Assembly (NCBI GenBank): GCA_035528115.1
Contig: DATKZF010000003.1
Location: forward strand, 292,651 to 356,650
Direction: 5' to 3'
DNA length: 64,000 bases
Origin: Candidatus Bipolaricaulota bacterium
Lineage (GTDB): Bacteria > Patescibacteriota > Patescibacteriia > UBA11705 > DATKZF01
In this document: positions 1 to 64,000 of the stretch, one piece after another
How positions within the stretch are numbered: the first letter of the stretch is position 1
How the letters are laid out: every line of letters begins with the position of its first letter
Made by a program: the position numbers and the translations under genes
Notes under the pieces: generated by a model
The model's input: only the letters and a program-made list of their open reading frames with translations
What the model was told of the DNA's origin: nothing
Database searches by the model: none

Positions 1-435
1 TGATTAAAAAAGGAGAGAGCCGTTGCCATTCCGTTAAATGGCGCATCACTTTTACCCTAAATAGTTGAATAGTTGAAGGGTAAGGCCATAAGCTGAGGTC
101 TGCTTAAATGCCGCAAAAGGTGATGAATACTGATCGCCTAAAGCGATTGGGAGATCTCTTTCCTGGAATTCTTTTATCTTTTAGAAGTTTTCAGGGGAAG
201 AGATCCCTCAGTCGCTTTTTTCATGAATATAAAGATAGGGTATCCTCGCCAGCTTTTCCGGAAACAGGAAATTTGGCAAGGGTAATTTACCCTAAAGTGG
301 CATCGCTCGATAAAAAAAGGACGGGTAGTCCGGCCGGTCAACCGGTCATCGAGGATGAGAGTGGGTTCCTGCCTGCCGGCAGGCAGGCGACTCCCACCGG
401 TGCCGCTAAACAACCATGGATGGGAAGGAGGCAAC

Positions 436-654
436 ATGTTTTCCATCCTGATTGTCTTGAGTCTGGTCGTGAGCTTTCACATGCTGAAGTCCTTCGTCAA
501 GGAGGATATCAGCAAATTCCGCAGTCTGTGGGGTATCGTCCCCGCGGACTGCAAAGGGCCGCTCCTGCTCGAGCTCCTCTTCGACCCCACCGCTCTCAGG
601 GAGCGGTTCGAAAGAGAGAGCTCCTTCCAACACAATCTCACCCATTGGAGATAA
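436..654 (+). CDS. Small membrane protein (72 aa) inside GC-rich island 1
   Basis: RBS GGAAGGAGG 5 nt before the ATG; single TM helix FSILIVLSLVVSF. It overlaps the larger 108..728 ORF in another frame, which lacks an RBS and is low-complexity. Confidence 0.45.
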   Translation: MFSILIVLSLVVSFHMLKSFVKEDISKFRSLWGIVPADCKGPLLLELLFDPTALRERFERESSFQHNLTHWR

Positions 655-781
655 ACTCTCCGCTTCAACTGGGAGCACTCTCATCTGCTCCCAAATCCGC
701 TTTAGCCCACAAACTCTTTATTGGCTAAAGCGGGTTCTTTATTCAAAACAATGCCGACCTCGAGTCGGAGGGAGACGGAAA

Positions 782-1963
782 ATGAAGGTCATCGTGTGTG
801 GTCCCCCACACTCGGGGAAGTCGGTGTTCGTGGCAAACCTGAGAAGGTTTCTGCCACGAGAGGGTTCCTTCCTGTTCCGGTGCGCGCCGGACGGTGAGGG
901 AACGTGGAGCAACAAGGCAGATCAGGAGCTCGTCTCCCGGATTCGCCGCAAGGGCAAGTTCGACAGCAAGTTCATGGACTACGTCCTGAACGGTCTGGAG
1001 AACTGCCACATCCCCATCACCTTGGTGGATGTCGGCGGAATCAGGAGCGAGCAGAACGAGGCGATCTTCGCCAAGTGCGACGCCTTCATTGTGCTCTCGT
1101 CGAAGGACGAGGAGCTCAGTGAGTGGCAGCGCTTCGGCGAGGCCCTCGGTCTGAAGTGCCTGGCGCTCCTCCGATCCCGACTGGTCGGAAGTGAGGAGAT
1201 CGAAAACGTGCAGGCGGACGCCCCCATCGCCGGCACGATCTGTGGACTCGAGAGGGGGACGGAGATCGATTCCGAGCTGTTGCGGCAGATCGCCCAGCGG
1301 CTCACCACCATCACGGCGAGCGAGCTCGCCAAGTACGAAGAGGAGAAGGACATGAGCGAGAACACTACCATCACGACGGCCCAGATCGCGGACACCCTCG
1401 GCAAGGGCGTGATCGAGAAGACCCTCCCCAACGGGCGGGTCATCAAGACCATCGACTGGACCGGGGACGACCTCGCCGGGCTCGACGAGCACCTGCGGTC
1501 CCGCGGCTTCGGCCGGGCGGATCACGTCGTGTTCGACGGCCCGATGCCGGCGTGGATGGGCCTGGCGCTGGTGCACGGCGTGCACCCGGCGTTCAGCTCC
1601 CTAAACGATCCGAGGCTCGGCGCGGTCGGGATCGGCATGACCAACCCCGACGGGGAAGGCGCCGGCCCGAACCTGAAATTCTCGGTCGAAGACAAGGGTG
1701 GCTACATGCTGCTCACGTTCGAGATCGAGGGCGTAACGTTCGCCGTCGCCGACCTCGACAAGGTCGTGCCGCCGGCCATCCCCGAGCAGAAGGGTCTGGT
1801 CATCTCCGGCCGCGGACCCAACTGGCTCGCCGTCTCGCTGGCTCTGGCGTACCACGCCAAGGCCAAGTGGGTCGCGATGTTCCAGCCGGGCGTGGGCGCC
1901 ACCGTGGCGATGTCCCACGATCCCGACACCGTTCTCGGCTCGGTGATCCAGATCACCCTTTAA
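782..1963 (+). CDS. P-loop NTPase-domain protein (393 aa), GC-rich foreign-looking gene
   Basis: Walker A motif MKVIVCGPPHSGKS at the N-terminus, with a weak KTI12/PSTK-like kinase resemblance; DVGG switch-like motif; RBS GGAGGGAG 7 nt upstream. About 63% GC versus about 40% for the flanking DNA. Confidence 0.7.
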   Translation: MKVIVCGPPHSGKSVFVANLRRFLPREGSFLFRCAPDGEGTWSNKADQELVSRIRRKGKFDSKFMDYVLNGLENCHIPITLVDVGGIRSEQNEAIFAKCDAFIVLSSKDEELSEWQRFGEALGLKCLALLRSRLVGSEEIENVQADAPIAGTICGLERGTEIDSELLRQIAQRLTTITASELAKYEEEKDMSENTTITTAQIADTLGKGVIEKTLPNGRVIKTIDWTGDDLAGLDEHLRSRGFGRADHVVFDGPMPAWMGLALVHGVHPAFSSLNDPRLGAVGIGMTNPDGEGAGPNLKFSVEDKGGYMLLTFEIEGVTFAVADLDKVVPPAIPEQKGLVISGRGPNWLAVSLALAYHAKAKWVAMFQPGVGATVAMSHDPDTVLGSVIQITL

Positions 1964-2188
1964 TTCTTTTTCCAGCCCCCAGAAAGAAGACAGGGCTGCT
2001 ACAAATAATATGTCTTCTGCGGCACATCACAGCCCGCCGTTCCCTTGCACAGGGAAAAGGGCTGTTAACATAGGGCGAGACTGCACTAGTTTCGCCCCCT
2101 CAAGCAGAGTAAGCTTTACTCACTCCTCCTCTCCGCCTCTGGCGGAGAGAAAAGCTTGCTCTACTTGAGAGAAAAAATTAATACAAAA

Positions 2189-2222
2189 AATCGCCAACTA
2201 ATGTTGGTGATTTTTTGTTTGC
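2189..2222 (+). terminator. Intrinsic terminator downstream of the island-1 gene
   Basis: Stem atcgccaac / gttggtgat followed by TTTTTTGTTTG. Confidence 0.5.
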
Positions 2223-2353
2223 GTTCTACTGTGGAACACCATGAGCGATAATTGTCCCTCGACTTCCTGCCTGCCGGCAGGCGCTCGGGACACTCGACTC
2301 GTCATATGGTGGTACACCACGAGCGAGCCCGAGCAGCGCGAGGGCGAGTCGAG

Positions 2354-2430
2354 TGGTGGACCCGGCAGGGATCGAACCTGTGACCTCCTGTGTGCAAAAC
2401 AGGCGCTCTAGCCAACTGAGCTACGGGCCC
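2354..2430 (-). tRNA. tRNA-Ala (TGC)
   Basis: Cloverleaf with anticodon loop tttgcac and the G3:U70 identity pair; CCA is encoded. Its 3' end faces GC island 1. Confidence 0.9.
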
Positions 2431-2520
2431 GAGAATAGAAAATATTTTTTCGATCATCGACGCTAAAAAATTATACCAAATATATTATTCATCGTCAATC
2501 TCCGGTATTTCCCTGAAATA

Positions 2521-2556
2521 TTTTAAAAATAAAAGCGCCGGATCCGATAGCGCTTT
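2521..2556 (-). terminator. Intrinsic terminator of the helicase gene
   Basis: Hairpin aaagcgcc...ggcgcttt followed by a T-run on the minus strand, immediately after the stop at 2561. Confidence 0.7.
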
Positions 2557-2560
2557 TGAA

Positions 2561-5500
2561 TTACAGAGAATCTATTAAAATGGACTCCAACTCAGCGTCC
2601 AAATCTTCCGGGATATTTTTTTGTTGAGAAAACGATGCCAATTTGACTCGAATTTTCTCCCACGTCGGGTCATCTATTTCCACCTCTTGTTCTTTGGCTA
2701 TTTCTTTTACCCTCGCCGCGCATTGTCTCAAAACGCTCGGCCAATCCTCGTTCTTATTGGAGAGACGGGCGAATTCTTTGCCTGCGGATTCGGCTCGCCT
2801 GACAAGATCAGCGACTTTGCCGCGAGCATATGAGGCGTCATCCGTTTTGGCAAGTTCCGCGGCAAACGCCCCTAATTCTTTTTTCGCCTCTTTTATTCTT
2901 GCTTTTAATTTTGCTATTTTAGAAGCATTGGGATCTTTTTTTCCCGCGTCGGGAATTGAATTGACAATATCCCATAAAAAGCGGGCGTTGCTTAATTCTT
3001 CACCGAATTGATTTCTCAATTCCGATGTCATTTTTTCCCTTTCCTCCGTTTTGGATTTGGGCAAGTGTCTTTCTTCTTTCGGGACGGCTTTTGCCGTTTG
3101 CGCTTCTTTACCGGATATTTTACCCAGCAGTGTCGCGAACACACCCGCGGCAAGCCCTTCCTTGCGCTCCGGCATTTCTTCCTTTATCGATTGAGCCGCT
3201 CGGTATGTAGCGTCATTATCATAAGAAGTTTCAACATCATAAAAAGTTTCAACGCGAGAAATCGCCCTCCAACCGTATGGCGCGCCTGTTTTTTCTTCAA
3301 CCTTAAACACATCGCCGGCGTCTCTGGAAAAAAGATAATCTCCGTCGGTTAATTTCCAGCGTTCACCTTCGCGCCCGCTTCCATAAACAAACACCAGTCG
3401 CGACCCTTTTACCAAAAGCTCGCGTCCGGATCCGCCAATGGCTATTTCGTCCGGCGCGTGCGCTATATCGCTTGTCTGCCCGGGAGAAAAAGCCTCCGCC
3501 ACTCGTCCACCGCGAACGCGTATGATTTTAGCGTAGCCGGAATTACGACCGGATAATATATCAACCAACATTTCTTGTTCGGGAGTAAATTCTTGCTCTT
3601 CCGGCAATTCCGCCTCCAATTCTTGAAACAAAGTCTCGGATTTGTCGGGATCGAGCAAAACCGGCCGGCCGTATGGATCTTCCACCTTTAGAGCGTTAAC
3701 GGCCTCGCTCCATTTATTCCTTAGCGCTGAATATTGTTCATAGGAAAGTCCGAATCGGGCATAGTTATTATAATCGATTCTCTCTATTTTATCGGCAAGC
3801 CCATCCATTATTTTTTGAACTTCCGGAGCTCTTTTCAATCGTCTTTCAATTTCCATCGATCTTTCGGCGATAGCGGCGCGGATCGATTCCAAAATTTGAA
3901 GCGCTTTCTTCGGATCGGCGTCGGGACTCTCAATCACGGATCGCGCCTCGTTATATTGGCGCTCCAGCTCAGAACGCTCGTCATAAGAAAATCCTTTTTC
4001 GCGATATCCGGCAAGCAACTCTTTCATCGTGTCTTGCATAACCGCATATTGCTCTTTCGCCGGAGCCAGAAATTGCTCCCTGTCTATTTTTCTTTGTTTT
4101 CTCGCGTCATCTTGCGTTTTTTGCTCAATGGCTCTCTCGGTGGAATTTGCCGCGGCTTCGTTCGTGCGGAAATATCTCACACCGTATTCATATTTATATT
4201 CACGTTTATCGTAATCATAATTTGGCCCCAGAATATTTATTCCGGGCATAACGAAGACTTCTTCCCCTCGGTGATTTTTTGCGATAACGACCGGTCGCGC
4301 TCCCAGCTCTTCAACGGTTGGCAAGGGGAAAAAATCTTCGACTTTTATTTTCAATGTCTCCGGCGGTCTGAAATTATACCAAGCCTCATCAAGCCGTTTT
4401 TTATCCATTGCTTCTTTAAGCTTTGCAAGCGACTCAACGACAACATTGTATCCTTCCCCCGATTTGTACAATATCGCGGGACGCCCGGTCGCTCCGATTG
4501 ACGGAGCATCTTCTTCGGTCATAGAAAAAACCAAATCAACGGGAATATTCAAGGTAGCCGTAAATTTTTCAACTTTTTCGCTTTCCAACCAGCCGTTAGG
4601 ATTGGCAAGACGATAATCATAAGAAACTCTGACGGCCACGCCCTTAATTTCAACTGTCTCCGGATGCGATGCGTTAATTTCCGATAAAGTTTCAAGCGGA
4701 CAAAAATCTTCGATGTTGATTCTCATTTGCTCATCAATGTGGGCGGCCTCCTTTTTGCTTACGCAACCACCCGCTTTTTCTTTATACCAGTCGCCGATCA
4801 CGGGCAATTTGATCATGCCTCCGGATCGGACATAAAGCGAGTGAAGCAGCTCCATTGCCTCGTTATTGCGTTCAACGCATGGCAAATCCACTTTGCCTTC
4901 AACCAACGCTTTCATGAACACTTCCGCTGCTTTTTCATGATCTTTAACTATCCGCCTCTGTTCAACCAATGGCGAGCTCCGTCCCTTTAAACCGAGACGC
5001 GAGAGTTCAATCACTGAGTCTTGCTCGGGATCGTAGCTGAAAGATTTGTCATATTCCCTTAAAAGTTGCGGCGCTATTTCCGGCAGCCAGGTGGGATCAA
5101 CAGGCTGACAGCTGCGGGCGTATGTTTTCGAAGTCCTCATGACATCAGCGCCAATCATCAATTCCGGTTTCATCGAAAATACGGTTGAAGAAGGATGTAT
5201 ATAAATTCTATCAGATCGCTGCTCAGTTCCTTGAACCACGCGCTCATAAGCGAATTTACCGGAATAGGCCATCAAATGCTGAATCAAGCCCGCGGCAATG
5301 CACTTCTGAATCTCAACGGGATCGTTGCCGTTGGCGTCATCCACCGGCACTCCCCTTTTTCTCAATACGCGCATAAGCTGAGAGCGGATTTCTCTAACCT
5401 CAAACAATTGACGAACATTAAGATAATGATCTATCGCCCAGCCTTCACTGAAACCGGCCGCTGACCATTGACGCCCAATCTCCAGCAATCTTAAAAAATC

Positions 5501-7000
5501 CGAACCCTCTTTCGCAAACTGGTTATGCGCCGTATCTGCCTCATGCTCTTTGCCTTTCGGCCGCGCAAAAATGGATTTATCTCCAAGCATGGCCGCAATG
5601 GTGCAAATTTTTCCTACACAATGATGTTTTTCCGCCTCCAATACCATGCGGCTTATCTCCGGCCGCAATGGCAATTCAGCCATGACCTTGCCGATCGCGG
5701 TAAGCTTTTCTTGATCATCGAGAGCACCCAACATTTTCAGAGTCTCAACGGCTTGGGAGATGGCGCTCTCGCTTGGACGATCAATGAAATCAAATCCTCT
5801 GACATCTTCAATGCCCCCGTTCTTCATGGCCAAAATCACATGATCCAAATTGGAACGCGCGATTTCCGGCGTTTGAAAATCGGGTAAATTCTGATAATCC
5901 TGCTCGGTGTAAAGCCGATAGCACACGCCCGGGGCGGTGCGCCCGGCGCGCCCTTTTCGCTGTTCACAACCCGATTTGGCGTGTTGTTTAACCGTTAGCG
6001 CTTCTATGCCGGTTACTGGATTAAATTCTTTTTGCTTGATGAGACCCGAATCAACGACGAAACGAACGCCATCAATGGTCACCGATGTTTCAGCGATATT
6101 GGTGGCGACGATAATTTTTCGTTTGGCGCTTTTTAAAAAAATTTTATCTTGATCTTCCGAGGCCATGGCTCCGTAAAGCGGCAAAACCTCGACTTCTTTG
6201 ATGCCCAAAGATTCTATTTGCTTGATTGTCTGCTGTATTTCTGCTTTGCCCGGCATAAAAATCAAAACATCGCCTTCCGCGCCGCCTTGAACAATCTCTC
6301 TGACTTTTTCCGCGGCTTCTAATATGTAATCGCGGACAGTAGATTTTTCATATTTAACATCAACCGGAAACATTCTTCCGGCCACCTCTACTACCGGCGA
6401 CTTCTCGAAATAATTTGAAAACTTTTCTTTTTCGATCGTCGCCGAGGTGGCCAGCACTTTAAGCTGCTTTTTACCTACCTTTACCCTTTCTCTTTGAATA
6501 CGCTTTAAAAGTCCGAGCACAAAATCAATATTAAGAGACCTTTCATGAGCTTCGTCGACCATCACCACGTCATATTCTTCAAGCAACGGATCGCTTTGCA
6601 TTTTTCTAAGCAATATTCCTTCAGTCATGAAATTCGCTCGAGTGCCTTCAGTGGTTTTGTCCTCAAAACGCACTTGATAGCCGATCTCATCTCCAATCCT
6701 GCCGCCGCGTTGCTCCGCGACATAACGCGCGACCGAACGCGCGGCCACGCGCCGCGGCTGAGTGATGGCGATTTTCGCTTTTGGCAAAGCGTCAAGCAAA
6801 AAAACGGGGATTCGAGTGCTTTTGCCCGAACCGGTTTCGCCGATAATGACAGCGTTATTATTGTTTCGCACGCATTCAACCACTTCTTGACGCCGCTCAT
6901 CCATGGGCAACGCCGCCTTTTCTAAATTGCGCGCTCTTGGAATCTCCGAAGACGGTTTCGGCCGAGATTCCATTGAAGGATTCAAATTATTTTCCGTCAT
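2561..7000 (-). CDS. hrpA: DEAH-box ATP-dependent helicase HrpA/HrpB-like with a long E/K-rich coiled-coil C-terminal extension (1479 aa)
   Basis: Motifs GETGSGKST, DEAHERS and SATIE plus an HA2/OB-like region in the N-terminal ~650 aa. The C-terminal half is low-complexity coiled-coil. Confidence 0.8.
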   Translation of the reverse strand: MTENNLNPSMESRPKPSSEIPRARNLEKAALPMDERRQEVVECVRNNNNAVIIGETGSGKSTRIPVFLLDALPKAKIAITQPRRVAARSVARYVAEQRGGRIGDEIGYQVRFEDKTTEGTRANFMTEGILLRKMQSDPLLEEYDVVMVDEAHERSLNIDFVLGLLKRIQRERVKVGKKQLKVLATSATIEKEKFSNYFEKSPVVEVAGRMFPVDVKYEKSTVRDYILEAAEKVREIVQGGAEGDVLIFMPGKAEIQQTIKQIESLGIKEVEVLPLYGAMASEDQDKIFLKSAKRKIIVATNIAETSVTIDGVRFVVDSGLIKQKEFNPVTGIEALTVKQHAKSGCEQRKGRAGRTAPGVCYRLYTEQDYQNLPDFQTPEIARSNLDHVILAMKNGGIEDVRGFDFIDRPSESAISQAVETLKMLGALDDQEKLTAIGKVMAELPLRPEISRMVLEAEKHHCVGKICTIAAMLGDKSIFARPKGKEHEADTAHNQFAKEGSDFLRLLEIGRQWSAAGFSEGWAIDHYLNVRQLFEVREIRSQLMRVLRKRGVPVDDANGNDPVEIQKCIAAGLIQHLMAYSGKFAYERVVQGTEQRSDRIYIHPSSTVFSMKPELMIGADVMRTSKTYARSCQPVDPTWLPEIAPQLLREYDKSFSYDPEQDSVIELSRLGLKGRSSPLVEQRRIVKDHEKAAEVFMKALVEGKVDLPCVERNNEAMELLHSLYVRSGGMIKLPVIGDWYKEKAGGCVSKKEAAHIDEQMRINIEDFCPLETLSEINASHPETVEIKGVAVRVSYDYRLANPNGWLESEKVEKFTATLNIPVDLVFSMTEEDAPSIGATGRPAILYKSGEGYNVVVESLAKLKEAMDKKRLDEAWYNFRPPETLKIKVEDFFPLPTVEELGARPVVIAKNHRGEEVFVMPGINILGPNYDYDKREYKYEYGVRYFRTNEAAANSTERAIEQKTQDDARKQRKIDREQFLAPAKEQYAVMQDTMKELLAGYREKGFSYDERSELERQYNEARSVIESPDADPKKALQILESIRAAIAERSMEIERRLKRAPEVQKIMDGLADKIERIDYNNYARFGLSYEQYSALRNKWSEAVNALKVEDPYGRPVLLDPDKSETLFQELEAELPEEQEFTPEQEMLVDILSGRNSGYAKIIRVRGGRVAEAFSPGQTSDIAHAPDEIAIGGSGRELLVKGSRLVFVYGSGREGERWKLTDGDYLFSRDAGDVFKVEEKTGAPYGWRAISRVETFYDVETSYDNDATYRAAQSIKEEMPERKEGLAAGVFATLLGKISGKEAQTAKAVPKEERHLPKSKTEEREKMTSELRNQFGEELSNARFLWDIVNSIPDAGKKDPNASKIAKLKARIKEAKKELGAFAAELAKTDDASYARGKVADLVRRAESAGKEFARLSNKNEDWPSVLRQCAARVKEIAKEQEVEIDDPTWEKIRVKLASFSQQKNIPEDLDAELESILIDSL

Positions 7001-7010
7001 AAAATTTCAA

Positions 7011-7619
7011 TTATAAAAAAAGCGGAACGCTCGAAGCGTCGGCCTGTTTTTGATAAAAGATTCGCTTGCCATATGACCGCGAGAAATAAATTGCGGCAAA
7101 AAGCGGTAATGCCGGAATTTCTCCAATAAGGATAACCTTCTCAGCCGGTAAAAAAGCGTTTGGGAGCAATGGAATAAAATCTTGCGTCCGAGAGACAACC
7201 GCATCACCGGTAGTTTGTTCCCAAAGAGAAATAAGATCTATCTGGCGCGACGACCGCGCGCCAGCCAAGTCTGAAACGTTGGTTCTTTGATCTTTAACCT
7301 TTTTAATCTTATTCCAAACATCGTTGGAAAAAGTCTCAGCGTACGAAACCGGAGACTTTGAATGCAAAAAAAGTCGCATCAAACTATTATCCGGCATTCT
7401 AATCAGCGTTTCATCGGCTATATCGCAAAATATCGCGAAAGTCGCCGCCGACGCTTCAGCCGGCCAGTCGCTTGGCAAGACGGCTATCTCACCTTGAGCT
7501 TGAATCGCGACATGATTTCTAAAATCATGATATCCTTTCTCGTTACTCAAATTAAAATCATCCATTAACCGTATTGAAATGAAATCTCGCGCAATTACAG
7601 GCATCGCTCCGATCGTCAT
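7011..7619 (-). CDS. Hypothetical protein with weak resemblance to HPPK (FolK)
   Basis: Pattern GARSSRQIDLISLW resembles the HPPK motif GPRTLDLDIL. The stop lies 10 bp from the hrpA start, so the two are likely co-transcribed. Confidence 0.3.
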   Translation of the reverse strand: MTIGAMPVIARDFISIRLMDDFNLSNEKGYHDFRNHVAIQAQGEIAVLPSDWPAEASAATFAIFCDIADETLIRMPDNSLMRLFLHSKSPVSYAETFSNDVWNKIKKVKDQRTNVSDLAGARSSRQIDLISLWEQTTGDAVVSRTQDFIPLLPNAFLPAEKVILIGEIPALPLFAAIYFSRSYGKRIFYQKQADASSVPLFL

Positions 7620-8045
7620 AATTAAAAAAGTTAATATATTTCAACTGAGTTAATTATATCATCTGCTCCGCGCAACAACAACATTCAATCGGTCCGGCCA
7701 CGCCTTGCAATAAAATTTCATATTCCGAAATTCAAATTTCAACTTTTAACTTATTTTAAAAAATTTATAAAACATTTGTAACAAATAATAAAACAATAAA
7801 CCAAGGCTAGCTAATCGGAATTTTTAATTCGTAACGTAAAAGTTTTCCACAGTTTAAATAAAAAACATTGTTTGCATTTAAAAAACAGTTTATAATTTAA
7901 ATGTGATTGTTCTTTAAATAAAAAATAAAAATTAAATTATAAAAATTTGATTTTTTCTTCCAAAGACAAACTTGTCTTACAATATATTTCGAAAGTATTG
8001 TAATTCATTTTTGCAAGGAAGGCGAAAGGAGGTGAAAACAAAATT

Positions 8046-8222
8046 ATGCCAGCTAAAAAAAGAAAGAAAGCCGTGAAGAAGGCGGCTCCTAAGAGAAAGA
8101 AAGCAGTGAAGAAGACCGCGAAGAAAAAAGCGGCTCCTAAGAGAAAAAAAGCCGTAAAGAAGACCACTAAGAAAAAAGCGGCTCCTAAGAGAAAAAAAGC
8201 CAGTCGCAGAAAGAAAAAGTAG
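8046..8222 (+). CDS. Small basic Lys/Ala-rich repeat protein (58 aa), histone H1/Hc1-like DNA-binding candidate
   Basis: RBS AAAGGAGGTGA; AAPKRKKAVKKT repeated three times. It is absent from the ORF track because it is under 60 aa. The 7937..8239 minus-strand ORF is its antisense artifact. Confidence 0.6.
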   Translation: MPAKKRKKAVKKAAPKRKKAVKKTAKKKAAPKRKKAVKKTTKKKAAPKRKKASRRKKK

Positions 8223-8229
8223 TATAAAA

Positions 8230-8272
8230 ACAGCCCCATTTTCCTCGCGAAATATCAGGGCTGTTTTATTTT
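8230..8272 (+). terminator. Intrinsic terminator
   Basis: Stem acagccc...gggctgt followed by TTTTATTTT. Confidence 0.7.
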
Positions 8273-8339
8273 AAATATTTGAAATTTTGAAAATTGCTAA
8301 TTGGAGCTTATTTGTTATTTGACGCTTGTTATTTGGAAT

Positions 8340-9599
8340 TTACAATAAGGTCTCCTGCTTTGGCGCAAACTTTTTAATATCTTGATCATCGAATATTTTC
8401 ACCTGACCGTACACTCCGTCATATCCCGGCTTTATGCTGAGATTGCCCGTGCGAACTCTATTCACCGCTTCGGCCAGCAATTCATTTTCTTTTTTCAAAT
8501 CATCAATGCTTGATTCAAGCAAGACATTGAACTCGCTGCCAAAATTATTTATCAAATCGTCATAAACTTTGGCGACTTTTTTTGTTTTTGACTTGACCTG
8601 AAAACATTCGGCGATGATTTCGGCCAGCGGCACCAAGCTTTTATATGGAATGGCATTGGCCGGCGTAAATCCCGGCGGCCGATCAGCCAATTCATCCACG
8701 CGGTAATCAACGCCGAGCGTCAGCGGTTTTTTGCAGACCGGACAAATCCCTTTCAATTTTTTCGTTTCCGCGGGAGAAAAAGAAGTTTTACAGTCGGCGT
8801 GGCCGTCATAATGATACTTGCCTTCTTGCGGATAAAATTCAACGGTGTACAAAAATTTCTTTTTATCTTTATTTTTCAACAAATTGTAAATTTCATCATA
8901 ACTGAAATCATTCAACTCGAAAACATTAGCCTCTCTGCCGAGATTGGCCGGGCTGTGGCTGTCGCCGTTGGAAATCAAAGTAATGCGATCAAGAGCTGAT
9001 AAGCGCCAATTCATGGCAGGATCGGACGACAAACCGGTTTCAGCCGCGAAAATATTGGGCGACAATTCCTCAAAGCATTCTTCGATTGAATCAAATCCCG
9101 ATTTTGAGCCGAATAAAGAAAACCACGGCGTCCAAATGTGCGCCGGCGCGATTATGAATTTTTCATTGATGTCCAAAGCCATTTTCGCCAATTCTTTGGC
9201 GTCAAGGCCCAGAATCGGCCGGCCGTCCGACTTAATGTTAAATCCCATTTTGTCCAACCGCTCGTTCAATTTTCCAACCGCTTCAAGCGTTGGCGCGAAA
9301 AGTAGAATATGAATCCGCCTGGTCTTGTCATTTTTTTTGTAAATGCAAGAAATTTCATTGGATAATAAAAAATGAGTCTTTTTTTCGCCAAGATCGCCTT
9401 TGAAAGTAAAAATCCCGAGGCCGTTATCGACCAATCCGACTTTCAATTCCTTAAAATACGCCGGATGGCAAAAATCTCCGGTGGCGATAAGGTCAATGCC
9501 TTTGATTTTCGCTCGCTCGCTCAAATTCAAAATATCCATTTCCTTGGATGTGGCTCTCGAATATTTGGAATGCAAATGAAGATCGGCGATGATTTTCAT
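8340..9599 (-). CDS. PHP-domain nuclease, endonuclease Q-like
   Basis: N-terminal IADLHLHSKYSRA PHP motif; C-terminal Zn-finger-like CKTSF...CPVCKK. Confidence 0.5.
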   Translation of the reverse strand: MKIIADLHLHSKYSRATSKEMDILNLSERAKIKGIDLIATGDFCHPAYFKELKVGLVDNGLGIFTFKGDLGEKKTHFLLSNEISCIYKKNDKTRRIHILLFAPTLEAVGKLNERLDKMGFNIKSDGRPILGLDAKELAKMALDINEKFIIAPAHIWTPWFSLFGSKSGFDSIEECFEELSPNIFAAETGLSSDPAMNWRLSALDRITLISNGDSHSPANLGREANVFELNDFSYDEIYNLLKNKDKKKFLYTVEFYPQEGKYHYDGHADCKTSFSPAETKKLKGICPVCKKPLTLGVDYRVDELADRPPGFTPANAIPYKSLVPLAEIIAECFQVKSKTKKVAKVYDDLINNFGSEFNVLLESSIDDLKKENELLAEAVNRVRTGNLSIKPGYDGVYGQVKIFDDQDIKKFAPKQETLL

Positions 9600-10393
9600 A
9601 ATTTTTTCGATAAAAATTTTTCAACTAAAAGTCTTTCTTCTTCCGTATTAACGCCCAAGCATTCTTTCGGATCAACCTCCATATTTAAAATTTTATGACC
9701 GTCGGCCACGGCGATTTCAACCAAATCGGTCAGATAATATTCGCCTTGGGCGTTATTTTTATTCAATTTTTTCAAATTCTCGAAAAGCCACTTTCGGTCA
9801 AAGCAAAATTGCGAAGGATTTAATTCCTTAATCTTCAATTCCTCGGGGGTCGCGTCTTTTTTCTCTTTAATACCGATAATTTCGTCGGCTTCATTTCTTA
9901 AAATTCTGCCAAAGCCGAATAAACCGGCTCGCCAATCCGAAAAATCGTCGGCTTTAATGGTAATCATGGCCATCGGCTCGTCTTCGGTCTCGGCCAAATC
10001 GTTCAATCCGACAATGGTTTGCGCGGACAGACAAGGCATGTCTCCGTATAAAACGATTATTTTCTCAATGGCCGGATCGATAAACTTCTCGCAGACCGCC
10101 ACCGCGTGTCCGGTGCCGAGCCGCTCATGTTGCCAAACGAAATCTGCCCGATCTTTCAACCGTTCTATGACCAAATCGCCTTGAAAGCCTATGACCGCCA
10201 GCGGTTTTCCAATCTTGGACTCCGAGACTTTTTCCATCACCGAATCGATCATCGGCCGGCCGTTTATTTCAACCAATACTTTAGGCAATTCAATCGAGCC
10301 GAATCGTTTGCCTCGGCCGGCCGCCAAAATTATAATTTGAGTTTTATTGTCTTTCGTAAACATACGTTTTGCCCAACTTTTTATTTCCTTCAT
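9596..10393 (-). CDS. Sugar-phosphate nucleotidyltransferase (GlmU N-terminal domain-like)
   Basis: IILAAGRGKRF and LGTGHAV motifs; 4-bp overlap with the upstream gene. Confidence 0.7.
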   Translation of the reverse strand: MKEIKSWAKRMFTKDNKTQIIILAAGRGKRFGSIELPKVLVEINGRPMIDSVMEKVSESKIGKPLAVIGFQGDLVIERLKDRADFVWQHERLGTGHAVAVCEKFIDPAIEKIIVLYGDMPCLSAQTIVGLNDLAETEDEPMAMITIKADDFSDWRAGLFGFGRILRNEADEIIGIKEKKDATPEELKIKELNPSQFCFDRKWLFENLKKLNKNNAQGEYYLTDLVEIAVADGHKILNMEVDPKECLGVNTEEERLLVEKFLSKKL

Positions 10394-10904
10394 CCGTATA
10401 AATTATTTCCTTTGGCGTCCAGCCGTTGACTTGAAACCCGTATGAAATCACTGTCGCGCCGGCCGCCAACTCTTTTTCGAACTTCGGCCTTAATTTTTCC
10501 AAATATTTTTCCATCAAATAAACAAAAATCACATCGAATTCCTTTAAATTTATTTTTTCAAAATTTTTCAGTCGGATCAAAGTCTTTGACCTCAGACACA
10601 AATTTTTTATTTTGCCTATACAGTACGGCCAGAGATTCAGCTCATAACCGCGCAAATTTTTATACCCATTCTTTTCCAAAAATCTGAGCACCCTGCCGTC
10701 GCCGCAACCAAGGTCAACGATTTGAGCGTTAAAATCAAAACGCTGTTTTAAAAAAATCTTTTTAAGTCTTTTTTTCTTCAACGATACATAAGGAACTCCT
10801 CCGACAAACGGCAAAATAAACACATTCATTGAAAAAACTATCGCTATAATCAGCGAAAAAAATAAAAACGCGAATAATATTACCCAAAATAGCATTTCCG
10901 GCAT
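10344..10904 (-). CDS. Class I SAM-dependent methyltransferase with an N-terminal TM anchor
   Basis: Motif I VDLGCGDGR; N-terminal hydrophobic helix. Confidence 0.6.
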   Translation of the reverse strand: MPEMLFWVILFAFLFFSLIIAIVFSMNVFILPFVGGVPYVSLKKKRLKKIFLKQRFDFNAQIVDLGCGDGRVLRFLEKNGYKNLRGYELNLWPYCIGKIKNLCLRSKTLIRLKNFEKINLKEFDVIFVYLMEKYLEKLRPKFEKELAAGATVISYGFQVNGWTPKEIIYTDEGNKKLGKTYVYERQ

Positions 10905-10979
10905 ACATCTTCATTTTAACAAAAAAAACATGAAAGAACGAATAACGCATTTTAAATTTTTTAAAATATAAAAGAGGTA

Positions 10980-11098
<119 letters not shown>

Positions 11099-11160
11099 TA
11101 CCTCTTTAAAATTGTTGCTTTAAAATAAACTTTCTCATTTAAGTGGTTATGCATTTGACT

Positions 11161-14156
<2,996 letters not shown>

Positions 14157-14534
14157 GCATAACCACTAAAATGAGAAAATTTGTACTGTTATATTGATTC
14201 TCCATAGTATGTTGATATACTCGACGAATAAATTGAAAATTTATTTGTCATTTTTTAATTGTCAATGATCATGAGACAACTTAATCGGAAATAAAAAAGG
14301 CATTCGCAGCTCTGAAATCGTTATCTTGTTCGAGCAAACGACTACCTGTGGATAATTTAAATTGTCTGTGAAACATTATACATTAAATAAACGAACCATG
14401 TCAAGCAGCAAACCTTTTGCTTCAAAACATTGACATTTTCGCTAAATTACGGTATAATTATTCAGTTACAAGATTAAAGTTTCTAGTTGAAAGTATGGGG
14501 TGATTTTTAATCCTACTGAACTTTAATCTAACAA

Positions 14535-14620
14535 GCTGGGGTGGTGAAATTGGTATACACGCTTGCCTTAGGAGCAGGTGGGCATTGCCCGTGGAGGTTC
14601 GAGTCCTCTCCCCAGCACCA
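14535..14620 (+). tRNA. tRNA-Leu (TAG), class II
   Basis: Anticodon loop cttagga; long variable arm; CCA encoded. Confidence 0.85.
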
Positions 14621-14734
14621 TTCGACTCGGCTTTGCTGCGGCAAAGCCTCGCTCATGGTGTTCCACCACCTGCACAAGCGGGGCGAGGCGAATGCCCTGA
14701 GTGAGGAGCGGTAGTGACGAATCGAAGGGCATTC
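14621..14734 (+). repeat. Conserved tRNA 3'-trailer element (class 1)
   Basis: TTCGACTCG...CTCGCTCATGGTGTTCCACCACCTG...GAGGCGAATGCCCTGAG. Near-identical copies follow tRNA-Phe, tRNA-Gly(CCC) and tRNA-Ala. Confidence 0.7.
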
Positions 14735-15119
14735 TTAAAACCGGCATCTTGGCCGATTTTTTTATTTTTAAAAATTTTAATGAATTTTAAAAGCGGCCTG
14801 CGTTGCAGTCCGCTTGGTGGTTGACTTGAGAAGACGAGGTTCAGCTCACGAGGAAGCCCGAGGCAGAACCCCACTGCCGTCTGGCAAGCGCGCCCAGTAC
14901 GTCGTCTCCGACAACTTTCGTCGTCATGACAACTCTCCTTGCGCTCGCGCTGAAAAACCGGTCAGCGCTTCCGGCCCCGCCTCGACTTGAGAACAGGGAG
15001 ATTCGGAAAAAATTTGTCCGAATGTCTTTATTCTCAATTCAAGATAGTATGTTATACAACAACAGAAATGTCAATGATAAAATCTCTTATTATAACCGAA
15101 GTCAAAGGCATATTTTACA

Positions 15120-15148
15120 TTGACAGTACCTCCCTCATAAGTTAAAAT
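15120..15148 (+). promoter_or_regulatory. Sigma70-type promoter (TTGACA-17-TAAAAT) for the island-2 gene
   Basis: Exact -35 hexamer, 17-bp spacer, near-consensus -10, 33 bp upstream of the ATG. Confidence 0.6.
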
Positions 15149-15181
15149 TTATTCGAACTCAACACCCGGGAGGGCCACAAG

Positions 15182-15808
15182 ATGAGCGGGAACACAACGC
15201 CCGAAACTGGCGCGGATCAATCAACCCGCGATGAGGAGACGTGGCACAGCCGCGTCTTTCATCAGTGGGTCGGCCAGGCAAACGGCCGGCTGGTTGGATA
15301 TCCGGCCGCGTTCATCAGCGAAGTGATCGGAGACAATCCCTGTTTCTCAGATGCCGCGGCCACCGGATCAAGCGTGGCCAATGCCTGCATGGCCGCCATG
15401 TCAGTCGATTACTCGGACGAGCTCGGGCGCGGCGGAGCGCTCTGGCTGAGGCGACAGCCGGCAAGGATTTGGAAGCAGCTTCTAGGATTTTCAGAACATC
15501 ACCGCCAAGGAGTCGACGAAACATTCCTGGCCATGGTGATGTGGCTGTTTGACCCGGAAAGCGACCGAGCTCATGACAACGCCTTCGAATGGCTATGGGA
15601 TATACATCCTTACTTTTCCTGCGGTATGCACATGACCGGCAGACTCAGCTCCGACTTCGACAACCAGATTGAGGAGACAGCTCAATCCTGGCCGGCAGAT
15701 ACCAGGCGATGGACGCGCTGGGCGACCGAGAAATACCCGCTCGCGTTCCAAAATCTCGGAGGTTTTATCAAGCGCGGCGACTTAATAAGCGCGCCGATCC
15801 AAGAGTAG
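15182..15808 (+). CDS. Hypothetical protein (208 aa), GC-rich island 2
   Basis: RBS GGGAGGG 7 nt upstream; about 62% GC; no recognizable domain. Confidence 0.6.
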   Translation: MSGNTTPETGADQSTRDEETWHSRVFHQWVGQANGRLVGYPAAFISEVIGDNPCFSDAAATGSSVANACMAAMSVDYSDELGRGGALWLRRQPARIWKQLLGFSEHHRQGVDETFLAMVMWLFDPESDRAHDNAFEWLWDIHPYFSCGMHMTGRLSSDFDNQIEETAQSWPADTRRWTRWATEKYPLAFQNLGGFIKRGDLISAPIQE

Positions 15809-15833
15809 CCACGGCTGCTCTTTTTCAAATTTA

Positions 15834-15858
15834 AGAGAGCCAATGTGATGGCTCTCTA
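15834..15858. terminator. Bidirectional hairpin between convergent genes
   Basis: agagagcca-atgtga-tggctctct, a 9-bp stem. Confidence 0.4.
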
Positions 15859-16185
15859 GTTGAACGCGACTTCGTGATACGGAGCAAAAGACTCCGCGTC
15901 AAAGATCGACGCGACCATGCGGCCGTTCAATTCCGGGTCCCAGGCCGGTTTGATCGAAATCAACACTTTTTTGCCGACCACTTCGCCGAAAAGACAGCCC
16001 GAAAACACCATGACTTGTTCCTTGCCGTCAATTTCAACAACAATGACCGCTCGGTGTCTGGCATGTCTGCCATATTTGTCGGCCGTTACTTTCAGCAACC
16101 GGAACCTTTTGAACACGCCAAGCACTTGAAGCATCGTCTTCCCTCCCGGTTTAGGTTCCCATTCGACATACATTATAATTATCAA
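15856..16185 (-). CDS. Hypothetical protein (~105 aa)
   Basis: About 50% GC. TTGACA-N15-TATAAT lies immediately before the internal Met MYVEW, so it is possibly leaderless. Confidence 0.4.
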   Translation of the reverse strand: MIIIMYVEWEPKPGGKTMLQVLGVFKRFRLLKVTADKYGRHARHRAVIVVEIDGKEQVMVFSGCLFGEVVGKKVLISIKPAWDPELNGRMVASIFDAESFAPYHEVAFN

Positions 16186-16227
16186 GCAATCCTGTCAATT
16201 GCGATTTTTGTCTTTGAGTGGTAAAAT

Positions 16228-16320
16228 TTGGGTACAAGATTACAGATAAACACACGAGATTATACAGATTGGAGTTATATCTCGTACAATCTGTACACTA
16301 ATCTGTAATCTCGTAACCTA
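16228..16320 (+). repeat. Palindrome-rich ~70-nt intergenic element (copy 1)
   Basis: cgagattatacagattgg...aatctgtaatctcgtaa. Near-identical copy at 57085..57152. Confidence 0.7.
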
Positions 16321-16325
16321 AAAAT

Positions 16326-17372
16326 ATGCAAACGATTTACATAATCACCACCGTAATTTTCGCGATTCTTTTCATCGCTGCGCTTTTTTATTTTTCAAAA
16401 AAACTAAGCGCGCTCAAGCCCGAAGAAAAAGACGACAAAAGCATGCAGCTTTTGCAAGAGCAATTGAAAGAAATCCGGCAGACCATGGATTACAAGCTGG
16501 GTGAATCTCAAAAACAAATTCAAACGCAATTCGGCCAGAGCGCCAAAATAATTCGGGACGTCACGGAAAAATTGACCAAACTCGACGACACCAATAAACA
16601 AGTGATGGGCTTTGCCGAGCAGCTGCAAAGTCTGGAAAATATTTTAAAAAACCCGAAGCAAAGAGGAATTTTGGGAGAATATTATTTGGAAACTCTTTTG
16701 AAAAACGTTTTCGCGCCCAATCAATATCAATTGCAATACAAATTCACTGACGGAGAAATAGTGGATGCCGTGATTTTCATCAAAGACTATATCATTCCCA
16801 TTGATTCGAAATTTTCACTCGAAAATTACAATAAAATCGTGGAGGAAAAAGATCCGACTCGGCACGAGCAGCTGGAAAAACTTTTCAAACAGGATTTAAA
16901 AAACCGAATCGATGAAACATCCAAATACATCAGGCCTCAAGAAACAACGACTGACTTCGCTTTCATGTTTATCCCGTCCGAAGGAATTTACTACGACCTT
17001 TTGGTCAACCAAGTCGGCGCGGTCAAAGTCAACACGCGCGATCTGATCGAATACGCGTTCAAGGAAAAACATGTGATCATTGTTTCGCCGACTTCATTTT
17101 ACGCGTATTTGCAAACAGTGATTCAGGGCTTGAAAAAAATGCAAATAGAGGAGCAGACCAAGGAAATAATCAAACGCGTGGAAGAACTCAACAAACATAT
17201 CGCGGCTTATGACATGCACATGAAAAAATTGGGCAATAACATCGGCACGACCGTGAACACTTACAATACCGCTTATAAAGAATTCAAAAAAATAGACAAA
17301 GACGTAGTGCGGATTACCGGCAGCGAGCCGGCGATTGATCCGATGGAGATTGATAGGCCGCAGGCAGACTAA
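16326..17372 (+). CDS. rmuC: DNA recombination protein RmuC
   Basis: N-terminal TM, long coiled coil, C-terminal RmuC-like domain. Confidence 0.7.
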   Translation: MQTIYIITTVIFAILFIAALFYFSKKLSALKPEEKDDKSMQLLQEQLKEIRQTMDYKLGESQKQIQTQFGQSAKIIRDVTEKLTKLDDTNKQVMGFAEQLQSLENILKNPKQRGILGEYYLETLLKNVFAPNQYQLQYKFTDGEIVDAVIFIKDYIIPIDSKFSLENYNKIVEEKDPTRHEQLEKLFKQDLKNRIDETSKYIRPQETTTDFAFMFIPSEGIYYDLLVNQVGAVKVNTRDLIEYAFKEKHVIIVSPTSFYAYLQTVIQGLKKMQIEEQTKEIIKRVEELNKHIAAYDMHMKKLGNNIGTTVNTYNTAYKEFKKIDKDVVRITGSEPAIDPMEIDRPQAD

Positions 17373-17590
17373 TAAATCCAGCGGCATCGGTATTGAGGCT
17401 TGAACATTGAAATTCGTTATATCGAAATTCGAAATTGGCTATGGAAATTCGAGGTTCGAGATTCGTTTTAACCGATTTCCGACGTTCTATTTTCTATTAC
17501 TCTTCAGCTTCGCTCAGGACGGACGATTTTTCCTTCTAATTTGTAACCATTTGTAATATTTGTATTGATTTGTAAATTTGTAACCCCAAC

Positions 17591-17619
17591 TTGACAAGGC
17601 CTCAATTCCCCGCTATTAT
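17591..17619 (+). promoter_or_regulatory. Sigma70 promoter TTGACA-17-TATTAT for rpsT
   Basis: Exact -35 hexamer and 17-bp spacer. Confidence 0.65.
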
Positions 17620-17666
17620 ATCAAAAGTCATTATCTTTAATATTCAACCTTAATCTTACAACTGAT

Positions 17667-17945
17667 ATGCCAAATACCAATCAAGGTAAAAAAGAACTGA
17701 GAAAAAGCATCAAGCGATCCAAATTAAATCGCGTCGCTGTGGCAAAAGTTAAAACTTTGAGAAAGAAAACTCTCAAATCAATCGAATCAAAATCGGCCGA
17801 TGCGGAAAAAATGATCAAAGAGACCATTAAAAATATAGACAAGCAAACTCAAAAAGGCAGAATCAAAAAAAACACCGGCTCGAGAATGAAATCAAGGTTG
17901 ATAAAAAACTATAACAAGACCAAAGCCGCGACAGATTCAAAATAA
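17667..17945 (+). CDS. rpsT: 30S ribosomal protein S20
   Basis: KKR...RNK...QKGRIKKNTGSRMKSRL pattern typical of S20. Confidence 0.8.
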   Translation: MPNTNQGKKELRKSIKRSKLNRVAVAKVKTLRKKTLKSIESKSADAEKMIKETIKNIDKQTQKGRIKKNTGSRMKSRLIKNYNKTKAATDSK

Positions 17946-17962
17946 ATTCAATCCAATATAAA

Positions 17963-17992
17963 AAGACCGGCATAAAAGCCGGTTTTTTGTTT
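17963..17992 (+). terminator. Intrinsic terminator of rpsT
   Basis: accggc-ataaaa-gccggt followed by TTTTTTG. Confidence 0.75.
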
Positions 17993-18000
17993 TGATCGCG

Positions 18001-18078
18001 CGGGATGGGCGCATGCCCATCGTAGAGACGCGCCATGGCGCGTCTCTACGCGGCGGCGACCCGCCGCCGACCCGCGCG
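18001..18078. repeat. GC-rich nested palindromic element (copy 1 of 3)
   Basis: gatgggcgcatgcccatc, gtagagacgcgccatggcgcgtctctac, gcggcggcgacccgccgccg. The same core GTAGAGACGCGCC..GGCGCGTCTCTAC occurs at 50172 and 53987. Confidence 0.8.
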
Positions 18079-18081
18079 GTT

Positions 18082-19053
18082 TTACAACCCCATCACAAAC
18101 AAATCCAACAAAAGTTGCGGCGACCAGGAAGTGGATTTGAATTTTTTTTCAATCGATAAAAGCCGGCTGTAAATTTTTTTCAATTCTTCAAAAGTGAATC
18201 TGTCCGCCTGCTGCCAAGTCTTTTTGGCCACGAACGGGTGCAGTTTCAATTCCCTGGCCGCGAATTCCGGCGAACTTGTTCGGCCGCTGTTTTTAACGTC
18301 TTTGATCATCAAAATATTTCTGAATTGCCTGACAATCATGGTCAACAAATAAAATTGATTGGCGCCGCTGCCAAGTTGATCGGCCAAGAGCTTGCCGCTT
18401 AAAGCTTTATTTTTTACTGAAAGCGCGTCCACGAAATCGAAAATATTGTCGTTGAATTTTCCCTTGACCAAATCCTCGACATCTTTGACTGAAATTTCCC
18501 GATTCCGGCAATAGCTCGCCAACTTCTGAATTTCAGCGTCCAGCTGCCACAAATCATTGCCGACCAAAATTGCCAGCCGCTCAGCCGCCGAATTGGCAAT
18601 GGTCCCGCCGACCGAAGCGACTTGTTTTTTTATCCAATCATTTAGCAAAAAACCTTTGGGGCTGGCAAACGATTTTACTTCCGCCAAAGGCGCCTTAGCG
18701 AGCGCTTTGTAAATCTTGCTTCTTTTATCGATTTCGCCTTTTTGGGAAAAAATCACGAAAAATTTTTCCGGCAATTTTTCAACGCTCCCCAAAATCAATT
18801 CTTCTATTTTTTTATCTTGTTTTTTCGCGAAAAAATTTTTCAAAATAATCAATTTATTTTGGCCGAAAAGCGAATCGACCTGCAAAGCGTTCTTTAATGT
18901 TTGTTCGACATTCCCCTTTTCTTCAAAATCTATTTTTAGAATATTAAAATATCCGTATTTGTCTTCAAACAAGGTTGTCCATTTTTGAATTTGTTTTGAA
19001 ATCGCCCAGCCGTTTTCGCCTGACCAGACGTAGATTTGTTTTTTATCAACCAT
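18082..19053 (-). CDS. holA: DNA polymerase III delta subunit
   Basis: HolA-like sequence. The true start is probably MVDKKQIYVW; the upstream extension MQQQEIPAFAGMT is a translated hairpin repeat. Confidence 0.7.
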   Translation of the reverse strand: MVDKKQIYVWSGENGWAISKQIQKWTTLFEDKYGYFNILKIDFEEKGNVEQTLKNALQVDSLFGQNKLIILKNFFAKKQDKKIEELILGSVEKLPEKFFVIFSQKGEIDKRSKIYKALAKAPLAEVKSFASPKGFLLNDWIKKQVASVGGTIANSAAERLAILVGNDLWQLDAEIQKLASYCRNREISVKDVEDLVKGKFNDNIFDFVDALSVKNKALSGKLLADQLGSGANQFYLLTMIVRQFRNILMIKDVKNSGRTSSPEFAARELKLHPFVAKKTWQQADRFTFEELKKIYSRLLSIEKKFKSTSWSPQLLLDLFVMGL

Positions 19054-19075
19054 AATTAGACAATAACCTTTTGTG

Positions 19076-19146
19076 GATTCCCGCTTTCGCGGGAATGACT
19101 GCCGGGAGCGGAACAATGCCCTTTTTGTCATTCCCGCGAAAGCGGG
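19076..19146. repeat. Inverted pair of hairpins attcccgctttcgcgggaat / attcccgcgaaagcgggaat
   Basis: Two perfect 20-nt hairpins in opposite orientation. They generate the FAGMT-type spurious N-terminus. Confidence 0.7.
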
Positions 19147-19173
19147 AATCTCTTGCTGTTGCATTGCTGCTCC

Positions 19174-21900
19174 CTAATACAACTTCTCCAAATCCCTCCA
19201 ATTATCCCCGTAATCGGTTTCGACCGTGATCGGCACGCAGGTTTTGTGGATCTTCTCCATTTTTTCATCGATTATTTTCGCCACTTTTTCCAATTCTTTT
19301 TCCGGCACTTCGAAAACAAGCTCATCGTGAACTTGAAGCAGCATTTTTGTCTCGGGACTGATTTTTTTCAATTCTTTATAAACTTCAATCATGGCGATCT
19401 TTATCAAGTCAGCGGCCGTGCCCTGAATGGGCGTATTGATCGCTTCGCGCTCAGCCGCGGCCTTGATTTGCTGCACGCCCGAATGAATATCCGGGAAATA
19501 TCTTTTTCTGCCGAACATGGTTTCCGTGTAGCCGTTTTCGCGGGCGAATTCTTTGATGCTTTCCATGTATTCTTGAACACGGCTAAATGACCGGTAATAT
19601 TTATCGATAAATTCTTTGGCTCTTTGAATGGAAATGCCGGTTCTGGCCGCCAAACCGTACGCGCCCATGCCGTATAAAATGCCGAAATTAATCATCTTGG
19701 CTTCGCGGCGCATATCTTTGGTGACGTCTTCGAGCTTGACGCCGTGAATTTTGGCCGCGGTTGCCGTATGAATATCATGTCCGGCTTTGAAAATTTCTAT
19801 CATGTTCTCGTCTTTGGCGAGACAAGCGACCACTCGAAGCTCTACCTGGGAATAGTCCGAAGAAACCAGTTTGCTTCCGGGCGCGGCAATAAAAGCTTTT
19901 CTGATTTTCATGCCGAGCGTCGTTCTTTTCGGAATATTTTGCAAATTCGGATCGGAAGAAGACAGCCGTCCCGTGGCCGTGATCGTTTGATTGAAGCTGG
20001 TGTGCACGCGACCGTCCGGCTTGACCAGTCGCGGCAAGGCGTCGATATAAGTGGATTTTAATTTCGTCAATTCGCGATATTCGACTATCAATTCAATGAT
20101 GGCATGCTTGCCCAAAAGTTTTTCCAGCTCCCCGGCTGCGGTCGAAATGCCGGTCTTGGTTTTTTTCAGTCCTTCGGTCGGCAATTTCAATTTTTCGAAA
20201 AAAATCACTTTCAATTGCAACGGCGAATTGATGTTGAATTTTTCACCGGCTTGCTTGTAAATTTTTTTCTCGAGCTCGCCCAGTTTTTCTTCGAATTCTT
20301 CAGACAATTTTTTCAAATATTTCAAATCGAGTAAGACGCCGTTTTTCTCCATTTCCGCCAAAACGTAAATCAAAGGCATTTCCATTTTTTCGAGCAAATC
20401 AAACAGTCCGTTTTCTTTTAATCTCTTCTCCAAAATTTTGTAAATTCGATAAGAAATATCCGCGTCTTCGCAAGAATATTCCGAGACTTTTTCTTTGGCC
20501 ACTTCAAATAAAGATTTTTGTTCTTTGCCTTTGCCGATCAGCTCTTCAATGGCAATCATTTGATGCCCCAGCTCGCGAAACGCCAAATCATTCAAATTGT
20601 GGCCGCGAGATCCGGGATTTAAAAGATACGACGCGATCATGGTGTCGAAATACAACCCTTTGACTTCAAGACCCGCCGCTTCAATCACTTCAAAATCGAA
20701 TTTCAGGTTATGGCCGACTTTTTTTATCTCCTGATTTTTGAAAATGGATTTTAATTTTTCAAACCGCTCTTTGTCGTAAATCACGTAATAAGCTTTGCCC
20801 TCATGCCAAGAAAAGCTGACTCCCAAAAGTTTATTAAAAAAGGGATCCAAGCCATCGGTTTCGGTGTCAAACGCGAAAATATTTTGTTTTTTCAGATCCG
20901 CTAAAAACGACTCGAACTTTTCAGCCGTATCCACCAATCGGTAATCGAGATTTTCTTTGGTTTTGGCAATGACCTTTTCTTCCGTTTGGCCGGCAATCTC
21001 TATTTTTTCCAAACGGTTCATCAATGTTTTAAATTGCAATTTTTGAAACAGTTTGCTCACTTTTTCCAAATCAAAAGGTTTGACCTTGGAATCGGACAAT
21101 TTGAATTTAATCGGCGTGTCTTTGACCAAGGTAACCAATCTTTTACTCTCGAACGCCGCCTTTTTATTTTCTTTCAATAAATTAATCACCCGCGGCTTCA
21201 AGTTTTTCGACTTGGCCGTGTCTTTTTCCAATTCATCATATAAATTTTCCAGAGTGTCGAATTTATTCAGTAAATCAATAGCCGTTTTCTCGCCGATGCC
21301 CGGCACGCCCGGAATATTGTCCGAGGGGTCGCCGCGCAAAGCTTTGTAATCGATCATCTGTTCCGGACCCAAGCCGTTAAATTTTTCCCTGACTTCTTTT
21401 TCATTGTAAGTGATTGTCTCTGAAATTCCCTTATGCAAAGCGTAAACTTTGGTGTTATGGTCAACCAATTGCAAAGCATCCATGTCGCCGGTGACGATTA
21501 TCGACTCGACATCCGGGTTGTCAATGATTTTTCTATTGACCAAAGTGGCGATGATGTCATCGGCTTCATAACCCTTGAGATCGTAATAAGGAATTTTAAA
21601 AACATCCAAAATGTTTTTTACATCATCCAGCTGAGCGTACAATTCATCGGGCTGTTTCACTCTCTGCGCTTTATATTCTTTATACTCAATTTTTCGAAAA
21701 GTCGGTTCGCGCCGGTCAAAGGCCACGGCCAAATAATCCGGTTTCAAATCCGGATAAAGTCTCAGCAAAATCGAAGTAAAGCCGTAAGCGGCATTGATCA
21801 ATTTACCGTCTTCGGTGGTGAGCGGCGGCAAGGCGTGCCAAGCTCGATGCAAGATGGCATTGCCGTCGATAATGACGAATTTTTTCTTTTTTAAAGCCAT
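19174..21900 (-). CDS. polA: DNA polymerase I
   Basis: 5'-3' exonuclease N-terminus and a polymerase domain with DYSQVELRV...HD motifs. Confidence 0.92.
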   Translation of the reverse strand: MALKKKKFVIIDGNAILHRAWHALPPLTTEDGKLINAAYGFTSILLRLYPDLKPDYLAVAFDRREPTFRKIEYKEYKAQRVKQPDELYAQLDDVKNILDVFKIPYYDLKGYEADDIIATLVNRKIIDNPDVESIIVTGDMDALQLVDHNTKVYALHKGISETITYNEKEVREKFNGLGPEQMIDYKALRGDPSDNIPGVPGIGEKTAIDLLNKFDTLENLYDELEKDTAKSKNLKPRVINLLKENKKAAFESKRLVTLVKDTPIKFKLSDSKVKPFDLEKVSKLFQKLQFKTLMNRLEKIEIAGQTEEKVIAKTKENLDYRLVDTAEKFESFLADLKKQNIFAFDTETDGLDPFFNKLLGVSFSWHEGKAYYVIYDKERFEKLKSIFKNQEIKKVGHNLKFDFEVIEAAGLEVKGLYFDTMIASYLLNPGSRGHNLNDLAFRELGHQMIAIEELIGKGKEQKSLFEVAKEKVSEYSCEDADISYRIYKILEKRLKENGLFDLLEKMEMPLIYVLAEMEKNGVLLDLKYLKKLSEEFEEKLGELEKKIYKQAGEKFNINSPLQLKVIFFEKLKLPTEGLKKTKTGISTAAGELEKLLGKHAIIELIVEYRELTKLKSTYIDALPRLVKPDGRVHTSFNQTITATGRLSSSDPNLQNIPKRTTLGMKIRKAFIAAPGSKLVSSDYSQVELRVVACLAKDENMIEIFKAGHDIHTATAAKIHGVKLEDVTKDMRREAKMINFGILYGMGAYGLAARTGISIQRAKEFIDKYYRSFSRVQEYMESIKEFARENGYTETMFGRKRYFPDIHSGVQQIKAAAEREAINTPIQGTAADLIKIAMIEVYKELKKISPETKMLLQVHDELVFEVPEKELEKVAKIIDEKMEKIHKTCVPITVETDYGDNWRDLEKLY

Positions 21901-21912
21901 ATGGTCATTTGA

Positions 21913-21941
21913 ATTATAGCGTTTTATGATGAAATTTTCAA
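21913..21941 (-). promoter_or_regulatory. Sigma70 promoter TTGAAA-17-TATAAT for polA, near-leaderless
   Basis: -10 ends about 12 nt before the ATG; no RBS. Confidence 0.5.
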
Positions 21942-22010
21942 TGTTAGAGGGCTAATGTTAGGAATTACATCCACCTTTGGCCTTATGCTTGAGAAGATTG
22001 TATTTCGTAA

Positions 22011-22052
22011 CACTGTATTGAAAAAGCCCAATGGTCATGACCAAAGGGCTTT
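22011..22052 (-). terminator. Intrinsic terminator of the island-3 gene
   Basis: aaagccc...gggcttt hairpin followed by a T-run on the minus strand. Confidence 0.65.
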
Positions 22053-22067
22053 CGGGGGCGGGCCAAC

Positions 22068-23735
22068 CTAGTAGTTGCAGAAGTACCCGCCGTCGACCGT
22101 GTCAAACACCGCGTTGATGTTGGGGTACGTGGGCAAAACACACATGACTGCGTGTTCCCCTGGCGAAACGCAAGTCATGAATGGGGTCATCCCGGAAACC
22201 TCGTCCGGAGTGCCCGGATCGATGTACGCCGTAGGCGGGGGAGCCGACGTATTGCTGGTGATGCTCACCCATACCTTACCGGTCAGCGTCTCGCTGATCG
22301 GATCGCTTGACTGGACGTCGAACAACAGCGCTTTGTAATCCACGCAACTCGAATAAAACTCAAACACGTGGATTCCTGGACCAATCGCGATCTGGCAGTT
22401 GCCCGGCAATGTGGAGTTGCAGACCACGGTTCCGTCCAACCGCAGGGTAGACGACGGCTGGGAGGTGATCGGTACGGTCAGGTCTTCTGTGGCCGCGGCG
22501 AACGTCACGTCGAACGTGTTGTTCGTCGCATCGATGAACTCATCGAGAACGACCGGGACGAATCCCCAACTGTTCACGATGACCTCATGCTGTCCTTCCG
22601 GCACCTCCATGGAACATGGCGTGCGGCAGACAGCCGGCTCGTTGTCGATTGACACGACCGCGTCCGTGGGGGTGCTCGTCACCGTCAGGAGAACGGGCAG
22701 CATGGCCTCGAGCATGGCGTCCACGACGTAGTCGTTGTCCAAAAATGACTCAACCGTCTCGTCGTAGTACCCGTCGAGATTGAACACGTACGTATGAGCG
22801 CACGCGGTCTGCTCAACGGCCAGGCATGGAGTCGCTTCGCAAACAACTTCGCCGCCTTCAGTGACGGTCGCGCCGATCGGCTCGGACGTGAAATCGCCAA
22901 CCACGGTCAGCGGCACGAGTGTCACGTTGAACGCGAAGCTCGTTTCCGAGACCATGATCAAGATATCCTCCGAGACGAAGCACCCGGTCAAGTCAATGAT
23001 GTGCACGGTGTGCTGCCCCTCGGTCAGAGAGATCTCTGCCGGCGTATAGTTCGTGACCGTGTCATCATCTACTCGGAAATAGACTCCGATCGGCTCGGAC
23101 GTGATAGTCACGACCACCACGATCGGCGCAATGTCCGGCTGAACATCGACAGGAACCACGTCCACGGCCATGTCAACCGGCACATCCGGCTGCACGTCAG
23201 CCGGCACGTCCTCGGCCACGTCGATTAGCACGTCCGGCTGCACGTCGACCGGCGCGTCCTCGATCACGTCGGGCGTCACCTCCGGCTGAACTTCGGCCAA
23301 CGCGTCCTCGATCAGATCGACCGGAACGTCCGGCTGAACATCGACCGGAACATCTTCCACCAACTCCGGCGGAACGTCCGGCTGAACTTCGACCGGAATG
23401 TCCTCGACCACCTCGAGCGGCACATCCTCCGCCACTTCTACCGGAATGTCCTCGACCAGCTCGGCCGGCACATCCCGCGCGACGTCGAGCGGATGGAGAT
23501 CTCGCATGGGCCTGCTGTCAGCCTCTGCGTCTTCTTCCATGTCCGGAACGGTGGCGTCCTCCTTGATGTCCGGCAAGCGCGGGATGTCGGTGATGACCTC
23601 GAGGAAGTCCCCTCCGAAATCATGAGCCATTGCATCTTCCGTTTCGACCAGGCTCGGGCCGACCGTGGCCTCACTACCGCAAGCGGCGAAGAAAAGGCCG
23701 ACAAAAACAAAAAGAACAAATTGTCTCGGACTCAT
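22068..23735 (-). CDS. Secreted acidic-repeat lipoprotein with about five PEGA-like domains, GC-rich island 3
   Basis: RBS AGGAGGA-7-ATG; signal peptide plus lipobox-like FAACGS; about 120 aa of (E/D)DVPV(D/E)VQPDVP tandem repeats; repeated ITSEP..G..V..DG...G.TP..EGQH blocks. About 62% GC. Confidence 0.7.
   Translation of the reverse strand: MSPRQFVLFVFVGLFFAACGSEATVGPSLVETEDAMAHDFGGDFLEVITDIPRLPDIKEDATVPDMEEDAEADSRPMRDLHPLDVARDVPAELVEDIPVEVAEDVPLEVVEDIPVEVQPDVPPELVEDVPVDVQPDVPVDLIEDALAEVQPEVTPDVIEDAPVDVQPDVLIDVAEDVPADVQPDVPVDMAVDVVPVDVQPDIAPIVVVVTITSEPIGVYFRVDDDTVTNYTPAEISLTEGQHTVHIIDLTGCFVSEDILIMVSETSFAFNVTLVPLTVVGDFTSEPIGATVTEGGEVVCEATPCLAVEQTACAHTYVFNLDGYYDETVESFLDNDYVVDAMLEAMLPVLLTVTSTPTDAVVSIDNEPAVCRTPCSMEVPEGQHEVIVNSWGFVPVVLDEFIDATNNTFDVTFAAATEDLTVPITSQPSSTLRLDGTVVCNSTLPGNCQIAIGPGIHVFEFYSSCVDYKALLFDVQSSDPISETLTGKVWVSITSNTSAPPPTAYIDPGTPDEVSGMTPFMTCVSPGEHAVMCVLPTYPNINAVFDTVDGGYFCNY
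23093..23480. repeat. Tandem ~24-bp coding repeats (acidic DVPVDVQP array)
   Basis: cgtccggctgaacttcgaccggaa-like units iterated about 15 times. Confidence 0.75.
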
Positions 23736-24053
23736 GCTGTCATCCTCCTGTTGTTGCGCATGATTGATATATCGATATGTCAAACTGCTGACTTATTATA
23801 CTAGAACAAAATCGTATTCTTGTCAATTCCCCAAATTATTTCAAAAGCTCTGCCATTTTACAATATGTATGACTGATTGGAAAGTAAAAGTATTACAAAA
23901 AAATGTCCCGATCAAGGACACTTTTTCTACCGATTCATGCCATTCTTCGCTTCGCGAAGAATGGGGGCACGGACCCACCTTCGTCAAGACTACGGCAAGC
24001 AGGCGGGATTTGCACCCATGCATAGCGGTTTTGTCCCGATAAATAAATAAATT

Positions 24054-24128
24054 TGGAGGCACGGATGGGAATTGCACCCATGCGTTGCGGTTTTGCAGAC
24101 CGCTGCCTTACTGCTTGGCTACCGTGCC
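24054..24128 (-). tRNA. tRNA-Cys (GCA)
   Basis: Anticodon loop ctgcaaa, discriminator U, CCA encoded. Flanked by a 17-bp inverted repeat gataaataaataaattt, with partial self-duplicates at 24005..24037 and 24193..24232. Confidence 0.85.
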
Positions 24129-24300
24129 AACAAATTTATTTATTTATCGAGGATCCTCGAAAATTATAAAAATAAAGGATTTTTAATTTTCGGGACAGAC
24201 CGCTGCCTTACTAATTGGCTACCGTGCCTTAAAAAGATTAAAAATAAAAAAATATTGAATATCTATTTAATCTTATCATGCAAAAAGCAGGCTGTAAACA

Positions 24301-24326
24301 TAAAAGAAAAGCCCGCGGAAGCGGGC
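24301..24326 (-). terminator. Intrinsic terminator
   Basis: gcccgc-ggaa-gcgggc followed by a T-run on the minus strand. Confidence 0.65.
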
Positions 24327-24354
24327 ATTTTCTTCATATCGCGTTATATTATAA

Positions 24355-24912
24355 TTACTCAACAACCACTATTTTTACATTTTGCTTACCGAATTGAATG
24401 GCATCGCTTCTGTCTTTCATCCAGATATCGACACGGTTGGAATATCGTCTGTTCATACGATCATGAACAACGAATTCTTTATCACCGTATAATTCAGGAA
24501 TCTTAACCTTGGTGCCAAACGGCAAAAAGTTCGTGGCAATGACGTTTTCCTCGCCCGCGGCGCAAACGTTATAACCGTCGGCCGTAATACAAGGAGAAGC
24601 ATCGCACTGGTCAACCGTACTGGTATAAGCGGTAGCGGTCGTCCATAATTCGCCCTGCTTGGATTTCGGGTAAATAACCCTCTGTCTGACCAAGGCTTGA
24701 GTCTTAATCTTATCCTGTTTTTCCTTATAAGCGATTATATTCTCGGAAATAATATCTTTCTTATTGGCCGAAATCACGGAATTGATATTCCCTGAATTAT
24801 CGGTTTCTTTAGCCCAACTCGGCAAAGCGATATTGGTCAAAATCAACAAAACCATAACAAATAAGGAGATTTTGCTGATTTTGCGTAATTTTACGCTATT
24901 AAATATATTCAT
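24355..24912 (-). CDS. Secreted 3D-domain (MltA-like) cell-wall protein
   Basis: Signal/TM N-terminus; C-terminal TATAYTS...CDASPC...GT.V...DRMNRR...IW 3D-domain pattern. Confidence 0.55.
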   Translation of the reverse strand: MNIFNSVKLRKISKISLFVMVLLILTNIALPSWAKETDNSGNINSVISANKKDIISENIIAYKEKQDKIKTQALVRQRVIYPKSKQGELWTTATAYTSTVDQCDASPCITADGYNVCAAGEENVIATNFLPFGTKVKIPELYGDKEFVVHDRMNRRYSNRVDIWMKDRSDAIQFGKQNVKIVVVE

Positions 24913-25069
24913 ATATTATATGTTACTTAAGATTAAATTATAGCACAAATCGTTAAAAATGTCAATACCCCCAAACATACATCCACATACTATCATTTTC
25001 GCTTGACAATAGGCAATATTATAAGCTATTATTATTACTACGTTATTCGTAAAACATCTATATAACATT

Positions 25070-25480
25070 ATGTTAAAAATTATCTTGTCGAGAATAGGAA
25101 AAAAACATCAACCCTTTTATCGCATAACGGTTCTTGAAAAGAGCAAAGATCCGTGGGGAAATTATCTGGAAAAATTGGGTCATTACAACCCGAGAACAAA
25201 AGAAATAAAGTTGAATGCGGAGAGAATCAAGCACTGGATCGCGAACGGAGCCCAACCTTCTGCCACGGTTCACAATTTGCTGGTGAAGAACGAAATCATT
25301 TCCGGAAAAAAGGTTTCCGTAACGACAATCAGCAAAAAGCGACAAGCAAAGATGGCCGCAAAAAAAGCTGAAAGCGCGGCCAAAGAAGAAGCTGCCAAAC
25401 CGGCCGCGGAAATAAAAGAAGAAGCTCCGGCCGTTGAAGATACTCCCAAGGCGGAACAGACTGAAACTGAAAAAAAATAA
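25070..25480 (+). CDS. rpsP: 30S ribosomal protein S16 with a K/A/E-rich tail
   Basis: MLKIILSRIGKKHQPFYRI S16 signature. Confidence 0.85.
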   Translation: MLKIILSRIGKKHQPFYRITVLEKSKDPWGNYLEKLGHYNPRTKEIKLNAERIKHWIANGAQPSATVHNLLVKNEIISGKKVSVTTISKKRQAKMAAKKAESAAKEEAAKPAAEIKEEAPAVEDTPKAEQTETEKK

Positions 25481-25493
25481 ATTTATCACAAAA

Positions 25494-25528
25494 AAATCGC
25501 CCCTCGACCTAAATCGGGGCGTTTTTTA
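25494..25528 (+). terminator. Intrinsic terminator after rpsP
   Basis: cgcccc...ggggcg followed by TTTTTT. Confidence 0.7.
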
Positions 25529-25530
25529 TC

Positions 25531-25559
25531 TTGACAGAAAACCTGTATTTTGCTATAAT
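25531..25559 (+). promoter_or_regulatory. Consensus sigma70 promoter TTGACA-17-TATAAT
   Basis: Perfect hexamers and spacer; about 100-nt structured leader before the KH gene. Confidence 0.65.
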
Positions 25560-25660
25560 GGTTATAGATCCTTAAAAAGGGATTCTTCAGTAAATACCGC
25601 TGGTCTGGTCACCAGTAGATATTTCTGACTGAATTAAGAATTAAGCGCGAAAAGAATTTT

Positions 25661-25990
25661 ATGGCAGAAAAATTTGCTGACCAAGAGTTTGTTGAGTACC
25701 TTGTAAAGACGATCGTTTCTCATCCCGAAGATGTGCAAGTTGAACGAAAAGTTGATGAAATGGGAGTATTGCTTTCATTGACCATCAACGCGGAAGACAT
25801 GGGTTACGTCATCGGCAAACAAGGCAAAACAGCGAAGGCCATTAGAACTTTGCTGAAAATCGTCGGAGCGAAAAACAACGCTCGAGTCAACTTAAAAATC
25901 ATTGAACCGGAAGGCTCGACTCACGTTCGAAGACCGGAACCGGAAAGAGAAGAAGTTGACACCGACGTTGTTGATGATCTCAAGATCTAA
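25661..25990 (+). CDS. KH-domain RNA-binding protein (YlqC/UPF0109-like)
   Basis: GYVIGKQGKTAKAIRTL KH motif; conserved position after rpsP. Confidence 0.75.
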   Translation: MAEKFADQEFVEYLVKTIVSHPEDVQVERKVDEMGVLLSLTINAEDMGYVIGKQGKTAKAIRTLLKIVGAKNNARVNLKIIEPEGSTHVRRPEPEREEVDTDVVDDLKI

Positions 25991-26076
25991 ACAAATTTGT
26001 ATACTGCGAAAGCCACGGTAAAACGTGGCTTTTGTAATTTAAAAGGGCTACTGCTGTAAGTAGCCCGCGAGTAAGT

Positions 26077-26451
26077 TTACTCATTCAAAAAATCGTAAAA
26101 GAGCGAAGACGCATGGGAAATCAACCGCAGAATCTCCGTGAAATGCTTGCGCCTGAGTCTGGCGGACGCGCCCGCCACCATGCAATTTCTCCTCTTTAGA
26201 GCGGCCAGATCCGCCAAGGCGGCTCTCAAGGGCTCATTCTGCCTAATAATTTCTTTTATCAACATGTACACGGCGTCCGCGCCCGGGTAACGACGCAGGA
26301 AATTCTTCTTTCTTGTTCTGCGCGCCAGCTCGAGCGTTGCGCACAACTCAAAGACGCGATGCGCATCGCACATGCCACGGTTGTACAGCTGAAGGACGAA
26401 CAACTTCACCATCACCCTATTGAAAGTATCCAGCGTCGGTCGTCTGGTCAT
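26077..26451 (-). CDS. Hypothetical cytoplasmic protein (125 aa), GC-rich island 4
   Basis: Very strong RBS AGGAGGAGGAG immediately before ATG MTRRP; upstream promoter TTGACA-17-TATTTT. Confidence 0.5.
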   Translation of the reverse strand: MTRRPTLDTFNRVMVKLFVLQLYNRGMCDAHRVFELCATLELARRTRKKNFLRRYPGADAVYMLIKEIIRQNEPLRAALADLAALKRRNCMVAGASARLRRKHFTEILRLISHASSLFYDFLNE

Positions 26452-26579
26452 CTCCTCCTCCTTTAATAAATAAAAAATATCAATTCCGCGCCGCGCTGTC
26501 AAACGCGGCTTATTGGCTGATTGACAAAAAAGCGATTTTATGAGACGGTATACCAGGCCAAGCAACAAGGAGGATCGCC

Positions 26580-27353
26580 ATGAAACGGTCAATTTGTCTG
26601 GCTCTGTGTCTGTCTCTGTCGGTTTTGGCAAGCTGCGGAGCCAATGCTCCAAACACTTGCCCTGATCAAATCGTCTGGAACGTGCCGTATTCCTTGTGCG
26701 GCCAAAGCTGCGCCAAGTCCGAGACTGCGTGGGCAGGCGTCAACAAGAACATCTGCACAATGATGGAGGCAAGGATCTCACATGCCCCTGTCGTGAGCGG
26801 GCCATACCTGTTTCAGCTTTCGATGTCTTCGGCCTACGGAGCTTTGAGTCTTACTACCGCGCAAGAAGTCAGCGACTTGTTCCACATCTTCTACCCGCTG
26901 ACACAGCCGACGCACCAGCCGGGCGAGGTCGCGGGAGACTTGGTGTCAAACGAACAGCCATACCTCGTTCTGATTAACGGCGGCAACGTCAAAGAAATCA
27001 TTCAGTTGCGTGCGCTCGACGTTCCTTGGATGAACAAAGGCCGGGACTTTATTCCCACGGACAGGGACGCACTGCTTCTGGAAATCATGTCCAAAATGCA
27101 CGTCAACAATGACGGCGCATACACGTTGATACCTGTCAACATCAATTGTCCAATCTCGGAGTGCTATACCATCGATCTTGCTCCGGAGACCGTTGAAGGG
27201 TTTTTCCACATGGGTAAGACTCCTCGCAGAATATGGACTGTACAATATCAACAAAAGGAATTGACCGGCATCATCGAGATGGTCTTCCTCGATAACAACA
27301 GTTGCCGCAAACCTGAGACACCCGAGCCATTAGCCCCTGTCTTCGACCTCTGA
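26580..27353 (+). CDS. Lipoprotein (257 aa), GC-rich island 4
   Basis: RBS AAGGAGGA; signal peptide with lipobox LASCG; about 55% GC. Confidence 0.6.
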   Translation: MKRSICLALCLSLSVLASCGANAPNTCPDQIVWNVPYSLCGQSCAKSETAWAGVNKNICTMMEARISHAPVVSGPYLFQLSMSSAYGALSLTTAQEVSDLFHIFYPLTQPTHQPGEVAGDLVSNEQPYLVLINGGNVKEIIQLRALDVPWMNKGRDFIPTDRDALLLEIMSKMHVNNDGAYTLIPVNINCPISECYTIDLAPETVEGFFHMGKTPRRIWTVQYQQKELTGIIEMVFLDNNSCRKPETPEPLAPVFDL

Positions 27354-27418
27354 ACCTAGTCGCCATAGCCTCTAGGTTTTTTCAATTCATAATCCAGATG
27401 ATATAATGATTTCATAAT

Positions 27419-28090
27419 ATGAAATACGACATTTTAACTCTTTTCCCAGAAATCTTCGACTCTTATCTAAATGAGAGTATTTTGGGACGCGCTCAAAAAA
27501 ACAAGAAAATTCAAATCAAAATCCATGACATTAGAAAAAACGCGATTGATAAACACAACACCGCCGATGACAAGCCGTATGGCGGCGGACCGGGCATGGT
27601 CATGATGATCGAGCCGATTTACAAAACCTTAAAAAAAATCAGACGCAAAAAAAACTCCAAGGTTATCTTATTGTCCGCTCGCGGCAAAACATGGACTCAG
27701 CAAAGAGCGCAAAAATACAAAAAATTGGATCAGCTGATTTTAATCTGCGGACATTATGAAGGCGTGGACGAAAGAATCAAAAATTTCATTGATGAGGAAA
27801 TTTCCATCGGCGATTATGTTTTGACCGGGGGCGAGCTGGGCGCCATGGTTTTAGTTGATTCCATCTCAAGATTGATTCCCGGAGTACTGGGCAAAAAGGA
27901 ATCCTTGAAAGAAGAATCTCATTCCCAAAAAGGTTATTTGGAATATCCTCAATATACTCGGCCCGAAATATTTAAAGCTGGTGGCAAAAAATACGCGGTG
28001 CCGGAAATCTTACTCTCGGGCCACCATTTGAAAATAAACGAGTGGCGACAACGCCAATCAAAAAAGTTTGATTTTTTTAACAAGGTCTGA
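27419..28090 (+). CDS. trmD: tRNA (guanine37-N1)-methyltransferase
   Basis: PYGGGPGMVM and GDYVLTGGE SPOUT motifs. Confidence 0.9.
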   Translation: MKYDILTLFPEIFDSYLNESILGRAQKNKKIQIKIHDIRKNAIDKHNTADDKPYGGGPGMVMMIEPIYKTLKKIRRKKNSKVILLSARGKTWTQQRAQKYKKLDQLILICGHYEGVDERIKNFIDEEISIGDYVLTGGELGAMVLVDSISRLIPGVLGKKESLKEESHSQKGYLEYPQYTRPEIFKAGGKKYAVPEILLSGHHLKINEWRQRQSKKFDFFNKV

Positions 28091-28136
28091 TAAAATAAAA
28101 AAATAAACTCGCTATTCGCGAGTAAGGGAGCAACCA

Positions 28137-28331
28137 ATGAACGGGGAACGCAAAATTCTGATTCCACAAATCAGGGATTTCGAGAAGTTGAAGGTGAACG
28201 CGCCTTCTCAAGGAATCCAAGCTCTCTGCAACTTGCCCTGCCACCAGGTCTGCCGCGCCTGCAGCTGCAAGGCCCCTCAGGACAAACCAACAACACCCCA
28301 AAACGAATACAGGTTCAACTTCGGGGCGTAA
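28137..28331 (+). CDS. Cys-rich small ORF (64 aa), candidate RiPP precursor
   Basis: RBS AAGGGAG; CNLPCHQVCRACSCK cluster; convergent with the rSAM/peptidase genes. Confidence 0.3.
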   Translation: MNGERKILIPQIRDFEKLKVNAPSQGIQALCNLPCHQVCRACSCKAPQDKPTTPQNEYRFNFGA

Positions 28332-28361
28332 CAACGCATCCCGAGAAAGCGTCTCTCAAGT

Positions 28362-28391
28362 GAGAAGGAAAAACCCTTCTCATTTTAATTT
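28362..28391. terminator. Bidirectional intrinsic terminator
   Basis: gagaagg-aaaaa-ccttctc followed by ATTTTAATTT. Confidence 0.55.
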
Positions 28392-29063
28392 CAAAAATAA
28401 GTACTTTAATAATTTGTCAATATTAGCGTCTCGATAAAGCTCAATAGAATTTTTATAAATTTTTTCATGTTCCGGATAAGGCTTTTGCTTTCCGATGTTA
28501 AACTTTTCTTTGCATTTACTGGAATTCATTATATGTATATTTATAATCTCAGAAACCGCCCATAATATATTCTCGTTCTTCTTGCCAGTAAACGCTGGGA
28601 ACCTTGCAAAAACATAATCATAAAAAATAAAATGAAGCATTTCATGAATAATTGTTTCAATTATACCGACCCTTTTATAATATGCCTGAAATATCTTATT
28701 CTTTATATCCCGTGGATTGCAATTCCAGATAGATAAATAGCACTTGTATACCCCCTTTGGGAAGGGGTGGCAATTAAAATACTCTTCGGCGAAACAAAAA
28801 AATTCATCACTTTTTCTATCCCACGCCTTCTCAGATGCAACTTTCGCTTTCAATATATCTTTTAAATGCGTTTTATAATATGAGGCCGTGTATGACTTTA
28901 GTACACATGGACTTATTCTTCCTTTCTTTTTCAATTCAGGATGCGAATTCAAAATACCTTTTTCAAAAAAAGAAAAACCTCCAAATTTAATTTTTCTAAA
29001 TTGGCAAGCTATTTTATAATCCAACTTTTCATCTAGACGAAACAGTAATTTAGGATGGTTCAT
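28380..29063 (-). CDS. HExxH-motif protein (putative metallopeptidase)
   Basis: IIHEMLHFIF motif. Confidence 0.5.
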   Translation of the reverse strand: MNHPKLLFRLDEKLDYKIACQFRKIKFGGFSFFEKGILNSHPELKKKGRISPCVLKSYTASYYKTHLKDILKAKVASEKAWDRKSDEFFCFAEEYFNCHPFPKGVYKCYLSIWNCNPRDIKNKIFQAYYKRVGIIETIIHEMLHFIFYDYVFARFPAFTGKKNENILWAVSEIINIHIMNSSKCKEKFNIGKQKPYPEHEKIYKNSIELYRDANIDKLLKYLFLKLK

Positions 29064-29106
29064 AAAAAAATGGCAAACTTCAATGTAAGTTTACCATCTC
29101 GAAACA

Positions 29107-30495
29107 CTATCGCAAAGACTTGTAAAACGTCCAGATGAGGTATTCAAGCGTCCTTTTTGCATGGACGCAGAACACCTCATCAATATCATAGAGATTCCCA
29201 TGTTTGATTTCGGCATAATAAGGACAGCCTCCACCGCATATTGCCAACGCCGGACAAGAAAAGCAATGGGCTATATTCAACGGAGATCTTTGTCCCCAGT
29301 ATTTGAATTCCGCAGAACCTCGGAAATCGAAAGACTGCTCCTTCACGTCGGTAATGAAATATTTACCTGTTCCCAAAAACCCCGCACAAATACCTACGCT
29401 CCCTTTGGGAGATACCACAATCTGACTACCGCACCCAGCGCAATCATAGGGGTGGCAGTTCCCCATGACAAACGCATCGAACTTTCTACCCATTCTATCT
29501 TCATAAATTCCCCTGCGTTTCAAATGTTCAAATCCAGAAATCAAGGCCTTGGCAACCCTTTCGCCATAATCATCCGAGACTGCATATGGTGGTATTGGCC
29601 TAACAATATTGAAACCGACACTTTTGATTGCCGGCGTTTTATCTATCCATTCCAAAATTTGATCAAAGTCCCTCAGGCTTTCTTCACCCAAGGTACAGGA
29701 GATCCCGAACTCTGCGCCCACTTGATGCAGTAATTCCATCCCCGCAAAAATTGCCCTCACTGTTTTATGACTCTGACTGCGGTTAAGGTTCAATGCGGCC
29801 GGGCCGTCGATTGAAATAACCACAGTAACCCCATGCTCTTTCAAAAAAACGGCTATCTCCCTGGTCAACAAGGTACCATTTGTAATAATCGAAATGTCGG
29901 TCTTTTTAGGCAGTTGTGACCTCTCCACAAAGGAAAGAATTGACAGAATGGCCCTTTTCAGACCTCGCTCATTAATCAAAGGTTCCCCGCCATAAAGAAT
30001 CACCTAGCATTCAGAATGACTGGCCAATGTCACCTGGCGGGCGAAAAATTGAATCGCCGCATCCACGGTCGACTCAGACATCAAAGCAGGACGGTATGTG
30101 GACGGAAAACTATTTCGGACAAAACAATACCTGCATGATAGATTGCATTTATCAGTCAGCAACAAGTACATTACAGAGACGCCCCATATCATCTGCTTTG
30201 AACGAAAAGACTCCAGTTCTGCTTGACTGTCATGCGTATCCAAGACAATGAACTTCTTCGACAGAAGAAGCTCGAACATTTTTTCCGAATCATCCTGTCC
30301 CATTCTCAAATGGTCAACAAATTCTTCCCTTATAAACAAAGTGCCGGTCAACCATTGAATGAATGGCTCGTTGCTCATGGGAAAAAAGATTGGGCTAATT
30401 CCCAAAGAATGATAGAGACAAAGGGCCTCATCTCCCTTATAAAAGTGCGTGAACGGAGATATTCTATACTTGTTTTCAAGGTTCAATCCTGGCAT
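29107..30495 (-). pseudogene. Radical SAM / SPASM-domain enzyme interrupted by a single in-frame TAG (at 30004..30006)
   Basis: The N-part carries CNLSCRYC (CxxxCxxC). The C-part begins VILYGGEPL and ends with the Cys-rich SPASM motif CAGCGS...CFSCPALAICGGGCP. Both parts share one frame, separated only by TAG. RBS AAAGGAGA before MPGLNL. Confidence 0.6.
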
Positions 30496-30615
30496 TTCCG
30501 TCTCCTTTCGTTGTTTAGGCTTTGCCACTCGCATTTTAGAATATTATTTGAAAATATTCAAAAATCCCGTAAAAACTACCCACAATTAATCCACCTTTTG
30601 GAACCAAAAAAAGAT

Positions 30616-30644
30616 TTGACATCTTTTTTATATTGCGATATAAT
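30616..30644 (+). promoter_or_regulatory. Consensus sigma70 promoter TTGACA-17-TATAAT for 16S rRNA
   Basis: About 100 nt upstream of the 16S 5' end. Confidence 0.6.
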
Positions 30645-30744
30645 CTTTACCACATTGATCTTTACAATAGAAAATTGATAGAAAGAAGTCCATTGTTTAC
30701 TTTTTTTCAGAGTTTTGACCAACTCTTTTCAAAATGGTCAAATT

Positions 30745-32231
<1,487 letters not shown>

Positions 32232-32378
32232 TGGAGATATCGAATAAGTGACCTTGACATTGCTTATTCAAATTCGGTCGAGATTCCGATTTATCGGAGT
32301 CAGGACTTCCTTTCTATCAATTTTCTGTTGTAAATAAAAAAAGCGGCCTGATTGGCTGTTTTTTTATTCAATAAAACA

Positions 32379-32407
32379 TTGACTATTTCATACATTTTTG
32401 ATATAGT
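32379..32407 (+). promoter_or_regulatory. Promoter TTGACT-17-TATAGT for the tRNA cluster
   Basis: Follows a weak hairpin plus T-run after the 16S. Confidence 0.45.
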
Positions 32408-32464
32408 TTCTATTGAAGTTTTTGTAATAATCCGATAGAATAAAGCCATAGTCGGTTCCCTTTA

Positions 32465-32541
<77 letters not shown>

Positions 32542-32631
32542 GCCTTCGCTAAAGCTTCGGCTGGCAGGCCAACTTTTAGAAATCGGTCCGATTCATCGGG
32601 ACTCCAAAATTTTTCACTTTTAACTTTTTAC

Positions 32632-32708
32632 GGGCGTGTAGCTCAGTTGGTTAGAGCGCAGCACTGATAATGCTGAGGTCATAGGTTCGATTCCTATCAC
32701 GCCCACCA
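32632..32708 (+). tRNA. tRNA-Ile (GAT)
   Basis: Anticodon loop ctgataa. Confidence 0.85.
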
Positions 32709-32774
32709 GCCTTCGCTAAAGCTTCGGCTGGCAGGCCATAAGATGCTTGCCCGACAAAGCCTTGGCGAAGTCGG

Positions 32775-32849
32775 GCCAGGTTAGCTCAGTGGTAGAGCGA
32801 AGGACTGAAAATCCTTGCGTCCCCAGTTCAATTCTGGGACCTGGCACCA
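32775..32849 (+). tRNA. tRNA-Phe (GAA)
   Basis: Anticodon loop ctgaaaa. Confidence 0.85.
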
Positions 32850-32960
32850 TTCGACTCGCCCTCGGTGCCACTCGGGCTCGCTCATGGTGTGCCACCACCT
32901 GAATGTACGAAGTGAGGCGAGTGCCCTGAGTTTATGGAAGGGTTTTTTTATTTTTGTTTG
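32850..32960 (+). repeat. tRNA 3'-trailer element (class 1) copy
   Basis: TTCGACTCG...CTCGCTCATGGTGTGCCACCACCTG...GAGGCGAGTGCCCTGAG followed by a terminator-like hairpin and T-run. Confidence 0.7.
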
Positions 32961-33025
32961 TTATTTGATATTTGTTGTTTGGAATTTGTTTAGGATTTAG
33001 TGTTTAGAATTTATAATTTAATCCA

Positions 33026-33102
33026 CGGGGTGTGGCGCAGTTGGCTAGCGCGCTTGCTTTGGGAGCATGAGGCCGTGGGTTCGAGTCCCACCACCCCGAC
33101 CA
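33026..33102 (+). tRNA. tRNA-Pro (TGG)
   Basis: Anticodon loop tttggga with one mismatch in the anticodon stem; acceptor CGGGGTG. Confidence 0.75.
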
Positions 33103-33162
33103 GCCTTCGCTCCTCCTCGCTCCGCTCGTCGGGGCTTCGGCTGGCGGGCCAGCCAAAAAAAT

Positions 33163-33420
33163 ATGCAAAACCATTTAAAATATTTTGTTTATATAGCACA
33201 AAGTTTAATTAAAGATGATGAATTTTATAAGGGATATTCAGTTGATATTGACGAAAGATTGATTAAGCATAATTTAGGATTATCCAAGCATACTGCAAAA
33301 TATAAACCATGGAAAATTATATTTTATTGCGCTCTTAGCAATAGAGAAAAAGCTATCGCTTTTGAGAAATATCTTAAATCCGGATCAGGAAGGGCTTTTG
33401 CCAAAAAAAGATTCATATAA
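33163..33420 (+). CDS. GIY-YIG nuclease superfamily protein (UPF0213/YhbQ-like, 85 aa)
   Basis: YFVYIAQSL...GYSVDIDERL...KYL.SGSG pattern. Confidence 0.6.
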   Translation: MQNHLKYFVYIAQSLIKDDEFYKGYSVDIDERLIKHNLGLSKHTAKYKPWKIIFYCALSNREKAIAFEKYLKSGSGRAFAKKRFI

Positions 33421-33561
33421 TTTAAATCGCTTGGCGGGTTTACCCCGCTAAAATTTCAACATGCCTACGAGATGGCGGGCCTGCTCCTCGAGTCTGAGCG
33501 ACGAGATCGTCAGACCTCGGAGTCGAAGACCCGCCGAAGCTCGAACATAGTGAGAGCGCAG

Positions 33562-33636
33562 GCGGGTATAGTATAATGGCTATTATGTCAGCCTTCCAAG
33601 CTGAATATACGGGTTCGATTCCCGTTACCCGCTCCA
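33562..33636 (+). tRNA. tRNA-Gly (TCC)
   Basis: Anticodon loop cttccaa. A partial 3' duplicate lies at 33750..33772. Confidence 0.85.
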
Positions 33637-33645
33637 ATAAAAAAA

Positions 33646-33682
33646 TCCCAACGATGTGTTGGAGTTTTTTTATTTAGGAATC
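33646..33682 (+). terminator. Intrinsic terminator
   Basis: tccaac-gatgt-gttgga followed by GTTTTTTTATTT. Confidence 0.65.
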
Positions 33683-33826
33683 GAACCCATACCAAGAGCA
33701 AAACAGATTCCCGCTGCCCTGAGCGAGAGAGGCTTTACCGAACGAGTCGAAGGGTTACCCGCTCCAATAAAAGAACTTCAACATTGCGTTGAAGCTTTTT
33801 TATATCAGTAAAATAATCTCAAAAAT

Positions 33827-34591
33827 TTACGCCACCTCAAAAAACAATCTTAACAGCAACATAAAGCCCAAACCCAGCAAAAAGAAAATAAACGCGAGAA
33901 TCGATTTGCTAAGCTTCAGCTCGCGATTGAGCTCGGGAATCAAATCCGAGGCCGCAATATAGATAAATCCGCCGGCGGTAATGGCCAAAAGCAGCGGCGT
34001 AACGCCCTCAATATGTCTGGCCAAAATCAAACCGATCACAGCGCCAACAACCGCGATAAGCGCGGACATAAAATTGTAAAACAAGGCTCTTGCTTTAGTA
34101 AAACCGCCATAAATTAAAACTCCGAAGTCACTGATCTCCTGCGGAATTTCATGAGTAATAACCGCCAATGTTGTCACCAACCCCAGATGAAAATCAGCCG
34201 CGAAAGAAGCGGCAATCACCAAGCCGTCGATAAAATTATGAAAACCATCGCCGATCAAATTCATATAAGATAACGCTTTTCGATGTCTTTTCTCATCGCA
34301 CTCGCCTTTGCATTTATGATTGTGGTGCCAGTGAAAAACCCTTTCGATGATAAAAAACAACGTGAATCCCGACAAGATGAAAAAGGTTATGGAGATCGCC
34401 GGTTTTTCCGCCAGCGCCTCGGGGATCAGATGAAGCAAAGCCCCGCCCAAAAGCGATCCGGCGGAAAACCCCACCAAAAGCAATAAAATTTTCTCAAGCA
34501 ATTTATCTTTTAACAGCAATGCCAAGATGCCCGCGAACGATAAAAGGCTGACCAAAAAAGTTGCTCCGATTGTCCAAAGAATGATTTGCAT
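33827..34591 (-). CDS. zupT: ZIP-family zinc transporter
   Basis: Multi-TM; HNFIDGLVIA and HEIPQEISDF motifs. Confidence 0.8.
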   Translation of the reverse strand: MQIILWTIGATFLVSLLSFAGILALLLKDKLLEKILLLLVGFSAGSLLGGALLHLIPEALAEKPAISITFFILSGFTLFFIIERVFHWHHNHKCKGECDEKRHRKALSYMNLIGDGFHNFIDGLVIAASFAADFHLGLVTTLAVITHEIPQEISDFGVLIYGGFTKARALFYNFMSALIAVVGAVIGLILARHIEGVTPLLLAITAGGFIYIAASDLIPELNRELKLSKSILAFIFFLLGLGFMLLLRLFFEVA

Positions 34592-34678
34592 ATGCTCTCA
34601 GCATAGCAAAATATCAAGGCGCAATCAAGCGCTCAACGCTTGTTTTAAGCCTCAGGAATTGCTAAAATAATAATGCTC

Positions 34679-34753
34679 GCGGGCGTCGTATAGTGGTTAT
34701 TACATCGGCTTCCCAAGCCGAGAACGGCGGTTCGATTCCGCTCGCCCGCTCCA
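34679..34753 (+). tRNA. tRNA-Gly (CCC)
   Basis: Anticodon loop ttcccaa. Confidence 0.85.
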
Positions 34754-34850
34754 CTCGACTCGGTCTTCGCAAGCTCAGACCTCGCTCGTGGTCTTCGACC
34801 ATTATTGACCGAGGCGAGTGCCCCGAGCATGCCGAGGGGCATTCTCAAAT
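34754..34850 (+). repeat. tRNA 3'-trailer element (class 1) copy
   Basis: CTCGACTCG...CTCGCTCGTGG...CCGAGGCGAGTGCCCCGAG followed by a GC hairpin. Confidence 0.7.
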
Positions 34851-34862
34851 TATAAAACCTAC

Positions 34863-36386
34863 ATGAGCGAAAAAATAAAAAATCTAATTTTAAAAAACAA
34901 AGCGTTAATTTGTCTTTTTTTAATTTACGCGATTTCCACGATATTCTTCGCTTCCCATTACCTGGCCAATTGGGACGCCGGGCAATTCGCTTTGGGAACG
35001 CAAAACTTCAATCTCGAAAATCATCAGCCTCATCCGCCCGGCTATTTTTTATTTATTTTTTGCGCCAAGGGTCTTAATTATTTCATTTCAAATATCAATG
35101 CTTGCTTTTTGGTCATCAATTTTCTGGCCGGATTTTTCGCCTTGATTTTCCTTCATAAATTGACACTGGAAATTTCCAAAAATGAAAAAACATCTTTTAT
35201 AATCGCTCTGCTTTTTATTTTCAATCCTGTTTTCTGGTACTATCGCGATATTGCCAATACCTACGTCTTTGAATCATTGGCCATATTATCGACGGCTTTT
35301 TTCGCTTATGAGTCGATTGTCGGAGAAAAAAACAGATTTGCTTTGTCCGTTGGCATTATTGCCATTTTAATGGGCTTTCGGCCGTCGATTATTTTGGCAG
35401 CCGCGCCCATACTTTTTATCCACTGGATTTTCAGCAAAGATAAAATCAAGAATATTTTTTTGGGCGCGGCTGCCTTTCTAATCATTTTTTCCGCCTGGTT
35501 TATTCCTTTCGCGAAAACAGTCGGTTGGCACAATCTGTCCGCTTTAATCAAAGGACAACTTACGTCAGCTCATGAATCATTTTCTCAAAAATCGCAACTG
35601 ATGTTTTTAATTAAAAGTTTAATTTTTTCCGTGAGCGCTTCTCTTTTAGTCGCGTTCTTTTTCATCAAGAAAAATTTGAATTTCCTCAAAGAAAAAAAAC
35701 TTTTTTATTTTCTGATTTCGCCCGCTTTTTTAATCTTTTTTTACGCGCTCGTTCATTTCGGCGAGGTCGGCTATCTTCTCGGCATAATTTCACTTTTTTC
35801 TTTGTTGATCATCTACCCCGTATCCAAGCTCCTAAACAAATCATGGGGTCTGATTTTATTGATCGCCGTTTTAATCGGACAAATTTGCTGTTTTATTTAC
35901 CCGCAAAAATATTTTCAAAATGAAAAAATCGAAAAAATAAATTATGTCTCGATTCGCGCTCGTGACACTCTTTTGAACAATTATATTTCTTTCATCAAAA
36001 CGCTTGATCCCAAAGAATCCTTGATCCTGATTTTGCGCGGGCAATATTTCAACGCGGAAAATAAAGTCGATAAATACGAAAACGAGGACATTCGAGCTCT
36101 CGGCTATTATCTGCCCGAATACAAGCTTTACGACTTTTCCGGCGTGACGAGCGAATATTCGATTTTGGAAAATTTTGACACTGCCAAATATTTCAGCAAT
36201 GACATTGAAATAAACTCAGGAATTAAAAACTTTTATGTTCTCGCAAATTACGTCAATCCGATCGACTACACGGATGAATTCACGTTATCAGAGCAAAACA
36301 TGCCTGATTCGGCTCTGAATTATTACTTGGGAAACATTGAAAACATTGATGAATTTGAATTTAAGGGATTCTTTTTTACAAAATAA
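34863..36386 (+). CDS. Polytopic membrane protein, GT-C-fold glycosyltransferase-like (PMT/ArnT-like)
   Basis: At least 12 predicted TM helices; family commonly expanded in CPR genomes. Confidence 0.5.
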   Translation: MSEKIKNLILKNKALICLFLIYAISTIFFASHYLANWDAGQFALGTQNFNLENHQPHPPGYFLFIFCAKGLNYFISNINACFLVINFLAGFFALIFLHKLTLEISKNEKTSFIIALLFIFNPVFWYYRDIANTYVFESLAILSTAFFAYESIVGEKNRFALSVGIIAILMGFRPSIILAAAPILFIHWIFSKDKIKNIFLGAAAFLIIFSAWFIPFAKTVGWHNLSALIKGQLTSAHESFSQKSQLMFLIKSLIFSVSASLLVAFFFIKKNLNFLKEKKLFYFLISPAFLIFFYALVHFGEVGYLLGIISLFSLLIIYPVSKLLNKSWGLILLIAVLIGQICCFIYPQKYFQNEKIEKINYVSIRARDTLLNNYISFIKTLDPKESLILILRGQYFNAENKVDKYENEDIRALGYYLPEYKLYDFSGVTSEYSILENFDTAKYFSNDIEINSGIKNFYVLANYVNPIDYTDEFTLSEQNMPDSALNYYLGNIENIDEFEFKGFFFTK

Positions 36387-36457
36387 TATTAAACCCGAAA
36401 AACAGCCGTCAAAAGCGGCTTTTTTGTTTAATTTAAGACAAATTTTAACAGAAAACC

Positions 36458-36486
36458 TTTACAAAATATTAGAATTGTGATATAAT
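36458..36486 (+). promoter_or_regulatory. Promoter TTTACA-17-TATAAT for the island-5 gene
   Basis: Follows the terminator of the preceding gene. Confidence 0.6.
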
Positions 36487-36542
36487 TTTTTGATTGTCCG
36501 AAAAGACTATCAATCGCAACACTGCAACCCTGGAGGAGATCG

Positions 36543-37259
36543 ATGGGAATAAAACGCTTTGTGGCGACGAGTGAGCTCCCTGAGCTCGCGCTCGGGGGAT
36601 GCGGACTCGTGCTCAAGGATCCCGAAGAACTGCCGGCAGAACTCGAGCCGGCCTTGACCTCGACCAAGTTCCTCGGGGTCAACGCCTATAGTAATGGCTC
36701 CCGCCTGCCCTGTCGGTTCCTCAAAGTCGTCAACGAAGGAGCCGGGGACTCCTTCTGGTACAAACTGCCGCAGGGGCTCGAGGAAAACTTCGACTCGTTC
36801 GAGGTCTCCTTGCGCGTGTCCTGCGCGGAGGAGGACCCGGACACCGGCGCCGGGGTTGAGATCCTGTTCGGCAGAGAAAGCGAGAGTCAGTGCTTTCTCT
36901 TCATGAACACCAGGGACCGCTCGTCGTTCCTGCGGTTCGGCAAGCTCCGCATCGCGCGGGGCGTCGAGTTTCCGACACTGTTCATTCGGTGCCGGCGACT
37001 CGTCGGCGGCCAGGTCGTCTTCAAGTACTTCGCGCTCAACGCCGAAGTGAAAGAAGCGGCCGGCCGGCTCGTCGTCTCGTTCGAGCCGATCAGCCTGGCC
37101 GAACTGCCCGAGTCGCTCCGGACCAAGACGTTCTGGACGCCGCGGCCCGAGCACCTCGAGCGCATGCGCGAGGACCTGGCTCTGCGCGAGGAGCAGAGCG
37201 AGTGCTTCCTGCTGCCGCACAAAGTGCGCGTGCAGCTCGTTCACACCCCGGCCGAGTAG
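36543..37259 (+). CDS. Hypothetical protein (238 aa), GC-rich island 5
   Basis: RBS GGAGGAG; about 63% GC; no recognizable domain. Confidence 0.6.
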   Translation: MGIKRFVATSELPELALGGCGLVLKDPEELPAELEPALTSTKFLGVNAYSNGSRLPCRFLKVVNEGAGDSFWYKLPQGLEENFDSFEVSLRVSCAEEDPDTGAGVEILFGRESESQCFLFMNTRDRSSFLRFGKLRIARGVEFPTLFIRCRRLVGGQVVFKYFALNAEVKEAAGRLVVSFEPISLAELPESLRTKTFWTPRPEHLERMREDLALREEQSECFLLPHKVRVQLVHTPAE

Positions 37260-37274
37260 AGGCAGAGGATTCTT

Positions 37275-37316
37275 GGCGGCGGAAAGATCGAGATCTTTCC
37301 GCCGCCTTTTGATTTT
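37275..37316 (+). terminator. Intrinsic terminator of the island-5 gene
   Basis: ggcggcggaaagatcgagatctttccgccgcc followed by TTTTGATTTT. Confidence 0.75.
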
Positions 37317-37370
37317 AAAAGCATGGAAAAAAAATCCATGCTTATTTATATCAAATTAAATTCAGGCTTG

Positions 37371-40300
37371 CTATTTCGCTTCTATTTTCTCCGCTTCTTT
37401 CAGATCAATGGATAACACTCGCGACACGCCGTCATCGCCCATGGAAACGCCATACAAAATATCGGCCGAGTGCATGACTACGCGATTGTGAGTGATGACC
37501 AAAAACTGCGTTTTATAAGACAACTCATTAATGATATTGGCAAAGCGCTCGGAATTGGCCTCATCGAGAGCGGCATCGACTTCATCCATGACCACGAACG
37601 GCGAGGGATTGCTGTCTATGATGGCGCACAGCAAGGCGATCGAAGTCATGGTGCGCTCGCCGCCCGAGAGCGCCGTGATATGAACAATCTTTTTATTGGG
37701 CGGAGAGACCATGATGTCTATACCTTGATTTACCGGTTTGTATTTTTTATCAAAATATTCCTTTTCAACCGGCTCTTCGACGACTTGGCCTTCAATCTGC
37801 GGAATTTTTTCGTCCTTTGAGCTTTCTTCCGACTGAACCAAGCTCAGCTTGGCCTTGCCGCCTTGAAAAATTTTCTGAAAATATTCGCTGAAAGATTTAT
37901 TGATTTTTTTAAATGAAGATTCGAATTGTCCTCTGATCACTTTATCGAGTTCGATGATTATTTGTTCCAAATCGGCGATGGCTTTTTCCAAATCCTTCAG
38001 CTGGCCGCTCAAAAACTCATATCTTTCTTTGACTTCGCTGTATTCGCCGACTATTTCCGGATCAATACCGCCGATCAAATCCAAATCATGTTTTATCTTG
38101 CCGATTTCATGCCACAATTGATCGATATTGAGCTGACCCTTGGGCTCAGGCAGATTATCAGGATTTATACTATCTCCCAGCTCCTGCCCGATTTCCCGCG
38201 ACAAATCCTCGGCCTTGGCTTCCAGCTTGGCCAGCATGATTTTCGCTTGATTTACTTTGTCCGTTATTTCATTGACTTCCGCCTGCTTTTTTTGCATTTC
38301 TTCTTGCAGTTTGAAAACCTGCGCGGTCTTTTTTTCTTCTTCGAGATTGAACCTGTCCATTTTTTCTTTGCTGACCAAAATCTTTTTCTCCAAAGACTGC
38401 AAACGATCTTCCAATTCTTTCTTTTGCCTGCTGACTTCAACCAAAAACTTGGGCTGATCTTTTGGAGACAGTTTGTTTTCTTCAAGCTCCATGACCACTT
38501 TTCTTTTTTCCACCGAAAGTCCGCCCAAATCGTTTTTCAAACCTTTTTCCTTGGTGTCATTGACTTCAATATTAACTTTCAAGTCGTTTATCTCATTGAT
38601 TAGAATTTCTTTTTCTCTCGACGAATTGTTTAATTTGTTTTTCAGGGTTTCTATTTCCTGCATTTTCGTTTCCTGCGAAATTTCAGCAATGGCGGCTTTG
38701 GCGCCGAATGAAAACACGGCTTCGCGGATTCGCCGAAAACCGCCGCGGATCGAACCGGCTTTTTCCACCAAATCTCCATCCAAAGTCACCATTCTGACCG
38801 CGCCGAATCCGATGGATTTGGCCGAATTCATTTCATCGACCACGATGGTGTCGCCCAAAACGTATGAAAAAATCTTTTTAAATTGGGGATCGAAAGACAC
38901 CAAGTCGATCGCTTTCGCTATGGCGCCTCTCTCCGCCAAAATATTTTTATGATCCGATCTTGACTCAAAAGGATTGATTTTGGTCAGCGGCAAAAAAGTG
39001 GCGATGCCCAACCTGTTTTCTTTCAAATAATTTATGCACCTGATGGCCGCGTCCTCGTCTTTGACCACGATCGAGCCGAGCCGACCGCCGGACGCCGCTT
39101 CCAAAGCGATCTGATATTTTTCATCGACTTTGCCCAGCTGGCTGACGCTGCCGAAAATACCCTTGAGATGATTTTGCTGACGCAAAATCGCGGCCACGGC
39201 CTGCTGATTGGAGGAAAAGCCCTGGCCGCCGCGGCCTTTGATTTTCGCCAAATCGTTTTGCGCCGCCTCCAAATTATTGGAAAAAAGCGTAATATTTTTC
39301 AATACCTCTTGATAGCAGTCTTGCTTTTCCGCCAGCATGCCTCGCTGATGCTCCAGCTTGGTCTGCAAATGAGACAAAGACTCGGACACTTCATTGATTC
39401 GAGACAAAACTTCTTCCTTTTTTTCTTCCATCCAGGAAATGTTTTGTTTGCCGAGTTTGGAATATTCCAAATTCGACTTGCCTTTTAAAACGGTCAAGTC
39501 TCCCAGCATCTGATTTTTTTCAGCCTGAAGCTTGTTGTATTCTTTTTGCAAATTATAAAACAGATCTTTTCTTGATTCCTGACGGGCCAGCTCAGCCAAT
39601 TGGCGCTGCAACTCACCCAATTCGGCCGCGGCTTCGGCTCTGACTTTTTCCTGAACCTGATATTCGCGATTATAATTTTTTCTTTTGCCCGAAAGATCCT
39701 TCCATAAATAGCCGTAATATTTTTCCTGCAAATCCTTGAGCGCCGCTTCCAATTCTTTTCTTTTTTCCAACTTTTTAACCTGCCGAGTCAAGGATTTCAG
39801 TCGCGGCTCCAGTTCGGCCAAAATGCCGTTTGATTGATCCAAGTTTTCCCTGGATCTCCGCAACTTATTGACCGATTGATCTCTTTTTATTTGATACTGC
39901 TTGATGCCCGTGGCTTCGTCGAAAAATTCTTTGCGCTCGGTCGGGGAAATATTGATCACGTAATCAACCATGCCTTGGCCGATGATGCTGTATGACTTTT
40001 GGCCGAAATTCGCTTTGGCCAAAAGCATTAAAATATCGAAAAGCCTGACTTTGTTTTTATTGATCAAGTATTCGCCTTCGCCGTCCCGATAAACTCGGCG
40101 AGTGATGGCCACTTCCGAATAATCAATGGGCAATTTTTTGTCTTCGTTGTTCAAAAAAAGAGAAACCTCGGCAAAACCCTGCCTGGCCAGACTCGGCGAA
40201 CCGGAAAAAATAACGTCTTCGGATTTTTTGCCGCGAAGCAATTTCAAACTTTGCTCGCCCAAAACCCAGCGCACAGCGTCGGAGATGTTGGATTTGCCAG

Positions 40301-40430
40301 AACCGTTCGGCCCGACAATGGCCGTGACACTGTTGGCCGCTTTGTCTTTGTGCGATTTTTCCGGAAATTCCAAGACCGTCTTTTTGGCGAACGATTTAAA
40401 TCCTTGGATTTCTATTTTTGATAAATACAT
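37371..40430 (-). CDS. smc: Chromosome segregation protein SMC
   Basis: N-terminal GPNGSGKSN, long coiled coils, C-terminal LSGGE...DEVDAALD. Confidence 0.9.
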   Translation of the reverse strand: MYLSKIEIQGFKSFAKKTVLEFPEKSHKDKAANSVTAIVGPNGSGKSNISDAVRWVLGEQSLKLLRGKKSEDVIFSGSPSLARQGFAEVSLFLNNEDKKLPIDYSEVAITRRVYRDGEGEYLINKNKVRLFDILMLLAKANFGQKSYSIIGQGMVDYVINISPTERKEFFDEATGIKQYQIKRDQSVNKLRRSRENLDQSNGILAELEPRLKSLTRQVKKLEKRKELEAALKDLQEKYYGYLWKDLSGKRKNYNREYQVQEKVRAEAAAELGELQRQLAELARQESRKDLFYNLQKEYNKLQAEKNQMLGDLTVLKGKSNLEYSKLGKQNISWMEEKKEEVLSRINEVSESLSHLQTKLEHQRGMLAEKQDCYQEVLKNITLFSNNLEAAQNDLAKIKGRGGQGFSSNQQAVAAILRQQNHLKGIFGSVSQLGKVDEKYQIALEAASGGRLGSIVVKDEDAAIRCINYLKENRLGIATFLPLTKINPFESRSDHKNILAERGAIAKAIDLVSFDPQFKKIFSYVLGDTIVVDEMNSAKSIGFGAVRMVTLDGDLVEKAGSIRGGFRRIREAVFSFGAKAAIAEISQETKMQEIETLKNKLNNSSREKEILINEINDLKVNIEVNDTKEKGLKNDLGGLSVEKRKVVMELEENKLSPKDQPKFLVEVSRQKKELEDRLQSLEKKILVSKEKMDRFNLEEEKKTAQVFKLQEEMQKKQAEVNEITDKVNQAKIMLAKLEAKAEDLSREIGQELGDSINPDNLPEPKGQLNIDQLWHEIGKIKHDLDLIGGIDPEIVGEYSEVKERYEFLSGQLKDLEKAIADLEQIIIELDKVIRGQFESSFKKINKSFSEYFQKIFQGGKAKLSLVQSEESSKDEKIPQIEGQVVEEPVEKEYFDKKYKPVNQGIDIMVSPPNKKIVHITALSGGERTMTSIALLCAIIDSNPSPFVVMDEVDAALDEANSERFANIINELSYKTQFLVITHNRVVMHSADILYGVSMGDDGVSRVLSIDLKEAEKIEAK

Positions 40431-40439
40431 GTTTTTGAG

Positions 40440-40680
40440 ATTACGATATGTCCTGGGTCATGGATCACGTAACAATGAAGCATCGTTACTAATTACATTC
40501 ACTAAAAAGCTCTTTATTTGTATTGTTACAAATTACATTCATCAATGGCTTTAAACCTGAGAATCTTGTAATTAGTAACAAATTACCTAAAAGCTAAATA
40601 GTCGATTGTAATTCGTAACAGAAAGCTAAATAGAATCTTGTAATTCGTAACAAACCAATTATACAATTAATATTATAGCC
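40440..40680. repeat. Repeat region A of the TTGTAATTCGTAACA family, with about 2.5 tandem ~36-bp units
   Basis: Imperfect inverted copy of 56380..56600; tandem units aaagctaaatag..cttgtaattcgtaaca. Confidence 0.7.
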
Positions 40681-40757
40681 CATTTCAAACCTCCGAACAA
40701 GCCCGCCATGTAGATATTTTCAAACAAAAAAGAGGCGGAAATGGCCTCTTCTTCAAA

Positions 40758-43574
40758 TTATCTCAAGGTTATTGGAATTGCGCTGGTCGCGTGAGTCTGC
40801 CCCGCTTTATCAATGATTTGCGCGCTGATGGCATAGCTGCCCGAGCCGGGAAAATCAGTCCAGGAGACAAAAACCGTCTTCGAATCCGGATTTTGAACGG
40901 AACCGATTTCGGTCGAATCGTAAAAAAACTTCACTTCCTTGGTTTGACTCAAATCGGTCAACCGCCCCTTCACCACCAAAGGGAAATTATCAATCGAATA
41001 ATCGCCGCCCACCGCCGGGAACATCCAGGTCATGCTCGGAGCCGGCCGATCGGCTTTAATATTTATGTCAATCGATGTCTCGGCGAAATTATCAACGTCA
41101 TCGTAGGCGATCGCTTTCAAATTATGGTAACCGTTGACCGTATCGGATTTAATTTGATAATAAAGAGAATAAGGAGCGCTGCCGGCCGTAAAGATATAAT
41201 CGTTGTCCAAATAATATTCAACCCGGCGAATCCCGCGCGGAGCGTTGGCGAAAATCTGAGCCGATAAATTCAAATCCGTTATATCTTGCCCGCTTTGCGG
41301 CGAAGTGAATCTGACGGTCGGCTTTAATTCCGGCAAATGAACATCATCATATTCCGTGGGAGCTTTGGCGAATTCCAATTCTTTGCCCTCGGCCTTGGCT
41401 TTCTCGGAGGCTTTATCAAGCCAAGCCTGCACCGCCGCTTCCCAATTTTTATATTCGGGATCGAAATTATTTTCCGTCGGCGCCGAGCCCAACGGATCTT
41501 CTTTTCTGATATAATGCAAAATATTGTGAACTTCCATGAAGGTTTTTTCTTCAATGGCTGAAGCGGGCGTGTATTCCGTGGCCAACTTGCCGCTGAACTT
41601 ATCTATTTTTTCCGTTTTTTCCGCGGTATAACTGCCGTTTAAAATCGCTTTATCCGTTTTCGGTTTGTTGTAGCCCGCGAAACTCTCCATGGGCAAATCT
41701 TTGACCGCTTCCGCCATATAAGCGTGCCAGATCGGCGCTGCCACAACGCCGCCGGCCGCGCCTCTTTTCATTTCGCTGTTATCATTATTGCCCACCCAGA
41801 CGCCGGCCACCAAATTGGGCGTGTAGCCCATGGTCCAAGCATCGCGATAATCATTGGTGGTGCCGGTTTTGGCCGCGACGGGCCGGCCGCCCAAAGTCAA
41901 CGGATTTTGAGTTCCGAAAACGTATGCTCGCGCTTCATTGTCAGACAAAACACTGCTGATCATGCGCGAAATATTGGGATCGATCACGTCTCTGGGATCG
42001 GGATCTTCGAATTCCTCGATCAATTGACCGCCATTATCCTCTATTCTTAAAATCGCGACTGACGGCACGTATTTCCCCTCGTTGGCGTAAACCGCGTAGG
42101 CGTTGGCGTGTTCCAATAATTCGACTTCGCCGCCACCCAAAACGAGCGCCAAGCCGAAACGGCTGCGATCCTGAAATGAAGTATAACCGAATTTTTCCAA
42201 TAAATTTATAACATTGTCCACGCCGGACAAATACAGCGCTTTGACCGCCGTAGTATTGAGCGAGCCGGCCAAAGCCTTTCTGATGCTGACCGGACCTCTT
42301 TCGGCATTGTCATAATTGTGCGGAGTGTACGGCTTGCCGCCGGTGCTGAAAGTGGTCACTACGTCGAATAAAATGCTTTCCGGAGAAAATCCTTTTTCAA
42401 ACAAGGCGGAATAAACCATTGGCTTAAGCGATGAACCGGGCTGCCGAGGCCTGGTGGTCACATTAACTTGGCCATCAATGGAATCGTCAAAAAAATCTTT
42501 GGAACCGACCATGGCCAGAATCTGTCCTGTTTTCGGATCCAAAGAAATCAAGGCGGCATTGGAAAAACCGTATTGCTCGCCTCTGGCCTCCACGCCTTCG
42601 GTCACCGCTTTTTCCGCTATCAGCTGTTTGTCCAAATCCAAGGTGGTGATGACTTTTAAACCCTCTTCCAATGTTTTCTCTCCGTATTTTTCAGACAATA
42701 ATTCTTTGACATACATGACAAAGTGCGGCGCGATGATGCTTTCCGATTTTTGTTGAAAAGAAATCTCCTCTTTTTTGGCTTCATCGGCCTGCTCTTGAGT
42801 GATGTAACCCTGTTCGGCCATCTTATCCAAAACAAAATGCTGGCGATTGATCAATTCATCTTGATTGCTGCCGTAAGGCGAATAATAGCTCGGGCGTTGC
42901 GGCAATGAGGCCAAAAGAGCGCTCTCGGCCAATGTCAAATCCCGGACATCTCTGCCCAAAAAAGTCTGAGAAGCCGCGGCGATGCCGTAAGACACCGACC
43001 CGTAAGGAATTTCATTCAAATACATTTGCAATATCTGGTCCTTGGTAAATTTCTTTTCCATCTGATAAGACAAAATCAATTCTTTTATTTTTCTGGTGTA
43101 AGTTTTTTCCGAAGTCAAAATCGCGTTTTTCACGAATTGCTGAGTAATGGTCGAGCCTCCGCCGCGCGAACCGCCGAAAATCACCGCGCGCAAAACTCCG
43201 GTATAACTGAATCCGTGATGCTTATAAAAATCTTTGTCTTCAACGGCTATCGTGGCCCATTTGACCGTGTCCGGTATCTCTTCGATCGGCACCAAAGTTC
43301 TTTTCTCTTCGCCATGAACTTCATACAAAACGGTCTGGCCGGTGCGGTCGTAAATTTTCGTGCTTTGAGCGATGTCTCGCTCCATTATTTTGTTCGGATC
43401 GGGCAAGTCGCGCGAAAACCAGGCGAAAGCGCCGATTAAACAAATCACGCCGATAACAAAGCAAAAAATGCCGGCCAAAATCAATCGGCGAAGCCATAAT
43501 TTATAATCGAATTTGCCTCTTTTTTTCGGCTGGCGGTCCAGCGTGCTTTTAGATTTGATATAAGGAATCGGCAT
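40758..43574 (-). CDS. Bifunctional class A penicillin-binding protein (PBP1A-type) with a C-terminal beta-rich extension
   Basis: Transglycosylase GSTITQQ motif; transpeptidase SxxK and KTGTT motifs. Confidence 0.88.
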   Translation of the reverse strand: MPIPYIKSKSTLDRQPKKRGKFDYKLWLRRLILAGIFCFVIGVICLIGAFAWFSRDLPDPNKIMERDIAQSTKIYDRTGQTVLYEVHGEEKRTLVPIEEIPDTVKWATIAVEDKDFYKHHGFSYTGVLRAVIFGGSRGGGSTITQQFVKNAILTSEKTYTRKIKELILSYQMEKKFTKDQILQMYLNEIPYGSVSYGIAAASQTFLGRDVRDLTLAESALLASLPQRPSYYSPYGSNQDELINRQHFVLDKMAEQGYITQEQADEAKKEEISFQQKSESIIAPHFVMYVKELLSEKYGEKTLEEGLKVITTLDLDKQLIAEKAVTEGVEARGEQYGFSNAALISLDPKTGQILAMVGSKDFFDDSIDGQVNVTTRPRQPGSSLKPMVYSALFEKGFSPESILFDVVTTFSTGGKPYTPHNYDNAERGPVSIRKALAGSLNTTAVKALYLSGVDNVINLLEKFGYTSFQDRSRFGLALVLGGGEVELLEHANAYAVYANEGKYVPSVAILRIEDNGGQLIEEFEDPDPRDVIDPNISRMISSVLSDNEARAYVFGTQNPLTLGGRPVAAKTGTTNDYRDAWTMGYTPNLVAGVWVGNNDNSEMKRGAAGGVVAAPIWHAYMAEAVKDLPMESFAGYNKPKTDKAILNGSYTAEKTEKIDKFSGKLATEYTPASAIEEKTFMEVHNILHYIRKEDPLGSAPTENNFDPEYKNWEAAVQAWLDKASEKAKAEGKELEFAKAPTEYDDVHLPELKPTVRFTSPQSGQDITDLNLSAQIFANAPRGIRRVEYYLDNDYIFTAGSAPYSLYYQIKSDTVNGYHNLKAIAYDDVDNFAETSIDINIKADRPAPSMTWMFPAVGGDYSIDNFPLVVKGRLTDLSQTKEVKFFYDSTEIGSVQNPDSKTVFVSWTDFPGSGSYAISAQIIDKAGQTHATSAIPITLR

Positions 43575-43637
43575 AATATTTAAGTTAAATTTACCGCAAT
43601 TTACAGTTTAGCAATATTCGTCAAATTTGCAAATCAA

Positions 43638-44702
43638 TCATCTTTTCGCCGAGCCACGACTCTTTTTACTTGGCTTTTTTCGCTTTAATTTCTTCACGGT
43701 CTCCGGATACAGCTGATCTATAATCGCTCCCGCGGCATTGCGAGGTTTTCCGGAGTACGGTTCATGATGAATACTGAGCATTGGCGAATCATTGACTTCA
43801 ATAATGATATAATTTTTTTTGTTTGGCTTTTTGGTGACATCGGTTGTCAGATAATCGATCCCGCCAAAACCCAGACCGGGAATTGCTCTGATTACTTTCA
43901 CGGCCAATTTTTTCACTTCCGGATGAATATCTTCAGTCGAGTCATAACTGTCCCCGCCCGTGGATATATTGGAATTGGCTCTCAAAAAAATTTGCTCTCC
44001 TTTTTTTGGAATACAATCGAGATTCTTTTTTTGTTTTTTCAAATTCATTCTGACCGCCTCGTCAACTTTTATTTTAACCAGACTTTTTTCATGACTCATC
44101 CCCCTTCTGGTATCCATATTCTTTTCCTTAATCAAATCCTTTATCGTGTGAAAGCCGTCTCCCACCACATTGGCGGGCACTCGAAGCGTCGCGGCCACGA
44201 ATTTATCCTTCGTTGCCAATAAACGATACTCTTTGCCGAAAAACATTTTTTCCACGATAATTTTTTTAAATTTGGTGTTTTTGAATTCCGCCAAAGCCGC
44301 TCTGACCTTTTGATCGGAATTCAAATCAACAAAAACATGTTTTCCCTGAATGCCGCTCAAGGGCTTAATAACGACGGGAAATTTAATTTTATGACAAAAA
44401 CTTAATATTTCTCGACTGTCGCTATAATTAAAAATTTGTCCTTCAGACACGTTTATACCGGCTTTTTTGAAAAAAAACTTGGCCAATTGCTTGTTTTTTT
44501 GAATCCAATAAGCGATGCAATCCGTTTTAGATGTTCTCTGGCCAACGATTATTTCGCGATGTCCTTTATAATTCAATTCCAACAAACTGTCCTTGGCCAT
44601 CGGCCCCTCCGTAAAAATTTTATTTACCTCAATTTCCCTGTCTTCCGATTCTTTGGCGAGAAGATATGTGCTGGACTGTAAAAATTGCCACGGTTTTAAC
44701 AT
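43638..44702 (-). CDS. ATP-grasp domain protein (cyanophycin-synthetase/RimK-like ligase)
   Basis: FPVVIKPLSGIQGKHV; C-terminal IIIEVNDSP. Confidence 0.55.
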   Translation of the reverse strand: MLKPWQFLQSSTYLLAKESEDREIEVNKIFTEGPMAKDSLLELNYKGHREIIVGQRTSKTDCIAYWIQKNKQLAKFFFKKAGINVSEGQIFNYSDSREILSFCHKIKFPVVIKPLSGIQGKHVFVDLNSDQKVRAALAEFKNTKFKKIIVEKMFFGKEYRLLATKDKFVAATLRVPANVVGDGFHTIKDLIKEKNMDTRRGMSHEKSLVKIKVDEAVRMNLKKQKKNLDCIPKKGEQIFLRANSNISTGGDSYDSTEDIHPEVKKLAVKVIRAIPGLGFGGIDYLTTDVTKKPNKKNYIIIEVNDSPMLSIHHEPYSGKPRNAAGAIIDQLYPETVKKLKRKKPSKKSRGSAKR

Positions 44703-44739
44703 AGAGTTTGAATTTATTTTTTAAGGGAAATATCTTCAG

Positions 44740-45630
44740 CTACTTTTTCTCGCGATATACTTTTTCTAAAAACTTAATAATTCTATCCGCGATATTTATG
44801 CCGGTGACCAAAGACAATCTTTCAAAACCCGGGCAGCGATTGACCTCCAGTATATAAGGTTTGCCGTCCCGATCATAAATCAAATCCACCCCGGCAATGT
44901 CGGTATTGGCGGCTTTGGCCGCTCTGACGGCCAAGTCTTTTTGTTTTTTGCTCAAAACATGTTTTTGGCTGCGTTGTGCAAGCGGCACCCGATGATTTTT
45001 AAGATAACTCAATGTATAGCGCTTTATTGACCCGACAGATTCATTGCCGATAACAAAAACTCTGTAATAATGATCCGCCTCTATAATTTCCTGAATAAAA
45101 AAATCATTTATCTTGTGTTTGCTCAAAAATTTCAACAACTGATTATTGCTGTTCTCATTGAAAATATTTTTTCCATGCATGCCCTGAATATCCTTGACCA
45201 ATACCGGAAAAGGCAGTTTAACTCCGCTTTTCTTGAATTCTTTGATGTCGGAAAAATACCAACAGTCGGGGCAAGGCAGCCCATGATAGCTGAGCGCGGC
45301 ATAGCCGAACATTTTGTCGAATACATATACTTTGCGGTACAATTCACGATCAACCACTTCTTTGCCGCAACGCTTGAGGTATTTGGCAATGGTATGCGCT
45401 TTTTCCATATACGGATAAATGCCGCGGATCAAACAAATATCAAAGTCCCGGATGTCTTGCCTGCCGATCTTCACGATAAATTTTTTATCCTTTAAAACAA
45501 AACAAAAATCAACAATGGACGCCAGCTTAACCCGATGACCGCGAACTTTGACCGCTTTGGCCAGCGCTCGATTGGCATAATTTTCAGGTCCCACTATGAG
45601 TATTTTCATAATATTATTTAGACGGATCAA
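44740..45630 (-). CDS. RimK-family ATP-grasp ligase
   Basis: PVLVKDIQGMHGKNIF and GVDLIYDRDGKPYILEVN motifs. Confidence 0.75.
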   Translation of the reverse strand: MIRLNNIMKILIVGPENYANRALAKAVKVRGHRVKLASIVDFCFVLKDKKFIVKIGRQDIRDFDICLIRGIYPYMEKAHTIAKYLKRCGKEVVDRELYRKVYVFDKMFGYAALSYHGLPCPDCWYFSDIKEFKKSGVKLPFPVLVKDIQGMHGKNIFNENSNNQLLKFLSKHKINDFFIQEIIEADHYYRVFVIGNESVGSIKRYTLSYLKNHRVPLAQRSQKHVLSKKQKDLAVRAAKAANTDIAGVDLIYDRDGKPYILEVNRCPGFERLSLVTGINIADRIIKFLEKVYREKK

Positions 45631-47014
45631 CCAAAAATCGCTGCAAATCGCGGCGACCGATGATCGCCTGATAAGCCAGCTCTTTTCGACTGACGACCGA
45701 GACGCGGGTGTTAATATCGAAACCGGATAAATTAATGGTCACCGGCACTTCGATGCGGTAAGTGGCGCCGTGGCTGCTCAAGGTCTTGGCCACGGCCACG
45801 ATGTCGGGGTGTTTTTCCAATTCTTTGAAAACTTTTTTCGCGGACAGCTCCTCCATTTCTTCCCTGGTCAGGACGCTTTTGATGTTGAATGAATTGTAAT
45901 AATCAATCGCTTCTTGAAATCCCAGCTCAATGGCCAATTCTTCGTCAATCGCGGAAATACCCGCTCCGGTGTCTATCTTGGCTTCGATTTCAACCGCTTT
46001 GGTTTTATTCTTGCCTAAAATTTTAACTTGCTCAATAATGCCGACCACTTGTTTGCCGGAAATTTCTTCAATCTCTTGCTCCACGTCTCCGCCGAAAAGT
46101 TCTTTGGCCACCTTAATACCCTTGGCCACTGTTTTTATTTTCAAACCCTGCACTCGAAGCAAACGTTCTTTGAGCGGCGCCATATTGGCGATCTGAATGG
46201 ATAAGCCCGGATGCGCGTTCAATTCCAAAATAACCGGCCCCTTTTCCCGATCAATGGCCACGTCGACTCCAAGATAATTCAATTTGGTGGCTTGTTGCGA
46301 CTCAATGGCGATTTCCAAAATCTTGTTCCAAAAAGGAATTTTAATGCCACTCATCGGAAATCTCGTGCCCGGCAGATATTCGATCAATTTGTTATTTAAA
46401 ATGGCGCGAGTGGTAATTCCCGTAGTGATATCAATGCCCACGCCGATGCCGCCCATGTGCAGATTGGCTTTGCCTCCCGAATCTTTGGTGGGCAGCCGCA
46501 GCATGGACATGACCGGCACGCCGTTGAACACGATAATGCGGATATCGGGAATGCCCTTATACGCGTAAAGTTTAAAACTGGGATGAATCTTCAATCTCTC
46601 CTCGAAAAAAGCGATGTCTGACGCGTGGCTTTTCGAATAATCACCGTCCAAGATATTGCTGGCATGCTCTTTGATTTCATCCAAGGTGATTTCCCTGTCT
46701 TTTGACATGATCCAAACGCCGTTTCTCTTGCGACCGAAGGTGACGATAATGCCTTCTCCGCCGAGTCCCATGTTGGGCTTTAACACAAAACTTGAAGGCA
46801 AAAGATCCCAGTCGAAATTATACAATTCTTGACGGTCTGAAATCACGGCGATCAAATCCGCGACGGGCAGACCGACTTCAAACAAGACCTCTTTCGATAA
46901 AAGTTTGTTGTCCGCGATTTTAACGGCAGAAGATTTATTGTATCTTCTGACAAATTGCAGGTTCCGGGCGTTCATGCCCAAAATACCTTTACTTTTTTTC
47001 AGCATCTTCAACAT
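45614..47014 (-). CDS. Alpha-L-glutamate ligase-like ATP-grasp fused to a zinc-protease/retropepsin-like domain
   Basis: N-terminal sugar-transfer-associated ATP-grasp pattern; C-terminal IDTGAGISAIDEELA...RIEVPVT. Confidence 0.6.
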   Translation of the reverse strand: MLKMLKKSKGILGMNARNLQFVRRYNKSSAVKIADNKLLSKEVLFEVGLPVADLIAVISDRQELYNFDWDLLPSSFVLKPNMGLGGEGIIVTFGRKRNGVWIMSKDREITLDEIKEHASNILDGDYSKSHASDIAFFEERLKIHPSFKLYAYKGIPDIRIIVFNGVPVMSMLRLPTKDSGGKANLHMGGIGVGIDITTGITTRAILNNKLIEYLPGTRFPMSGIKIPFWNKILEIAIESQQATKLNYLGVDVAIDREKGPVILELNAHPGLSIQIANMAPLKERLLRVQGLKIKTVAKGIKVAKELFGGDVEQEIEEISGKQVVGIIEQVKILGKNKTKAVEIEAKIDTGAGISAIDEELAIELGFQEAIDYYNSFNIKSVLTREEMEELSAKKVFKELEKHPDIVAVAKTLSSHGATYRIEVPVTINLSGFDINTRVSVVSRKELAYQAIIGRRDLQRFLVDPSK

Positions 47015-48557
47015 TTTTTATAACCTTTCTAAATCTTATGTATTCGACCAATCTGATGCCGGCCCACTTGCCCAAAATCATATTGACGATAATGCACAAA
47101 AATATCACTTCGGGATAGCCGAGTAATATCGACTTGGTAAATTGCAAACTGGCGATCCAATAACAAAAGCTGGACAACACCAAAGTTTCCAGCGTCAGCA
47201 TGATCGCCGCCTTATTGCCTTTTTCAATTTGCACGGACACGAATTTTTCGGATAAAACAATGAGAATCAAAATCGGAAAAATGGAAATGGTGAGCATGCC
47301 GGCGTCTTTTATCATCGCGCCGCCAAGCAGCAAAGCGAAAATCGTTAAACTGACCAGGATCAAAATCAGCGCCATCCTGGGCAGATAAAGCAACCTTAAT
47401 TTTTTAGCCAGAATCCTGCCGATGCTGGCGATGGCGATAATAATGCCGAAAATAATCAAACCGTAAACAATGCCCGTGCCCAGAAACGATAAGGCGATGA
47501 TCGCGGGCGTATAAATGCCGAAGGCTTTAAATCCGATGAACTGCCGGCTGAATGATAAAATGGTGGCGATGACCGGCAAAACCAATAAAAGGTAAAGGGT
47601 GTTGATGGGCACGCCTTGATTGACCATGTAACTGATGGCGTAAGCCAAAAAATTCCAAGGCCGAAGCTGCTGTATTTCCCGCTGAGTATGAAGACCGATA
47701 ATCTGATACTCGATGTCGTCTTCTTTCAAATCGCGAAGCAATGAATCCAAATTAATAACCGTTACGGAGCTATTGATCGCGCTCTGGTCAGCCAAAACTA
47801 TAAATTGAGGTTCCACCAGATTGAACAATGTTTGCGCCAATCTGGAGGTGGAAGCGAATTTATTGGTTATGTTGATGATGACCTTGTTGGAAAAGCCGAA
47901 ATCGACCAAGCCCGTGCGGTCGGGAGACCCGGTGGCGCCCAACGCTTGCGCGGCGTCAATCATGGCATTGAGGCCGATATTGCCTTGCGTCCAAATAATA
48001 ATATTTTTCGCCTGTTTGATGTTTTCTTTTGATTCGATTATTTTTTGCGCCAACTCATTTTCCACGGCCAGGTCCAAATCCTTGGTTTCGTTTTTAATAT
48101 TCACGATCAAAATACCTTGGGTGCTGGAGATCATTTGCAGATTATTTATCTCTTCCGCGGAAATGGTGTGATCCGTGATTAAAATAATCAAATCTTTATC
48201 CACGGAAACAATAAATTGATCTACCGATTGTTCGTTGGTCAATTTATTTTGGAGAGTCAGGCTGGCTCGATAAAAACCCGGATTTTTGTAAGTGTAAACC
48301 GCTTCGCTGCCGGTCGCTCGTCCGTCATCGCCGAAATTCCAAATATATTCCACTTCCGAACCTTCGGGAACACTCGATCCGGCCGCTGAAAACAGCACCT
48401 GCCGGCCGACGACCACGTTACGGTCTCCGCCCGATACGGCTTTGAGGGGCACTTGCAATATTTCGCTTTGATTGTTTGTTTCAGCCGCGATCGCGGAATT
48501 TAATAACAGACCGCCGGCCATAAACGATAAAACCAACAAGGCTAAAAATTTTTTCAT
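46989..48557 (-). CDS. Secreted PKD-like domain fused to a 7TM membrane domain
   Basis: Signal peptide; VYTYKNPGFYRASLT PKD-like motif; seven C-terminal TM helices. Overlaps the ATP-grasp gene. Confidence 0.55.
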   Translation of the reverse strand: MKKFLALLVLSFMAGGLLLNSAIAAETNNQSEILQVPLKAVSGGDRNVVVGRQVLFSAAGSSVPEGSEVEYIWNFGDDGRATGSEAVYTYKNPGFYRASLTLQNKLTNEQSVDQFIVSVDKDLIILITDHTISAEEINNLQMISSTQGILIVNIKNETKDLDLAVENELAQKIIESKENIKQAKNIIIWTQGNIGLNAMIDAAQALGATGSPDRTGLVDFGFSNKVIINITNKFASTSRLAQTLFNLVEPQFIVLADQSAINSSVTVINLDSLLRDLKEDDIEYQIIGLHTQREIQQLRPWNFLAYAISYMVNQGVPINTLYLLLVLPVIATILSFSRQFIGFKAFGIYTPAIIALSFLGTGIVYGLIIFGIIIAIASIGRILAKKLRLLYLPRMALILILVSLTIFALLLGGAMIKDAGMLTISIFPILILIVLSEKFVSVQIEKGNKAAIMLTLETLVLSSFCYWIASLQFTKSILLGYPEVIFLCIIVNMILGKWAGIRLVEYIRFRKVIKNVEDAEKK

Positions 48558-48566
48558 ATTTTGTTT

Positions 48567-49070
48567 TTATTTCACTCTCAACATTTTTAAAGAATTTGAT
48601 GCGCAAATGGCCGCGGCCAGCGCGTCGGCCGCATGGCTTGGCGTCGGTAGAACGTCCATATTCAACAATATTTGAACCATTTTTTGAACTTGTGTTTTGT
48701 CGGCTCGGCCATAAGCGGCCAAAGCCTGCTTTATTTGCAAAGGCGTAAAAACCAAAACGGGCACGCTTGCCAAGCTGGCGGTCAAACTGATCACGCCGCA
48801 CGCTTGACTGACTTTCAAGGCACTTTTGGCATTCTTGGCGAAAAAAAGATCTTCGACGGATAAGTAGTCGGGCCGATATTTTTTAATAAGCTCTCCGAGC
48901 TTTTTGTGAATTTCAAGCAACCGATGGGAAAATTCAAGACCGCTTTCGGTATGAATACAGCCGTACTCCAACAAGGAATCTTGCCCGAGGATATTTGAAA
49001 TAACGCCGTAACCGGTGTCCGCCAAACCCGGATCGACCCCCAAAATAATTGTGGATTTAATTTTTGGCAT
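48567..49070 (-). CDS. ruvC: Crossover junction endodeoxyribonuclease RuvC
   Basis: ILGVDPGLADTGYGVI ... SHAADALA. Confidence 0.85.
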   Translation of the reverse strand: MPKIKSTIILGVDPGLADTGYGVISNILGQDSLLEYGCIHTESGLEFSHRLLEIHKKLGELIKKYRPDYLSVEDLFFAKNAKSALKVSQACGVISLTASLASVPVLVFTPLQIKQALAAYGRADKTQVQKMVQILLNMDVLPTPSHAADALAAAICASNSLKMLRVK

Positions 49071-49782
49071 TTGAATACACGCAGCTTATATCATCCGAGT
49101 CTTCCAGCGCTTCGATTATCTCTTCAAGCTTGGCCTTATCATCAGCCGATATTTCAACTTTTTCTTTGGAGATCCATTCGAGACCCGCGTAATCCGGCGA
49201 CAGGCCGGCTTGCCTGATTTCATTTTCCAAATTTTTCAAATTCTCGCGCGTCGTCAAAACCGTTAACCCGCCCTCTTCCGATTTAACGTCATCAGCTCCA
49301 AAATCTATGATTTCCAGAGCCACCTGGTCTTCTGATTTGCCAGCCAAGGCGTCCGCCGGTACTCTGATCACGCCTTTTTGTTCGAACATCCATTTCACCG
49401 AGTTGGCGCCGCCGAGAGCGCCGCCCATTTTATTGAAAACAGCCTTCACGTCGGAAACGGTTCGGTTGCGATTGTCCGTGGTTCCCTCGATTAAAAGTCC
49501 GACGCCCGCCGGACCGAAAGCTTCGTATAAAACTTCTTCGATAACATCTCCTCCCAGCTCTCCCGCGCCTCTGGCAATGGCTCTCTCGATGTTGTCTTTG
49601 GGCATATTGCTCGCGCGCGCTTGGTCAATGGCCAGCCGCAACTTAAAATTGGCCTCGGGATCTTTCCCTTCCCTGGCCGCCAGGATAATATTTCGCGCCA
49701 ATTTCGTAAAAACCGAAGCTTTCTTTTTGTCTGACGCTTCTTTTTGCCTGTGGGTCGTTGCCCACTTGGAATGGCCTGACAT
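49057..49782 (-). CDS. yebC: YebC/PmpR-family transcriptional regulator
   Basis: MSGHSKWATTHRQK start. The ORF-track N-terminal extension is spurious. Confidence 0.85.
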   Translation of the reverse strand: MSGHSKWATTHRQKEASDKKKASVFTKLARNIILAAREGKDPEANFKLRLAIDQARASNMPKDNIERAIARGAGELGGDVIEEVLYEAFGPAGVGLLIEGTTDNRNRTVSDVKAVFNKMGGALGGANSVKWMFEQKGVIRVPADALAGKSEDQVALEIIDFGADDVKSEEGGLTVLTTRENLKNLENEIRQAGLSPDYAGLEWISKEKVEISADDKAKLEEIIEALEDSDDISCVYSNAKN

Positions 49783-50171
49783 ATTCAAAAATAAAATATA
49801 AAATATAAAAAATAAAGAAAATGGAGGTCTTGCTTGAAATAAAACAAAGATTAGCGCCGCGAGGCTCGTATTAAATATACCAAAAACAAGTCTTAAAATC
49901 AAGCCGCCGGCACACTCAAGTATAGTTATACACACTTCTTAAATTTCTCTTGTTGCAAATTTTTCAAAAATTATGCAAGATAATAATAACACAAATTTGA
50001 ACTCGACTTTTATCGGCGGTATCGACAAGAAAAAATCAAAAACAGGAGGGGAAAATCTCTCTGTTTAAATAAAAACAAAAACGAAAATCTCCGCGGCCAT
50101 GCTTGGCGGAGATTTTCGTTTTATTCGTTAATTTGATGATATAATGATAAGGCAACGGGGCGCGGATATGC

Positions 50172-50213
50172 GGCCGCCGTAGAGACGCGCCGCGGCGCGT
50201 CTCTACGGCGGCC
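50172..50213. repeat. 42-bp perfect GC-rich palindrome (copy 2)
   Basis: ggccgccgtagagacgcgccgcggcgcgtctctacggcggcc. Confidence 0.85.
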
Positions 50214-50252
50214 CCCAAATGTTTCATGCAAAATATTTTCCCAAAAATAAAA

Positions 50253-51755
50253 ATGTCTCTTTTCTGGCAAACTATCATTGTTTTTTGTATCTCCTTGTTT
50301 TTATTTTCCCTGACCCAATTTCCCCACACGTTCTATGACCCGGACGGATTTTATCACGCCAAAATTTCCGAAACGATCGCCGAGCGCGGCCTTGTCAAAT
50401 CTTTTCCCTGGACGCAATTCGCCACGCTCAAAGACGGCTTTGTCGATCATCACCTCGGATTTCATCTGCTGATCGCGCCGCTAACCAAAATCTTCCCCTC
50501 GGAATACGCGCTCAAACTGGGCAACCTTTTCATCAATTCCGCTTTTGTCTCCGTATTTTTTCTTTTCCTCAAAAAAAATAAAATAAAATACTCCTGGCTG
50601 TTCACTTCATTTTTATTTCTAACCGCTCCGCTTTACGCCAGACTGAGCATGAATAAAGCCATTGGGTTGGCCCTGCTTTTGCTGATGTTTTTTATCTGGG
50701 CGCTTATGGCTGAAAAAAAATGGCCGTTGTTTTTCATCAGCGCTCTTTTTGTCTGCAGTTATGGCGGCTGGCCGATAAGCATTATCGTTTTAATTTGCTA
50801 TATCGTTGCCAGAATTCTTTTCCAAATAGTGGAAAATAAAAAAATGGATAAGAAATTAAAAAATCATTTACTCGGCGCCGCCTGCTTGACTTTGGCCGGA
50901 CTGGCGGCGGGCCTGGTGATCAATCCATATTTTCCGCAAAATCTGAATTTTTATTGGCAGCAAGTGGTTCAAATCGGCCTGATCAATTATCAAAATCAGC
51001 TCAACGTGGGCTCGGAATGGCTGCCTTATGATTTCATTACTTTGGCGGCCGGCACTTTTTTCCTCTGGGGCATTTTGATTTTTTCGCTGAAAGCGATTAT
51101 GGATCAAAAAGCAAAACTTAATTGGCGACACATTTTTCTGACCTTCTCTTTTATCATCTTTTTCGCCGTCACTTTGAAGTCGCGAAGGTATATCGAATAT
51201 TTCGCGCCATTTTTTATTCTCTACATCGCTTTTTTATCCCGTGAATTGGATTTGAAAAAATTGCTGGGAGGCCTCGGCGTCAAAATGAAATGGTTTTGCC
51301 TGTCTTTGACCGCTTTGTTGGCCGGACTGATCCTCGCCAATTTCAGCTCGACCATCCAAATATTTCAAACCAAGCACTCCGTTGACAAATTCAGCGGCGC
51401 CGCGGCTTGGCTGGCTGAAAACACGGCCGAAGGGTCAATTGTTTTTCACACCGATTGGGATGATTTTCCCATGCTGTGGTTTCACAATGACCGCAATTAT
51501 TATATCGGCGGCCTGGATCCGACATTCACCTATTTATTCAACCCGGAATTGTCGAAAAAATGGATGAGCATCTCTTCGGGCAGCCAAGCGGACGAACTTT
51601 ATCTAATAATTAAAAACGATTTTCAGGCAAACTATGTCTTTGTGGAGAAAAACAATCACGCGCTTTTTTTAAACAATTTGGAAAATAACTTTTTGGCTGA
51701 AAAAAAATTCGAAGACGCTGAAAGCGCAATTTTTCACCTTAAAAACAACGATTGA
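50253..51755 (+). CDS. Polytopic membrane protein, GT-C glycosyltransferase-like
   Basis: Multiple TM helices; start chosen at MSLFWQ. Confidence 0.5.
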   Translation: MSLFWQTIIVFCISLFLFSLTQFPHTFYDPDGFYHAKISETIAERGLVKSFPWTQFATLKDGFVDHHLGFHLLIAPLTKIFPSEYALKLGNLFINSAFVSVFFLFLKKNKIKYSWLFTSFLFLTAPLYARLSMNKAIGLALLLLMFFIWALMAEKKWPLFFISALFVCSYGGWPISIIVLICYIVARILFQIVENKKMDKKLKNHLLGAACLTLAGLAAGLVINPYFPQNLNFYWQQVVQIGLINYQNQLNVGSEWLPYDFITLAAGTFFLWGILIFSLKAIMDQKAKLNWRHIFLTFSFIIFFAVTLKSRRYIEYFAPFFILYIAFLSRELDLKKLLGGLGVKMKWFCLSLTALLAGLILANFSSTIQIFQTKHSVDKFSGAAAWLAENTAEGSIVFHTDWDDFPMLWFHNDRNYYIGGLDPTFTYLFNPELSKKWMSISSGSQADELYLIIKNDFQANYVFVEKNNHALFLNNLENNFLAEKKFEDAESAIFHLKNND

Positions 51756-53362
51756 ATCAAATGACCAAAAACATTTCGCAAATTATCAAAAGTTTTTCAA
51801 AAAAAGACTGGCTCTGTCTGTCTATTATTTCTTTGGTTTTGATTGCGATCGTTTCAATTACCTATATTTTCGGTTTGACTTCATCTGATGCCGATCATAT
51901 TTTCAACGGACGGCGCGCCACATCTCCCGGAGACACCTCGGTTTATTTTTCATACATCAATCAAGCGAAACAAGGCGACGGTTTTTTCATCAATCAATTC
52001 ACTTCCGAAAAAGACGAACTTAAAGTCTTCAATATCTTCTGGCTGATGGCCGGCAAATTCGCGGCCGTTTTCCGCCTGTCCGCGCCGGCAACCATGCTGG
52101 CGCTAAAAATTTTACTGGCGCCGATTTTTGTTTTATTTTGCTATGTCTTTTTGAGTTTGTTTTTTGAAAATAAACGCGTAAAGCGCCTCGCGCTGATTCT
52201 GATTTCATTTTCTTCCGGAGTCGGGCTTTGGTTCGGTTTTCTGAATGGAGAGCAAAATACTTTTTTGAAAGCGCCGATCGATCTGTGGGTGACGGAAAGT
52301 AATTTTTTCACTTCGTTTTTGCACTCGCCGCATTTCATTTTGGCCTGGACATTGCTTTTGATCGTTTTTTCTTTTTTCATTTTGGCCGTTCGAAACAATA
52401 ATTGGAAACAAAGCTTTCTGGCCGGCCTGACCGCGCTTTTTCTCTTTCAATTTCATCCCTATAATTTTCTGACGGTTTACGCGGTCTGCCTGACTTTCAC
52501 GATTTATGAAATTTTTCTTAAAAAAACATGGCGACCTTCGGTCCACTTTTTACTTCTGACCGTTGTTTCCGTTCCTTCCGTAATTTATCATTTTTTCACG
52601 CTTTCCGACACTCTCATCGCCGCGCGTTCCGCTCAAAACATCACCCTGACTCCCCCGCTCATTTACGTGGCTTTGGGCTTTGGAATATTTTTCCCTTTGG
52701 CGATTTGGGGCGTTTGGAAAATTTTCAAAAACAACATGGAAGACAAATATATTTTCCTTGTCATCTGGCTGTTGGTCGGTTTATTGCTGATATATTTTCC
52801 GGGTTTTCAATTTCAACGGCGCTTGCTTTTGGGTCTTCAAATTCCGATAATCATGTTGGCTTTCATCGGTCTTGGAAATTTCGTTGAAAAAACGGCTGAC
52901 AAAATAAAACGATCCAAACTGTCCGCCATGATCGCCGTGTATTTGGCCATGATTTTTATTTTGCCGACCTCTTTTTACCACCTTGCTTCCGATTTTTTAT
53001 ATTATTTCAATCACGAGCCTCTTTTCTATCAAACGTCCGAGCAAAAAAAAATCATTGAAGCAATAGAAGCGGACAATGGCCCGGTCAATATCATTATCTG
53101 CGAAGACATTCCTTTCGCCAATACTTTGCCGATTTATTTGCCGAATAAAATTTTTCTGGCTCACCTTCATGAAACGACTTTTTTCGAAAACAAAAAAAGC
53201 CTGCAAGCAAACTTTTTCAATCAAGCGATGACGCCGCTCGATGCTGAAAATTTTATTCGGAACAATTTTATCGAATATGTCATTTCAAAAAAACCGCTGC
53301 CTTATAATTTTCTGGAACCGATTATTGGCGGAGAAAAATATTTCTTATATCGAGTCAATTGA
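51752..53362 (+). CDS. Polytopic membrane protein, GT-C glycosyltransferase-like
   Basis: Multiple TM helices; 4-bp overlap with the upstream gene. Confidence 0.5.
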   Translation: MNQMTKNISQIIKSFSKKDWLCLSIISLVLIAIVSITYIFGLTSSDADHIFNGRRATSPGDTSVYFSYINQAKQGDGFFINQFTSEKDELKVFNIFWLMAGKFAAVFRLSAPATMLALKILLAPIFVLFCYVFLSLFFENKRVKRLALILISFSSGVGLWFGFLNGEQNTFLKAPIDLWVTESNFFTSFLHSPHFILAWTLLLIVFSFFILAVRNNNWKQSFLAGLTALFLFQFHPYNFLTVYAVCLTFTIYEIFLKKTWRPSVHFLLLTVVSVPSVIYHFFTLSDTLIAARSAQNITLTPPLIYVALGFGIFFPLAIWGVWKIFKNNMEDKYIFLVIWLLVGLLLIYFPGFQFQRRLLLGLQIPIIMLAFIGLGNFVEKTADKIKRSKLSAMIAVYLAMIFILPTSFYHLASDFLYYFNHEPLFYQTSEQKKIIEAIEADNGPVNIIICEDIPFANTLPIYLPNKIFLAHLHETTFFENKKSLQANFFNQAMTPLDAENFIRNNFIEYVISKKPLPYNFLEPIIGGEKYFLYRVN

Positions 53363-55094
53363 TCTTAAGCGGTTCGGTCAAATTTTCTATTTTTGAAAAA
53401 TTATTTTCGACGAAATATAAATTGTTCAAATACAAGCCGCCTTCGACTTCAACCGAATAGGCAAAAATTTCAGCGTCTTTTTCCCGCGAAACCGTCAATT
53501 CATCAGTAAACGGCCAAAACAGCCGTTTTTTTATGGTTTTCCCATCAATTTGATATTCAATCAGCATGGGCTTTTTATCTTCGCTTGCCTCAAAATTTTC
53601 AAGGTTGATTTTTACAAAATTAGCCTCATCAAAGGCAACCTCCTGTCCCGATTTTCCGTAAATCAAATATCTGTCTTTATTTTCCAGCAAAACAAGGCCG
53701 TTTTTTTTGATTTTTTCCAGCAACTCATCGCCACCGCTAGAATAATATTTTTGATAATACGGCCGATTGTCTTTTTGCAAATAAAAAGTCAGCAATTCGT
53801 CCTGATCAATGATCAAGTAATCCAACCCGGGCGTCTCGTATTTTTGATCGGAAAATTGTCGGTGGCCCCAAAAAATTCTGGTCGTTGAATAGACAACGTT
53901 TTTTTCGGACAAATAAACGGCCAAAGACGCGGGCGCGGCTACAATGGAATTTTCAATGGCCGTGGCCGGCGGCGCCGCCGCCGCCGTAGAGACGCGCCGC
54001 GGCGCGTCTCTACCCGCCCGCGCGAACGCGGGCGGCCACGGCCCGAAAAACCAATTTAAATAAATAATGGCCGCGATCAAAACAAACGGCGCCATTTTTT
54101 TGTAGGCGTTAAAAATAAAAATTTTGCCCGGCCGGTCATTTTTTAAAACCTCGATCAAAGCCAAATAGCAGGGAATAAAAAGCGGCGCGCCATAATGCAG
54201 ATTGGCGACCGGCGCGCCGAAGGCCAAGGCGATTTGCAAATAATAAAAAAGGCCGATAACCAGATATCTGGGACGCAGGAGCGGCAAAAAAACCAACGGC
54301 AAGAAAATCTGCACCAAAAGCTCCAGTTGTCCGAGGCTGAAAACGCGGCCAAGAACCGTGTGCCAATCAAAATAGACCAAAAATTTGCTGGCCTCGCCGT
54401 TAAAATGCTTTATCGTCAGCCAACCGATAATTAAAAACAATAGACTAGAAAAAATAGTCGTCAAAACCTTGGGAAAAAACAAGGCTTTTTGGAAACCGAC
54501 AATCCTTCTTTTTTCCAAAAAGATAAACAGAGCAAAGCCGAGTAGCAAAATTCCCATATCTTCCCTGATCAGCAAAGTCAAAAACAAAAAAACATAATAA
54601 CCGGCTTGATTGTTTTCAAGATAAAAATAGTACAGCCAAAAAAAGAAAAAGAACAAAAACGGCAAAAAGTGAAATTCGAACAAGTTCATGCCGATGATGA
54701 ACGGATTGAATAAATAGGCGATCAAAACCAAAATTGTTTTATTGAAATTTAAACTCTTTCGACAAATCAAATACAACGGCCAAGCTCCGAGGCCGATAAA
54801 CAACGTTTGCAAAAAGAGCAACAAAATCGGTGATTGTAAAAAATGATACAGCGGATAAAATATAAAAAACAAAAAGCTGAAATGGTCCGCAAAATACTGC
54901 GCTCCCTGCAAAGGCACGAACAAAAAATTGCCCGCGTCAAGACTTTGGAACGCCTGAAAAAAAATGGTCAAGTCAAGACCGTTATAAAGATGGTTGTGAT
55001 ATTTGAAAAGGCAAACCGAAAAAACAGCGGCCACGTAAACCGTGATTGAGCAAATTAGAATCACTTTGCGTTTCATATGACTTAATGATATCAA
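53355..55094 (-). CDS. Polytopic membrane protein (DUF2079-like) carrying an in-frame GC palindrome insertion
   Basis: N-terminal TM bundle; palindromic element at 53961..54040 encodes GRDAPRRVSTAAAAPPATA in frame. Confidence 0.5.
   Translation of the reverse strand: MISLSHMKRKVILICSITVYVAAVFSVCLFKYHNHLYNGLDLTIFFQAFQSLDAGNFLFVPLQGAQYFADHFSFLFFIFYPLYHFLQSPILLLFLQTLFIGLGAWPLYLICRKSLNFNKTILVLIAYLFNPFIIGMNLFEFHFLPFLFFFFFWLYYFYLENNQAGYYVFLFLTLLIREDMGILLLGFALFIFLEKRRIVGFQKALFFPKVLTTIFSSLLFLIIGWLTIKHFNGEASKFLVYFDWHTVLGRVFSLGQLELLVQIFLPLVFLPLLRPRYLVIGLFYYLQIALAFGAPVANLHYGAPLFIPCYLALIEVLKNDRPGKIFIFNAYKKMAPFVLIAAIIYLNWFFGPWPPAFARAGRDAPRRVSTAAAAPPATAIENSIVAAPASLAVYLSEKNVVYSTTRIFWGHRQFSDQKYETPGLDYLIIDQDELLTFYLQKDNRPYYQKYYSSGGDELLEKIKKNGLVLLENKDRYLIYGKSGQEVAFDEANFVKINLENFEASEDKKPMLIEYQIDGKTIKKRLFWPFTDELTVSREKDAEIFAYSVEVEGGLYLNNLYFVENNFSKIENLTEPLKIN
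53961..54040. repeat. GC-rich nested palindromic element (copy 3), located inside a CDS
   Basis: ggccgtggcc...gccgtagagacgcgccgcggcgcgtctctac...ccgcccgcgcgaacgcgggcgg...ggccacggcc. Confidence 0.8.
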
Positions 55095-55155
55095 ACATCA
55101 ACCAAACAAAAAAGCGCCCGCCAAAGACGGAACGCTTTCTTTTTCGCTTTCGTTA

Positions 55156-55572
55156 TTAAGCTCCCAAAGTCACATTGACCAATTCACCGACCACATAACT
55201 GGAAATGGCATAAGCCAACAAAACGATGACCAAGCCGATGATGCCGTTGATGATCCAGTCTTTGGCTTTTTTAACCTTTTCATCGGCTCCGCCGGCGGTC
55301 ATGTACAAAAAGCCTCCGTACAAGATGACCACGAGCAAAATAATGCCCATGAAAGTCAAAACGATTCTGATGATGTCGCCGATCACTACCGGCAAAGATC
55401 TTGACTCCGCTCCGAACTGATCGCCCGTCGTTCCCAATGTCCCGATAATGTCAGGCGTGCCCGCGGCGCCGGTGCTGTCGGCTAAAACCACTGCCGGCGT
55501 AACCAGCAACGCGATGGTTGCGAGCGCCAGTAAAGCCGGGACGAATTTTTTCAATGAAATTTTCGTACGCAT
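55156..55572 (-). CDS. VirB2/TrbC-like pilin-family protein (paralog 1)
   Basis: Signal peptide; two hydrophobic helices separated by the YMTAGG loop; KVKKAKDWIINGIIGL. Confidence 0.6.
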   Translation of the reverse strand: MRTKISLKKFVPALLALATIALLVTPAVVLADSTGAAGTPDIIGTLGTTGDQFGAESRSLPVVIGDIIRIVLTFMGIILLVVILYGGFLYMTAGGADEKVKKAKDWIINGIIGLVIVLLAYAISSYVVGELVNVTLGA

Positions 55573-55610
55573 AAATTTTTTAATTTATTGATATTTAAGT
55601 TAATTTTATT

Positions 55611-56000
55611 TTATGCCGCCGGGGGCAAACTGCCGCCCGTCGCTTCAATCATGCTTCTTACCACATAGTCTGAGATGGCGTAAGCCGATAGTACTATCGC
55701 TAAGCCGATCATGGCATTGATAATCATTTCCTTAGCTTTTTTTACCTGATTTGCATCCCCGCCGGCAGTCATCCACATGATGCCCGCATAAATTAATAAT
55801 AATAGTAAAATTACACCCAGCAAAGTCAAGATCACTCTAATTATTCTGCCCACGATGACCGCGATGCTCTCGGACTGAAGCCCTGCCTGATCGGCGGTTT
55901 GTTCTAATCCGGTCGCAATGGCCAGGGTTGGCTGAACGCAACTTGAAAAAAATATAATCGCCACGGACAATATAGTTATAATATATAAAAAATGATTCAT
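55611..56000 (-). CDS. VirB2/TrbC-like pilin-family protein (paralog 2)
   Basis: Signal peptide; IYAGIMWMTAGG; KKAKEMIINAMIGL. Confidence 0.6.
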   Translation of the reverse strand: MNHFLYIITILSVAIIFFSSCVQPTLAIATGLEQTADQAGLQSESIAVIVGRIIRVILTLLGVILLLLLIYAGIMWMTAGGDANQVKKAKEMIINAMIGLAIVLSAYAISDYVVRSMIEATGGSLPPAA

Positions 56001-56005
56001 ATTTA

Positions 56006-56374
56006 CTATGTTATACCTCCAGGCTGAATCTGCGAAAAAATATATTTTAGTATAGCATATGAAGCCAGCACTAAAATCAAACCAATTATCCCGTTAATTA
56101 TTATTGTTCTGGCTTTTTGCACTTTGGATTTAGCCCCCACTTGCAGGGTTATTGATCCGCCGGCGGTCATCCACAAAACTCCGCCGTAAATAATCATAAC
56201 CAAAAAAAGTACTCCAACAAATCCCAATGCATAATTCAAGATATTGCCGATAATTTCAGGCAACGCCTTGTCCGTCTGCAATTCCGCCTGACCCGCCGCC
56301 GTATTCAGTCCTTCTTGCAAGGCGCCGGCTTTGGCGCAGGAAATACCGACTAGTTCTTTTATCCATTGTCTCAT
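56006..56374 (-). CDS. VirB2/TrbC-like pilin-family protein (paralog 3)
   Basis: IIYGGVLWMTAGG; QKARTIIINGIIGL; no clear signal peptide. Confidence 0.55.
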   Translation of the reverse strand: MRQWIKELVGISCAKAGALQEGLNTAAGQAELQTDKALPEIIGNILNYALGFVGVLFLVMIIYGGVLWMTAGGSITLQVGAKSKVQKARTIIINGIIGLILVLASYAILKYIFSQIQPGGIT

Positions 56375-56379
56375 ATCGG

Positions 56380-56600
56380 TTACAAATTTACAAATCTTTT
56401 ACTAATGCACAAATTGTTACACGCTATATGTTACGAATTACAATATCCTATTTAACTTTCAGGTTATTTGTTACTAATTACAAGATTCTCAGGCTTAAGG
56501 CTATAGGTGAATGTCCCAATGGGATCACTTCGTGATACTTCGTAACAATACAAATAAAGAGCCATTTAGTGAATGTAATTCGTAACATCTTCTCGATTCA
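56380..56600. repeat. Repeat region B of the TTGTAATTCGTAACA family (inverted relative to region A)
   Basis: Reverse complement aligns to 40485..40600. Confidence 0.7.
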
Positions 56601-56675
56601 GCCATCTACAAAGATAAATGACTGAACCAAGAAGGGCAGAGTTTCCCAGCTGGGACGCAAACCCTGCCTCCTCTT

Positions 56676-57056
56676 TTATTCCGCGATTGTGGCTGAAACC
56701 AAGGAATTGATGACGAAAGTGGTAATGGCATATGCGGCCAAGATAATGGCCAAACCGATAATGCCGGAGATAAGCCACTGTCTGGCTGCCGTGACCTTTT
56801 CATCGCTGCCTCCGGCGGTCATGTATTTGAAGCCGCCGATTAAAACGATGACAATAGCCACCACACCCAAAAATCCCAACGCCGCTTTGATGATATCTCC
56901 GATCACTTCTCTTAAATCTCGAGTTGAATAACCAACGCTGTTTTCAATCGCGTTGAATCCGAAATCGATTTGAGCTGAAGCGAGCAAAGGCACGGCCGCC
57001 ATGAAAAGAACGGCCAATACCATGGTAGCGGTAGTAAACTTTTGAATTTTGTTCAT
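56676..57056 (-). CDS. VirB2/TrbC-like pilin-family protein (paralog 4)
   Basis: Signal peptide; LIGGFKYMTAGG; ARQWLISGIIGL. Confidence 0.6.
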   Translation of the reverse strand: MNKIQKFTTATMVLAVLFMAAVPLLASAQIDFGFNAIENSVGYSTRDLREVIGDIIKAALGFLGVVAIVIVLIGGFKYMTAGGSDEKVTAARQWLISGIIGLAIILAAYAITTFVINSLVSATIAE

Positions 57057-57084
57057 ATTTTTTATTACAAGATTACGAAATTTG

Positions 57085-57152
57085 CATACGAGATTGTACG
57101 GATTGGAATTATCTCGTATAATCTGTACACAAATCTGTAATCTCGTAAAAAC
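57085..57152 (+). repeat. Palindrome-rich ~70-nt element (copy 2)
   Basis: acgagattgtacggattgg...aatctgtaatctcgtaa, about 85% identical to 16248..16320. Confidence 0.7.
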
Positions 57153-57184
57153 TAAATTTATTCGACCTTTTATTAATTGTTAAA

Positions 57185-57973
57185 TTATTGAAATTGGGTT
57201 TGACATTTGGCGCGGCATTCTTTGGAGTCATTGGCGAGAAGGGCCATGCAATCCTTATATTGCTCATCTTGCTCGGGCTCATTGTATTCTTGAAGACAAT
57301 GATTTTCACCGTTGGTGTCCATTTGCTGGCAATCGGACAGGCAATCGCCTCGTTGCTTTTCGACGGAACCCAGTCCGCTGGTGAGCGGGGTTATTATCGC
57401 CGAAACAATAGCATAGCTCGAAAAAACCACAATCAAGCCCAGGATGGACCAAACCAAGGTACCGCGAGCCTTGCTCGCTTTTTCCGCCGCGCCACCCGAA
57501 GTCATATACATAATGCCTCCGTACACGAACATGGCCAAGGCGACCGAACCGATGATGCCAAGCAGGGCTTTGATGATTTTTCCCGCGATAGTGGGAACAT
57601 CCCCGCTAATCAATTCTCCCTTGATCGGCTCTTTATTTAAAAACGAATCCAGCTTTTGAATGGTCTGATTCAGCCCTCCTTCAGAGGCGGGTGTCGCCGC
57701 GGTTTCCGCCGTAGAGGAGGTGGGTTTGCAATAGGTCAGGCAAGTCGTTGAATCGGGCTGCGAACTGCAGGCATCCTGACTTAATAAATCCACGTCGACG
57801 TCCCCACAATAACAAACAGGGGCGTTGCCTGCGCCGCAAGCCGCGCAAATTTTTGCGCAATCTCCGACGGCGTTTTCGCAACTGGCGCAAAAACCGTCAG
57901 CCAGCGCGCTCGACGCGAAGCCAAGCGATAAAATCGCGCAAAAAAAGATGATTGAAAAAAGCTTAAACTTCAT
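57185..57973 (-). CDS. Pilin-family core embedded between Cys-rich N- and C-terminal extensions (262 aa)
   Basis: Signal peptide; 12 Cys in CASCENAVGDCAKICAACG...CYCGD; core VYGGIMYMTSGG; C-terminal 6-Cys region. Confidence 0.6.
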   Translation of the reverse strand: MKFKLFSIIFFCAILSLGFASSALADGFCASCENAVGDCAKICAACGAGNAPVCYCGDVDVDLLSQDACSSQPDSTTCLTYCKPTSSTAETAATPASEGGLNQTIQKLDSFLNKEPIKGELISGDVPTIAGKIIKALLGIIGSVALAMFVYGGIMYMTSGGAAEKASKARGTLVWSILGLIVVFSSYAIVSAIITPLTSGLGSVEKQRGDCLSDCQQMDTNGENHCLQEYNEPEQDEQYKDCMALLANDSKECRAKCQTQFQ

Positions 57974-57978
57974 ATTTA

Positions 57979-58332
57979 TTATCCTTGGAGCGCGCTTAAA
58001 ACGAATTTAATGATGACCCCGGCGCCCAAGATCAAAGCCAGACCGATTACCGACGTTGATAAGACTTTTTTGGCTTTGGACACCGTGTCCGAAGAGCCGC
58101 CGGAAAAAATATACATGAACCCGCCGATCACGAACATCAACAAGGCGATGGACCCACTCAGTCCCAAAATAATGCCGGCCACGTTGGCCATAAGATTTTC
58201 AACCGAACCCAGATTGCACTCCGTGGCGTCGCCCAAACATTCTTGCGGCACCAGAGTCGGCAGAGCGGCCATGACCGGACAGGCCACGAGCAGAATCAAT
58301 ATTGGCATTAATATTTTTTTCATAATTCTCAA
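57979..58332 (-). CDS. VirB2/TrbC-like pilin-family protein (paralog 6)
   Basis: Signal peptide; VIGGFMYIFSGG; SKAKKVLSTSVIGL. Confidence 0.55.
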   Translation of the reverse strand: MRIMKKILMPILILLVACPVMAALPTLVPQECLGDATECNLGSVENLMANVAGIILGLSGSIALLMFVIGGFMYIFSGGSSDTVSKAKKVLSTSVIGLALILGAGVIIKFVLSALQG

Positions 58333-58333
58333 A

Positions 58334-59704
58334 TTATTCTTTCCAAGTCAGCTTTATCCTCTGCGCGGCCAGGTCGATCGCGTCCTTGATTTTCTCACCG
58401 CTTAAAACATCATTTATTAAATCGGCAAACACCGATTCGGCGGCCGCGGAATCTTTGCCTCGATACCAGCTCTGAGCCGTCAGCAATTGATCCGCGAAAA
58501 CATCCAAGTCCGGATCATTGAGCTGTTCGTTGATCAGCGCCCTTAACGCCGTGGGGCGCTTGCTCGATGCTAAATATTTTCTGGCTTCATCCGGTGAGGT
58601 GATGAATTGAATGAAGTTCCAGGCGTGATTTACATTTTTGGTTTTTTTGGATACGGTTTCCACCCAATAATTGGCGTAATTGGTGCGATTGTCTTCATAT
58701 ATTTGAGGAGTTCCGGCGATGTCGTAATTCAATTTCGGCGCTCGAGAATCTATAACCGGAATATGGTAAGCATACCCGAAAAAATAAGCGGTCTGCCCGG
58801 TAATGAAAGCATCCAGCGAATTGGGCATGTCTTCGTTCCAAGTGTAAAACCCGCTGTCTATTTGAGAAAAACCCGTATAAAAAGTCAAAGCTTCCTGTCC
58901 GGGCGGCAATTGCGAGGTCGAGCCGGCAGGTTTTTGATTGAATAAAACATTGCCTTGCTTGTCCGCCATGACCGCGCGATTTTGCATCATCAACAGAGAC
59001 AAAATATCAAAAGATCTGACAATATTGTTGGCCGTGCCCAGAGCCACTCCCGAAATCAAAATATTTCCATCCGAATCTTTTTGGGTCAGTTGTTGCGCTT
59101 GGCTGATGAAATCCTCCCAATTTCTCGCCGGCTGGGCAATGTTCGCGTTATTTAACAAATCGCGATTATAGAACAAAACCAAGGTGTCCAAACTGATCGG
59201 CAGACCAAAGATCCGCTCGACCCCGTCCTGCGTCCAAATCACGTCTTGAGTCACCACTTCCGGAAAAATCTTGGGCGCGTCTTTGACGGCCAAAGAAGTT
59301 TTTACTTCATTGATCACGCTTTCTTTTTTTCTGATATCGCCTTCCGTTATCTTTCTGGCCACCTGCGTTTGAGCCGGCAGAGGGGAAATCAAGGTCTGAT
59401 ATTTATTCACCCACGTATTGTGTATGGAATAAATATCCGGTCCCCGATCCTGCGCGAAAGCCTCGATCAATTCTTTTTCATATTCTTCAAATCTGAATTT
59501 ACGGTAATTGATGGTGACATTGGGATAAATCGCTCGATAATCGTTGATTAATGTCCTAATATCGTTCGGTTCTTCCCAAACGCCCCAATATTCGAGCACC
59601 ACGGACTCATAAGAAACTGCCGGCGCGGATCCGCAAGACAGACCGGTGGTCAACAAAAACAATAATATCAAAAAAATAACGCTGGCTTTTATTTTTATTC
59701 TCAT
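58334..59704 (-). CDS. ABC transporter substrate-binding lipoprotein (family-1 solute-binding, sugar type)
   Basis: Lipobox LSCGS; length and composition typical of a sugar-binding SBP. Confidence 0.65.
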   Translation of the reverse strand: MRIKIKASVIFLILLFLLTTGLSCGSAPAVSYESVVLEYWGVWEEPNDIRTLINDYRAIYPNVTINYRKFRFEEYEKELIEAFAQDRGPDIYSIHNTWVNKYQTLISPLPAQTQVARKITEGDIRKKESVINEVKTSLAVKDAPKIFPEVVTQDVIWTQDGVERIFGLPISLDTLVLFYNRDLLNNANIAQPARNWEDFISQAQQLTQKDSDGNILISGVALGTANNIVRSFDILSLLMMQNRAVMADKQGNVLFNQKPAGSTSQLPPGQEALTFYTGFSQIDSGFYTWNEDMPNSLDAFITGQTAYFFGYAYHIPVIDSRAPKLNYDIAGTPQIYEDNRTNYANYWVETVSKKTKNVNHAWNFIQFITSPDEARKYLASSKRPTALRALINEQLNDPDLDVFADQLLTAQSWYRGKDSAAAESVFADLINDVLSGEKIKDAIDLAAQRIKLTWKE

Positions 59705-59726
59705 ACGGTAAAAATAATATTGCTCT

Positions 59727-60608
59727 TTATTTAATTGTTTTTTTCAAAAATGCCAAAAATTCTTTTCTCAAGCTCGCATTTTTCAAGCCGAAATTCACAT
59801 TGGCTCTCAGATAGCCGTGCTTATTGCCGCAATCATAGTACTCGCCTTCATATTCTAGCGCGTAGCCATCTTCTTCTTTCAATAAATCGTTAAAAGCGTC
59901 AGCCAGCCAGATTTCGCCGCCTTTGCCCGGCTTGGTATTTTCCAATTTTTCAAAAATTTTCTCGGACAAAACATATCTCATCCCCAAAATCGCCAAGTTC
60001 GACGGCGCGCTCGCGAGCGAAGGTTTTTCCACGGTTTTTTTTATTTTGTGCAATTTGCCGATCGAGGAAATCGGGTCCACAATGCCGTATCTGTCCACCA
60101 ATTTTTTATCAACCTTTTGCACGCCCACGTAATTGCCCGGATGTTTTTTATAACTTTGCAAAAGTTGCTTCATGGCCGGGACTTTGCTGTCGATGATGCT
60201 GTCGCCGTCGGAAAAAACAAACGGCTCATCGCCCACGATTTCTTTGGCCATCAGGAGAGCGTGGCCGTTGCCGAGAGGTTTGTTTTGCCTGACGTAAACG
60301 AATTTGGCCATGGAAGAAATTTTCCTGACCTCGGCCAATTCTTCTTTCTTGCCCTTTTCCTCCAATTGATATTCCAATTCAAACGACGGATCAAAATGAT
60401 CCTCAATCGCGCGTTTGGTTCTGCCGGTGATAAAAATAATTTCTTCAATGCCTGACGCCACCATTTCCTCAACAATATATTGAATAACGGGTTTGTCCAC
60501 GACCGGCAGCATTTCTTTCGGCTGGGCGATGGTGGCCGGCAAAAACCTGGTGCCGAAGCCCGCGACCGCGATAACCGCTTTTCTGATTGGCTTCATACGC
60601 TGTTTCAA
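59727..60608 (-). CDS. galU: UTP--glucose-1-phosphate uridylyltransferase
   Basis: KAVIAVAGFGTRFLPATIAQPKEMLPV signature. Confidence 0.85.
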   Translation of the reverse strand: MKQRMKPIRKAVIAVAGFGTRFLPATIAQPKEMLPVVDKPVIQYIVEEMVASGIEEIIFITGRTKRAIEDHFDPSFELEYQLEEKGKKEELAEVRKISSMAKFVYVRQNKPLGNGHALLMAKEIVGDEPFVFSDGDSIIDSKVPAMKQLLQSYKKHPGNYVGVQKVDKKLVDRYGIVDPISSIGKLHKIKKTVEKPSLASAPSNLAILGMRYVLSEKIFEKLENTKPGKGGEIWLADAFNDLLKEEDGYALEYEGEYYDCGNKHGYLRANVNFGLKNASLRKEFLAFLKKTIK

Positions 60609-60765
60609 AATAACGAATTAATATTCTCTTTCATTTTAACATATTTTTCAAATATCTGACAAAAAACTTATAAACAAAAAAGCGCGGGCGCCCGCCTTTG
60701 GCGGACTGTAAGAACAGAATAATATTCTGGCCCTACACGCGGACATGCGTCCGCCCTACCCGCGC

Positions 60766-61332
60766 CTATCCGAAAATACGCTTCTTCAAAACATTATAGC
60801 CATCGGGCTGTCTTAAGATTTTCGCCACGTCCACGGCGAAATCCCGTTCAAAAAATTCATCTGAAAAAACGATATTTAAAAATTCATCGAAATCAACCTC
60901 TTTTATTTCAATCTTCTCCCCGGGATCAAAATTTTGCTCGCCGATTTTCGCCGCGTTTCTGGCGACGTAGATAAAAATCGTCCAATCGATTTTGGATTCG
61001 GGTTCGTATTCCGCAAAAAGCTCCCAGTCATTTGTTTCCATGCCGCTTTCTTCTCTAAATTCCCTTTTCGCCGCTTCAAGCGGCTCTTCGCCCGCCTCGA
61101 TCCTGCCGCCGAAAAACGAATGGCACCAATCCATGTCGGGCTGCTTCTCGCGGGCGATTAAAATTTTATCTCCGACAGTCGGAATGATTTGCGCGGTGTT
61201 TGGCCGCTTGATCCGCTCGAAAGTGGCGCTCGAGCCGTCGAACATTTTCTGCTGCCATTGATAAACATCGAAAATTATTCCCTTGAAAACCTTTTTGGCG
61301 TCTTTTGGTATTTTCATAATTCTATATAACAT
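60766..61332 (-). CDS. NUDIX hydrolase
   Basis: Nudix box GGRIEAGEEPLEAAKREFREESG. Confidence 0.75.
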   Translation of the reverse strand: MLYRIMKIPKDAKKVFKGIIFDVYQWQQKMFDGSSATFERIKRPNTAQIIPTVGDKILIAREKQPDMDWCHSFFGGRIEAGEEPLEAAKREFREESGMETNDWELFAEYEPESKIDWTIFIYVARNAAKIGEQNFDPGEKIEIKEVDFDEFLNIVFSDEFFERDFAVDVAKILRQPDGYNVLKKRIFG

Positions 61333-61392
61333 TTCCCCAGATGCTAATGTTGCGGCATGAGTGAGCTGGAACGAAGCCAAATATTCGCAATT

Positions 61393-62277
61393 TTATTTTC
61401 CATAAACATTATCCAACAACCTGTTAAAAAAAGGAAAATCCTTCTTATCGTAGTGTTCGCTAATCATTGCCAAAACATCTTCTCTGCTTTTACTTTGATC
61501 TTTTAGATATTGAAATTGCTTGGTGAAGGTATAACGTTCAACTGGATTATTTGGATAGTAGACAGGCATTTTAATAACATCTTCATCAGTTGATTTAAGC
61601 AACTTCTTCATATCTTCAATTGCCTGTTTATCGCCTCCATGACTTTCAATTTGGCTAAGTTCATGTTCTAGATCTGTTCGAGAAATACTTGCGTATTGTG
61701 CGATATCCTCAAAAGCAAATTTTTGCATATTTCCGCGATAACTCTCAGGTGACTCAAAATCCAAAAAGTTTTGGCAATGCGCCAATTCATGACACAACCA
61801 AGCAATTTCATCGGGATTTCCCCGCGCTTCAAAATAACTCTGTTTGATTAAGATGAGTTGTTTTTCAGCACTTGATTCCGAGGGTTGGTTTCCCTTGTCC
61901 CATAAATCATCCGGGACCACCGCGATAGTAACTCCGTCTAATCTTTCATCATGAAGAGCCTCGCGTTGTGCTTTATATTTTGTTGGCAAATCCTTTGCTT
62001 TCAATAATCCTACTCTTTCAACAGCGCCTTCTTTTAAGCCAAGGTGTTCTTGCAAGTATTGTTTGGTATCGTTCTGTTCCAGAGGCCGCTCTAAGTCATG
62101 CGATACTCCGATCTCTGCTATTTTAGCGTCATCTTGTTTGTTTGCCTCTGCTCGCCCGGCTTCCACACCACCGGAACCCGGCTCCTCTGAATCGACAATC
62201 GGGGATTTTACAGGTTTTTCACCCTTTGGTAATTCAGGTTGTTGATCAATTGGTTTTGGTACTTTTTCAGCGTCCAT
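61393..62277 (-). CDS. Hypothetical acidic protein with an HExxH motif
   Basis: WLCHELAHC; no signal peptide. Confidence 0.45.
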   Translation of the reverse strand: MDAEKVPKPIDQQPELPKGEKPVKSPIVDSEEPGSGGVEAGRAEANKQDDAKIAEIGVSHDLERPLEQNDTKQYLQEHLGLKEGAVERVGLLKAKDLPTKYKAQREALHDERLDGVTIAVVPDDLWDKGNQPSESSAEKQLILIKQSYFEARGNPDEIAWLCHELAHCQNFLDFESPESYRGNMQKFAFEDIAQYASISRTDLEHELSQIESHGGDKQAIEDMKKLLKSTDEDVIKMPVYYPNNPVERYTFTKQFQYLKDQSKSREDVLAMISEHYDKKDFPFFNRLLDNVYGK

Positions 62278-62403
62278 ATTTTGTTTTTTATAATATTTTC
62301 TATTTTACTTAACTATCATTCATTAATATATTAGCATCGATCCGCGTCAACGAGCAATGATTGATTTTTTCACACGTTTATGCTATAATTCCTAAGATCG
62401 TGA

Positions 62404-62501
62404 TTTCATGTTTCATGTTTCATGTTTCATGTTTCATGTTTCATGTTTCATGTTTCATGTTTCATGTTTCATGTTTCATGTTTCATGTTTCATGTTTCAT
62501 G
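62404..62501. repeat. (TTTCATG)14 heptanucleotide microsatellite
   Basis: 14 perfect tandem units immediately 5' of tRNA-Ser, downstream of a TGcTATAAT -10 element. Confidence 0.95.
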
Positions 62502-62506
62502 AAAAT

Positions 62507-62596
62507 GGAGAGGTGGCCGAGTGGTTGAAGGCGCAGCTCTCGAAAAGCTGTAGGGGCGAAAGCTCCTCGTGGGTTCAAATCCCACCCTCTCCGCCA
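62507..62596 (+). tRNA. tRNA-Ser (CGA), class II
   Basis: Anticodon loop ctcgaaa, long variable arm, discriminator G, CCA. Followed by the 18-bp palindrome cgtcgctcgcgagcgacg. Confidence 0.85.
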
Positions 62597-62637
62597 CGTC
62601 GCTCGCGAGCGACGTGGCTCAGCCAATTTCCAAAATT

Positions 62638-63141
62638 ATGACAATGGAAAAAAAAATCGCGAAGATATTCAATCTCACCGATGAAAATTGGATGAAGCAC
62701 GCCAATCCATGGAGCGTCTGGACTCGATATTCGGTCTTGCCGATCATTGTCTTGGCTTTTTGGAGCAGGCTTTGGATCGGCCGGTGGTGCCTTATCCCTG
62801 CATTGATTTCTCTGGGCTGGATGTTTTTCAATCCGATATTTTTTCCAAAACCCAAGTCAACGAATAATTGGGCGTCAAAATCCGTTTTGGGCGAGCGCGT
62901 TTATTTGAATCGGGACAAGATAGCGATTCCAAAGCATCATAAATCTTTGCCAAAAATATTGAACGCGATTTCATTTTCCGGAATAATTTTGTCCGTTTGG
63001 GGAATCGTCGCGCTGTCCATCTGGCCGGCAATATTGGGCGTGACTTTGGCTTACTTGGGAAAAAGCTGGTATTTGGACAGAATGGTTTGGTTGTATGAAG
63101 ACATGAAAGAGCGGCCGGAATACAAAGCATGGATGTATTGA
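62638..63141 (+). CDS. Hypothetical membrane protein (167 aa)
   Basis: Start at MTMEKK after the tRNA; about four TM helices. The ORF-track N-terminal extension spans the tRNA. Confidence 0.5.
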   Translation: MTMEKKIAKIFNLTDENWMKHANPWSVWTRYSVLPIIVLAFWSRLWIGRWCLIPALISLGWMFFNPIFFPKPKSTNNWASKSVLGERVYLNRDKIAIPKHHKSLPKILNAISFSGIILSVWGIVALSIWPAILGVTLAYLGKSWYLDRMVWLYEDMKERPEYKAWMY

Positions 63142-63172
63142 TAAACAATTACGAAAATATTACTTTAAATGA

Positions 63173-63198
63173 TTCGCCGCTATCGGCGGTTTTTTATT
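63173..63198 (+). terminator. Intrinsic terminator
   Basis: cgccgctatcggcgg followed by TTTTTT. Confidence 0.7.
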
Positions 63199-63298
63199 GG
63201 ACGGCAAACCGCGCTTTTGATAAAATGAGTGTATCACCAAATTCTTTTCGGAAAAACAAAAAAAACTTCAAATAAAAACTAAAAATCAAAACGCCTTT

Positions 63299-63952
63299 AT
63301 GAAACAGCGGGGCACAAAATTAAAACATTACTTTTTAAAAGACATAAATCCGACCATTCGATTTTTGATAATGTCAGACACCGTTCTGGTGGGCGCGGCC
63401 GGACTTTTGGGCCCGATCTTCGCGCTGTTTATTGAAGGCTTCATTGATGGCGGCAACGCGGCGGTCGCGGGCGTGGCCGCGGGCATTTATCTTTTCACCA
63501 AAAGCGTTTTGCAAATTCCCATCGCGCATTTTATTGATAAAATAAGAGGAGAAAAAGACGACTTCTGGTTCATGTTCATTTTCACCATGCTGATCGCTTT
63601 CATCCCGCTTTTATATCTGGTTATTTCCACGCCTTTACAACTTTATCTCGTGCAATTTCTGCTCGGCTTCTTCACGGCCTTCACTTTTCCGACTTACATG
63701 GCTATTTTCACCCGACATGTCGATAAATCAAAAGAAGGCACGGAATGGGGCGTTTATTTCACGCTGACCGACCTAACCAGCGCCGCGCTGGCCACCATCG
63801 GCGGTTATGTGGCGGCCACGCAAGGCTTTCCCACTTTGATTATCACCGTCGTCGCGATATCGTTTCTCGGCTCCTTGCTCCTCTGGCCGATTAAGCCGTA
63901 TATCAGGCTGGCCAGAAAAAATAGGAGGAAGACTCGGCAAGCGCGAGCTTAA
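63299..63952 (+). CDS. Membrane transporter-like protein (MFS half-size-like)
   Basis: Six predicted TM helices, basic C-terminus. Confidence 0.45.
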   Translation: MKQRGTKLKHYFLKDINPTIRFLIMSDTVLVGAAGLLGPIFALFIEGFIDGGNAAVAGVAAGIYLFTKSVLQIPIAHFIDKIRGEKDDFWFMFIFTMLIAFIPLLYLVISTPLQLYLVQFLLGFFTAFTFPTYMAIFTRHVDKSKEGTEWGVYFTLTDLTSAALATIGGYVAATQGFPTLIITVVAISFLGSLLLWPIKPYIRLARKNRRKTRQARA

Positions 63953-64000
63953 ATCAAAAGCAACAGCAAACCGGCATTATAATATCAATTGCCGGTTTTA

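Follow-up and report, generated by a model that had tools for sequence, protein, structure and literature searches.

Fragments beside a tRNA-Cys gene that resemble recombination scars are shown here to be the two halves of an older tRNA-Cys gene, which has been split within its anticodon by an insert that carries a complete tRNA-Cys gene. The insert, 162 bp in length (positions 24034-24195), lies between anticodon nucleotides 34 and 35 of the resident gene; positions are those of the 64-kb stretch of Patescibacteria DNA that was analyzed as a whole (termed here the window). The sequence-only reading that preceded this analysis had interpreted the fragments as footprints of repeated integration and excision at the tRNA gene. 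They do derive from tRNA-Cys and do record an insertion, but repeated integration and excision does not fit the single 34|35 junction, the lack of a common core, of a target duplication and of a nearby integrase, or the inheritance of the arrangement.

The explanation that best accounts for the locus as a whole, and that is considered likely, has several parts that are held jointly: a nested insertion, an outer gene copy that is now a pseudogene, a cassette with a replacement tRNA that was copied in during repair, and a neighboring gene for a PEGA lipoprotein that has a separate history. An essential RNA gene is known to survive invasion when the invader is a self-splicing intron or is an integrase-dependent element that restores the gene's 3' end. 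If the nest comes from a dedicated mechanism, it would represent a third route to survival, in which the invader brings a whole new copy of the gene, and it could account for the abundance of partial tRNA copies beside tRNA genes in these reduced genomes, besides offering a testable role for the widespread but uncharacterized GIY-YIG proteins of the UPF0213 type. Because tRNA finders report only the inner copy, such nests go unnoticed, and their fragments are easily misread as prophage attachment sites; a full-text literature search turned up no paper describing either nested tRNA genes or GIY-YIG/tRNA cassettes for these bacteria.

A tRNA-Cys gene within a tRNA-Cys gene

All of the tRNA parts described here lie on the minus strand. 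The inner tRNA-Cys(GCA) gene (24054-24128), which ARAGORN reports as intact and which has U73 and an encoded CCA, matches the Rfam tRNA model (RF00005) at 62.8 bits (threshold 29) and is taken to be the working gene. The 5' half of the outer gene (24196-24228) comprises tRNA positions 1-34, its last base, G34, being the first base of the anticodon; it is identical to the inner gene at 31 of 33 nucleotides, and a second match with at most 3 mismatches arose in none of 100 shuffles. Positions 35-64, that is, the remainder of the anticodon loop, the 3' strand of the anticodon stem, the variable loop and the T arm, occupy 24004-24033 and match the inner gene at 26 of 29 nucleotides over 24005-24033. 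The duplicates recognized in the sequence-only reading at 24193-24232 and 24005-24037 are thus real, albeit with narrower limits (24196-24228 and 24005-24033), and both align significantly to tRNA-Cys, with within-window BLAST E-values of 3.5e-9 (5' half) and 2e-4 (3' part). A third piece, absent from that reading, is the 3' acceptor strand TCCGTGCCCCCA (23962-23973), with discriminator C73 and a CCA. Between it and the preceding piece is a 30-nt GC-rich hairpin, CCTGCTTGCCGTAGTCTTGACGAAGGTGGG (23974-24003, minus strand), which is located in the 3' strand of the outer T stem. The older gene therefore survives as two halves (24196-24228 and 23962-24033), the second of which has been split again by this hairpin.

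When mapped onto the intact gene, the outer 5' half and 3' part abut exactly at 24095/24096, which corresponds to anticodon 34|35. Joining the outer halves restores GGTCTGCAAAACC with zero extra bases, i.e., without a target duplication, and from the three pieces joined in silico ARAGORN calls a tRNA-Cys(GCA). The junctions of the insert (GGTCTG|TCCCGA on the left and TCGGGA|CAAAACC on the right) have no common core. Structure prediction folds the whole nest as a cloverleaf within a cloverleaf, with a predicted energy of -106.4 kcal/mol (z -6.5).

Within the insert, the inner tRNA is flanked by an inverted repeat, the left arm of which (24131-24149) is on the 5' leader side and the right arm of which (24037-24055), including C75 and A76, is on the 3' trailer side. 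This repeat had been described as a perfect one of 17 bp; it is real and is perfect over 19 bp, forming a leader/trailer stem that reaches 22 bp with one bulge and extending to 28 nt at 93% through the acceptor stem; two matches occurred in 0 of 100 shuffles. Among the 179 tRNAs examined, flanking repeats of at least 13 bp are confined to the four tRNA-Cys genes with older-copy remnants on each side. The arms were rejected as the ends of a terminal-inverted-repeat transposon or MITE, because the 19-bp repeat adjoins the tRNA, lies on the left 46 nt inside the end of the insert, and is accompanied by no target duplication. Two further TCCCGA...TCGGGA hairpins (at 12251 and 13476) were considered as copies of a mobile hairpin and were dismissed, as both are inside the 23S rRNA gene.

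Two single-copy spacers, both on the minus strand, complete the insert. The left spacer (24129-24195, 67 nt), which starts TCCCGA, contains an AT-rich hairpin, a TATAAT box, the palindrome TCGAGGATCCTCGA and the left repeat arm; the right spacer (24034-24053, 20 nt), AATTTATTTATTTATCGGGA, is complementary to the tRNA-proximal part of the left spacer.

Outside of the older gene, a trailer hairpin, CCATTCTTCGCGAAGCGAAGAATGG (23940-23964, minus strand), pairs with the outer CCA and is the original trailer of the resident tRNA-Cys gene; beyond it is a terminator-like hairpin, TGTCCCGATCAAGGACA, with a T run and with A and T runs on either side (23897-23925). Upstream of the outer 5' half, a consensus scan found a promoter-like TTTACA-17-TAAGAT with a TG (24270-24298, minus strand), which is probably the original tRNA-Cys promoter; a TTTACA...TGTTAAAAT motif upstream of the tRNA-Cys unit is also present in lineages L002, L166, L167 and L168. 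Transcription would start at this old promoter and read across the entire nest as far as the old terminator; cutting of the long leader/trailer stem (by an enzyme of the RNase III type), together with RNase P, would then free the inner tRNA, and the outer halves would be by-products of processing.

Inheritance of the nest and decay of the outer copy

The same nest is present in two other Patescibacteria species, L002 (whose PolA is 84% identical) and L168/L169. The inner tRNA-Cys is identical at 74 of 75 nucleotides in L002; the outer 5' half recurs in L002 and also in L168, where it has two extra hairpin inserts; and an insert homologous to the 30-nt T-stem hairpin is at the same place in L002, L167 and L168. 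Lineage L167 has the tRNA, the right spacer and the outer 3' half only, the 5' half being gone. Lineage L166 has a single, uninterrupted tRNA-Cys followed by the trailer CCATCCTTCGCGAGAGCGAAGGATG, which is homologous to the trailer after the window's outer 3' end, and is evidently the empty site of the nest. Occupied and empty sites can be compared in two cases, always between different species: the nests of the window, L002 and L168 against L166, and those of L027 and L069 against L077, whose single tRNA-Cys and terminator align with the outer 3' half and terminator of L027. By these comparisons, the nest is inherited and is common to at least three species. The cassette region of L069 is 77% identical to that of L027, which is similar to the identity of their genes; the nests are old and vertically inherited, and no recent mobility is seen. 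A metagenome scan for closer relatives or further copies found nothing above 48% for the neighboring protein, and viral contigs scanned with the tRNA 5' half and with the spacer/stem gave no match. As a separate observation, an element of about 400 nt upstream of tRNA-Cys in L166, L168 and L170 has only a sub-threshold hammerhead match and has no counterpart in the window.

The left spacer is 88% identical in L002 and 93% identical in L168, and the right spacer is 100% identical in L167, 95% in L002 and 90% in L168, that is, 88-100% for these single-copy sequences versus 49% at polA four-fold sites. Moreover, the inverted repeat keeps 19/19 pairing in the window, L002 and L168 despite a compensating change (A-to-T and T-to-A) in its arms. 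Because the spacers are far better conserved than polA four-fold sites, they must have some function; a plain pseudogene does not predict such conservation of the spacers and outer halves. Together, the strongly conserved spacers and leader/trailer stem suggest an element involved in tRNA processing or a promoter element; RNA processing in these bacteria is poorly known.

The outer copy itself combines decay with conservation. In the window it has two interruptions, of 162 nt at 34/35 and of 30 nt within the T stem, with no intron signature found, and its 3' end reads CCGTGCC-C-CCA, so that it has C73 where the inner copy has U73; discriminator U73 is an identity element for CysRS. The L002 outer copy has a mismatch in the anticodon stem, and that of L168 has two more hairpin inserts, a deletion in the T arm and a mutated acceptor. 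On this evidence the outer tRNA-Cys copy is a decaying pseudogene. Its halves are 83-88% identical between the window and L002, far above the 49% of polA four-fold sites, which might be due to gene conversion with the inner copy as donor.

That the outer halves are much better conserved than neutral sites, that most differences between species are in loops, that the nest is predicted to fold as a compact nested cloverleaf, and that group I introns are known at anticodon-loop position 35/36 of Patescibacteria tRNA genes (PMC13011429) would all accord with an outer tRNA-Cys that contains introns--that is, with removal of the 162-nt insert and of the 30-nt hairpin from the RNA, each transcript then yielding two tRNA-Cys molecules. 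This is the least probable of the readings considered. A permissive cmscan against Rfam (E up to 10) over 23700-24400 found no group I intron or other RNA family, only the inner tRNA, and a scan of the whole window added nothing there. The 5' exon ends with G34 and the insert ends with ...TCGGGA, whereas group I splicing needs a U before the 5' site and a G as the last intron nucleotide. Both junctions are opposite each other at the start of what is modeled as a continuous helix (GTCCCGA/TCGGGAC), rather than in a bulge-helix-bulge (BHB), the criterion for which is two 3-nt bulges separated by a 4-bp helix at the exon-intron junctions; and no splicing endonuclease or ligase was seen among the genes examined in the window. 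The lesions of the outer copy also tell against intron removal, namely C73 in the window where tRNA-Cys identity needs U73, the additional inserts, T-arm deletion and broken acceptor of L168, and the missing 5' half of L167.

The neighboring lipoprotein gene and the origin of the insert

The PEGA lipoprotein gene (22068-23735, minus strand) encodes 555 residues, which comprise a putative signal peptide with a lipobox, an acidic linker, roughly 14 D/E/P/V repeats of eight residues each and five PEGA domains. The sequence-only reading had placed it about 320 bp from tRNA-Cys(GCA), and the distance from the start of the ORF to the intact tRNA is indeed 318 bp. It had also recognized the acidic tandem repeats, which number about 14 rather than about 15, and roughly five PEGA-like domains. 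The protein matches Pfam PEGA (PF08308, E 1.4e-16, 60.6 bits versus a gathering threshold of 20.8), and a locally iterated profile finds five such domains (residues 205-277, 278-344, 347-415, 418-485 and 486-552). The acidic repeats are encoded by 24/48-bp tandem DNA repeats (23157-23487, minus strand; 6.9 copies of 48 bp, from Tandem Repeats Finder and a direct-repeat search), and the protein contains 103 Asp+Glu versus 11 Lys+Arg. Judged by eye only, its N-terminus, MSPRQFVLFVFVGLFFAAC, is consistent with a lipobox (MSPRQFVLFVFVGLFFAA-C19), the L002 homolog having VLAC at this point. The product is predicted to be a membrane-anchored, strongly acidic stalk with five PEGA beta-domains, and a putative promoter (TTGACA-17-TAGTAT, 23798-23826, minus strand) matches the consensus at 10 of 12 positions in a consensus scan. 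A Logan contig that matches at 100% identity over 11.6 kb has this protein in the same layout, and an identical protein occurs in ENA, NCBI and JGI contigs of 604-763 kb; no repeat-number variants of the array were seen among these contigs.

This gene is not linked to the tRNA fragments beside it. It was rejected as cargo of a foreign island because it lies outside both fragments, because at four-fold sites its GC content (0.76) is the same as in polA (0.74), and because it is syntenic in relatives, PEGA genes being present in one to three copies upstream of polA in all close relatives. Given this equality at four-fold sites, amino-acid composition explains its overall GC of 0.60. The protein has one detectable homolog outside its own cluster (30% identity), and the gene is a separate native resident that evolves fast, as the genes of surface proteins do. 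Its interest is ordinary: it would be one more fast-evolving surface protein of a likely episymbiont.

These observations bear also on the notion of att-type scars, according to which tyrosine-integrase elements repeatedly entered and left tRNA-Cys and possibly delivered the PEGA gene. The anticodon loop and the T loop are classical places for integrase crossovers within tRNA genes; likewise the displaced 3' half downstream of the restored tRNA in L167 is the classical attR picture, and many relatives have copies of the 3' end 60-120 nt downstream of an intact tRNA. It is nonetheless highly improbable that the fragments are att scars. A Pfam search of 15182-30777 found no integrase or recombinase gene, the genes there belonging to other families or to none, and a phage DNA similarity search gave no match. 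The meeting of the 5' and 3' halves at one base would need two elements ending at the same base plus two near-total deletions; the junctions have no common core, and the outer halves are complementary (that is, successive) parts rather than repeats; the perfect stem around the inner gene would be unexplained; and the PEGA gene, besides being external to both fragments, shows the codon usage of a native gene and keeps its synteny in relatives. A neighboring 3D-domain protein matches phage peptidase families and is unrelated to integration.

In distant lineages the gene-in-gene design recurs, built from sequences that are unrelated to those here; in some of them a small GIY-YIG gene directly adjoins the inner tRNA. 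In L028 the inner tRNA is on an unrelated 13-14-bp stem with distal pairing. The 34 same-strand partial tRNA copies that were counted follow one order throughout: 5' pieces precede the intact gene and 3' pieces come after it, and the breaks fall in a D, anticodon or T loop. The window's tRNA cluster also contains a gene for a small GIY-YIG nuclease (33169-33417, plus strand; Pfam GIY-YIG, PF01541, E 8.2e-13), orthologs of which occupy this cluster in three further lineages. In L027, L069 (PF01541, E 1.2e-14) and L155, paralogs directly adjoin nested tRNA genes, and in L012 and L045 they adjoin tRNAs that have partial copies upstream. Five of ten small GIY-YIG ORFs end -17 to +7 nt from the 5' end of a same-strand tRNA, and there is a degenerate sixth in L123. 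A nuclease gene in or abutting the insert is thus present in the L027, L069 and L155 nests, degenerate in L123 and absent in the window, where the 162-bp insert has no ORF and where no nuclease gene lies within 9 kb of it. The sequence CAAAACCATT at the start of the window's GIY-YIG ORF was considered as a tRNA-Cys remnant; it is not kept in the orthologs and is probably due to chance.

The origin favored here, with moderate confidence, is a DNA break in a hairpin loop of the tRNA gene followed by repair, during which a cassette with its own replacement tRNA would have been copied in. The window's insert would then be a derivative of the GIY-YIG-bearing cassette of distant relatives, minus the nuclease gene. 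Somewhat doubtful, and put forward as a tentative generalization, is the existence in Patescibacteria of a family of very small selfish cassettes that would break a tRNA gene in a single-stranded loop of its folded form (the D loop, anticodon 34/35 or the T loop), that would each provide a replacement for what they destroy (either a whole tRNA on a processing stem or a new 3' end), and that would be driven by UPF0213-type GIY-YIG nucleases in tRNA operons--in other words, homing without splicing. If this were true, these loci would be Russian-doll tRNA genes, with two layers in the window's tRNA-Cys and three in L002 and L069.

The window's GIY-YIG protein is a candidate trans-acting nuclease, and its link to the nest is circumstantial. 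It is a bare catalytic domain, the nearest solved relatives of which are UPF0213 proteins (E 1.1e-6; BH0048 and EF2693) and, weakly, Slx1; neither it nor the PEGA protein matches a phage protein family (PHROG), and its orthologs are stable and occupy one place in the tRNA operon. Because of these properties, it may be a housekeeping gene rather than a homing nuclease. Further arguments against a cassette origin are the lack of an ORF in the window's insert and of a nuclease gene within 9 kb, the age and vertical inheritance of the nests, and the fact that the inner tRNA shares its anticodon stem-loop with the supposed target and therefore should itself be cleavable.

An alternative that involves no mobile element is a local error of replication or repair: stalling and template switching at a hairpin-forming tRNA would have duplicated the gene in place, fold-back synthesis would have generated the stems and GC hairpins, and vertical inheritance would have followed. 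The location of the break points of all partial copies in hairpin loops, the palindromic arms around the inner tRNA, the hairpin inserts in L012, L027 and L123 that copy or complement the adjacent stem strand, the lack of an ORF in the window's insert, and the old, vertically inherited look of the nests are all in its favor. It is judged unlikely, inasmuch as very distant lineages came to have this architecture as well, it does not account for the coupling to GIY-YIG genes (5 of 10), and simple self-primed extension is at odds with the internal loops (2x2 in the window, 4x4 in L028) between the acceptor stem and the repeat. Simple tandem duplication was rejected, because the spacers do not match the outer flanks: by eye and by repeat search they are not the copies of those flanks that such a duplication would give.

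Comparison with known systems

The PEGA lipoprotein resembles PEGA-domain surface proteins (PF08308) in its five PEGA beta-domains and in its putative N-terminal signal with a lipobox, and differs from them in its long acidic D/E/P/V repeat stalk.

Group I introns have been described at 35/36 in the anticodon loop of Patescibacteria tRNA genes (PMC13011429). They share with the nest the phylum, the loop and a neighboring position, and in both cases the interrupted copy is missed by standard tRNA finders; however, the insert here has no ribozyme signature and holds a tRNA gene, and the degenerate outer copy indicates replacement rather than splicing. The split, permuted and multi-intron tRNAs of Archaea (Nanoarchaeum, Caldivirga, Thermoproteales) are similar in that halves are parted at or next to the anticodon, in that complementary sequences adjoin the halves and in that further inserts occur at non-canonical positions; in contrast, the host here is a bacterium, there is no bulge-helix-bulge, and decaying halves flank a complete second copy.

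Phage T4 SegB, a free-standing GIY-YIG homing endonuclease whose gene lies in a tRNA gene cluster, reportedly cleaves within the region of the tRNA genes and promotes segmental amplification (PMC2330249, PMC13096335). As with SegB, small GIY-YIG genes are found here among tRNA genes, with partial or tandem duplications of tRNA segments alongside (L012, L045). Unlike SegB, the CPR proteins are predicted to be UPF0213-type catalytic domains of about 80 residues without a DNA-binding domain and match no phage family, their hosts are cellular genomes rather than phages, and the window's nest is without a nuclease ORF.

Mobile GC-rich palindromic mini-elements, as known from AT-rich genomes, include the GC clusters of yeast mitochondria, the double-hairpin elements of Allomyces and bacterial REP elements. 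Like these, the hairpins described here are short and GC-rich, are scattered over non-coding DNA that is AT-rich, and are inserted in RNA genes at places that are not essential; they differ in being specifically in the loops of disabled tRNA copies.

Finally, integrative elements that target tRNA genes (phages, ICEs and islands) share with the nest the tRNA target, a break in the anticodon loop (in relatives, the T loop), an insert that restores the function it destroyed, and a displaced partial copy that remains. Whereas such elements carry a replacement for the 3' part only, the insert here carries a whole tRNA within 162 bp and without an integrase; both of the old halves remain and meet at one nucleotide without a common core, and the inner gene is mounted on a perfect stem.

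Architecture of the tRNA-Cys locus

The only tRNA-Cys called at this locus by ARAGORN and Rfam is a tRNA-Cys(GCA) at 24054-24128 on the minus strand, which is bracketed by a perfect 19-bp inverted repeat. Partial copies of this gene, also on the minus strand, lie to either side: a 5' half at 24196-24228 (identical to the intact gene at 31/33 positions) and a 3' part at 24005-24033 (26/29); repeat comparison adds a third piece at 23962-23973, which consists of the 3' acceptor strand plus CCA and is separated from the 3' part by a GC-rich 30-nt hairpin. The two copied segments meet at 24095/24096 of the intact gene--that is, between G34 and C35, the first and second anticodon bases--and the three outer pieces, when joined in silico, are called by ARAGORN as a tRNA-Cys(GCA). 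The locus is therefore an older (outer) tRNA-Cys gene broken at 34/35 by 162 bp of inserted DNA (24034-24195), and this insert in turn carries a complete (inner) tRNA-Cys. At the junctions of this nest (left GGTCTG/TCCCGA..., right ...TCGGGA/CAAAACC) no bases are duplicated or lost. Within the insert, the right spacer (24034-24053, 20 nt) is complementary to the tRNA-proximal part of the left spacer (24129-24195, 67 nt), which sets the inner tRNA atop a stem about 22 bp long. The predicted fold of the whole nest places one cloverleaf within the anticodon loop of a second (-106.4 kcal/mol, z -6.5).

The repeats that the sequence-only reading reported at this tRNA are all real, and its proposal of an insertion at the tRNA gene stands, but not the kind of event it envisaged, namely repeated integration and excision: between 15182 and 30777 no recombinase gene is present, there is no shared core, the geometry is wrong for integrase scars, and the neighboring PEGA gene lies outside the fragments. 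Other familiar explanations also meet objections: for an intron-containing outer gene, no group I or BHB (bulge-helix-bulge) signature is present and the outer copies have degenerated; for a transposon with terminal inverted repeats, the repeat is internal and a target duplication is absent; and in a plain tandem duplication the spacers would be copies of the flanks, which they are not. Nor is the nested layout an assembly artefact, since it recurs across independent assemblies and other species share it. No description of such a tRNA-in-tRNA layout was found in the searchable literature.

History and conservation of the nest

Related Patescibacteria loci (designated here by L-numbers) exhibit the nest in various states. 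In L002 the nest, spacers and T-stem hairpin are as in the window, and a third, older 3' end fragment lies farther downstream (6497-6518; from the T loop to CCA, with two GC hairpins before it). L168 and L169 (two assemblies) share the nest, but with two extra GC hairpins in the outer 5' half, a partly deleted outer T arm and a mutated acceptor. L167 has the intact tRNA, an identical right spacer and the outer 3' half, but neither the outer 5' half nor the left spacer, and L166 has a single, uninterrupted tRNA-Cys. After this last gene comes CCATCCTTCGCGAGAGCGAAGGATG, the counterpart of the hairpin CCATTCTTCGCGAAGCGAAGAATGG found behind the outer 3' end in the window. Because the trailer of the L166 gene matches that of the window's outer copy, the outer copy is the original resident tRNA-Cys, and L166 represents the empty site. 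A like relation is seen in a distant second clade, where L077 has a single tRNA-Cys that, together with its terminator, aligns with the outer 3' half and terminator of L027. The outer copy itself is no longer a working gene: it has C73 in the window (tRNA-Cys requires U73), an anticodon-stem mismatch in L002 and gross damage in L168 and L167.

Two further features accompany these loci. In L002 and L168 the outer tRNA, too, has a perfect 19-bp inverted repeat (AAAACAATGAAAAAATTTG) on its two sides. L166 (~4690-5088), L168 (~2195-2600) and L170 (~2607-2903) share a conserved non-coding element, about 400 nt long and situated between the 3D-domain gene and tRNA-Cys, that has no counterpart in the window; it contains a hammerhead-like core (CUGACGAG...CGAAA), which scores only 20.6 bits, below threshold, against Hammerhead_3.

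Between the window and L002, four-fold degenerate sites of polA are just 49% identical and the flanks beyond the nest do not align, whereas identity is 99% for the inner tRNA, 95% for the right spacer (100% in L167), 88% for the left spacer (93% in L168) and 83-88% for the outer halves. All 19 bp of the stem remain paired in the window, L002 and L168 despite a paired change (AAATTTG/CAAATTT to AATTTTG/CAAAATT). Conservation of the outer halves can be explained by gene conversion from the inner copy. This explanation fails for the single-copy spacers, which, judging from their conservation, must presumably have some role; most obviously they would serve as a processing stem and, given a conserved TATAAT box, perhaps also as a promoter. 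These patterns argue that the nested layout is kept under selection.

Genomic setting and the adjacent PEGA gene

The window comes from a genome of the Patescibacteria (CPR), near Falkowbacteria; its closest PolA relatives are in Patescibacteria and Falkowbacteria metagenome-assembled genomes (MAGs), the nearest at 84% identity. An NCBI record with identical proteins is a MAG labelled 'Candidatus Bipolaricaulota'; every close relative found is from Patescibacteria or is Falkowbacteria-like, and the label is probably wrong. In minus-strand order, the 3D-domain protein gene (24355-24912) is followed by a terminator, a promoter-like site (24298-24270), the tRNA-Cys region, a second terminator, the PEGA gene (23735-22068) and polA (21900-19174). 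In this part of the phylum the synteny is conserved, with the 3D-domain gene on one side of tRNA-Cys and polA on the other.

The PEGA gene encodes a 555-aa protein, probably a lipoprotein. By inspection, its signal peptide has a lipobox (Cys19); an acidic linker comes next, then about 14 eight-residue D/E/P/V repeats, for which a 24/48-bp array at 23157-23487 codes, and finally five PEGA domains. Its sequence is identical across three sources, and a search of 5.8 billion proteins yielded one homolog outside its own cluster (30% identity), a member of a tandem trio of PEGA genes that a relative has upstream of polA. PEGA genes likewise occur upstream of polA in L002, L166 and L167, and the synonymous-site composition of the window's gene is native. 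A link between this gene and the tRNA fragments is rejected: the locus is a resident one, encodes a rapidly diversifying surface protein and is unrelated to them. Rapidly diversifying loci of this kind are typical of cell-surface or host-contact proteins.

Elsewhere in the window, the rRNA genes are unlinked: 5S and 23S lie on the minus strand (10985-14164), and 16S lies 16 kb away on the plus strand (30744-32229), followed by a tRNA cluster. A second GC-richer patch (26077-27353) contains a 257-aa ORF whose N-terminus (MKRSICLALCLSLSVLASCG) is lipoprotein-like and which matches no Pfam family; it is partly overlapped by a 191-aa ORF on the opposite strand. Coding repeats of 48 bp at 8031-8207 specify a Lys/Ala-rich peptide (KKAVKKAAPKRKKAVKK-like). 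A GC-rich palindrome (GCCGTAGAGACGCGCCGCGGCGCGTCTCTAC), which may be a REP-like element or a shared terminator, occurs three times (18013-18049, 50170-50206 and 53977-54013), and a perfect microsatellite of about 14 copies of the 7-bp unit TTTCATG (62404-62500) stops a few bases short of tRNA-Ser(CGA) at 62507.

Partial tRNA copies and GIY-YIG nucleases

Of the 179 tRNAs at the examined loci, only four, all tRNA-Cys genes with older-copy remnants on both sides, have an inverted repeat of at least 13 bp flanking them: those of the window, L002 and L168 (19 bp each) and that of the distant L028 (14 bp, of unrelated sequence, with additional pairing at the distal ends of its spacers). More generally, these genomes commonly have partial copies beside intact tRNAs (Cys, Ile, Phe, Leu, Ser, Ala, Val, Asp, Glu, Gly and, in L175, Pro). 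The 34 same-strand copies counted consist of 5' pieces upstream and 3' pieces downstream of the intact tRNA, with break points in the D, anticodon or T loops; in these same loops old copies frequently carry short GC-rich hairpins.

Related structures follow several tRNAs in the window. The 3' end and terminator of tRNA-Gly(TCC) are duplicated 130 nt downstream (33624-33673 and 33754-33803, 82% identical) with GC-rich filler between, a pattern of a new end in front of an old end that recurs at many relatives' tRNAs. GC-rich structured trailers directly follow several tRNAs (32542-32570, 32709-32737 and 33103-33150), their stems taking in the encoded CCA (e.g., CCAGCC...GGCTGG), and an 88-nt version occurs twice, once after tRNA-Leu and once after tRNA-Phe (14615-14702 and 32844-32931). 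The 30-nt hairpin of the outer tRNA-Cys resembles the first kind of trailer, on the opposite strand.

Template switching at hairpins, which would require no mobile element, is a serious, if rather unlikely, alternative account of the nest's origin. For insertion into an older tRNA gene, a lead is offered by small GIY-YIG nuclease genes. In the tRNA-Cys loci L027, L069 and L155, the intact tRNA is immediately preceded by a GIY-YIG ORF of about 80 aa, with older-copy pieces beside the unit; in L027 and L069 this ORF separates the outer 5' half from the inner tRNA. L123 contains a degenerate form of this unit, likewise with older tRNA pieces beside it. L012 (Phe; ~460-1100, minus strand) and L045 (Val; ~16990-17419) harbor tandem units of a partial 5' tRNA copy, a GIY-YIG ORF and an intact tRNA, the partial copies having GC hairpins in the D loop and in or beside the anticodon loop. 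One L045 hairpin, TCCCGAGGACTCGGGA, has ends identical to those of the window insert (TCCCGA...TCGGGA). Five of ten intact GIY-YIG ORFs end -17 to +7 nt from a tRNA 5' end. The window's own UPF0213-type gene (33169-33417, plus strand) lies within a cluster, between tRNA-Val, -Ile, -Phe and -Pro and tRNA-Gly(TCC), and three other Patescibacteria lineages (L171, L173 and L175) have orthologs at 67-80% identity in the same position. The link to the nests is circumstantial, because these proteins are bare UPF0213-type catalytic domains, match no phage family and look like stable residents. They are weakly similar to the structure-specific nuclease Slx1, and a nuclease of that type, if it opened hairpin loops in folded tRNA genes, would be consistent with break points that lie in loops.

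Follow-up and report, generated by a model that had tools for sequence, protein, structure and literature searches.

The trmD operon of E. coli and the Firmicutes carries its genes in the order rpsP-[ylqC/khpA]-rimM-trmD-rplS. In streamlined genomes such as those of SAR11 and Prochlorococcus, flexible islets or hypervariable regions, including 'replacement/additive' flexible islands, lie between core genes. The locus described here, in a 64,000-nucleotide stretch of DNA (the window), was compared with both. According to gene layout and Pfam, rpsP (ribosomal protein S16; 25070-25480, plus strand; PF00886 Ribosomal_S16, E = 4.7e-21), a KH gene of the khpA type (25661-25990, plus strand; PF13083, E = 2.6e-23) and trmD (27419-28090, plus strand; PF01746, E = 3.5e-55) keep their order and shared orientation. 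rpsP, which has no upstream Shine-Dalgarno site, is the upstream anchor, and khpA and trmD are the left and right anchors of a slot in which they stand 1428 bp apart. The slot holds a segment of 1.35 kb with 52% GC (about 26045-27396) that carries two divergent genes separated by 128 bp: ORF-A on the minus strand (26077-26451, 124 aa plus stop codon) and ORF-B on the plus strand (26580-27353, 257 aa). The GC-rich divergent pair between the KH gene and trmD described in the initial annotation is borne out by layout and composition, and the 125-aa protein listed there corresponds to ORF-A, its 124 codons counted with the stop codon. The segment is probably a lineage-specific two-gene accessory module in a flexible khpA-trmD slot. 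On this reading the event is ordinary accessory-gene turnover, and no operon is broken.

The reality of the segment was examined at the level of assembly and coding capacity. A 438-kb contig from ENA (100% identity to the window over 12.8 kb) and an 11.6-kb Logan contig (100% identity over 10.2 kb) span both junctions; since these independent assemblies are base-for-base identical across them, the segment is not an assembly artefact. Both ORFs look coding. Compared with 1000 dinucleotide shuffles, the ORF-B open stretch has 269 codons against a shuffle mean of 135 (P = 0.004), and that of ORF-A has 220 codons against a mean of 106 (P < 0.001). For ORF-A, the comparison was made with the second-longest ORF of each shuffle, which was shorter in 1000 out of 1000. 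The codon-position pattern GC3 > GC1 > GC2 is present in both genes. Spurious ORFs in non-coding GC-rich DNA, or a chimeric assembly, would fit the lack of ORF-B homologs and the low-confidence AF2 models, but this explanation is extremely unlikely given the identical assemblies, the ORF lengths beyond those of the shuffles, the coding-like codon-position GC, the correctly placed Shine-Dalgarno sites, signal peptide with lipobox and terminators, and the absence of any Rfam match in the segment at the gathering threshold or at E ≤ 1.

Predicted transcription signals separate the housekeeping genes. A terminator-like hairpin follows rpsP (about 25498-25527, plus strand; -13.8 kcal/mol, z = -4.0), and a promoter-like site, TTGACA-17-TATAAT with TG (25531-25559, plus strand), reaches a perfect 12/12 in the scan upstream of the KH gene. 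The predicted intrinsic terminator of khpA (26005-26044, plus strand), with an A-tract, a 13-bp stem and a T-tract (-21.1 kcal/mol, z = -5.1), forms the native left edge of the slot. This A-tract/hairpin/T-tract arrangement recurs in more than 25 relatives, where the stem sequences differ with compensatory changes. The native right edge is the trmD extended -10 element GATGATATAAT (27397-27407, plus strand; promoter scan), located 11 nt before the ATG, and the trmD mRNA is predicted to be near-leaderless and without a Shine-Dalgarno site. ATG[AC]TATAAT stands directly after the khpA terminator in the empty-site relatives L174, L167, L163 and L175, and is also found upstream of trmD in L164, L169 and L173; an extended -10 (TGnTATAAT) just upstream of trmD is present in at least eight lineages. 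By prediction only, rpsP, khpA and trmD are separate transcription units with their own hairpin terminators. Since predicted terminators lie between the three genes and trmD has its own -10, the insertion falls between transcription units, not inside one. Insertion into a conserved operon, as first proposed, is thus contradicted by the predicted terminators that separate the genes in this clade and by khpA and trmD promoter elements that recur in relatives.

The segment brings its own signals. The ORF-A terminator hairpin (26045-26066, minus strand; -13.8 kcal/mol, z = -3.4; also matched in the terminator scan) occupies the first bases of the insert, with UUUUAAAUU / TTTTAAATT downstream of it on the minus strand, and the ORF-B terminator hairpin with T6 (U6) lies at the right insert end (27352-27385, plus strand; -12.1 kcal/mol, z = -4.7). 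The folding z-scores support the statement that the pair is flanked by terminators, with strong hairpins on both sides. As for the claim that each gene has its own promoter, a promoter-like site was found for ORF-A (26502-26474, minus strand; TTGACA at 26502-26497, 17 nt, TATTTT at 26479-26474, with TG; 10/12 in the scan), but nothing upstream of ORF-B passed the scan, the best candidate by eye being TTGGCT-17-TTTTAT with 8/12. A GCCGCG/CGCGGC inverted repeat (26490-26509, minus strand; within the promoter-like region 26474-26509) covers the -35 of ORF-A, forms a hairpin in the fold and is a possible operator. Shine-Dalgarno sites were read from the sequence for both genes: AGGAGGAGGAG (26452-26462, minus strand), which abuts the ATG of ORF-A, and AAGGAGGA (26567-26574, plus strand), 5 nt upstream of the ATG of ORF-B.

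The host genome belongs to the Patescibacteria/CPR. Its NCBI label, 'Bipolaricaulota', conflicts with the Patescibacteria affinities found. An HMM search detected no rimM in the 64-kb window or in any Patescibacteria locus examined, and the gene is missing between khpA and trmD in every relative examined. rimM has been reported to be nearly absent in CPR (PMC12641178, PMC6744442). Its absence from the locus, pointed out in the initial annotation, holds, but the connection with the insertion does not, as rimM is absent across the clade. We infer that the absence is unrelated to the insertion and reflects an older, phylum-level loss.

The slot was compared in 26 related lineages in which rpsP, khpA and trmD are all present. 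The median length of their khpA-trmD spacers is 98 bp, most relatives having 60-170 bp, and the pair is absent from the relatives; synteny thus supports the segment as an insertion relative to these lineages. Closer relatives (TrmD 80-86% identical; KH protein 84-88% in close relatives; 16S 90.5-93.6% where the 16S is on the contig, 93.6% being the nearest relative compared) have either spacers of 71-255 bp without a called ORF or different occupants, and none of their slots carries ORF-B. ORF-free slots are those of L174 (71 bp), L167/L168 (142 bp), L176 (177 bp) and L163/L166 (255 bp). L164/L165 have two ORFs, L169 has one, and the more distant L091 has a HAD hydrolase gene; L173 likely holds another occupant, the fifth after those of the window, L164, L169 and L091. 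The 128-aa ORF of L164 and the 113-aa ORF of L169 show no relationship to one another or to either ORF-A or ORF-B. The 255-bp spacer of L163 was considered as a decayed copy of the window cassette and rejected, with no similarity by blastn and tblastx. Neighbouring slots are variable too, namely polA-PEGA, trmD-16S and rpsP-KH (869 bp in L096). The khpA-trmD slot thus shows conserved flanks and differing content at one site among relatives, as a flexible intergenic islet does.

ORF-A encodes a protein predicted to be soluble, all-alpha and basic (pI 10.7), without a transmembrane segment, and modelled by single-sequence AF2 as six helices with a pLDDT of 56. A word-index protein search returned only the protein itself. 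One candidate relative was found through synteny, a 115-aa protein in the L164 slot (P0123, an unannotated singleton cluster; L164:5125-5472, minus strand), with a Smith-Waterman z of 11.6 and reciprocal phmmer E-values of 3.4e-4 and 2.4e-3. The best non-self E-values of the other slot ORFs in the same database, taken as a control, were 0.39-2.2. The similarity is low (28% identity overall, 36% over 53 residues, compared with 83-85% for the flanking proteins) and is missed by composition-adjusted BLASTP. The two proteins are close in length and have the core FLxx[YF]PxxDAxYxLI...ALxDxxAL in common, and the L164 gene occupies the same slot and strand as ORF-A, adjoins the khpA terminator and resembles ORF-A in its promoter, Shine-Dalgarno and terminator layout. 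In contrast, the L164 protein is acidic, so charge is not conserved; its gene is AT-rich with a host-like composition (GC3 0.20, against 0.68 in the GC-rich ORF-A); and its partner is an unrelated co-directional gene, while that of ORF-A is a divergent lipoprotein gene. This weak but significant similarity points to remote homology, and by these alignments ORF-A belongs to a fast-evolving family of small proteins that is also represented in the L164 slot. A 191-aa form of ORF-A starting at TTG was rejected because it overlaps the start of ORF-B and bypasses the Shine-Dalgarno site and ATG, and because the L164 homolog, at its N-terminus, matches the shorter 124-aa form.

The same relationship bears on a history without transfer, in which ORF-A, and perhaps ORF-B, would have been in the slot since the ancestor of the family, with loss in several lineages and very rapid divergence in place. 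Their GC would then be a local enrichment like that of the PEGA genes, arising for example by biased gene conversion at recombining variable loci. The homolog in L164, with its shared position, orientation and signal layout, speaks for this history, and so do the PEGA genes, whose GC is 10-15 points above that of their own genomes in the window, L163 and L164. We regard it nevertheless as rather unlikely. ORF-B has no counterpart anywhere searched, in L164 the partner is an unrelated gene in the opposite orientation, and ORF-A is far less similar to its L164 counterpart than the flanking proteins are to theirs (28% against 83-85%). Moreover, the minimal or ORF-free slots of four close lineages (L174, L167/L168, L176 and L163/L166) would need several independent clean deletions.

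ORF-B agrees with its earlier description as a 257-aa lipoprotein, by prediction. In its N-terminus, an MKR n-region and a hydrophobic core precede the lipobox L-A-S-C (residues 16-19, regex match); residues 1-18 form the predicted signal peptide and Cys19 the predicted lipidation site, and no second hydrophobic segment was found in the protein. The mature part has 239 aa, is acidic (pI 4.9) and contains 8 Cys. The single-sequence AF2 model, with a pLDDT of 33, is uninformative. Only self matches were obtained for ORF-B in a search of 5.8e9 clusters and in an exhaustive phmmer search against 1.84e9 representatives, and a local sensitive phmmer search found no relative in any of the fetched loci; the two large searches, over billions of sequences, thus detected no relative. 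PDB sequence searches with ORF-A, ORF-B and an ORF-A/L164 profile gave only matches with E > 0.3, and Foldseek against the PDB with the weak AF2 models gave nothing with E < 2.

The initial annotation took the pair to be foreign. GC is 50-56% over 26000-27350 and about 40% in the flanks. When the insert (51.7%) is set against the non-rRNA part of the window (44.5%), z is 1.4 and 20 out of 278 same-size windows are equally high. At third codon positions, ORF-A (GC3 0.68) and ORF-B (GC3 0.64) both exceed every one of the 36 reference genes, whose GC3 averages 0.498 with an sd of 0.065. The atypical composition is therefore moderate, with a z of 1.4 for GC by window and of 2.2-2.8 for GC3 by gene. 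In addition, 27 of the 31 genes inspected are missing a canonical Shine-Dalgarno core at normal spacing, while the sites of ORF-A and ORF-B are strong. However, the PEGA surface-protein genes, located at the same position in the close relatives L163/L166 and L164/L165, are likewise GC-enriched with strong Shine-Dalgarno sites. Since these variable genes of the family show both features, high GC and Shine-Dalgarno sites are no proof of foreign origin, and the GC of the segment could have arisen in situ, without transfer.

Signs of mobility were sought on several levels. The segment contains only the two ORFs, neither with a match in Pfam, PHROGs, NCBIfam or PADLOC, and hence no integrase, transposase or recombinase, and no integrase was seen within 22-32 kb. 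A repeat search over 25900-27500 revealed no target-site duplication, boundary direct repeats or terminal inverted repeats, and there is no adjacent tRNA. Plasmids, phages (at the DNA level) and viral contigs (protein and profile scans) gave no match, and no donor was found. A toxin-antitoxin or defence system gave no PADLOC or Pfam match either, and the genes are divergent, 128 bp apart, and not co-directional.

Taken together, these results make it unlikely that a foreign pair was recently transferred by a mobile element from an unrelated, GC-richer, Shine-Dalgarno-using donor, splitting an rpsP-KH-(rimM)-trmD operon. Such a transfer would account for the composition (a GC of 52% where the flanks have about 40%, and a GC3 above that of every reference gene), for strong Shine-Dalgarno sites in both ORFs where 27 of 31 genes have no canonical core, for an ORF-B without homologs anywhere searched, and for the absence of the pair from all relatives. 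It is opposed by the lack of an integrase or transposase, target-site duplication, terminal repeat or adjacent tRNA, by the absence of phage, plasmid or viral-contig matches, by an ORF-A homolog in the equivalent slot of a sister lineage, and by the PEGA genes, present at the same position in close relatives, which likewise combine Shine-Dalgarno sites with GC enrichment. Furthermore, there was no operon to split, and the loss of rimM is phylum-wide. What stands of the foreign-pair claim is the atypical composition and the absence from relatives; the case for foreign origin itself is weakened by the L164 homolog and the PEGA genes.

The number of different occupants raises a further reading, that the point where the khpA terminator meets the trmD promoter serves specifically for the capture of small, self-contained cassettes, each equipped with a promoter, a Shine-Dalgarno site and a terminator, by site-specific or hairpin-targeted recombination. 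At least four different occupants (window, L164, L169 and L091), with L173 as a likely fifth, share an insertion point a few base pairs wide; the cassette ORFs of the window, L164 and L169 have strong Shine-Dalgarno sites and their own terminators; and the L164 terminator hairpin AAACGCTCAACGAG[CT]GTTTTTT is present in two copies, one behind each cassette ORF. Yet the insertions have no junction motif in common, no attC-like repeat or recombinase was seen, other spacers are sometimes occupied (rpsP-KH with 869 bp in L096; trmD-16S varies), and selection alone would limit tolerated insertions to the few bases between terminator and -10, so that a dedicated site is very unlikely. There is a similarly slim chance that the gap between the khpA T-tract and the trmD -10 acts in this Patescibacteria family as a specific landing pad that repeatedly captures self-contained mini-cassettes of promoter, strong Shine-Dalgarno site, ORF and terminator, independently of a recombinase or through hairpin targeting, with ORF-A-like genes as recurrent occupants and ORF-B as a recent acquisition, a surface factor that interacts with the host.

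In the preferred explanation, a lineage-specific accessory module in a flexible slot, the module would have the T-tract of the khpA terminator on its left and the extended -10 promoter of trmD on its right. It brings terminators of its own that face outwards, so that the native elements at its edges, the terminator of khpA and the promoter of trmD, are intact. With each housekeeping gene predicted to form a separate transcription unit, the insertion would be neutral for trmD. Probably the slot either gained the GC-rich version anew or exchanged earlier content for it, by recombining with a donor of higher GC that may have been another Patescibacterium; delivery by a classical mobile element is less likely. 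ORF-A would be a small helical protein of the cytoplasm, from a fast-evolving family that dwells in the slot, and transcribed from its own promoter; the palindrome that covers the -35 of this promoter suggests that ORF-A regulates itself or that the divergent gene is controlled there. From its sequence features, ORF-B would be exported by Sec, lipidated at Cys19 by Lgt/LspA and then exposed on the outer side of the membrane, as an acidic surface protein rich in disulfides. The protein may be a further member of the rapidly changing surface repertoire of the clade, perhaps involved in contact with a host or partner.

The direct value of the locus is modest. It documents, at base-pair resolution, the addition of accessory genes to an ultra-small CPR genome with essential genes left undisturbed, the predicted point of entry lying behind an intrinsic terminator and ahead of a near-leaderless promoter. 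That the only relative of ORF-A was found via synteny suggests that some CPR 'ORFans' are very fast-evolving genes at a conserved position. The variable genes of this family with strong Shine-Dalgarno sites and higher GC, set against the inspected core genes without such sites, are a small lead on two regimes of translation initiation in one genome.

In comparison with known systems, the window shares rpsP, a KhpA-type KH gene and trmD, in order on one strand, with the trmD operon of E. coli and the Firmicutes. It differs in having no rimM, no rplS immediately downstream of trmD, a predicted terminator and promoter for each gene, and a 1.35-kb two-gene module between khpA and trmD. Of the features of an integrative mobile element or genomic island, atypical composition and absence from relatives were found, and an integrase and repeats were not. 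Integron gene cassettes are likewise small, single-gene-sized units that gather at one site, but no attC or IntI integrase was seen here, the two terminal hairpins of the slot are unrelated to each other, and the slot cassettes carry their own promoters and terminators in mixed orientation. ORF-B has the charged n-region, hydrophobic h-region and lipobox of bacterial lipoproteins (SPase II substrates) and matches [LVI][ASTVI][GAS]C, while its predicted mature domain resembles none of the known lipoprotein families. The islets of SAR11 and Prochlorococcus have in common with the slot conserved flanks, variable content that is enriched in surface or unknown proteins, no mobility genes and atypical composition. 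With respect to them, the slot module is far smaller, with one or two genes, and the comparison made here is across genera (16S 90-94%) and not strains, while its edges, a terminator on one side and a -10 element on the other, are placed with base-pair precision.

In the window, rpsP (25070-25480, plus strand) and a KhpA-type KH gene, khpA (25661-25990, plus), are followed by two divergent genes, ORF-A (26077-26451, minus, 124 aa) and ORF-B (26580-27353, plus, 257 aa), and then by trmD (27419-28090, plus). GC content, about 44.5% in the window outside the rRNA genes, rises from about 40% to 50-56% over 26000-27350 and drops again at trmD. Folding revealed three strong hairpins around the pair: the khpA terminator (26005-26036, plus, -21.1 kcal/mol, z = -5.1), the ORF-A terminator (26045-26066, minus, -13.8 kcal/mol) and the ORF-B terminator (27352-27379, plus, -12.1 kcal/mol, then U6). 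The GC-rich, terminator-flanked divergent pair reported between the KH gene and trmD in the initial annotation was thus recovered at the same coordinates, with ORF-B of the size given there and ORF-A one residue shorter than the 125 aa proposed. Shine-Dalgarno sites precede both ORF-A (AGGAGGAGGAG) and ORF-B (AAGGAGGA). A promoter of its own had been assigned to each gene; the promoter scan gave a promoter-like match for ORF-A only, and nothing above threshold upstream of ORF-B. A palindrome at 26490-26509 covers the -35 of ORF-A and suggests a regulatory role for its product.

A chimeric assembly was rejected, since two assemblies, one from ENA (438-kb contig) and one from Logan (11.6 kb), match the window at 100% identity over both junctions; ORF-B is present on eight contigs of the collection searched. 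A non-coding segment was also rejected. The open stretches, 269 and 220 codons long, exceed the averages from 1000 dinucleotide shuffles (135 and 106; P = 0.004 and <0.001), GC3 > GC1 > GC2 in both ORFs, ORF-B carries a lipoprotein signal, and Rfam gave zero matches within the segment.

Among 26 related lineages with all three genes, the median spacer is 134 bp for rpsP-khpA and 98 bp for khpA-trmD. The latter has a stereotyped content of A-tract, hairpin and T-tract, the hairpin stems varying by lineage with compensating changes (GACCAC, GCCAG, GTCCC, ACGCC and others). Many lineages then have an extended -10, ATG[AC]TATAAT, directly after the T-tract, 10-20 nt 5' of the trmD ATG. Both native elements are kept in the window, the khpA hairpin and GATGATATAAT at 27397-27407, with 1.35 kb in between. 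Since this -10 is just 11 nt from the ATG, the trmD mRNA would be near-leaderless.

The slot between T-tract and -10 was compared in closer relatives, found by a search of a large protein collection (TrmD 80-86% identical). The khpA-trmD spacer is empty in L174 (71 bp) and L167/L168 (142 bp) and holds no ORF in L176 (177 bp) and L163/L166 (255 bp). One minus-strand ORF of 104-113 aa with an HxxxCxxC motif (805-1146) is found in L169 (590 bp), and two minus-strand ORFs of 115 and 128 aa in L164/L165 (975 bp); the L173 contig is truncated, with a cassette-type junction, and in the more distant L091 a HAD hydrolase gene occupies the slot. The L169 motif is reminiscent of zf-HC2 anti-sigma factors, with no Pfam match above threshold for the protein. 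The L164 ORFs are mutually unrelated and both end in a near-identical hairpin, AAACGCTCAACGAG[CT]GTTTTTT (5086-5112 and 5540-5566), with no other copy in any fetched locus. Since slot contents vary while terminator and -10 are conserved, the segment occupies a flexible slot lying between what are predicted to be separate transcription units, and no operon is interrupted; what had been described as an insertion into the rpsP-KH-trmD operon is one relative to relatives only. The insertion point is identical in the window and L164, between T-tract and -10. That this junction is a dedicated cassette-capture site is a weak reading, as no motif at the boundaries is common to the insertions, and spacers elsewhere have occupants now and then.

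The source MAG is labeled 'Candidatus Bipolaricaulota bacterium' at NCBI, which looks wrong. Close TrmD relatives with a consistent name are all Patescibacteria, Parcubacteria or Paceibacterota, the closest such KH relatives are Patescibacteria (CPR) MAGs, and the best 16S match (93.6% identical) is L163, a 'Patescibacteria group' MAG; the window belongs to a 763-kb contig. An HMM built from 22 RimM sequences in fetched loci (L111 and others) recovered 30 RimM ORFs at E < 1e-3. Among loci near the window lineage, only the distant L111 yielded one, with no match in the window or any other Patescibacteria locus fetched. Two papers describe rimM as nearly absent in CPR (PMC12641178, PMC6744442). 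The gene is indeed missing between khpA and trmD, as first noted, but this is a phylum-level trait unrelated to the insertion.

ORF-A is predicted to be soluble, with a pI of 10.7, and its AF2 model, of low confidence (pLDDT 56), has six helices. Against the 115-aa slot ORF of L164 it gave a Smith-Waterman score of 71 vs 25 ± 4 for shuffled sequences (z = 11.6), aligning over residues 40-92 (about 36% identity), where the common core is FLxx[YF]PxxDAxYxLI...ALxDxxAL. The two are reciprocal best non-self phmmer matches (E = 3.4e-4 and 2.4e-3; local database of 16,232 ORFs), where control slot ORFs reached only E = 0.39-2.2. Composition-adjusted BLASTP did not detect this similarity, and the word-index search was blind to it because no 5-residue word is common to both. 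The L164 copy has the same slot position and orientation, and a host-like GC3 of 0.20 vs 0.16-0.30 in neighbouring genes. Judged by these alignments, ORF-A is not a true orphan, having a putative homolog in the L164 slot, and appears as a member of a fast-evolving family living there. The lipoprotein call for ORF-B was supported by an MKR n-region, a hydrophobic core and a lipobox LASC with Cys19; there is no second hydrophobic segment, and the mature protein is acidic with 8 Cys. No relative was found in a word-indexed search of 5.8e9 clusters or by exhaustive phmmer on 1.84e9 representatives. ORF-B is predicted to be a new, secreted, Cys-rich lipoprotein, and its features would be consistent with surface display.

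The pair had been called foreign, and several findings favor this. The GC3 values of ORF-A (0.68) and ORF-B (0.64) lie above those of every one of 36 reference genes (mean 0.498, sd 0.065); the segment is in the top 4-7% of same-size windows for GC, tetranucleotide and dinucleotide deviation; and ORF-B lacks a relative in the collections searched. In addition, among 31 genes inspected, a convincing Shine-Dalgarno site at normal spacing was present only in ORF-A, ORF-B and a GC-rich Csx3-domain gene. Against it, gene calls, tRNA and repeat searches revealed no integrase, target-site duplication, terminal repeat or adjacent tRNA at the segment, searches of phage, plasmid and viral-contig collections were negative for the pair, and the ORF-A homolog in L164 is host-like in composition.

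Similar signals also occur in the PEGA-domain genes, variable surface-protein genes of the host family. One lies between polA and a 185-aa gene in the window (22068-23783, minus), as in L163/L166 (L163 2327-3304) and L164/L165 (L164 722-2386). They are 10-15 GC points higher than their own genomes (L163, 59% vs ~44% for the locus; L164, 48% vs ~39%) and have Shine-Dalgarno sites, that of the window gene being a strong AGGAGG 5' of an internal ATG at 23735. Strong Shine-Dalgarno sites are likewise present in the slot ORFs of L164 and L169, which are AT-rich. Therefore, high GC and Shine-Dalgarno sites mark a variable-gene class in the host family, and are not necessarily signs of import. Core genes (rpsP, khpA, trmD, polA and others) lack Shine-Dalgarno sites and variable or ORFan genes have canonical GGAGG, which suggests two translation-initiation regimes within one genome. 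Slots near khpA-trmD are variable as well. The polA-proximal PEGA genes are hypervariable, with little or no mutual similarity: that of the window has no match in L163 and is about 30% identical to that of L164. In its protein, a lipobox-like FAAC occurs along with acidic DVPVDVQPDV repeats.

The Csx3-domain gene (782-1963, plus) fuses an AAA-like N-terminus to Cas_csx3 (PF09620, E = 1.7e-19); it is compositionally the most deviant in the window (65% GC, GC3 0.89, z = 6), with a strong Shine-Dalgarno, GGAGGGAG. Two other GC-rich patches lie within 36000-37300 and 14400-15800. The first reaches 63% GC at 36510-37244, its longest ORF having an unusual GC1 of 0.82, and the second 58% at 15182-15808; their ORFs are without Pfam match. 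The gap between trmD and 16S varies too, from 172 bp in L167 through about 0.7-0.8 kb in L163 and L164 to 2.65 kb in the window, where it is filled by an AT-rich 227-aa ORF (28380-29063) and a radical SAM gene (29107-30534, minus). The latter is two abutting same-frame ORFs split by one in-frame TAG (30004-30006, GAA TGC TAG GTG), which may reflect a pseudogene, a sequencing error or recoding. Among the rRNA genes, 23S-5S (10985-14164, minus) is unlinked to 16S (30744-32229, plus), lying 16.6 kb upstream on the opposite strand; a tRNA run (Val, Ile, Phe, Pro, Gly, Gly) follows 16S in place of 23S (30744-34753). Within a cluster of small secreted proteins (55156-57973, minus), two members have T4SS pilin domains (PF18895, E = 5e-11 and 2e-10).

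The best account would be an accessory pair located in a permissive slot, with ORF-A as the slot-resident family member and ORF-B as a new lipoprotein. Recombination with a GC-richer donor, possibly a related Patescibacterium, most likely brought in the GC-rich version, as a gain or as a replacement; divergence of the pair in place is possible. The event would be tolerated because terminators at the ends of the module face outward and trmD retains its own near-leaderless promoter. Tested for membership among integrative elements, integron cassettes and toxin-antitoxin or defence systems, the segment failed each time. Of the two nearest known systems, the canonical trmD operon shares gene order with the window, but not rimM or, by prediction, co-transcription; the other is the flexible islets of streamlined genomes.

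Follow-up and report, generated by a model that had tools for sequence, protein, structure and literature searches.

Within the 64,000-nt stretch of DNA analysed here (the window), a gene for a radical SAM (rSAM)/SPASM enzyme is divided by an in-frame TAG codon; beside it lie a gene for an HExxH protein and, convergently, a small ORF for a Cys-rich peptide. This locus raises the question of whether these genes belong together and whether the TAG is an error, a decoded codon, a tolerated stop or the sign of a lost function. The results described below show that the rSAM maturase, the HExxH protein and the precursor form a genuine three-gene cassette for a ribosomally synthesised and then modified Cys-rich peptide, in an ultra-small bacterium of the Patescibacteria type. 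The reading that we prefer, with a probability of about 0.7, is that of a divergent, Patescibacteria-type and HExxH-bearing variant of the FibroRumin rSAM system with a recent nonsense pseudogene inside it. The coordinates of the features are collected in Table 1.

Table 1. Features of the cassette, with positions in the window.
Feature	Position	Strand	Description
N-terminal maturase piece	30004..30534	-	176 aa; RRE domain and CxxxCxxC rSAM cluster motif
In-frame TAG	30004..30006	-	Codon 177 of the 475-codon reading frame; read from the sequence
C-terminal maturase piece	29107..30003	-	298 aa; GGEPL, remaining rSAM barrel and seven-Cys SPASM
HExxH protein gene	28380..29063	-	227 aa; 43 nt downstream of the rSAM gene
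Precursor peptide gene	28137..28331	+	64 aa; convergent with the rSAM and HExxH genes
Hairpin, likely intrinsic terminator	28358..28385	+	RNA fold of -21.6 kcal/mol
Weak sigma-70-like promoter match	28068..28096	+	Consensus scan, 9/12 matches

The preliminary description had taken the two maturase ORFs for a single rSAM enzyme with a SPASM-type Cys cluster and perhaps an N-terminal RRE of around 100 aa, and each of these proposals was borne out. The Pfam Radical_SAM profile was divided between the ORFs, with positions 3-40 in the N-terminal piece and 50-166 in the C-terminal piece, and became continuous (3-166 of 166) after joining them. The top match of the joined 475-aa protein was the NCBIfam family TIGR04136 (residues 25-472 on profile positions 1-455 of 458, E 6e-85), with a score of 285.7 bits (E 6.2e-85), which is below the curated cut-off of 400. 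Both the rSAM motif (C130-x3-C134-x2-C137) and the seven Cys of the SPASM region (C365...G378-x4-C383, C424-x2-C427-x5-C433-x3-C437 and C456) fall at conserved alignment columns. At the N-terminus, ahead of the catalytic domain, a PqqD-like RRE fold was found, consisting of a three-stranded sheet and a three-helix winged helix; this domain is predicted to bind the leader, which has a motif conserved among the precursors. Translation of the maturase likely starts at the ATG at 30495..30493 (M14), which is preceded by the Shine-Dalgarno sequence AAGGAG (30507..30502), and not at the maximal ORF start at 30534. In the NCBI annotation, the N-terminal piece appears as a separate protein of 163 aa (HUT22448.1).

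The small ORF was tested as a candidate precursor gene. It encodes 64 aa that comprise the leader KILIPQIRDFEKL, the core CNLPCHQVCRACSCK and a C-terminal YRF, and it is preceded by the Shine-Dalgarno sequence AAGGGAG (28124..28130). Searches by tblastn detected homologues beside rSAM and HExxH genes (E 2e-10 and 4e-6), and profile searches with the peptide family gave E values from 1e-16 to 1e-28. Eight relatives share the pattern ...IP...F...CxLPCxxxCxxCSC...RF and adjoin rSAM and HExxH genes in every case with enough flanking sequence; in the resulting nine-member alignment, P10, F15, C31, L33, P34, C35, C39, C42, S43, C44, R59 and F60 are invariant. The convergent layout is repeated in three other loci (L002, L091 and L092), and Cys-rich ORFs with the leader motif were confined to loci that contain an rSAM gene. 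By these sequence criteria the ORF is a real precursor gene, as its initial placement beside an rSAM gene had suggested. Its GC content, described earlier as about 52%, was measured at 52.8% against 44.9% for the window. The alternative that the small GC-rich ORF is instead a structured RNA was considered and rejected: no Rfam match was obtained at gathering thresholds in the whole window, nor at E<=1 in 28050..28450, and conservation at the amino acid level supports coding.

Downstream of the peptide gene, a hairpin with an 11-bp stem followed by a U-rich tract (z = -4.66 vs. shuffled sequences) is likely its intrinsic terminator. The hairpin and the stop codon of the HExxH gene overlap. Upstream, the promoter match (TTGATT-17-TAAAAT with an upstream TG) lies inside the end of trmD, and it is possible that it serves as the peptide gene's own promoter.

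The HExxH protein had been put forward as a putative peptidase, and the fold found for it, of the zincin/M1-like type with a downstream Glu ligand as defined for gluzincins, agrees with this assignment. The motif is HEMLH, at residues 140-144. The protein is a member of a family that lacks annotation and comprises, at E<=1e-10, about 600 clusters of 50% identity; HEMLH...E is invariant in it, the Glu following HExxH at a spacing of 27 residues. Sequence similarity to entries of Pfam, NCBIfam or the PDB was not detectable. Compared with gluzincins such as the M1 aminopeptidase and thermolysin catalytic domains, the protein is a single domain of only ~230 aa, and its Glu spacing is longer than the approximately 18 residues of M1 peptidases. 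It is thus described here as a putative gluzincin-type metallopeptidase, with leader cleavage as its presumed task.

Two other roles for this protein were contemplated, which we regard as unlikely: it could tailor the peptide as an Fe/alpha-ketoglutarate-dependent HExxH oxygenase, or it might have a housekeeping function, as a zincin that adjoins the rSAM gene merely by position. ChlH and PflC are Fe/alpha-ketoglutarate HExxH oxygenases that tailor peptides. Nevertheless, the RiPP oxygenases of this type (ChlH, BpmH and PflC; IPR026337) showed no sequence match with the window protein and peptidase folds fit better: the IPR026337/TIGR04267 model did not match any of 35 members of the HExxH family (E<=1), and ChlH was likewise not recovered in the PDB sequence search. 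The HExxH gene follows the rSAM gene in 26 of the 80 genome loci, and among the 54 HExxH loci without the rSAM gene no consistent partner gene was found; about six of these carry a different rSAM/SPASM gene and the rest have miscellaneous neighbours.

From what is known of such families, the pathway would be as follows. The rSAM cluster and the two auxiliary clusters of the maturase would cross-link the five conserved Cys of the core, most likely through thioether bridges, and the HExxH zincin-like protein would afterwards trim the leader. The formation of thioethers on the core Cys is what we infer for the chemistry of this cassette.

The locus had been likened at the outset to sactipeptide or ranthipeptide clusters. 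This holds as far as a Cys-rich precursor-like gene beside an rSAM/SPASM enzyme is concerned, but the nearest named system is FibroRumin, made up of the TIGR04136 rSAM maturase and the Cys-rich targets of TIGR04135 and Pfam PF27848 ('FibroRuminTarg'). The window maturase has the same domain plan (RRE, rSAM and SPASM), and the precursors share a leader motif (h-h-V/I-P-x3-D/N...G-N), a Cys-rich core and an aromatic C-terminus, the window peptide aligning with canonical FibroRumin targets through the leader motif and the Cys core. In contrast, the CNLPC-type peptide of the window did not match TIGR04135 even at E<=10, whereas other Patescibacteria peptide classes of the same cassette did so weakly (E 5e-4 to 0.02). 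The gene order also differs, as the canonical locus examined (L093) carries its precursors in tandem upstream and lacks an HExxH gene, whereas the window cassette has a single, downstream, convergent precursor and an HExxH gene. NCBI lists the L093 protein under Desulfosporosinus sp. Tol-M. To our knowledge, the chemistry of FibroRumin is uncharacterised; a literature search with this name returned no paper, and a search on Patescibacteria or CPR together with ranthipeptides or sactipeptides returned no description of a cassette of rSAM, HExxH and Cys-rich precursor genes.

Ranthipeptide and sactipeptide maturases (CteB/SCIFF, TIGR03974; PapB, NF047865) resemble the window enzyme in being RRE-bearing rSAM/SPASM proteins that act on Cys-rich precursors. 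Matches were obtained with CteB (5wgg, E 8e-38), the PapB family (E 2e-35) and the SCIFF maturase (E 4e-26), but all scores were far below the cut-offs, and the window precursor has neither CxxxD repeats nor the SCIFF pattern. The closest structure to the window maturase was TigE. A CP-synthase GYW motif has been described for the cyclopropylglycine synthases TigE and TvgB (PMC10878394). This assignment (PDB 8vpo) was rejected, since the motif is absent from the window maturase and the substrate differs, being Cys-rich instead of a TVGG/TIGSVS repeat.

Regarding the TAG itself, the plus strand reads CTA at 30004-30006 and CAC at 30001-30003, so the two halves of the maturase gene are separated solely by a TAG followed by GTG, as had been reported. 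A sequencing or assembly artefact, in a genome that really carries a sense codon, would need just a single-base substitution in a gene that is otherwise perfect. However, the codon was the same in the three assemblies checked (L001, L007 and L008), which come from separate datasets or pipelines (contigs of JGI, 604 kb; ENA k141, 438 kb; and Logan, 11.7 kb), and this argues against an assembly error. Substitution errors are rare in consensus sequences such as these. Furthermore, the 176-aa and 298-aa fragments are each recorded on three contigs, and two additional contigs, of 762 kb and 621 kb, are among those that record the fragments. An artefact is thus very improbable. Over 6.8-12.2 kb, the JGI, ENA and Logan assemblies show 100% identity in this region, so that these contigs may all stem from one clonal population, and perhaps from related samples. 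A comparison of assemblies would miss an intact allele in the minority, or a systematic error common to all of them. When JGI metagenome contigs were scanned with the C-terminal fragment for strain variants that carry a sense codon, none of the 69 pattern matches was related, the source contigs lying evidently outside this collection.

Programmed recoding, in which TAG would specify an amino acid in the organism or in this gene (as with pyrrolysine or a reassigned codon), draws its sole support from the in-frame TAG within an otherwise conserved gene, and is barely credible in view of codon usage in the window. TAG terminates polA (DNA_pol_A profile positions 2-380 of 381), smc, four other Pfam-matched genes and also the maturase gene at the end of its C-terminal piece; in all, seven other long ORFs end in TAG, among them polA and smc, whose profile matches run to their full ends there, and therefore TAG is a normal stop in the window. 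The search for other in-frame TAGs in conserved genes, suggested at the start, revealed none within the window, where the only other same-frame TAG junction separates polA from holA, two distinct genes. No tRNA with anticodon CUA was present among the 10 tRNAs of the window, and homologues carry ordinary, variable residues at the site. Genome-wide TAG reassignment was rejected on the basis of stop usage, Pfam end coverage and the lack of a tRNA-CUA in the window. Of the three explanations first offered for the TAG, the evidence favours a recent pseudogene and speaks against sequencing error and recoding.

The residues that homologues carry at the TAG column are T (45), Q (13), S (13), V (12) and others. 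In the closest clade the residue is Gln, which fits a CAG to TAG change; a nonsense mutation at codon 177 would in its simplest form be of this kind, and translation would end once the RRE and the first element of the barrel had been made, with an expectedly inactive maturase. The rest of the gene is undamaged, which points to a recent event: it bears no second lesion, and at 61 highly conserved columns it shows 3 deviations, where homologues average 1.5 and 26% of them have three or more. The HExxH and peptide genes are intact as well. The maturase gene is thus most likely a very recently inactivated nonsense pseudogene and not a recoded gene.

Intact neighbours and a single lesion would also be expected if the TAG were tolerated in a working cassette, either by low-level readthrough of UAG with a near-cognate tRNA or by restart at the adjacent GUG. 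Restart would give two reassembling polypeptides, one with the RRE and the cluster loop and the other with the remaining barrel and the SPASM domain. In agreement with this, the stop sits in a predicted surface loop of the rSAM core, between helix alpha1 (154-172) and the GGEPL strand, GTG directly adjoins it, and the TAG is the sole allele in the three assemblies. Nonetheless, the alignment identifies this GTG as the ancestral codon for the conserved Val of VI[FL]YGGEPL, no Shine-Dalgarno sequence lies ahead of it, no feature that promotes readthrough was found, and none of 107 full-length relatives is naturally split at the same point. Moreover, independent relatives among the Patescibacteria have clearly destructive lesions in the rSAM gene, which makes its loss a common fate: L090 retains the HExxH and peptide genes but lacks the first ~284 codons, L004 breaks off ahead of the SPASM domain, L026 is reduced to a remnant of 49 codons, and L049, L060 and L092 are frameshifted, although frameshifts in these other MAGs could be assembly errors. 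In a tree of HExxH genes, rSAM-linked and rSAM-less members interleave. Tolerance of the TAG is consequently clearly unlikely, and it is less likely still that the divided maturase remains active, by a UAG stop and GUG restart or by leaky readthrough, and cross-links the CNLPC-type precursor. If that were true, an ultra-small symbiont would possess a naturally split rSAM RiPP maturase that works on a new precursor subclass together with a zincin partner hitherto without annotation.

With the maturase gene read as a fresh nonsense pseudogene, the isolated in-frame TAG is an ordinary nonsense mutation rather than a recoding signal. The maturase gene has been lost repeatedly, and the TAG of the window looks like the earliest stage of such a loss. 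The cassette is defined by a FibroRumin-like rSAM/SPASM enzyme, an unannotated HExxH family with a zincin fold and several classes of Cys-rich precursors with a common leader. Patescibacteria have tiny genomes with few biosynthetic genes, and this cassette recurs in many of their lineages (WWE3, Saccharibacteria, Paceibacterota and others); it may therefore matter for their interactions with hosts or competitors.

When the two minus-strand ORFs flanking the TAG (CTA on the plus strand at 30004-30006, preceded by CAC at 30001-30003, which is GTG on the minus strand) were joined, the Radical_SAM profile of Pfam, divided into positions 3-40 in the 176-aa ORF and 50-166 in the 298-aa ORF, was matched without a break (3-166 of 166). 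Residues 25-472 of the joined 475-aa protein matched the NCBIfam profile TIGR04136, 'FibroRumin system radical SAM peptide maturase', from end to end (1-455 of 458, E 6e-85, 285.7 bits against a curated cut-off of 400 bits), and PapB, CefB, SCIFF and other peptide maturase models of NCBIfam matched more weakly. Therefore, as proposed in the preliminary description, a single radical SAM (rSAM)/SPASM gene is split by one TAG. The joined protein carries a CxxxCxxC motif (C130/134/137), a GGEPL motif directly after the TAG and seven Cys in the canonical SPASM arrangement (C365, C383, C424-x2-C427-x5-C433-x3-C437, C456). As a Shine-Dalgarno sequence, AAGGAG, lies 6 nt 5' of the second Met (30495), which NCBI likewise annotates as the protein's start in the same genome, the gene probably has 462 codons; its relatives encode 462-473 aa. 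The maturase family profile aligned with CteB (E 8e-38) and, from residue 3 to 448, with TigE (8vpo, E 1.9e-47), thus reaching across the RiPP recognition element (RRE) of TigE (residues 3-85; PMC10878394) and supporting the suggested N-terminal RRE.

Features of the window and of comparison loci from other assemblies
Feature	Position	Strand	Remarks
Precursor peptide gene, 64 aa	28137..28331	+	Shine-Dalgarno AAGGGAG 6 nt upstream
HExxH gene, 227 aa	29063..28380	-	43 nt past the rSAM stop
Maturase C-terminal ORF, 298 aa	30003..29107	-	ORF call; same frame as the 176-aa ORF
Maturase N-terminal ORF, 176 aa	30534..30004	-	ORF call
High-GC stretch	26077..27353		1.3 kb, 50-56% GC (window mean 44.9%), between KH-domain gene and trmD
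Sigma-70 consensus	30616..30644		TTGACA-17-TATAAT, perfect (12/12), about 100 nt 5' of the 16S rRNA gene
16S rRNA gene	30744..32229		rSAM gene divergent from its promoter region
23S-5S pair	10985..14164		not linked to 16S; opposite strand, 16.6 kb apart
tRNA cluster	32465..34753		Val, Ile, Phe, Pro, Gly, Gly; downstream of 16S
GIY-YIG domain ORF	33067..33420		starts inside tRNA-Pro; between tRNA-Pro and tRNA-Gly
L090, damaged rSAM	3633..5198		5' deletion of first ~284 codons; HExxH and peptide genes intact
L004/5/6/11, damaged rSAM	5001..6989 (L004)		ends at ~390 aa, SPASM domain lost; no peptide gene
L026, rSAM remnant	4788..4934		last 49 codons only
L049, L060, L092, damaged rSAM	~1400 (L092)		frameshifts; in L092 inside the CGGGC motif
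L093, canonical FibroRumin locus	975..9404		flanked by DEAD/HNH helicase gene and JetABC (Wadjet) defence system
L019 ('Pseudomonadales' label), precursor ORFs	4638..5160		two tandem long Cys-rich ORFs, e.g. ...CSCSCSTSCACGGGVCACSCQCGAACGSCKCG...

The precursor peptide gene, followed by a strong hairpin with a U-tract (z -4.66), has relatives in eight clusters of 60-67 aa (profile search, E 1e-16 to 1e-28) and in an ORF of locus L002, and P10, F15, C31, L33, P34, C35, C39, C42, S43, C44, R59 and F60 are invariant in the nine sequences. Wherever the flank suffices, genes of this CNLPC family adjoin rSAM and HExxH genes, either convergently as in the window (L002, L091, L092) or co-directionally (L003, L090), so that the small Cys-rich ORF does have conserved homologues beside rSAM genes. 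Its GC content, described as about 52%, was computed as 52.8%, that of the rSAM gene as 44.7% and that of the HExxH gene as 30.6%; this unevenness across 28137..30534 may reflect amino-acid composition or differing gene histories. The HExxH protein had no sequence match in Pfam, NCBIfam or the PDB; a word-indexed search returned 38 relatives and an exhaustive profile search 598 cluster representatives at E<=1e-10. HEMLHF, W168, E172, N175, Y196, R118 and Y106 are invariant.

An HExxH profile scan with one genome per species yielded 99 loci, of which 80 were kept, nearly all from Patescibacteria with a few from Micrarchaeia and some from MAGs that are probably mislabelled. In 26 of these 80, the HExxH gene is immediately preceded by a FibroRumin-like rSAM gene, and in the rSAM-linked loci a small Cys-rich ORF is found directly 5' of the rSAM gene. 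The cores of these ORFs fall into several classes (KCGTCACKCACRYN..SPW; CCYTSCTRC; CSCVCxNPCACKCNCAC..CPW) behind a common leader, h-h-V/I-P-x3-D/E/Q-x2-K-V/I-L-G, and a strict regular expression for this leader plus at least three Cys matched 13 rSAM-containing loci, compared to 0 of 54 without rSAM. Three core classes matched TIGR04135, 'FibroRumin family radical SAM-modified Cys-rich RiPP', weakly (E 5e-4 to 0.02), whereas the CNLPC class of the window gave no match to it. The one canonical FibroRumin locus compared, L093 (a JGI metagenome contig; NCBI protein name Desulfosporosinus sp. Tol-M), holds two tandem FibroRuminTarg peptides and an rSAM gene but no HExxH gene, and the leader (..VP...D/N....GN) and Cys core of its peptides can be aligned with those of the window peptide. 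These comparisons make the cassette of the window a divergent variant of the bioinformatically defined FibroRumin system, to which a zincin (HExxH) gene is added and whose precursor is of a new subclass. In L019 the precursor ORFs are placed between HExxH and rSAM, which is not the gene order of the other cassettes. HExxH relatives with 31-33% identity were also found in three 'Candidatus Micrarchaeia archaeon' (DPANN) MAGs, L022, L023 and L028, with a neighbouring gene for a protein of ~30-aa NPETLQ(R/K)NFNFLNQTLGIKP repeats (immediately beside in L022 and L023, about 1.1 kb off in L028); the family may be shared across domains by ultra-small lineages, or the MAGs may be mis-binned.

Around the cassette, the high-GC stretch contains a 257-aa ORF, whose N-terminus is lipoprotein-like (MKRSICLALCLSLSVLASC), and an overlapping antisense ORF of 124/191 aa, neither with a Pfam or NCBIfam match. 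The stretch seems to have been inserted into the gene series rpsP-KH-trmD. The NCBI third-party MAG record (HUT22446.1, HUT22448.1) is labelled 'Candidatus Bipolaricaulota bacterium', which may be wrong: all cassette relatives are from Patescibacteria, and the contigs are 0.44-0.76 Mb long.

For the TAG, the preliminary description had offered a pseudogene, a sequencing error or readthrough or recoding. The window, TAG included, is 100% identical over 6.8-12.2 kb to three assembled contigs, from JGI (604 kb, sample 3300031565), ENA (438 kb, ERZ27256828) and the Logan assembly of SRR8554643 (11.7 kb). Each maturase fragment is on record on three contigs and the precursor peptide on eight, and NCBI lists HUT22448.1 (the N-terminal piece) and HUT22446.1 (the HExxH protein) as separate proteins of the same genome; an artefact is therefore very unlikely. 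Programmed recoding has even less to commend it and can practically be set aside, as TAG is an ordinary stop here: among 51 long non-overlapping window ORFs, 31 end in TAA, 11 in TGA and nine in TAG, the last including polA, smc and genes for an ATP-grasp protein, a NUDIX protein and a pilin, and none of the 10 tRNAs of the window reads UAG. The DNA_pol_A match of polA (2-380 of 381) ends six residues before its TAG, the split rSAM gene itself terminates in TAG, and the only further place in the window where real genes meet in one frame at a TAG, polA/holA, is the boundary of two complete and distinct genes.

The column at the TAG is variable in 107 full-length homologues (T 45, Q 13, S 13, V 12, others), with Gln in the closest clade (...P-Q-V-I-F-Y-G-G-E-P), so a single C>T transition (CAG>TAG) would be enough to create the stop. 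The window maturase departs from consensus at three of 61 columns conserved to at least 90%, compared to a mean of 1.5 in homologues, 26% of which depart at three or more. As the rest of the gene is undamaged, the lesion is either recent or tolerated. Tolerance, by readthrough or as a stop-restart split enzyme, seems rather improbable and is retained as the minor reading; the GTG 3' of the TAG (30003..30001) encodes the conserved Val of the VIFYGGEP motif rather than having newly arisen as a start codon, and it is preceded by no Shine-Dalgarno sequence. We thus take the window maturase to be a recent nonsense pseudogene, with a probability of about 0.7.

The rSAM gene is also damaged in several independent relatives of the cassette (see table), although some frameshifts of L049, L060 and L092 may be assembly errors. 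Despite this damage, the HExxH gene is intact in L004, L026 and L092 as well as L090. In a neighbour-joining tree, rSAM-linked and rSAM-less HExxH genes are intermixed, and only 41 of 74 have a nearest neighbour of the same rSAM status. This mixing fits a history in which the rSAM and peptide genes were lost repeatedly while the HExxH gene persisted, and the nonsense codon of the window fits as the initial step on that shared path.

In an intact cassette, the peptide leader would bind the RRE of the maturase, the rSAM/SPASM enzyme would cross-link the five conserved Cys of the core, most likely as thioethers if CteB, PapB and other Cys-rich systems are a guide, and the zincin would cut off the leader. 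The cassette lies between trmD and the 16S rRNA gene, and neither a transporter nor an immunity gene was found near it. With the maturase truncated after residue 176, no product is predicted unless the TAG is bypassed. The TAG itself being ordinary, the more useful by-products of its analysis are a Patescibacteria-wide cassette and an unannotated zincin family.

Follow-up and report, generated by a model that had tools for sequence, protein, structure and literature searches.

Inverted repeats 16 kb apart in a CPR genome probably belong to a MITE/BOX-like dispersed repeat family

Two inverted repeat regions, one in the leader of smc (A) and the other next to a pilin gene (B), are probably members of a lineage-specific family of MITE/BOX-like dispersed repeats in the genome of an uncultured Falkowbacteria-like bacterium of the Candidate Phyla Radiation (CPR). 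The regions were analyzed within a 64,000-nucleotide stretch of DNA (hereinafter, the window), and their inverted arrangement, 16 kb apart, is a coincidence, that is, two insertions in opposite orientation. The suggestion of a lineage-specific dispersed repeat, made in the original prediction, is supported by at least 9 copies or fragments in non-coding DNA of this genome and by the absence of copies from 60 kb of two relatives; the family is species-specific.

Architecture of the repeat family

The 15-mer TTGTAATTMGTAACA has 11 matches in the window at up to two mismatches, compared to 0.27 expected, and this count was reached in none of 100 shuffles. Eight of the 11 matches fall within regions A and B, where at least six had been predicted: 40484(-), 40524(-), 40566(+), 40606(+), 40638(+), 56429(-), 56469(-) and 56573(+). 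In the element, the 15-mer takes the form TTGTAATTNGTAACA, which consists of two tandem heptads, TTGTAAT and TNGTAAC, and is nearly invariant in 13 of the 15 positions across 33 sites. All good 15-mers are located inside homologous copies of the element or fragments thereof, and where a full element is missing, in a few cases, the site represents a fragment of these modules.

All copies share a common plan in which modules of about 40 bp, each terminating in the 15-mer, are arranged as R modules (one to four), a conserved 27-nt centre, TCACCTATAGCTTTAAGCCTGAGAATC, and F modules (two or three). The 15-mers are spaced by 39-42 bp, or about four helical turns. Because the R modules point one way and the F modules the other, the outermost 15-mers, TGTTACGAATTACA and TGTAATTCGTAACA, are inverted (5'-TGTTAC...GTAACA-3') and act as terminal inverted repeats. 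Full copies are about 136-215 bp long and non-coding, and none is inside a long ORF. When copies are compared in pairs, identity drops from 84-93% in the 15-mer sites to about 80% in the centre and F spacer and 47% in the R spacer, with somewhat stronger conservation of sites than of spacers. The copies share a common ancestral sequence, spacers included. The entire element is predicted to fold into a single long hairpin, with z = -3 to -7.5 across copies (-7.5 / -6.7 for copy A).

A search with the element profile (nhmmer) identified exactly three copies in the window. Copy A (40484..40652, element orientation on the plus strand; E = 3e-34) lies in the smc 5' leader and consists of R1 (40484-40498), R2 (40524-40538), the centre (40539-40565), F1 (40566-40580), F2 (40606-40620) and F3 (40638-40652), the last being one extra tandem module relative to B. 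Copy B (56429..56587, element orientation on the minus strand; E = 1e-35) consists of F2 (56429-56443), F1 (56469-56483), the centre (56484-56514) and R1 (56573-56587), with a 22-nt insertion (56515-56536) that splits its R2 site; beyond this copy, degenerate GTAAC/TTGTAA units reach 56379, adjacent to the pilin gene ATG. Described at the outset as imperfect reverse complements, A and B indeed align as inverted homologues with 86-90% identity, in one arm of 92 nt (40535-40626 and 56423-56514, 86%) and another of 51 nt (40485-40535 and 56536-56586, 90%). The third homologous copy, C, which the original prediction had missed, is partial (21954..22032, plus strand; E = 4e-11) and includes an R site (21956-21970), the conserved centre and an F site (21998-22012).

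Tandem Repeats Finder detects a 32-bp unit repeated 2.0 times at 40590-40652; the earlier count of about 2.5 tandem units in A is fair because a third module lies 40 bp before this repeat. These modules are, however, 160-220 nt from the smc ATG (40430, minus strand) and not immediately upstream of it as had been stated. The tracts at 7770-7840 and 17530-17590, which had been linked to the same family, contain TTGTAA and GTAAC words but show no detectable homology to the element (nhmmer E = 3.7 and no match) and were rejected as its relatives. Positions 17538-17585 form a separate 19-bp tandem repeat directly upstream of the rpsT promoter.

A 25-nt signature of the element, used to scan metagenomes, yielded five further copies on another contig, Ga0307380_10000027, none of which overlaps the window; a sixth copy and a solo fragment are also present at the same loci. 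Ga0307380_10000027 belongs to the same genome as the window, as indicated by the shared NCBI MAG label of the proteins, by identical sequence obtained from the same sequencing run and by a second repeat family present in both. A contig scan for two 13-mers 15-30 nt apart retrieved no members of the family; most matches were (GTAACTT/GTAATTT)n heptamer microsatellites of other phyla. The genome additionally holds, along with the second repeat family (about 90 nt), a GC-rich palindrome.

Genomic contexts and the smc leader

The copies are found in unrelated intergenic contexts, in either orientation relative to genes and with no orientation preference, and most precede a gene start. In copies A, C and L028a, it is the R end that faces the gene start, and in B, L030, L031 and L032, the F end; the L027 copy is located between convergent genes, after a terminator. 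On the R-end side of copy A is smc (37371..40430, minus strand), encoding a 1019 aa protein with SMC_N and SMC_hinge domains. On the F-end side of copy B is the gene for a T4SS_pilin paralogue (56006..56374, minus strand; 122 aa) without the signal-peptide hydrophobic core that is present in four paralogues. Downstream of copy C is polA (19174..21900, minus strand; 908 aa) with a promoter of its own on the minus strand (TTGAAA at 21941-21936, a 17-nt spacer and TATAAT at 21918-21913), and the copy sits 14 nt upstream of the -35 of that promoter.

The start of the smc transcription unit is marked by the terminator-like hairpin and T-run of the upstream PBP1 gene (40724..40749, minus strand; AGAGGC...GCCTCT TTTTT), which was missed by the terminator scan and read from the sequence, and the layout of which is the same in relatives. 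The smc promoter follows (40672..40700, minus strand; TTGTTC at 40700-40695, a 17-nt spacer and TATAAT at 40677-40672), and copy A starts 19 nt downstream of the -10. Two relatives with 72-75% SMC identity, L023 and L026, keep this promoter as GCTTGTTy-N17-TATAAT, and no copies of the element were detected in 60 kb of these genomes (nhmmer); in L023, the smc ATG is about 33 nt after the -10 and the element is absent. Because the element-free relatives keep the same smc promoter, copy A can be interpreted as an insertion between the promoter and the ATG, with the relatives providing distant "empty sites". The def-fmt spacer of the relatives, considered as a second empty site, was uninformative, the spacers being unalignable. 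As a by-product of such an insertion, the smc mRNA would carry a stable hairpin of about 170 nt in its leader, with possible effects on mRNA stability or translation.

Possible mobility and comparison with known repeats

The element has the properties of MITEs in being small (under about 600 bp) and non-coding, in possessing terminal inverted repeats, and in being present in multiple dispersed copies while absent from the examined DNA of the two distant relatives. An 8-bp direct repeat (ATTTTAAA) flanks one of seven copies, in an A/T-rich terminator context, but a consistent target-site duplication was not found among the seven, the other copies sharing at most 4 bp with no common length or sequence. 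None of the genes called in about 115 kb of this 0.4-0.8 Mb genome encodes a transposase or recombinase, and the element has no matches in plasmid, phage and viral collections. The family probably spread either as a MITE-like element, by transposition, or by BOX/REPIN-like copying, and the phased 15-mers would be binding sites of the protein that moves the element. Searching the literature for MITEs in the Candidate Phyla Radiation turned up only an unrelated paper, and no previous report of such an element in this group came to light.

Correia elements (the MITEs of Neisseria), RUP and Nezha are non-coding elements of 100-200 bp with terminal inverted repeats that are intergenic, form hairpins and occur in either orientation, and Correia-type MITEs are often co-transcribed with the neighbouring gene. 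The element described here is similar in being small, non-coding, dispersed in either orientation and able to form a hairpin bounded by terminal inverted repeats. Correia and RUP copies, however, are flanked by a TA target duplication, and their parent IS is known or suspected, in contrast to the lack of a consistent duplication and of a transposase in the roughly 115 kb surveyed here, and the ends of the present element are repeated internally as phased 40-bp modules.

The element shares a modular layout with the BOX elements of Streptococcus pneumoniae, boxA-boxB(n)-boxC, which have a variable number of internal units of about 40-45 bp and are not known to have an obvious target duplication or a mobilising enzyme. 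Common to both are the variable unit number, the stable hairpin, the intergenic or leader positions and the lack of an obvious duplication or known mobilising enzyme. BOX elements are built of three kinds of boxes, whereas here a single type of module is found in both orientations around a unique centre, and a sequence relation is not expected.

The REP unit is a short imperfect palindrome with a conserved GTAG-type head, and REP, BIME and REPIN sequences are mobilised by RAYT transposases. The present family resembles these in its inverted pairs of short repeats, conserved linkers, extragenic hairpins and numerous species-specific copies, but the 15-mer is a non-palindromic direct repeat of two heptads, and there is no RAYT gene in the DNA examined (about 115 kb).

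Alternative explanations

The elements could instead be cis-regulatory arrays in which the paired heptads serve as operators of a host protein, for example, one of the RHH type exemplified by omega/ParB of pSM19035, and the sites phased every 40 bp or so build a higher-order complex that co-regulates smc, polA, the pilin gene and others. We consider this explanation unlikely, although a cis-regulatory role may coexist with a mobile origin. Consistent with protein binding are the near-invariance of 13 of the 15 positions in the two tandem heptads over 33 sites, the 39-42 bp spacing, the conservation of sites above that of spacers and the gene starts downstream of most copies. The omega sites form contiguous arrays of 4-10 heptads beside their own operon. 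The omega protein binds a 7-bp recognition unit in direct or inverted orientation, and full activity requires at least four contiguous heptads (PMC9499535). The element is like the omega sites in having a 7-bp unit that is usable in either orientation, but has only two contiguous heptads per site, with the sites 40 bp apart and embedded in a dispersed repeat. Furthermore, the homology between copies is not confined to the sites but includes spacers and centre, which would be dispensable in operators; one copy is located between convergent genes, and orientation relative to genes is mixed; the orthologous smc promoters of the relatives have no such sites; and the few sites outside full elements are pieces of the same modules. 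None of the window proteins scanned was recognised as RHH, and Pfam scans of the window recognised no small DNA-binding gene. The proposal that a regulator of smc or pilin expression binds here is therefore not supported in its original form, given that the good 15-mers all lie within element copies or fragments, in mixed orientations and with one convergent context; the 15-mer may nonetheless bind a protein. The same embedding in homologous copies, the convergent context and the missing motif at the smc promoter of the relatives led us to reject a LexA/SOS-like or competence-like regulon (polA, smc, rmuC, pilin).

It is rather improbable that a host protein, either RHH/ParB-like or a recombinase, uses the phased 15-mers for loading or as operators, making the elements mobile regulatory, centromere-like or invertible modules; if they are, this reduced CPR genome would have shared control over smc, polA, the pilin gene and other genes.

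Even less probable is that the element encodes a structured RNA, either a small RNA or a leader acting on smc and other mRNAs. The strong predicted hairpins and the position of copy A within the predicted smc leader fit this possibility. However, Rfam searches at gathering and E-value thresholds yielded nothing relevant, with no matches at E = 1 or below; copies are found in both orientations relative to transcription, and a consistent promoter or terminator is absent. Because the arms of the hairpin are invariant, with no compensatory changes and an unfavourable covariation term, the covariation test lends no support to a selected RNA structure.

There is also very little chance that each element is a small invertible switch (inverton) in which the outer 15-mers recombine and an internal promoter flips. 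The inverted 15-mers do surround a conserved asymmetric core, the F half can be read as containing weak hexamers similar to -35 and -10 (GTAACA-18-TAGAAT), and flipping would account for copies upstream of genes in both orientations. Nevertheless, there is no recombinase gene near any copy, one copy lies between convergent genes, and independent assemblies agree on the orientation of B and of the L030 copy. The promoter scans gave no consistent result across copies, and the element was rejected as a promoter for this disagreement. Logan short k=31 contigs break within element copies, which might hint at inversion, but two of these contigs stop exactly 31 nt past the last copy-distinguishing base, the signature of a collapsed multi-copy repeat, so that the breaks are explained by k=31 repeat collapse.

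It is exceedingly improbable that A and B serve as recombination ends for a 16-kb segment (40.6-56.4 kb) that is mobile or, as also proposed originally, invertible. The two are inverted and 86-90% identical, but the family has at least nine members, and accordingly, inverted pairing is expected for about half of all pairs. The cargo of the segment is housekeeping (PBP1, RuvC, YebC, ATP-grasp ligases), and the genes called in the segment and in its flanks encode no recombinase domain. The DUF2079-YebC-RuvC-...-PBP1-SMC gene order, all on one strand, is the same in the element-free relative L026, and the SMC and pilin look-ups each showed one long-contig arrangement, with other long contigs collapsed as similar; hence, there is no sign of inversion.

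An iteron-type origin is contradicted by the presence of the same array at 9 or more loci, and within the window, the cumulative GC skew falls monotonically and no dnaA or rep gene adjoins the arrays.

Repeats in CPR genomes

The small genomes of CPR bacteria (Patescibacteria) are generally regarded as containing few repeats and little mobile DNA. The element is an ordinary kind of repeat, and its significance lies in the presence of a well-defined palindromic repeat family in a single CPR genome. Together with the second family of about 90 nt and the GC-rich palindrome, it indicates that small non-autonomous repeats can colonise CPR genomes, and such repeats can land in the leaders of core genes, such as smc. 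The repeats also account for break points in short-read assemblies of this organism, and they call for caution in that an inverted pair of such repeats does not amount to evidence of an inversion switch.

Copies, anatomy and source of the repeat

The inverted homology expected from the original prediction is real: copies A (40484-40652) and B (56429-56587) align in opposite orientation along two arms, 92 nt at 86% identity and 51 nt at 90% (alignment A1), with a 22-nt insertion in B (56515-56536) and one tandem module more in A. The predicted enrichment of the 15-mer holds as well, with 11 matches to TTGTAATTMGTAACA in the window (at most 2 mismatches) against 0.27 expected. A third, partial copy, C (21954-22032), had escaped the original prediction. 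Searching metagenomes with the signature CNTGAGAANNTTGTANTTNGTAACA gave five more copies on the contig Ga0307380_10000027, none overlapping the window; the same loci also contain a sixth copy plus a module fragment standing alone. A search profile built from six full copies matched exactly A (E = 3e-34), B (1e-35) and C (4e-11) in the window. Two GTAAC-rich tracts once grouped with the element show no detectable homology to it: 7774-7836 reached only E = 3.7, and 17530-17590 gave no profile match. Two related genomes, of which 60 kb was searched, gave no match to the profile.

The element consists of ~40-bp modules, each with the 15-mer as its end (alignments A2 and A3), and the 15-mer itself is two heptads in tandem, TTGTAAT and TNGTAAC. 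The order is R1, ~25 nt, R2 (TGTTACAAATTACAT), the centre TCACCTATAGCTTTAAGCCTGAGAATC, F1 (TTGTAATTCGTAACA), the spacer AATAACCTAAAAGCTAAATAGAATA and F2; copies in loci L028 and L032 of Ga0307380_10000027 carry one or two extra R modules, and A carries an extra F module. Among 33 sites, 13 of the 15 positions are nearly invariant, position 9 being C, A or T, and successive sites are 39-42 bp apart. Compared pairwise, the sites are 84-93% identical, the centre and F spacer ~80% and the R spacer 47%; in one copy, the reverse complement of the F spacer is exactly the R spacer, which makes the R modules inverted F modules that have diverged. As a whole, the element is predicted to form a single long hairpin (z = -3 to -7.5); since its arms are invariant, covariation gives no backing for a selected RNA structure, and an Rfam search at the element produced no match.

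Most hits of a scan of a genome-contig collection with paired 13-mers were heptamer microsatellites of the type (GTAACTT/GTAATTT)n in Bacteroidota, Ignavibacteria, Elusimicrobia and Peribacteria. They show the 15-mer to be a heptad pair; we rejected them as members of the element family. Long (GTAACTT/GTAATTT/GTAACTC)n runs in MAGs of these groups (L003-L016) adjoin gene ends, frequently with other heptamer arrays alongside.

The host is a CPR/Patescibacteria bacterium whose rRNA genes are unlinked and whose T4SS_pilin (PF18895) genes form a cluster. The window is contained, at 100% identity, in a metagenomic contig of 438 kb (ENA ERZ27256828 k141_4005742). The closest relatives of the SMC protein are Falkowbacteria-type proteins and, beyond identical sequence, the nearest species reach only 72-75% identity. 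Ga0307380_10000027 and the window belong to one genome: Fmt, encoded beside one element copy, has the (mislabelled) NCBI MAG name that SMC and PolA of the window also bear, identical sequence was also traced to the same run, SRR8554643, and both share a second repeat family.

Genomic contexts and interpretation

Copies A and B both lie 5' of minus-strand genes, A in the gap that separates smc (37371-40430, minus) from the PBP1 terminator, with its R end facing the gene start, and B between two T4SS pilin paralogues with its F end facing the pilin gene start. Copy C is located 14 nt 5' of the -35 of the polA promoter, TTGAAA-17-TATAAT (a good match), and, like one of the two L028 copies (L028a), presents its R end to the gene start. 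The F end faces the start of an HD-domain gene in L030, of fmt in L031 (a fragment) and of a gene in L032, where F2 is 10 nt from the ATG. The L027 copy sits between convergent genes, directly past a terminator, and the 3' end of a pseudouridine-synthase-like gene (3073-3771) adjoins the F end of the second L028 copy. Thus, the copies have no preferred orientation and are not limited to promoters.

Alignment of the window with the smc loci of two related genomes, L023 and L026, matches both the terminator of PBP1 and the promoter GCTTGTTy-N17-TATAAT. The distance from the -10 to the smc ATG is ~33 nt in L023, without the element; L026 has an unrelated leader of ~220 nt; in the window, A begins 19 nt past the -10. 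On this sequence comparison, copy A is an insertion into the smc leader. Tandem units are present near smc as predicted (a 32-bp unit in 2.0 copies by TRF, 40590-40652), but they are not adjacent to it, lying 160-220 nt from the ATG. The T4SS_pilin paralogue adjoining B (56006-56374) lacks the 11-residue hydrophobic signal-peptide core found in four neighbouring paralogues, and may be a pseudogene or not secreted; the loss is compatible with, without proving, a disruptive insertion.

The best-supported reading is that of a lineage-specific, modular, palindromic dispersed repeat with MITE/BOX/REPIN-like behaviour, membership in the MITE class being unproven because target duplication and transposase are missing. 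The seven copies compared share no consistent target-site duplication (an 8-bp flanking repeat occurs at one, in A/T-rich surroundings), no transposase or recombinase was found among the called genes of ~115 kb, and plasmid, phage and viral collections held no match, so that the mechanism of spread can only be inferred. The finding is real, yet the kind of element is ordinary.

By analogy with RHH proteins, which read heptads (PMC9499535), the phased 15-mers are plausible protein-binding sites. The binder is more likely to be the element's mobilising protein than the dedicated regulator of smc or pilin genes that had been proposed.

The proposal that A and B bound a 16-kb invertible segment finds no support. 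L026, although without the element, shares the gene order and strand of the stretch from DUF2079 to SMC (DUF2079, YebC, RuvC, a 7TM/PKD protein, ATP-grasp genes, PBP1, SMC). For identical SMC and identical pilin, the searches gave a single long-contig arrangement each, into which other long contigs were collapsed as similar. Short k=31 contigs end inside elements, and two independent ones stop exactly 31 nt past the last copy-distinguishing base, as results from collapse of a multi-copy repeat. A replication origin was rejected given the monotonic cumulative GC skew.

Other repeats and neighboring genes

The second repeat family, palindromic and ~90 nt long with ends like TGTAATCTCGTAA, occurs at 16228-16318 and 57060-57150, and partially at L031 3018-3055; one copy is 5' of rmuC, one lies between two pilin genes, and each is predicted to form one hairpin (z = -4.6 to -9.6). 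Three intergenic sites (18021-18050, 50172-50213 and 53980-54013) contain a perfect GC-rich palindrome, GTAGAGACGCGCCGCGGCGCGTCTCTAC, and short-read contigs terminate there.

Simple repeats include 14 perfect tandem copies of TTTCATG (62404-62501), stopping 5 nt before tRNA-Ser (62507), CGAAATT runs (~17400-17470), and a TTTGTAA-rich 19-bp tandem repeat (17538-17585) that stops 5 nt before the -35 of the strong rpsT promoter, TTGACA-17-TATTAT. Immediately after tRNA-Leu, tRNA-Phe and tRNA-Ala comes a conserved trailer of ~80 nt (TTCGACTCGCCCTCG...GCTCGGGCTCGCTCATGGTGT.CCACCACC; 14621-14702, 32850-32931 and 2270-2353, the last on the minus strand), which can partly base-pair with the 3' end of the tRNA; it had no Rfam match at the gathering threshold.

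A Cas_csx3-domain gene (Pfam; 782-1963) stands on its own, and the window showed no CRISPR array. In the related genome L023 (7115-8240), a TROVE (Ro60-like) gene lies between PBP1 and smc, and the 1.1 kb of non-coding DNA ahead of it holds repeated GGGCAGTGTAGATAAGAGAT-like units, which may be Y-RNA-like genes.
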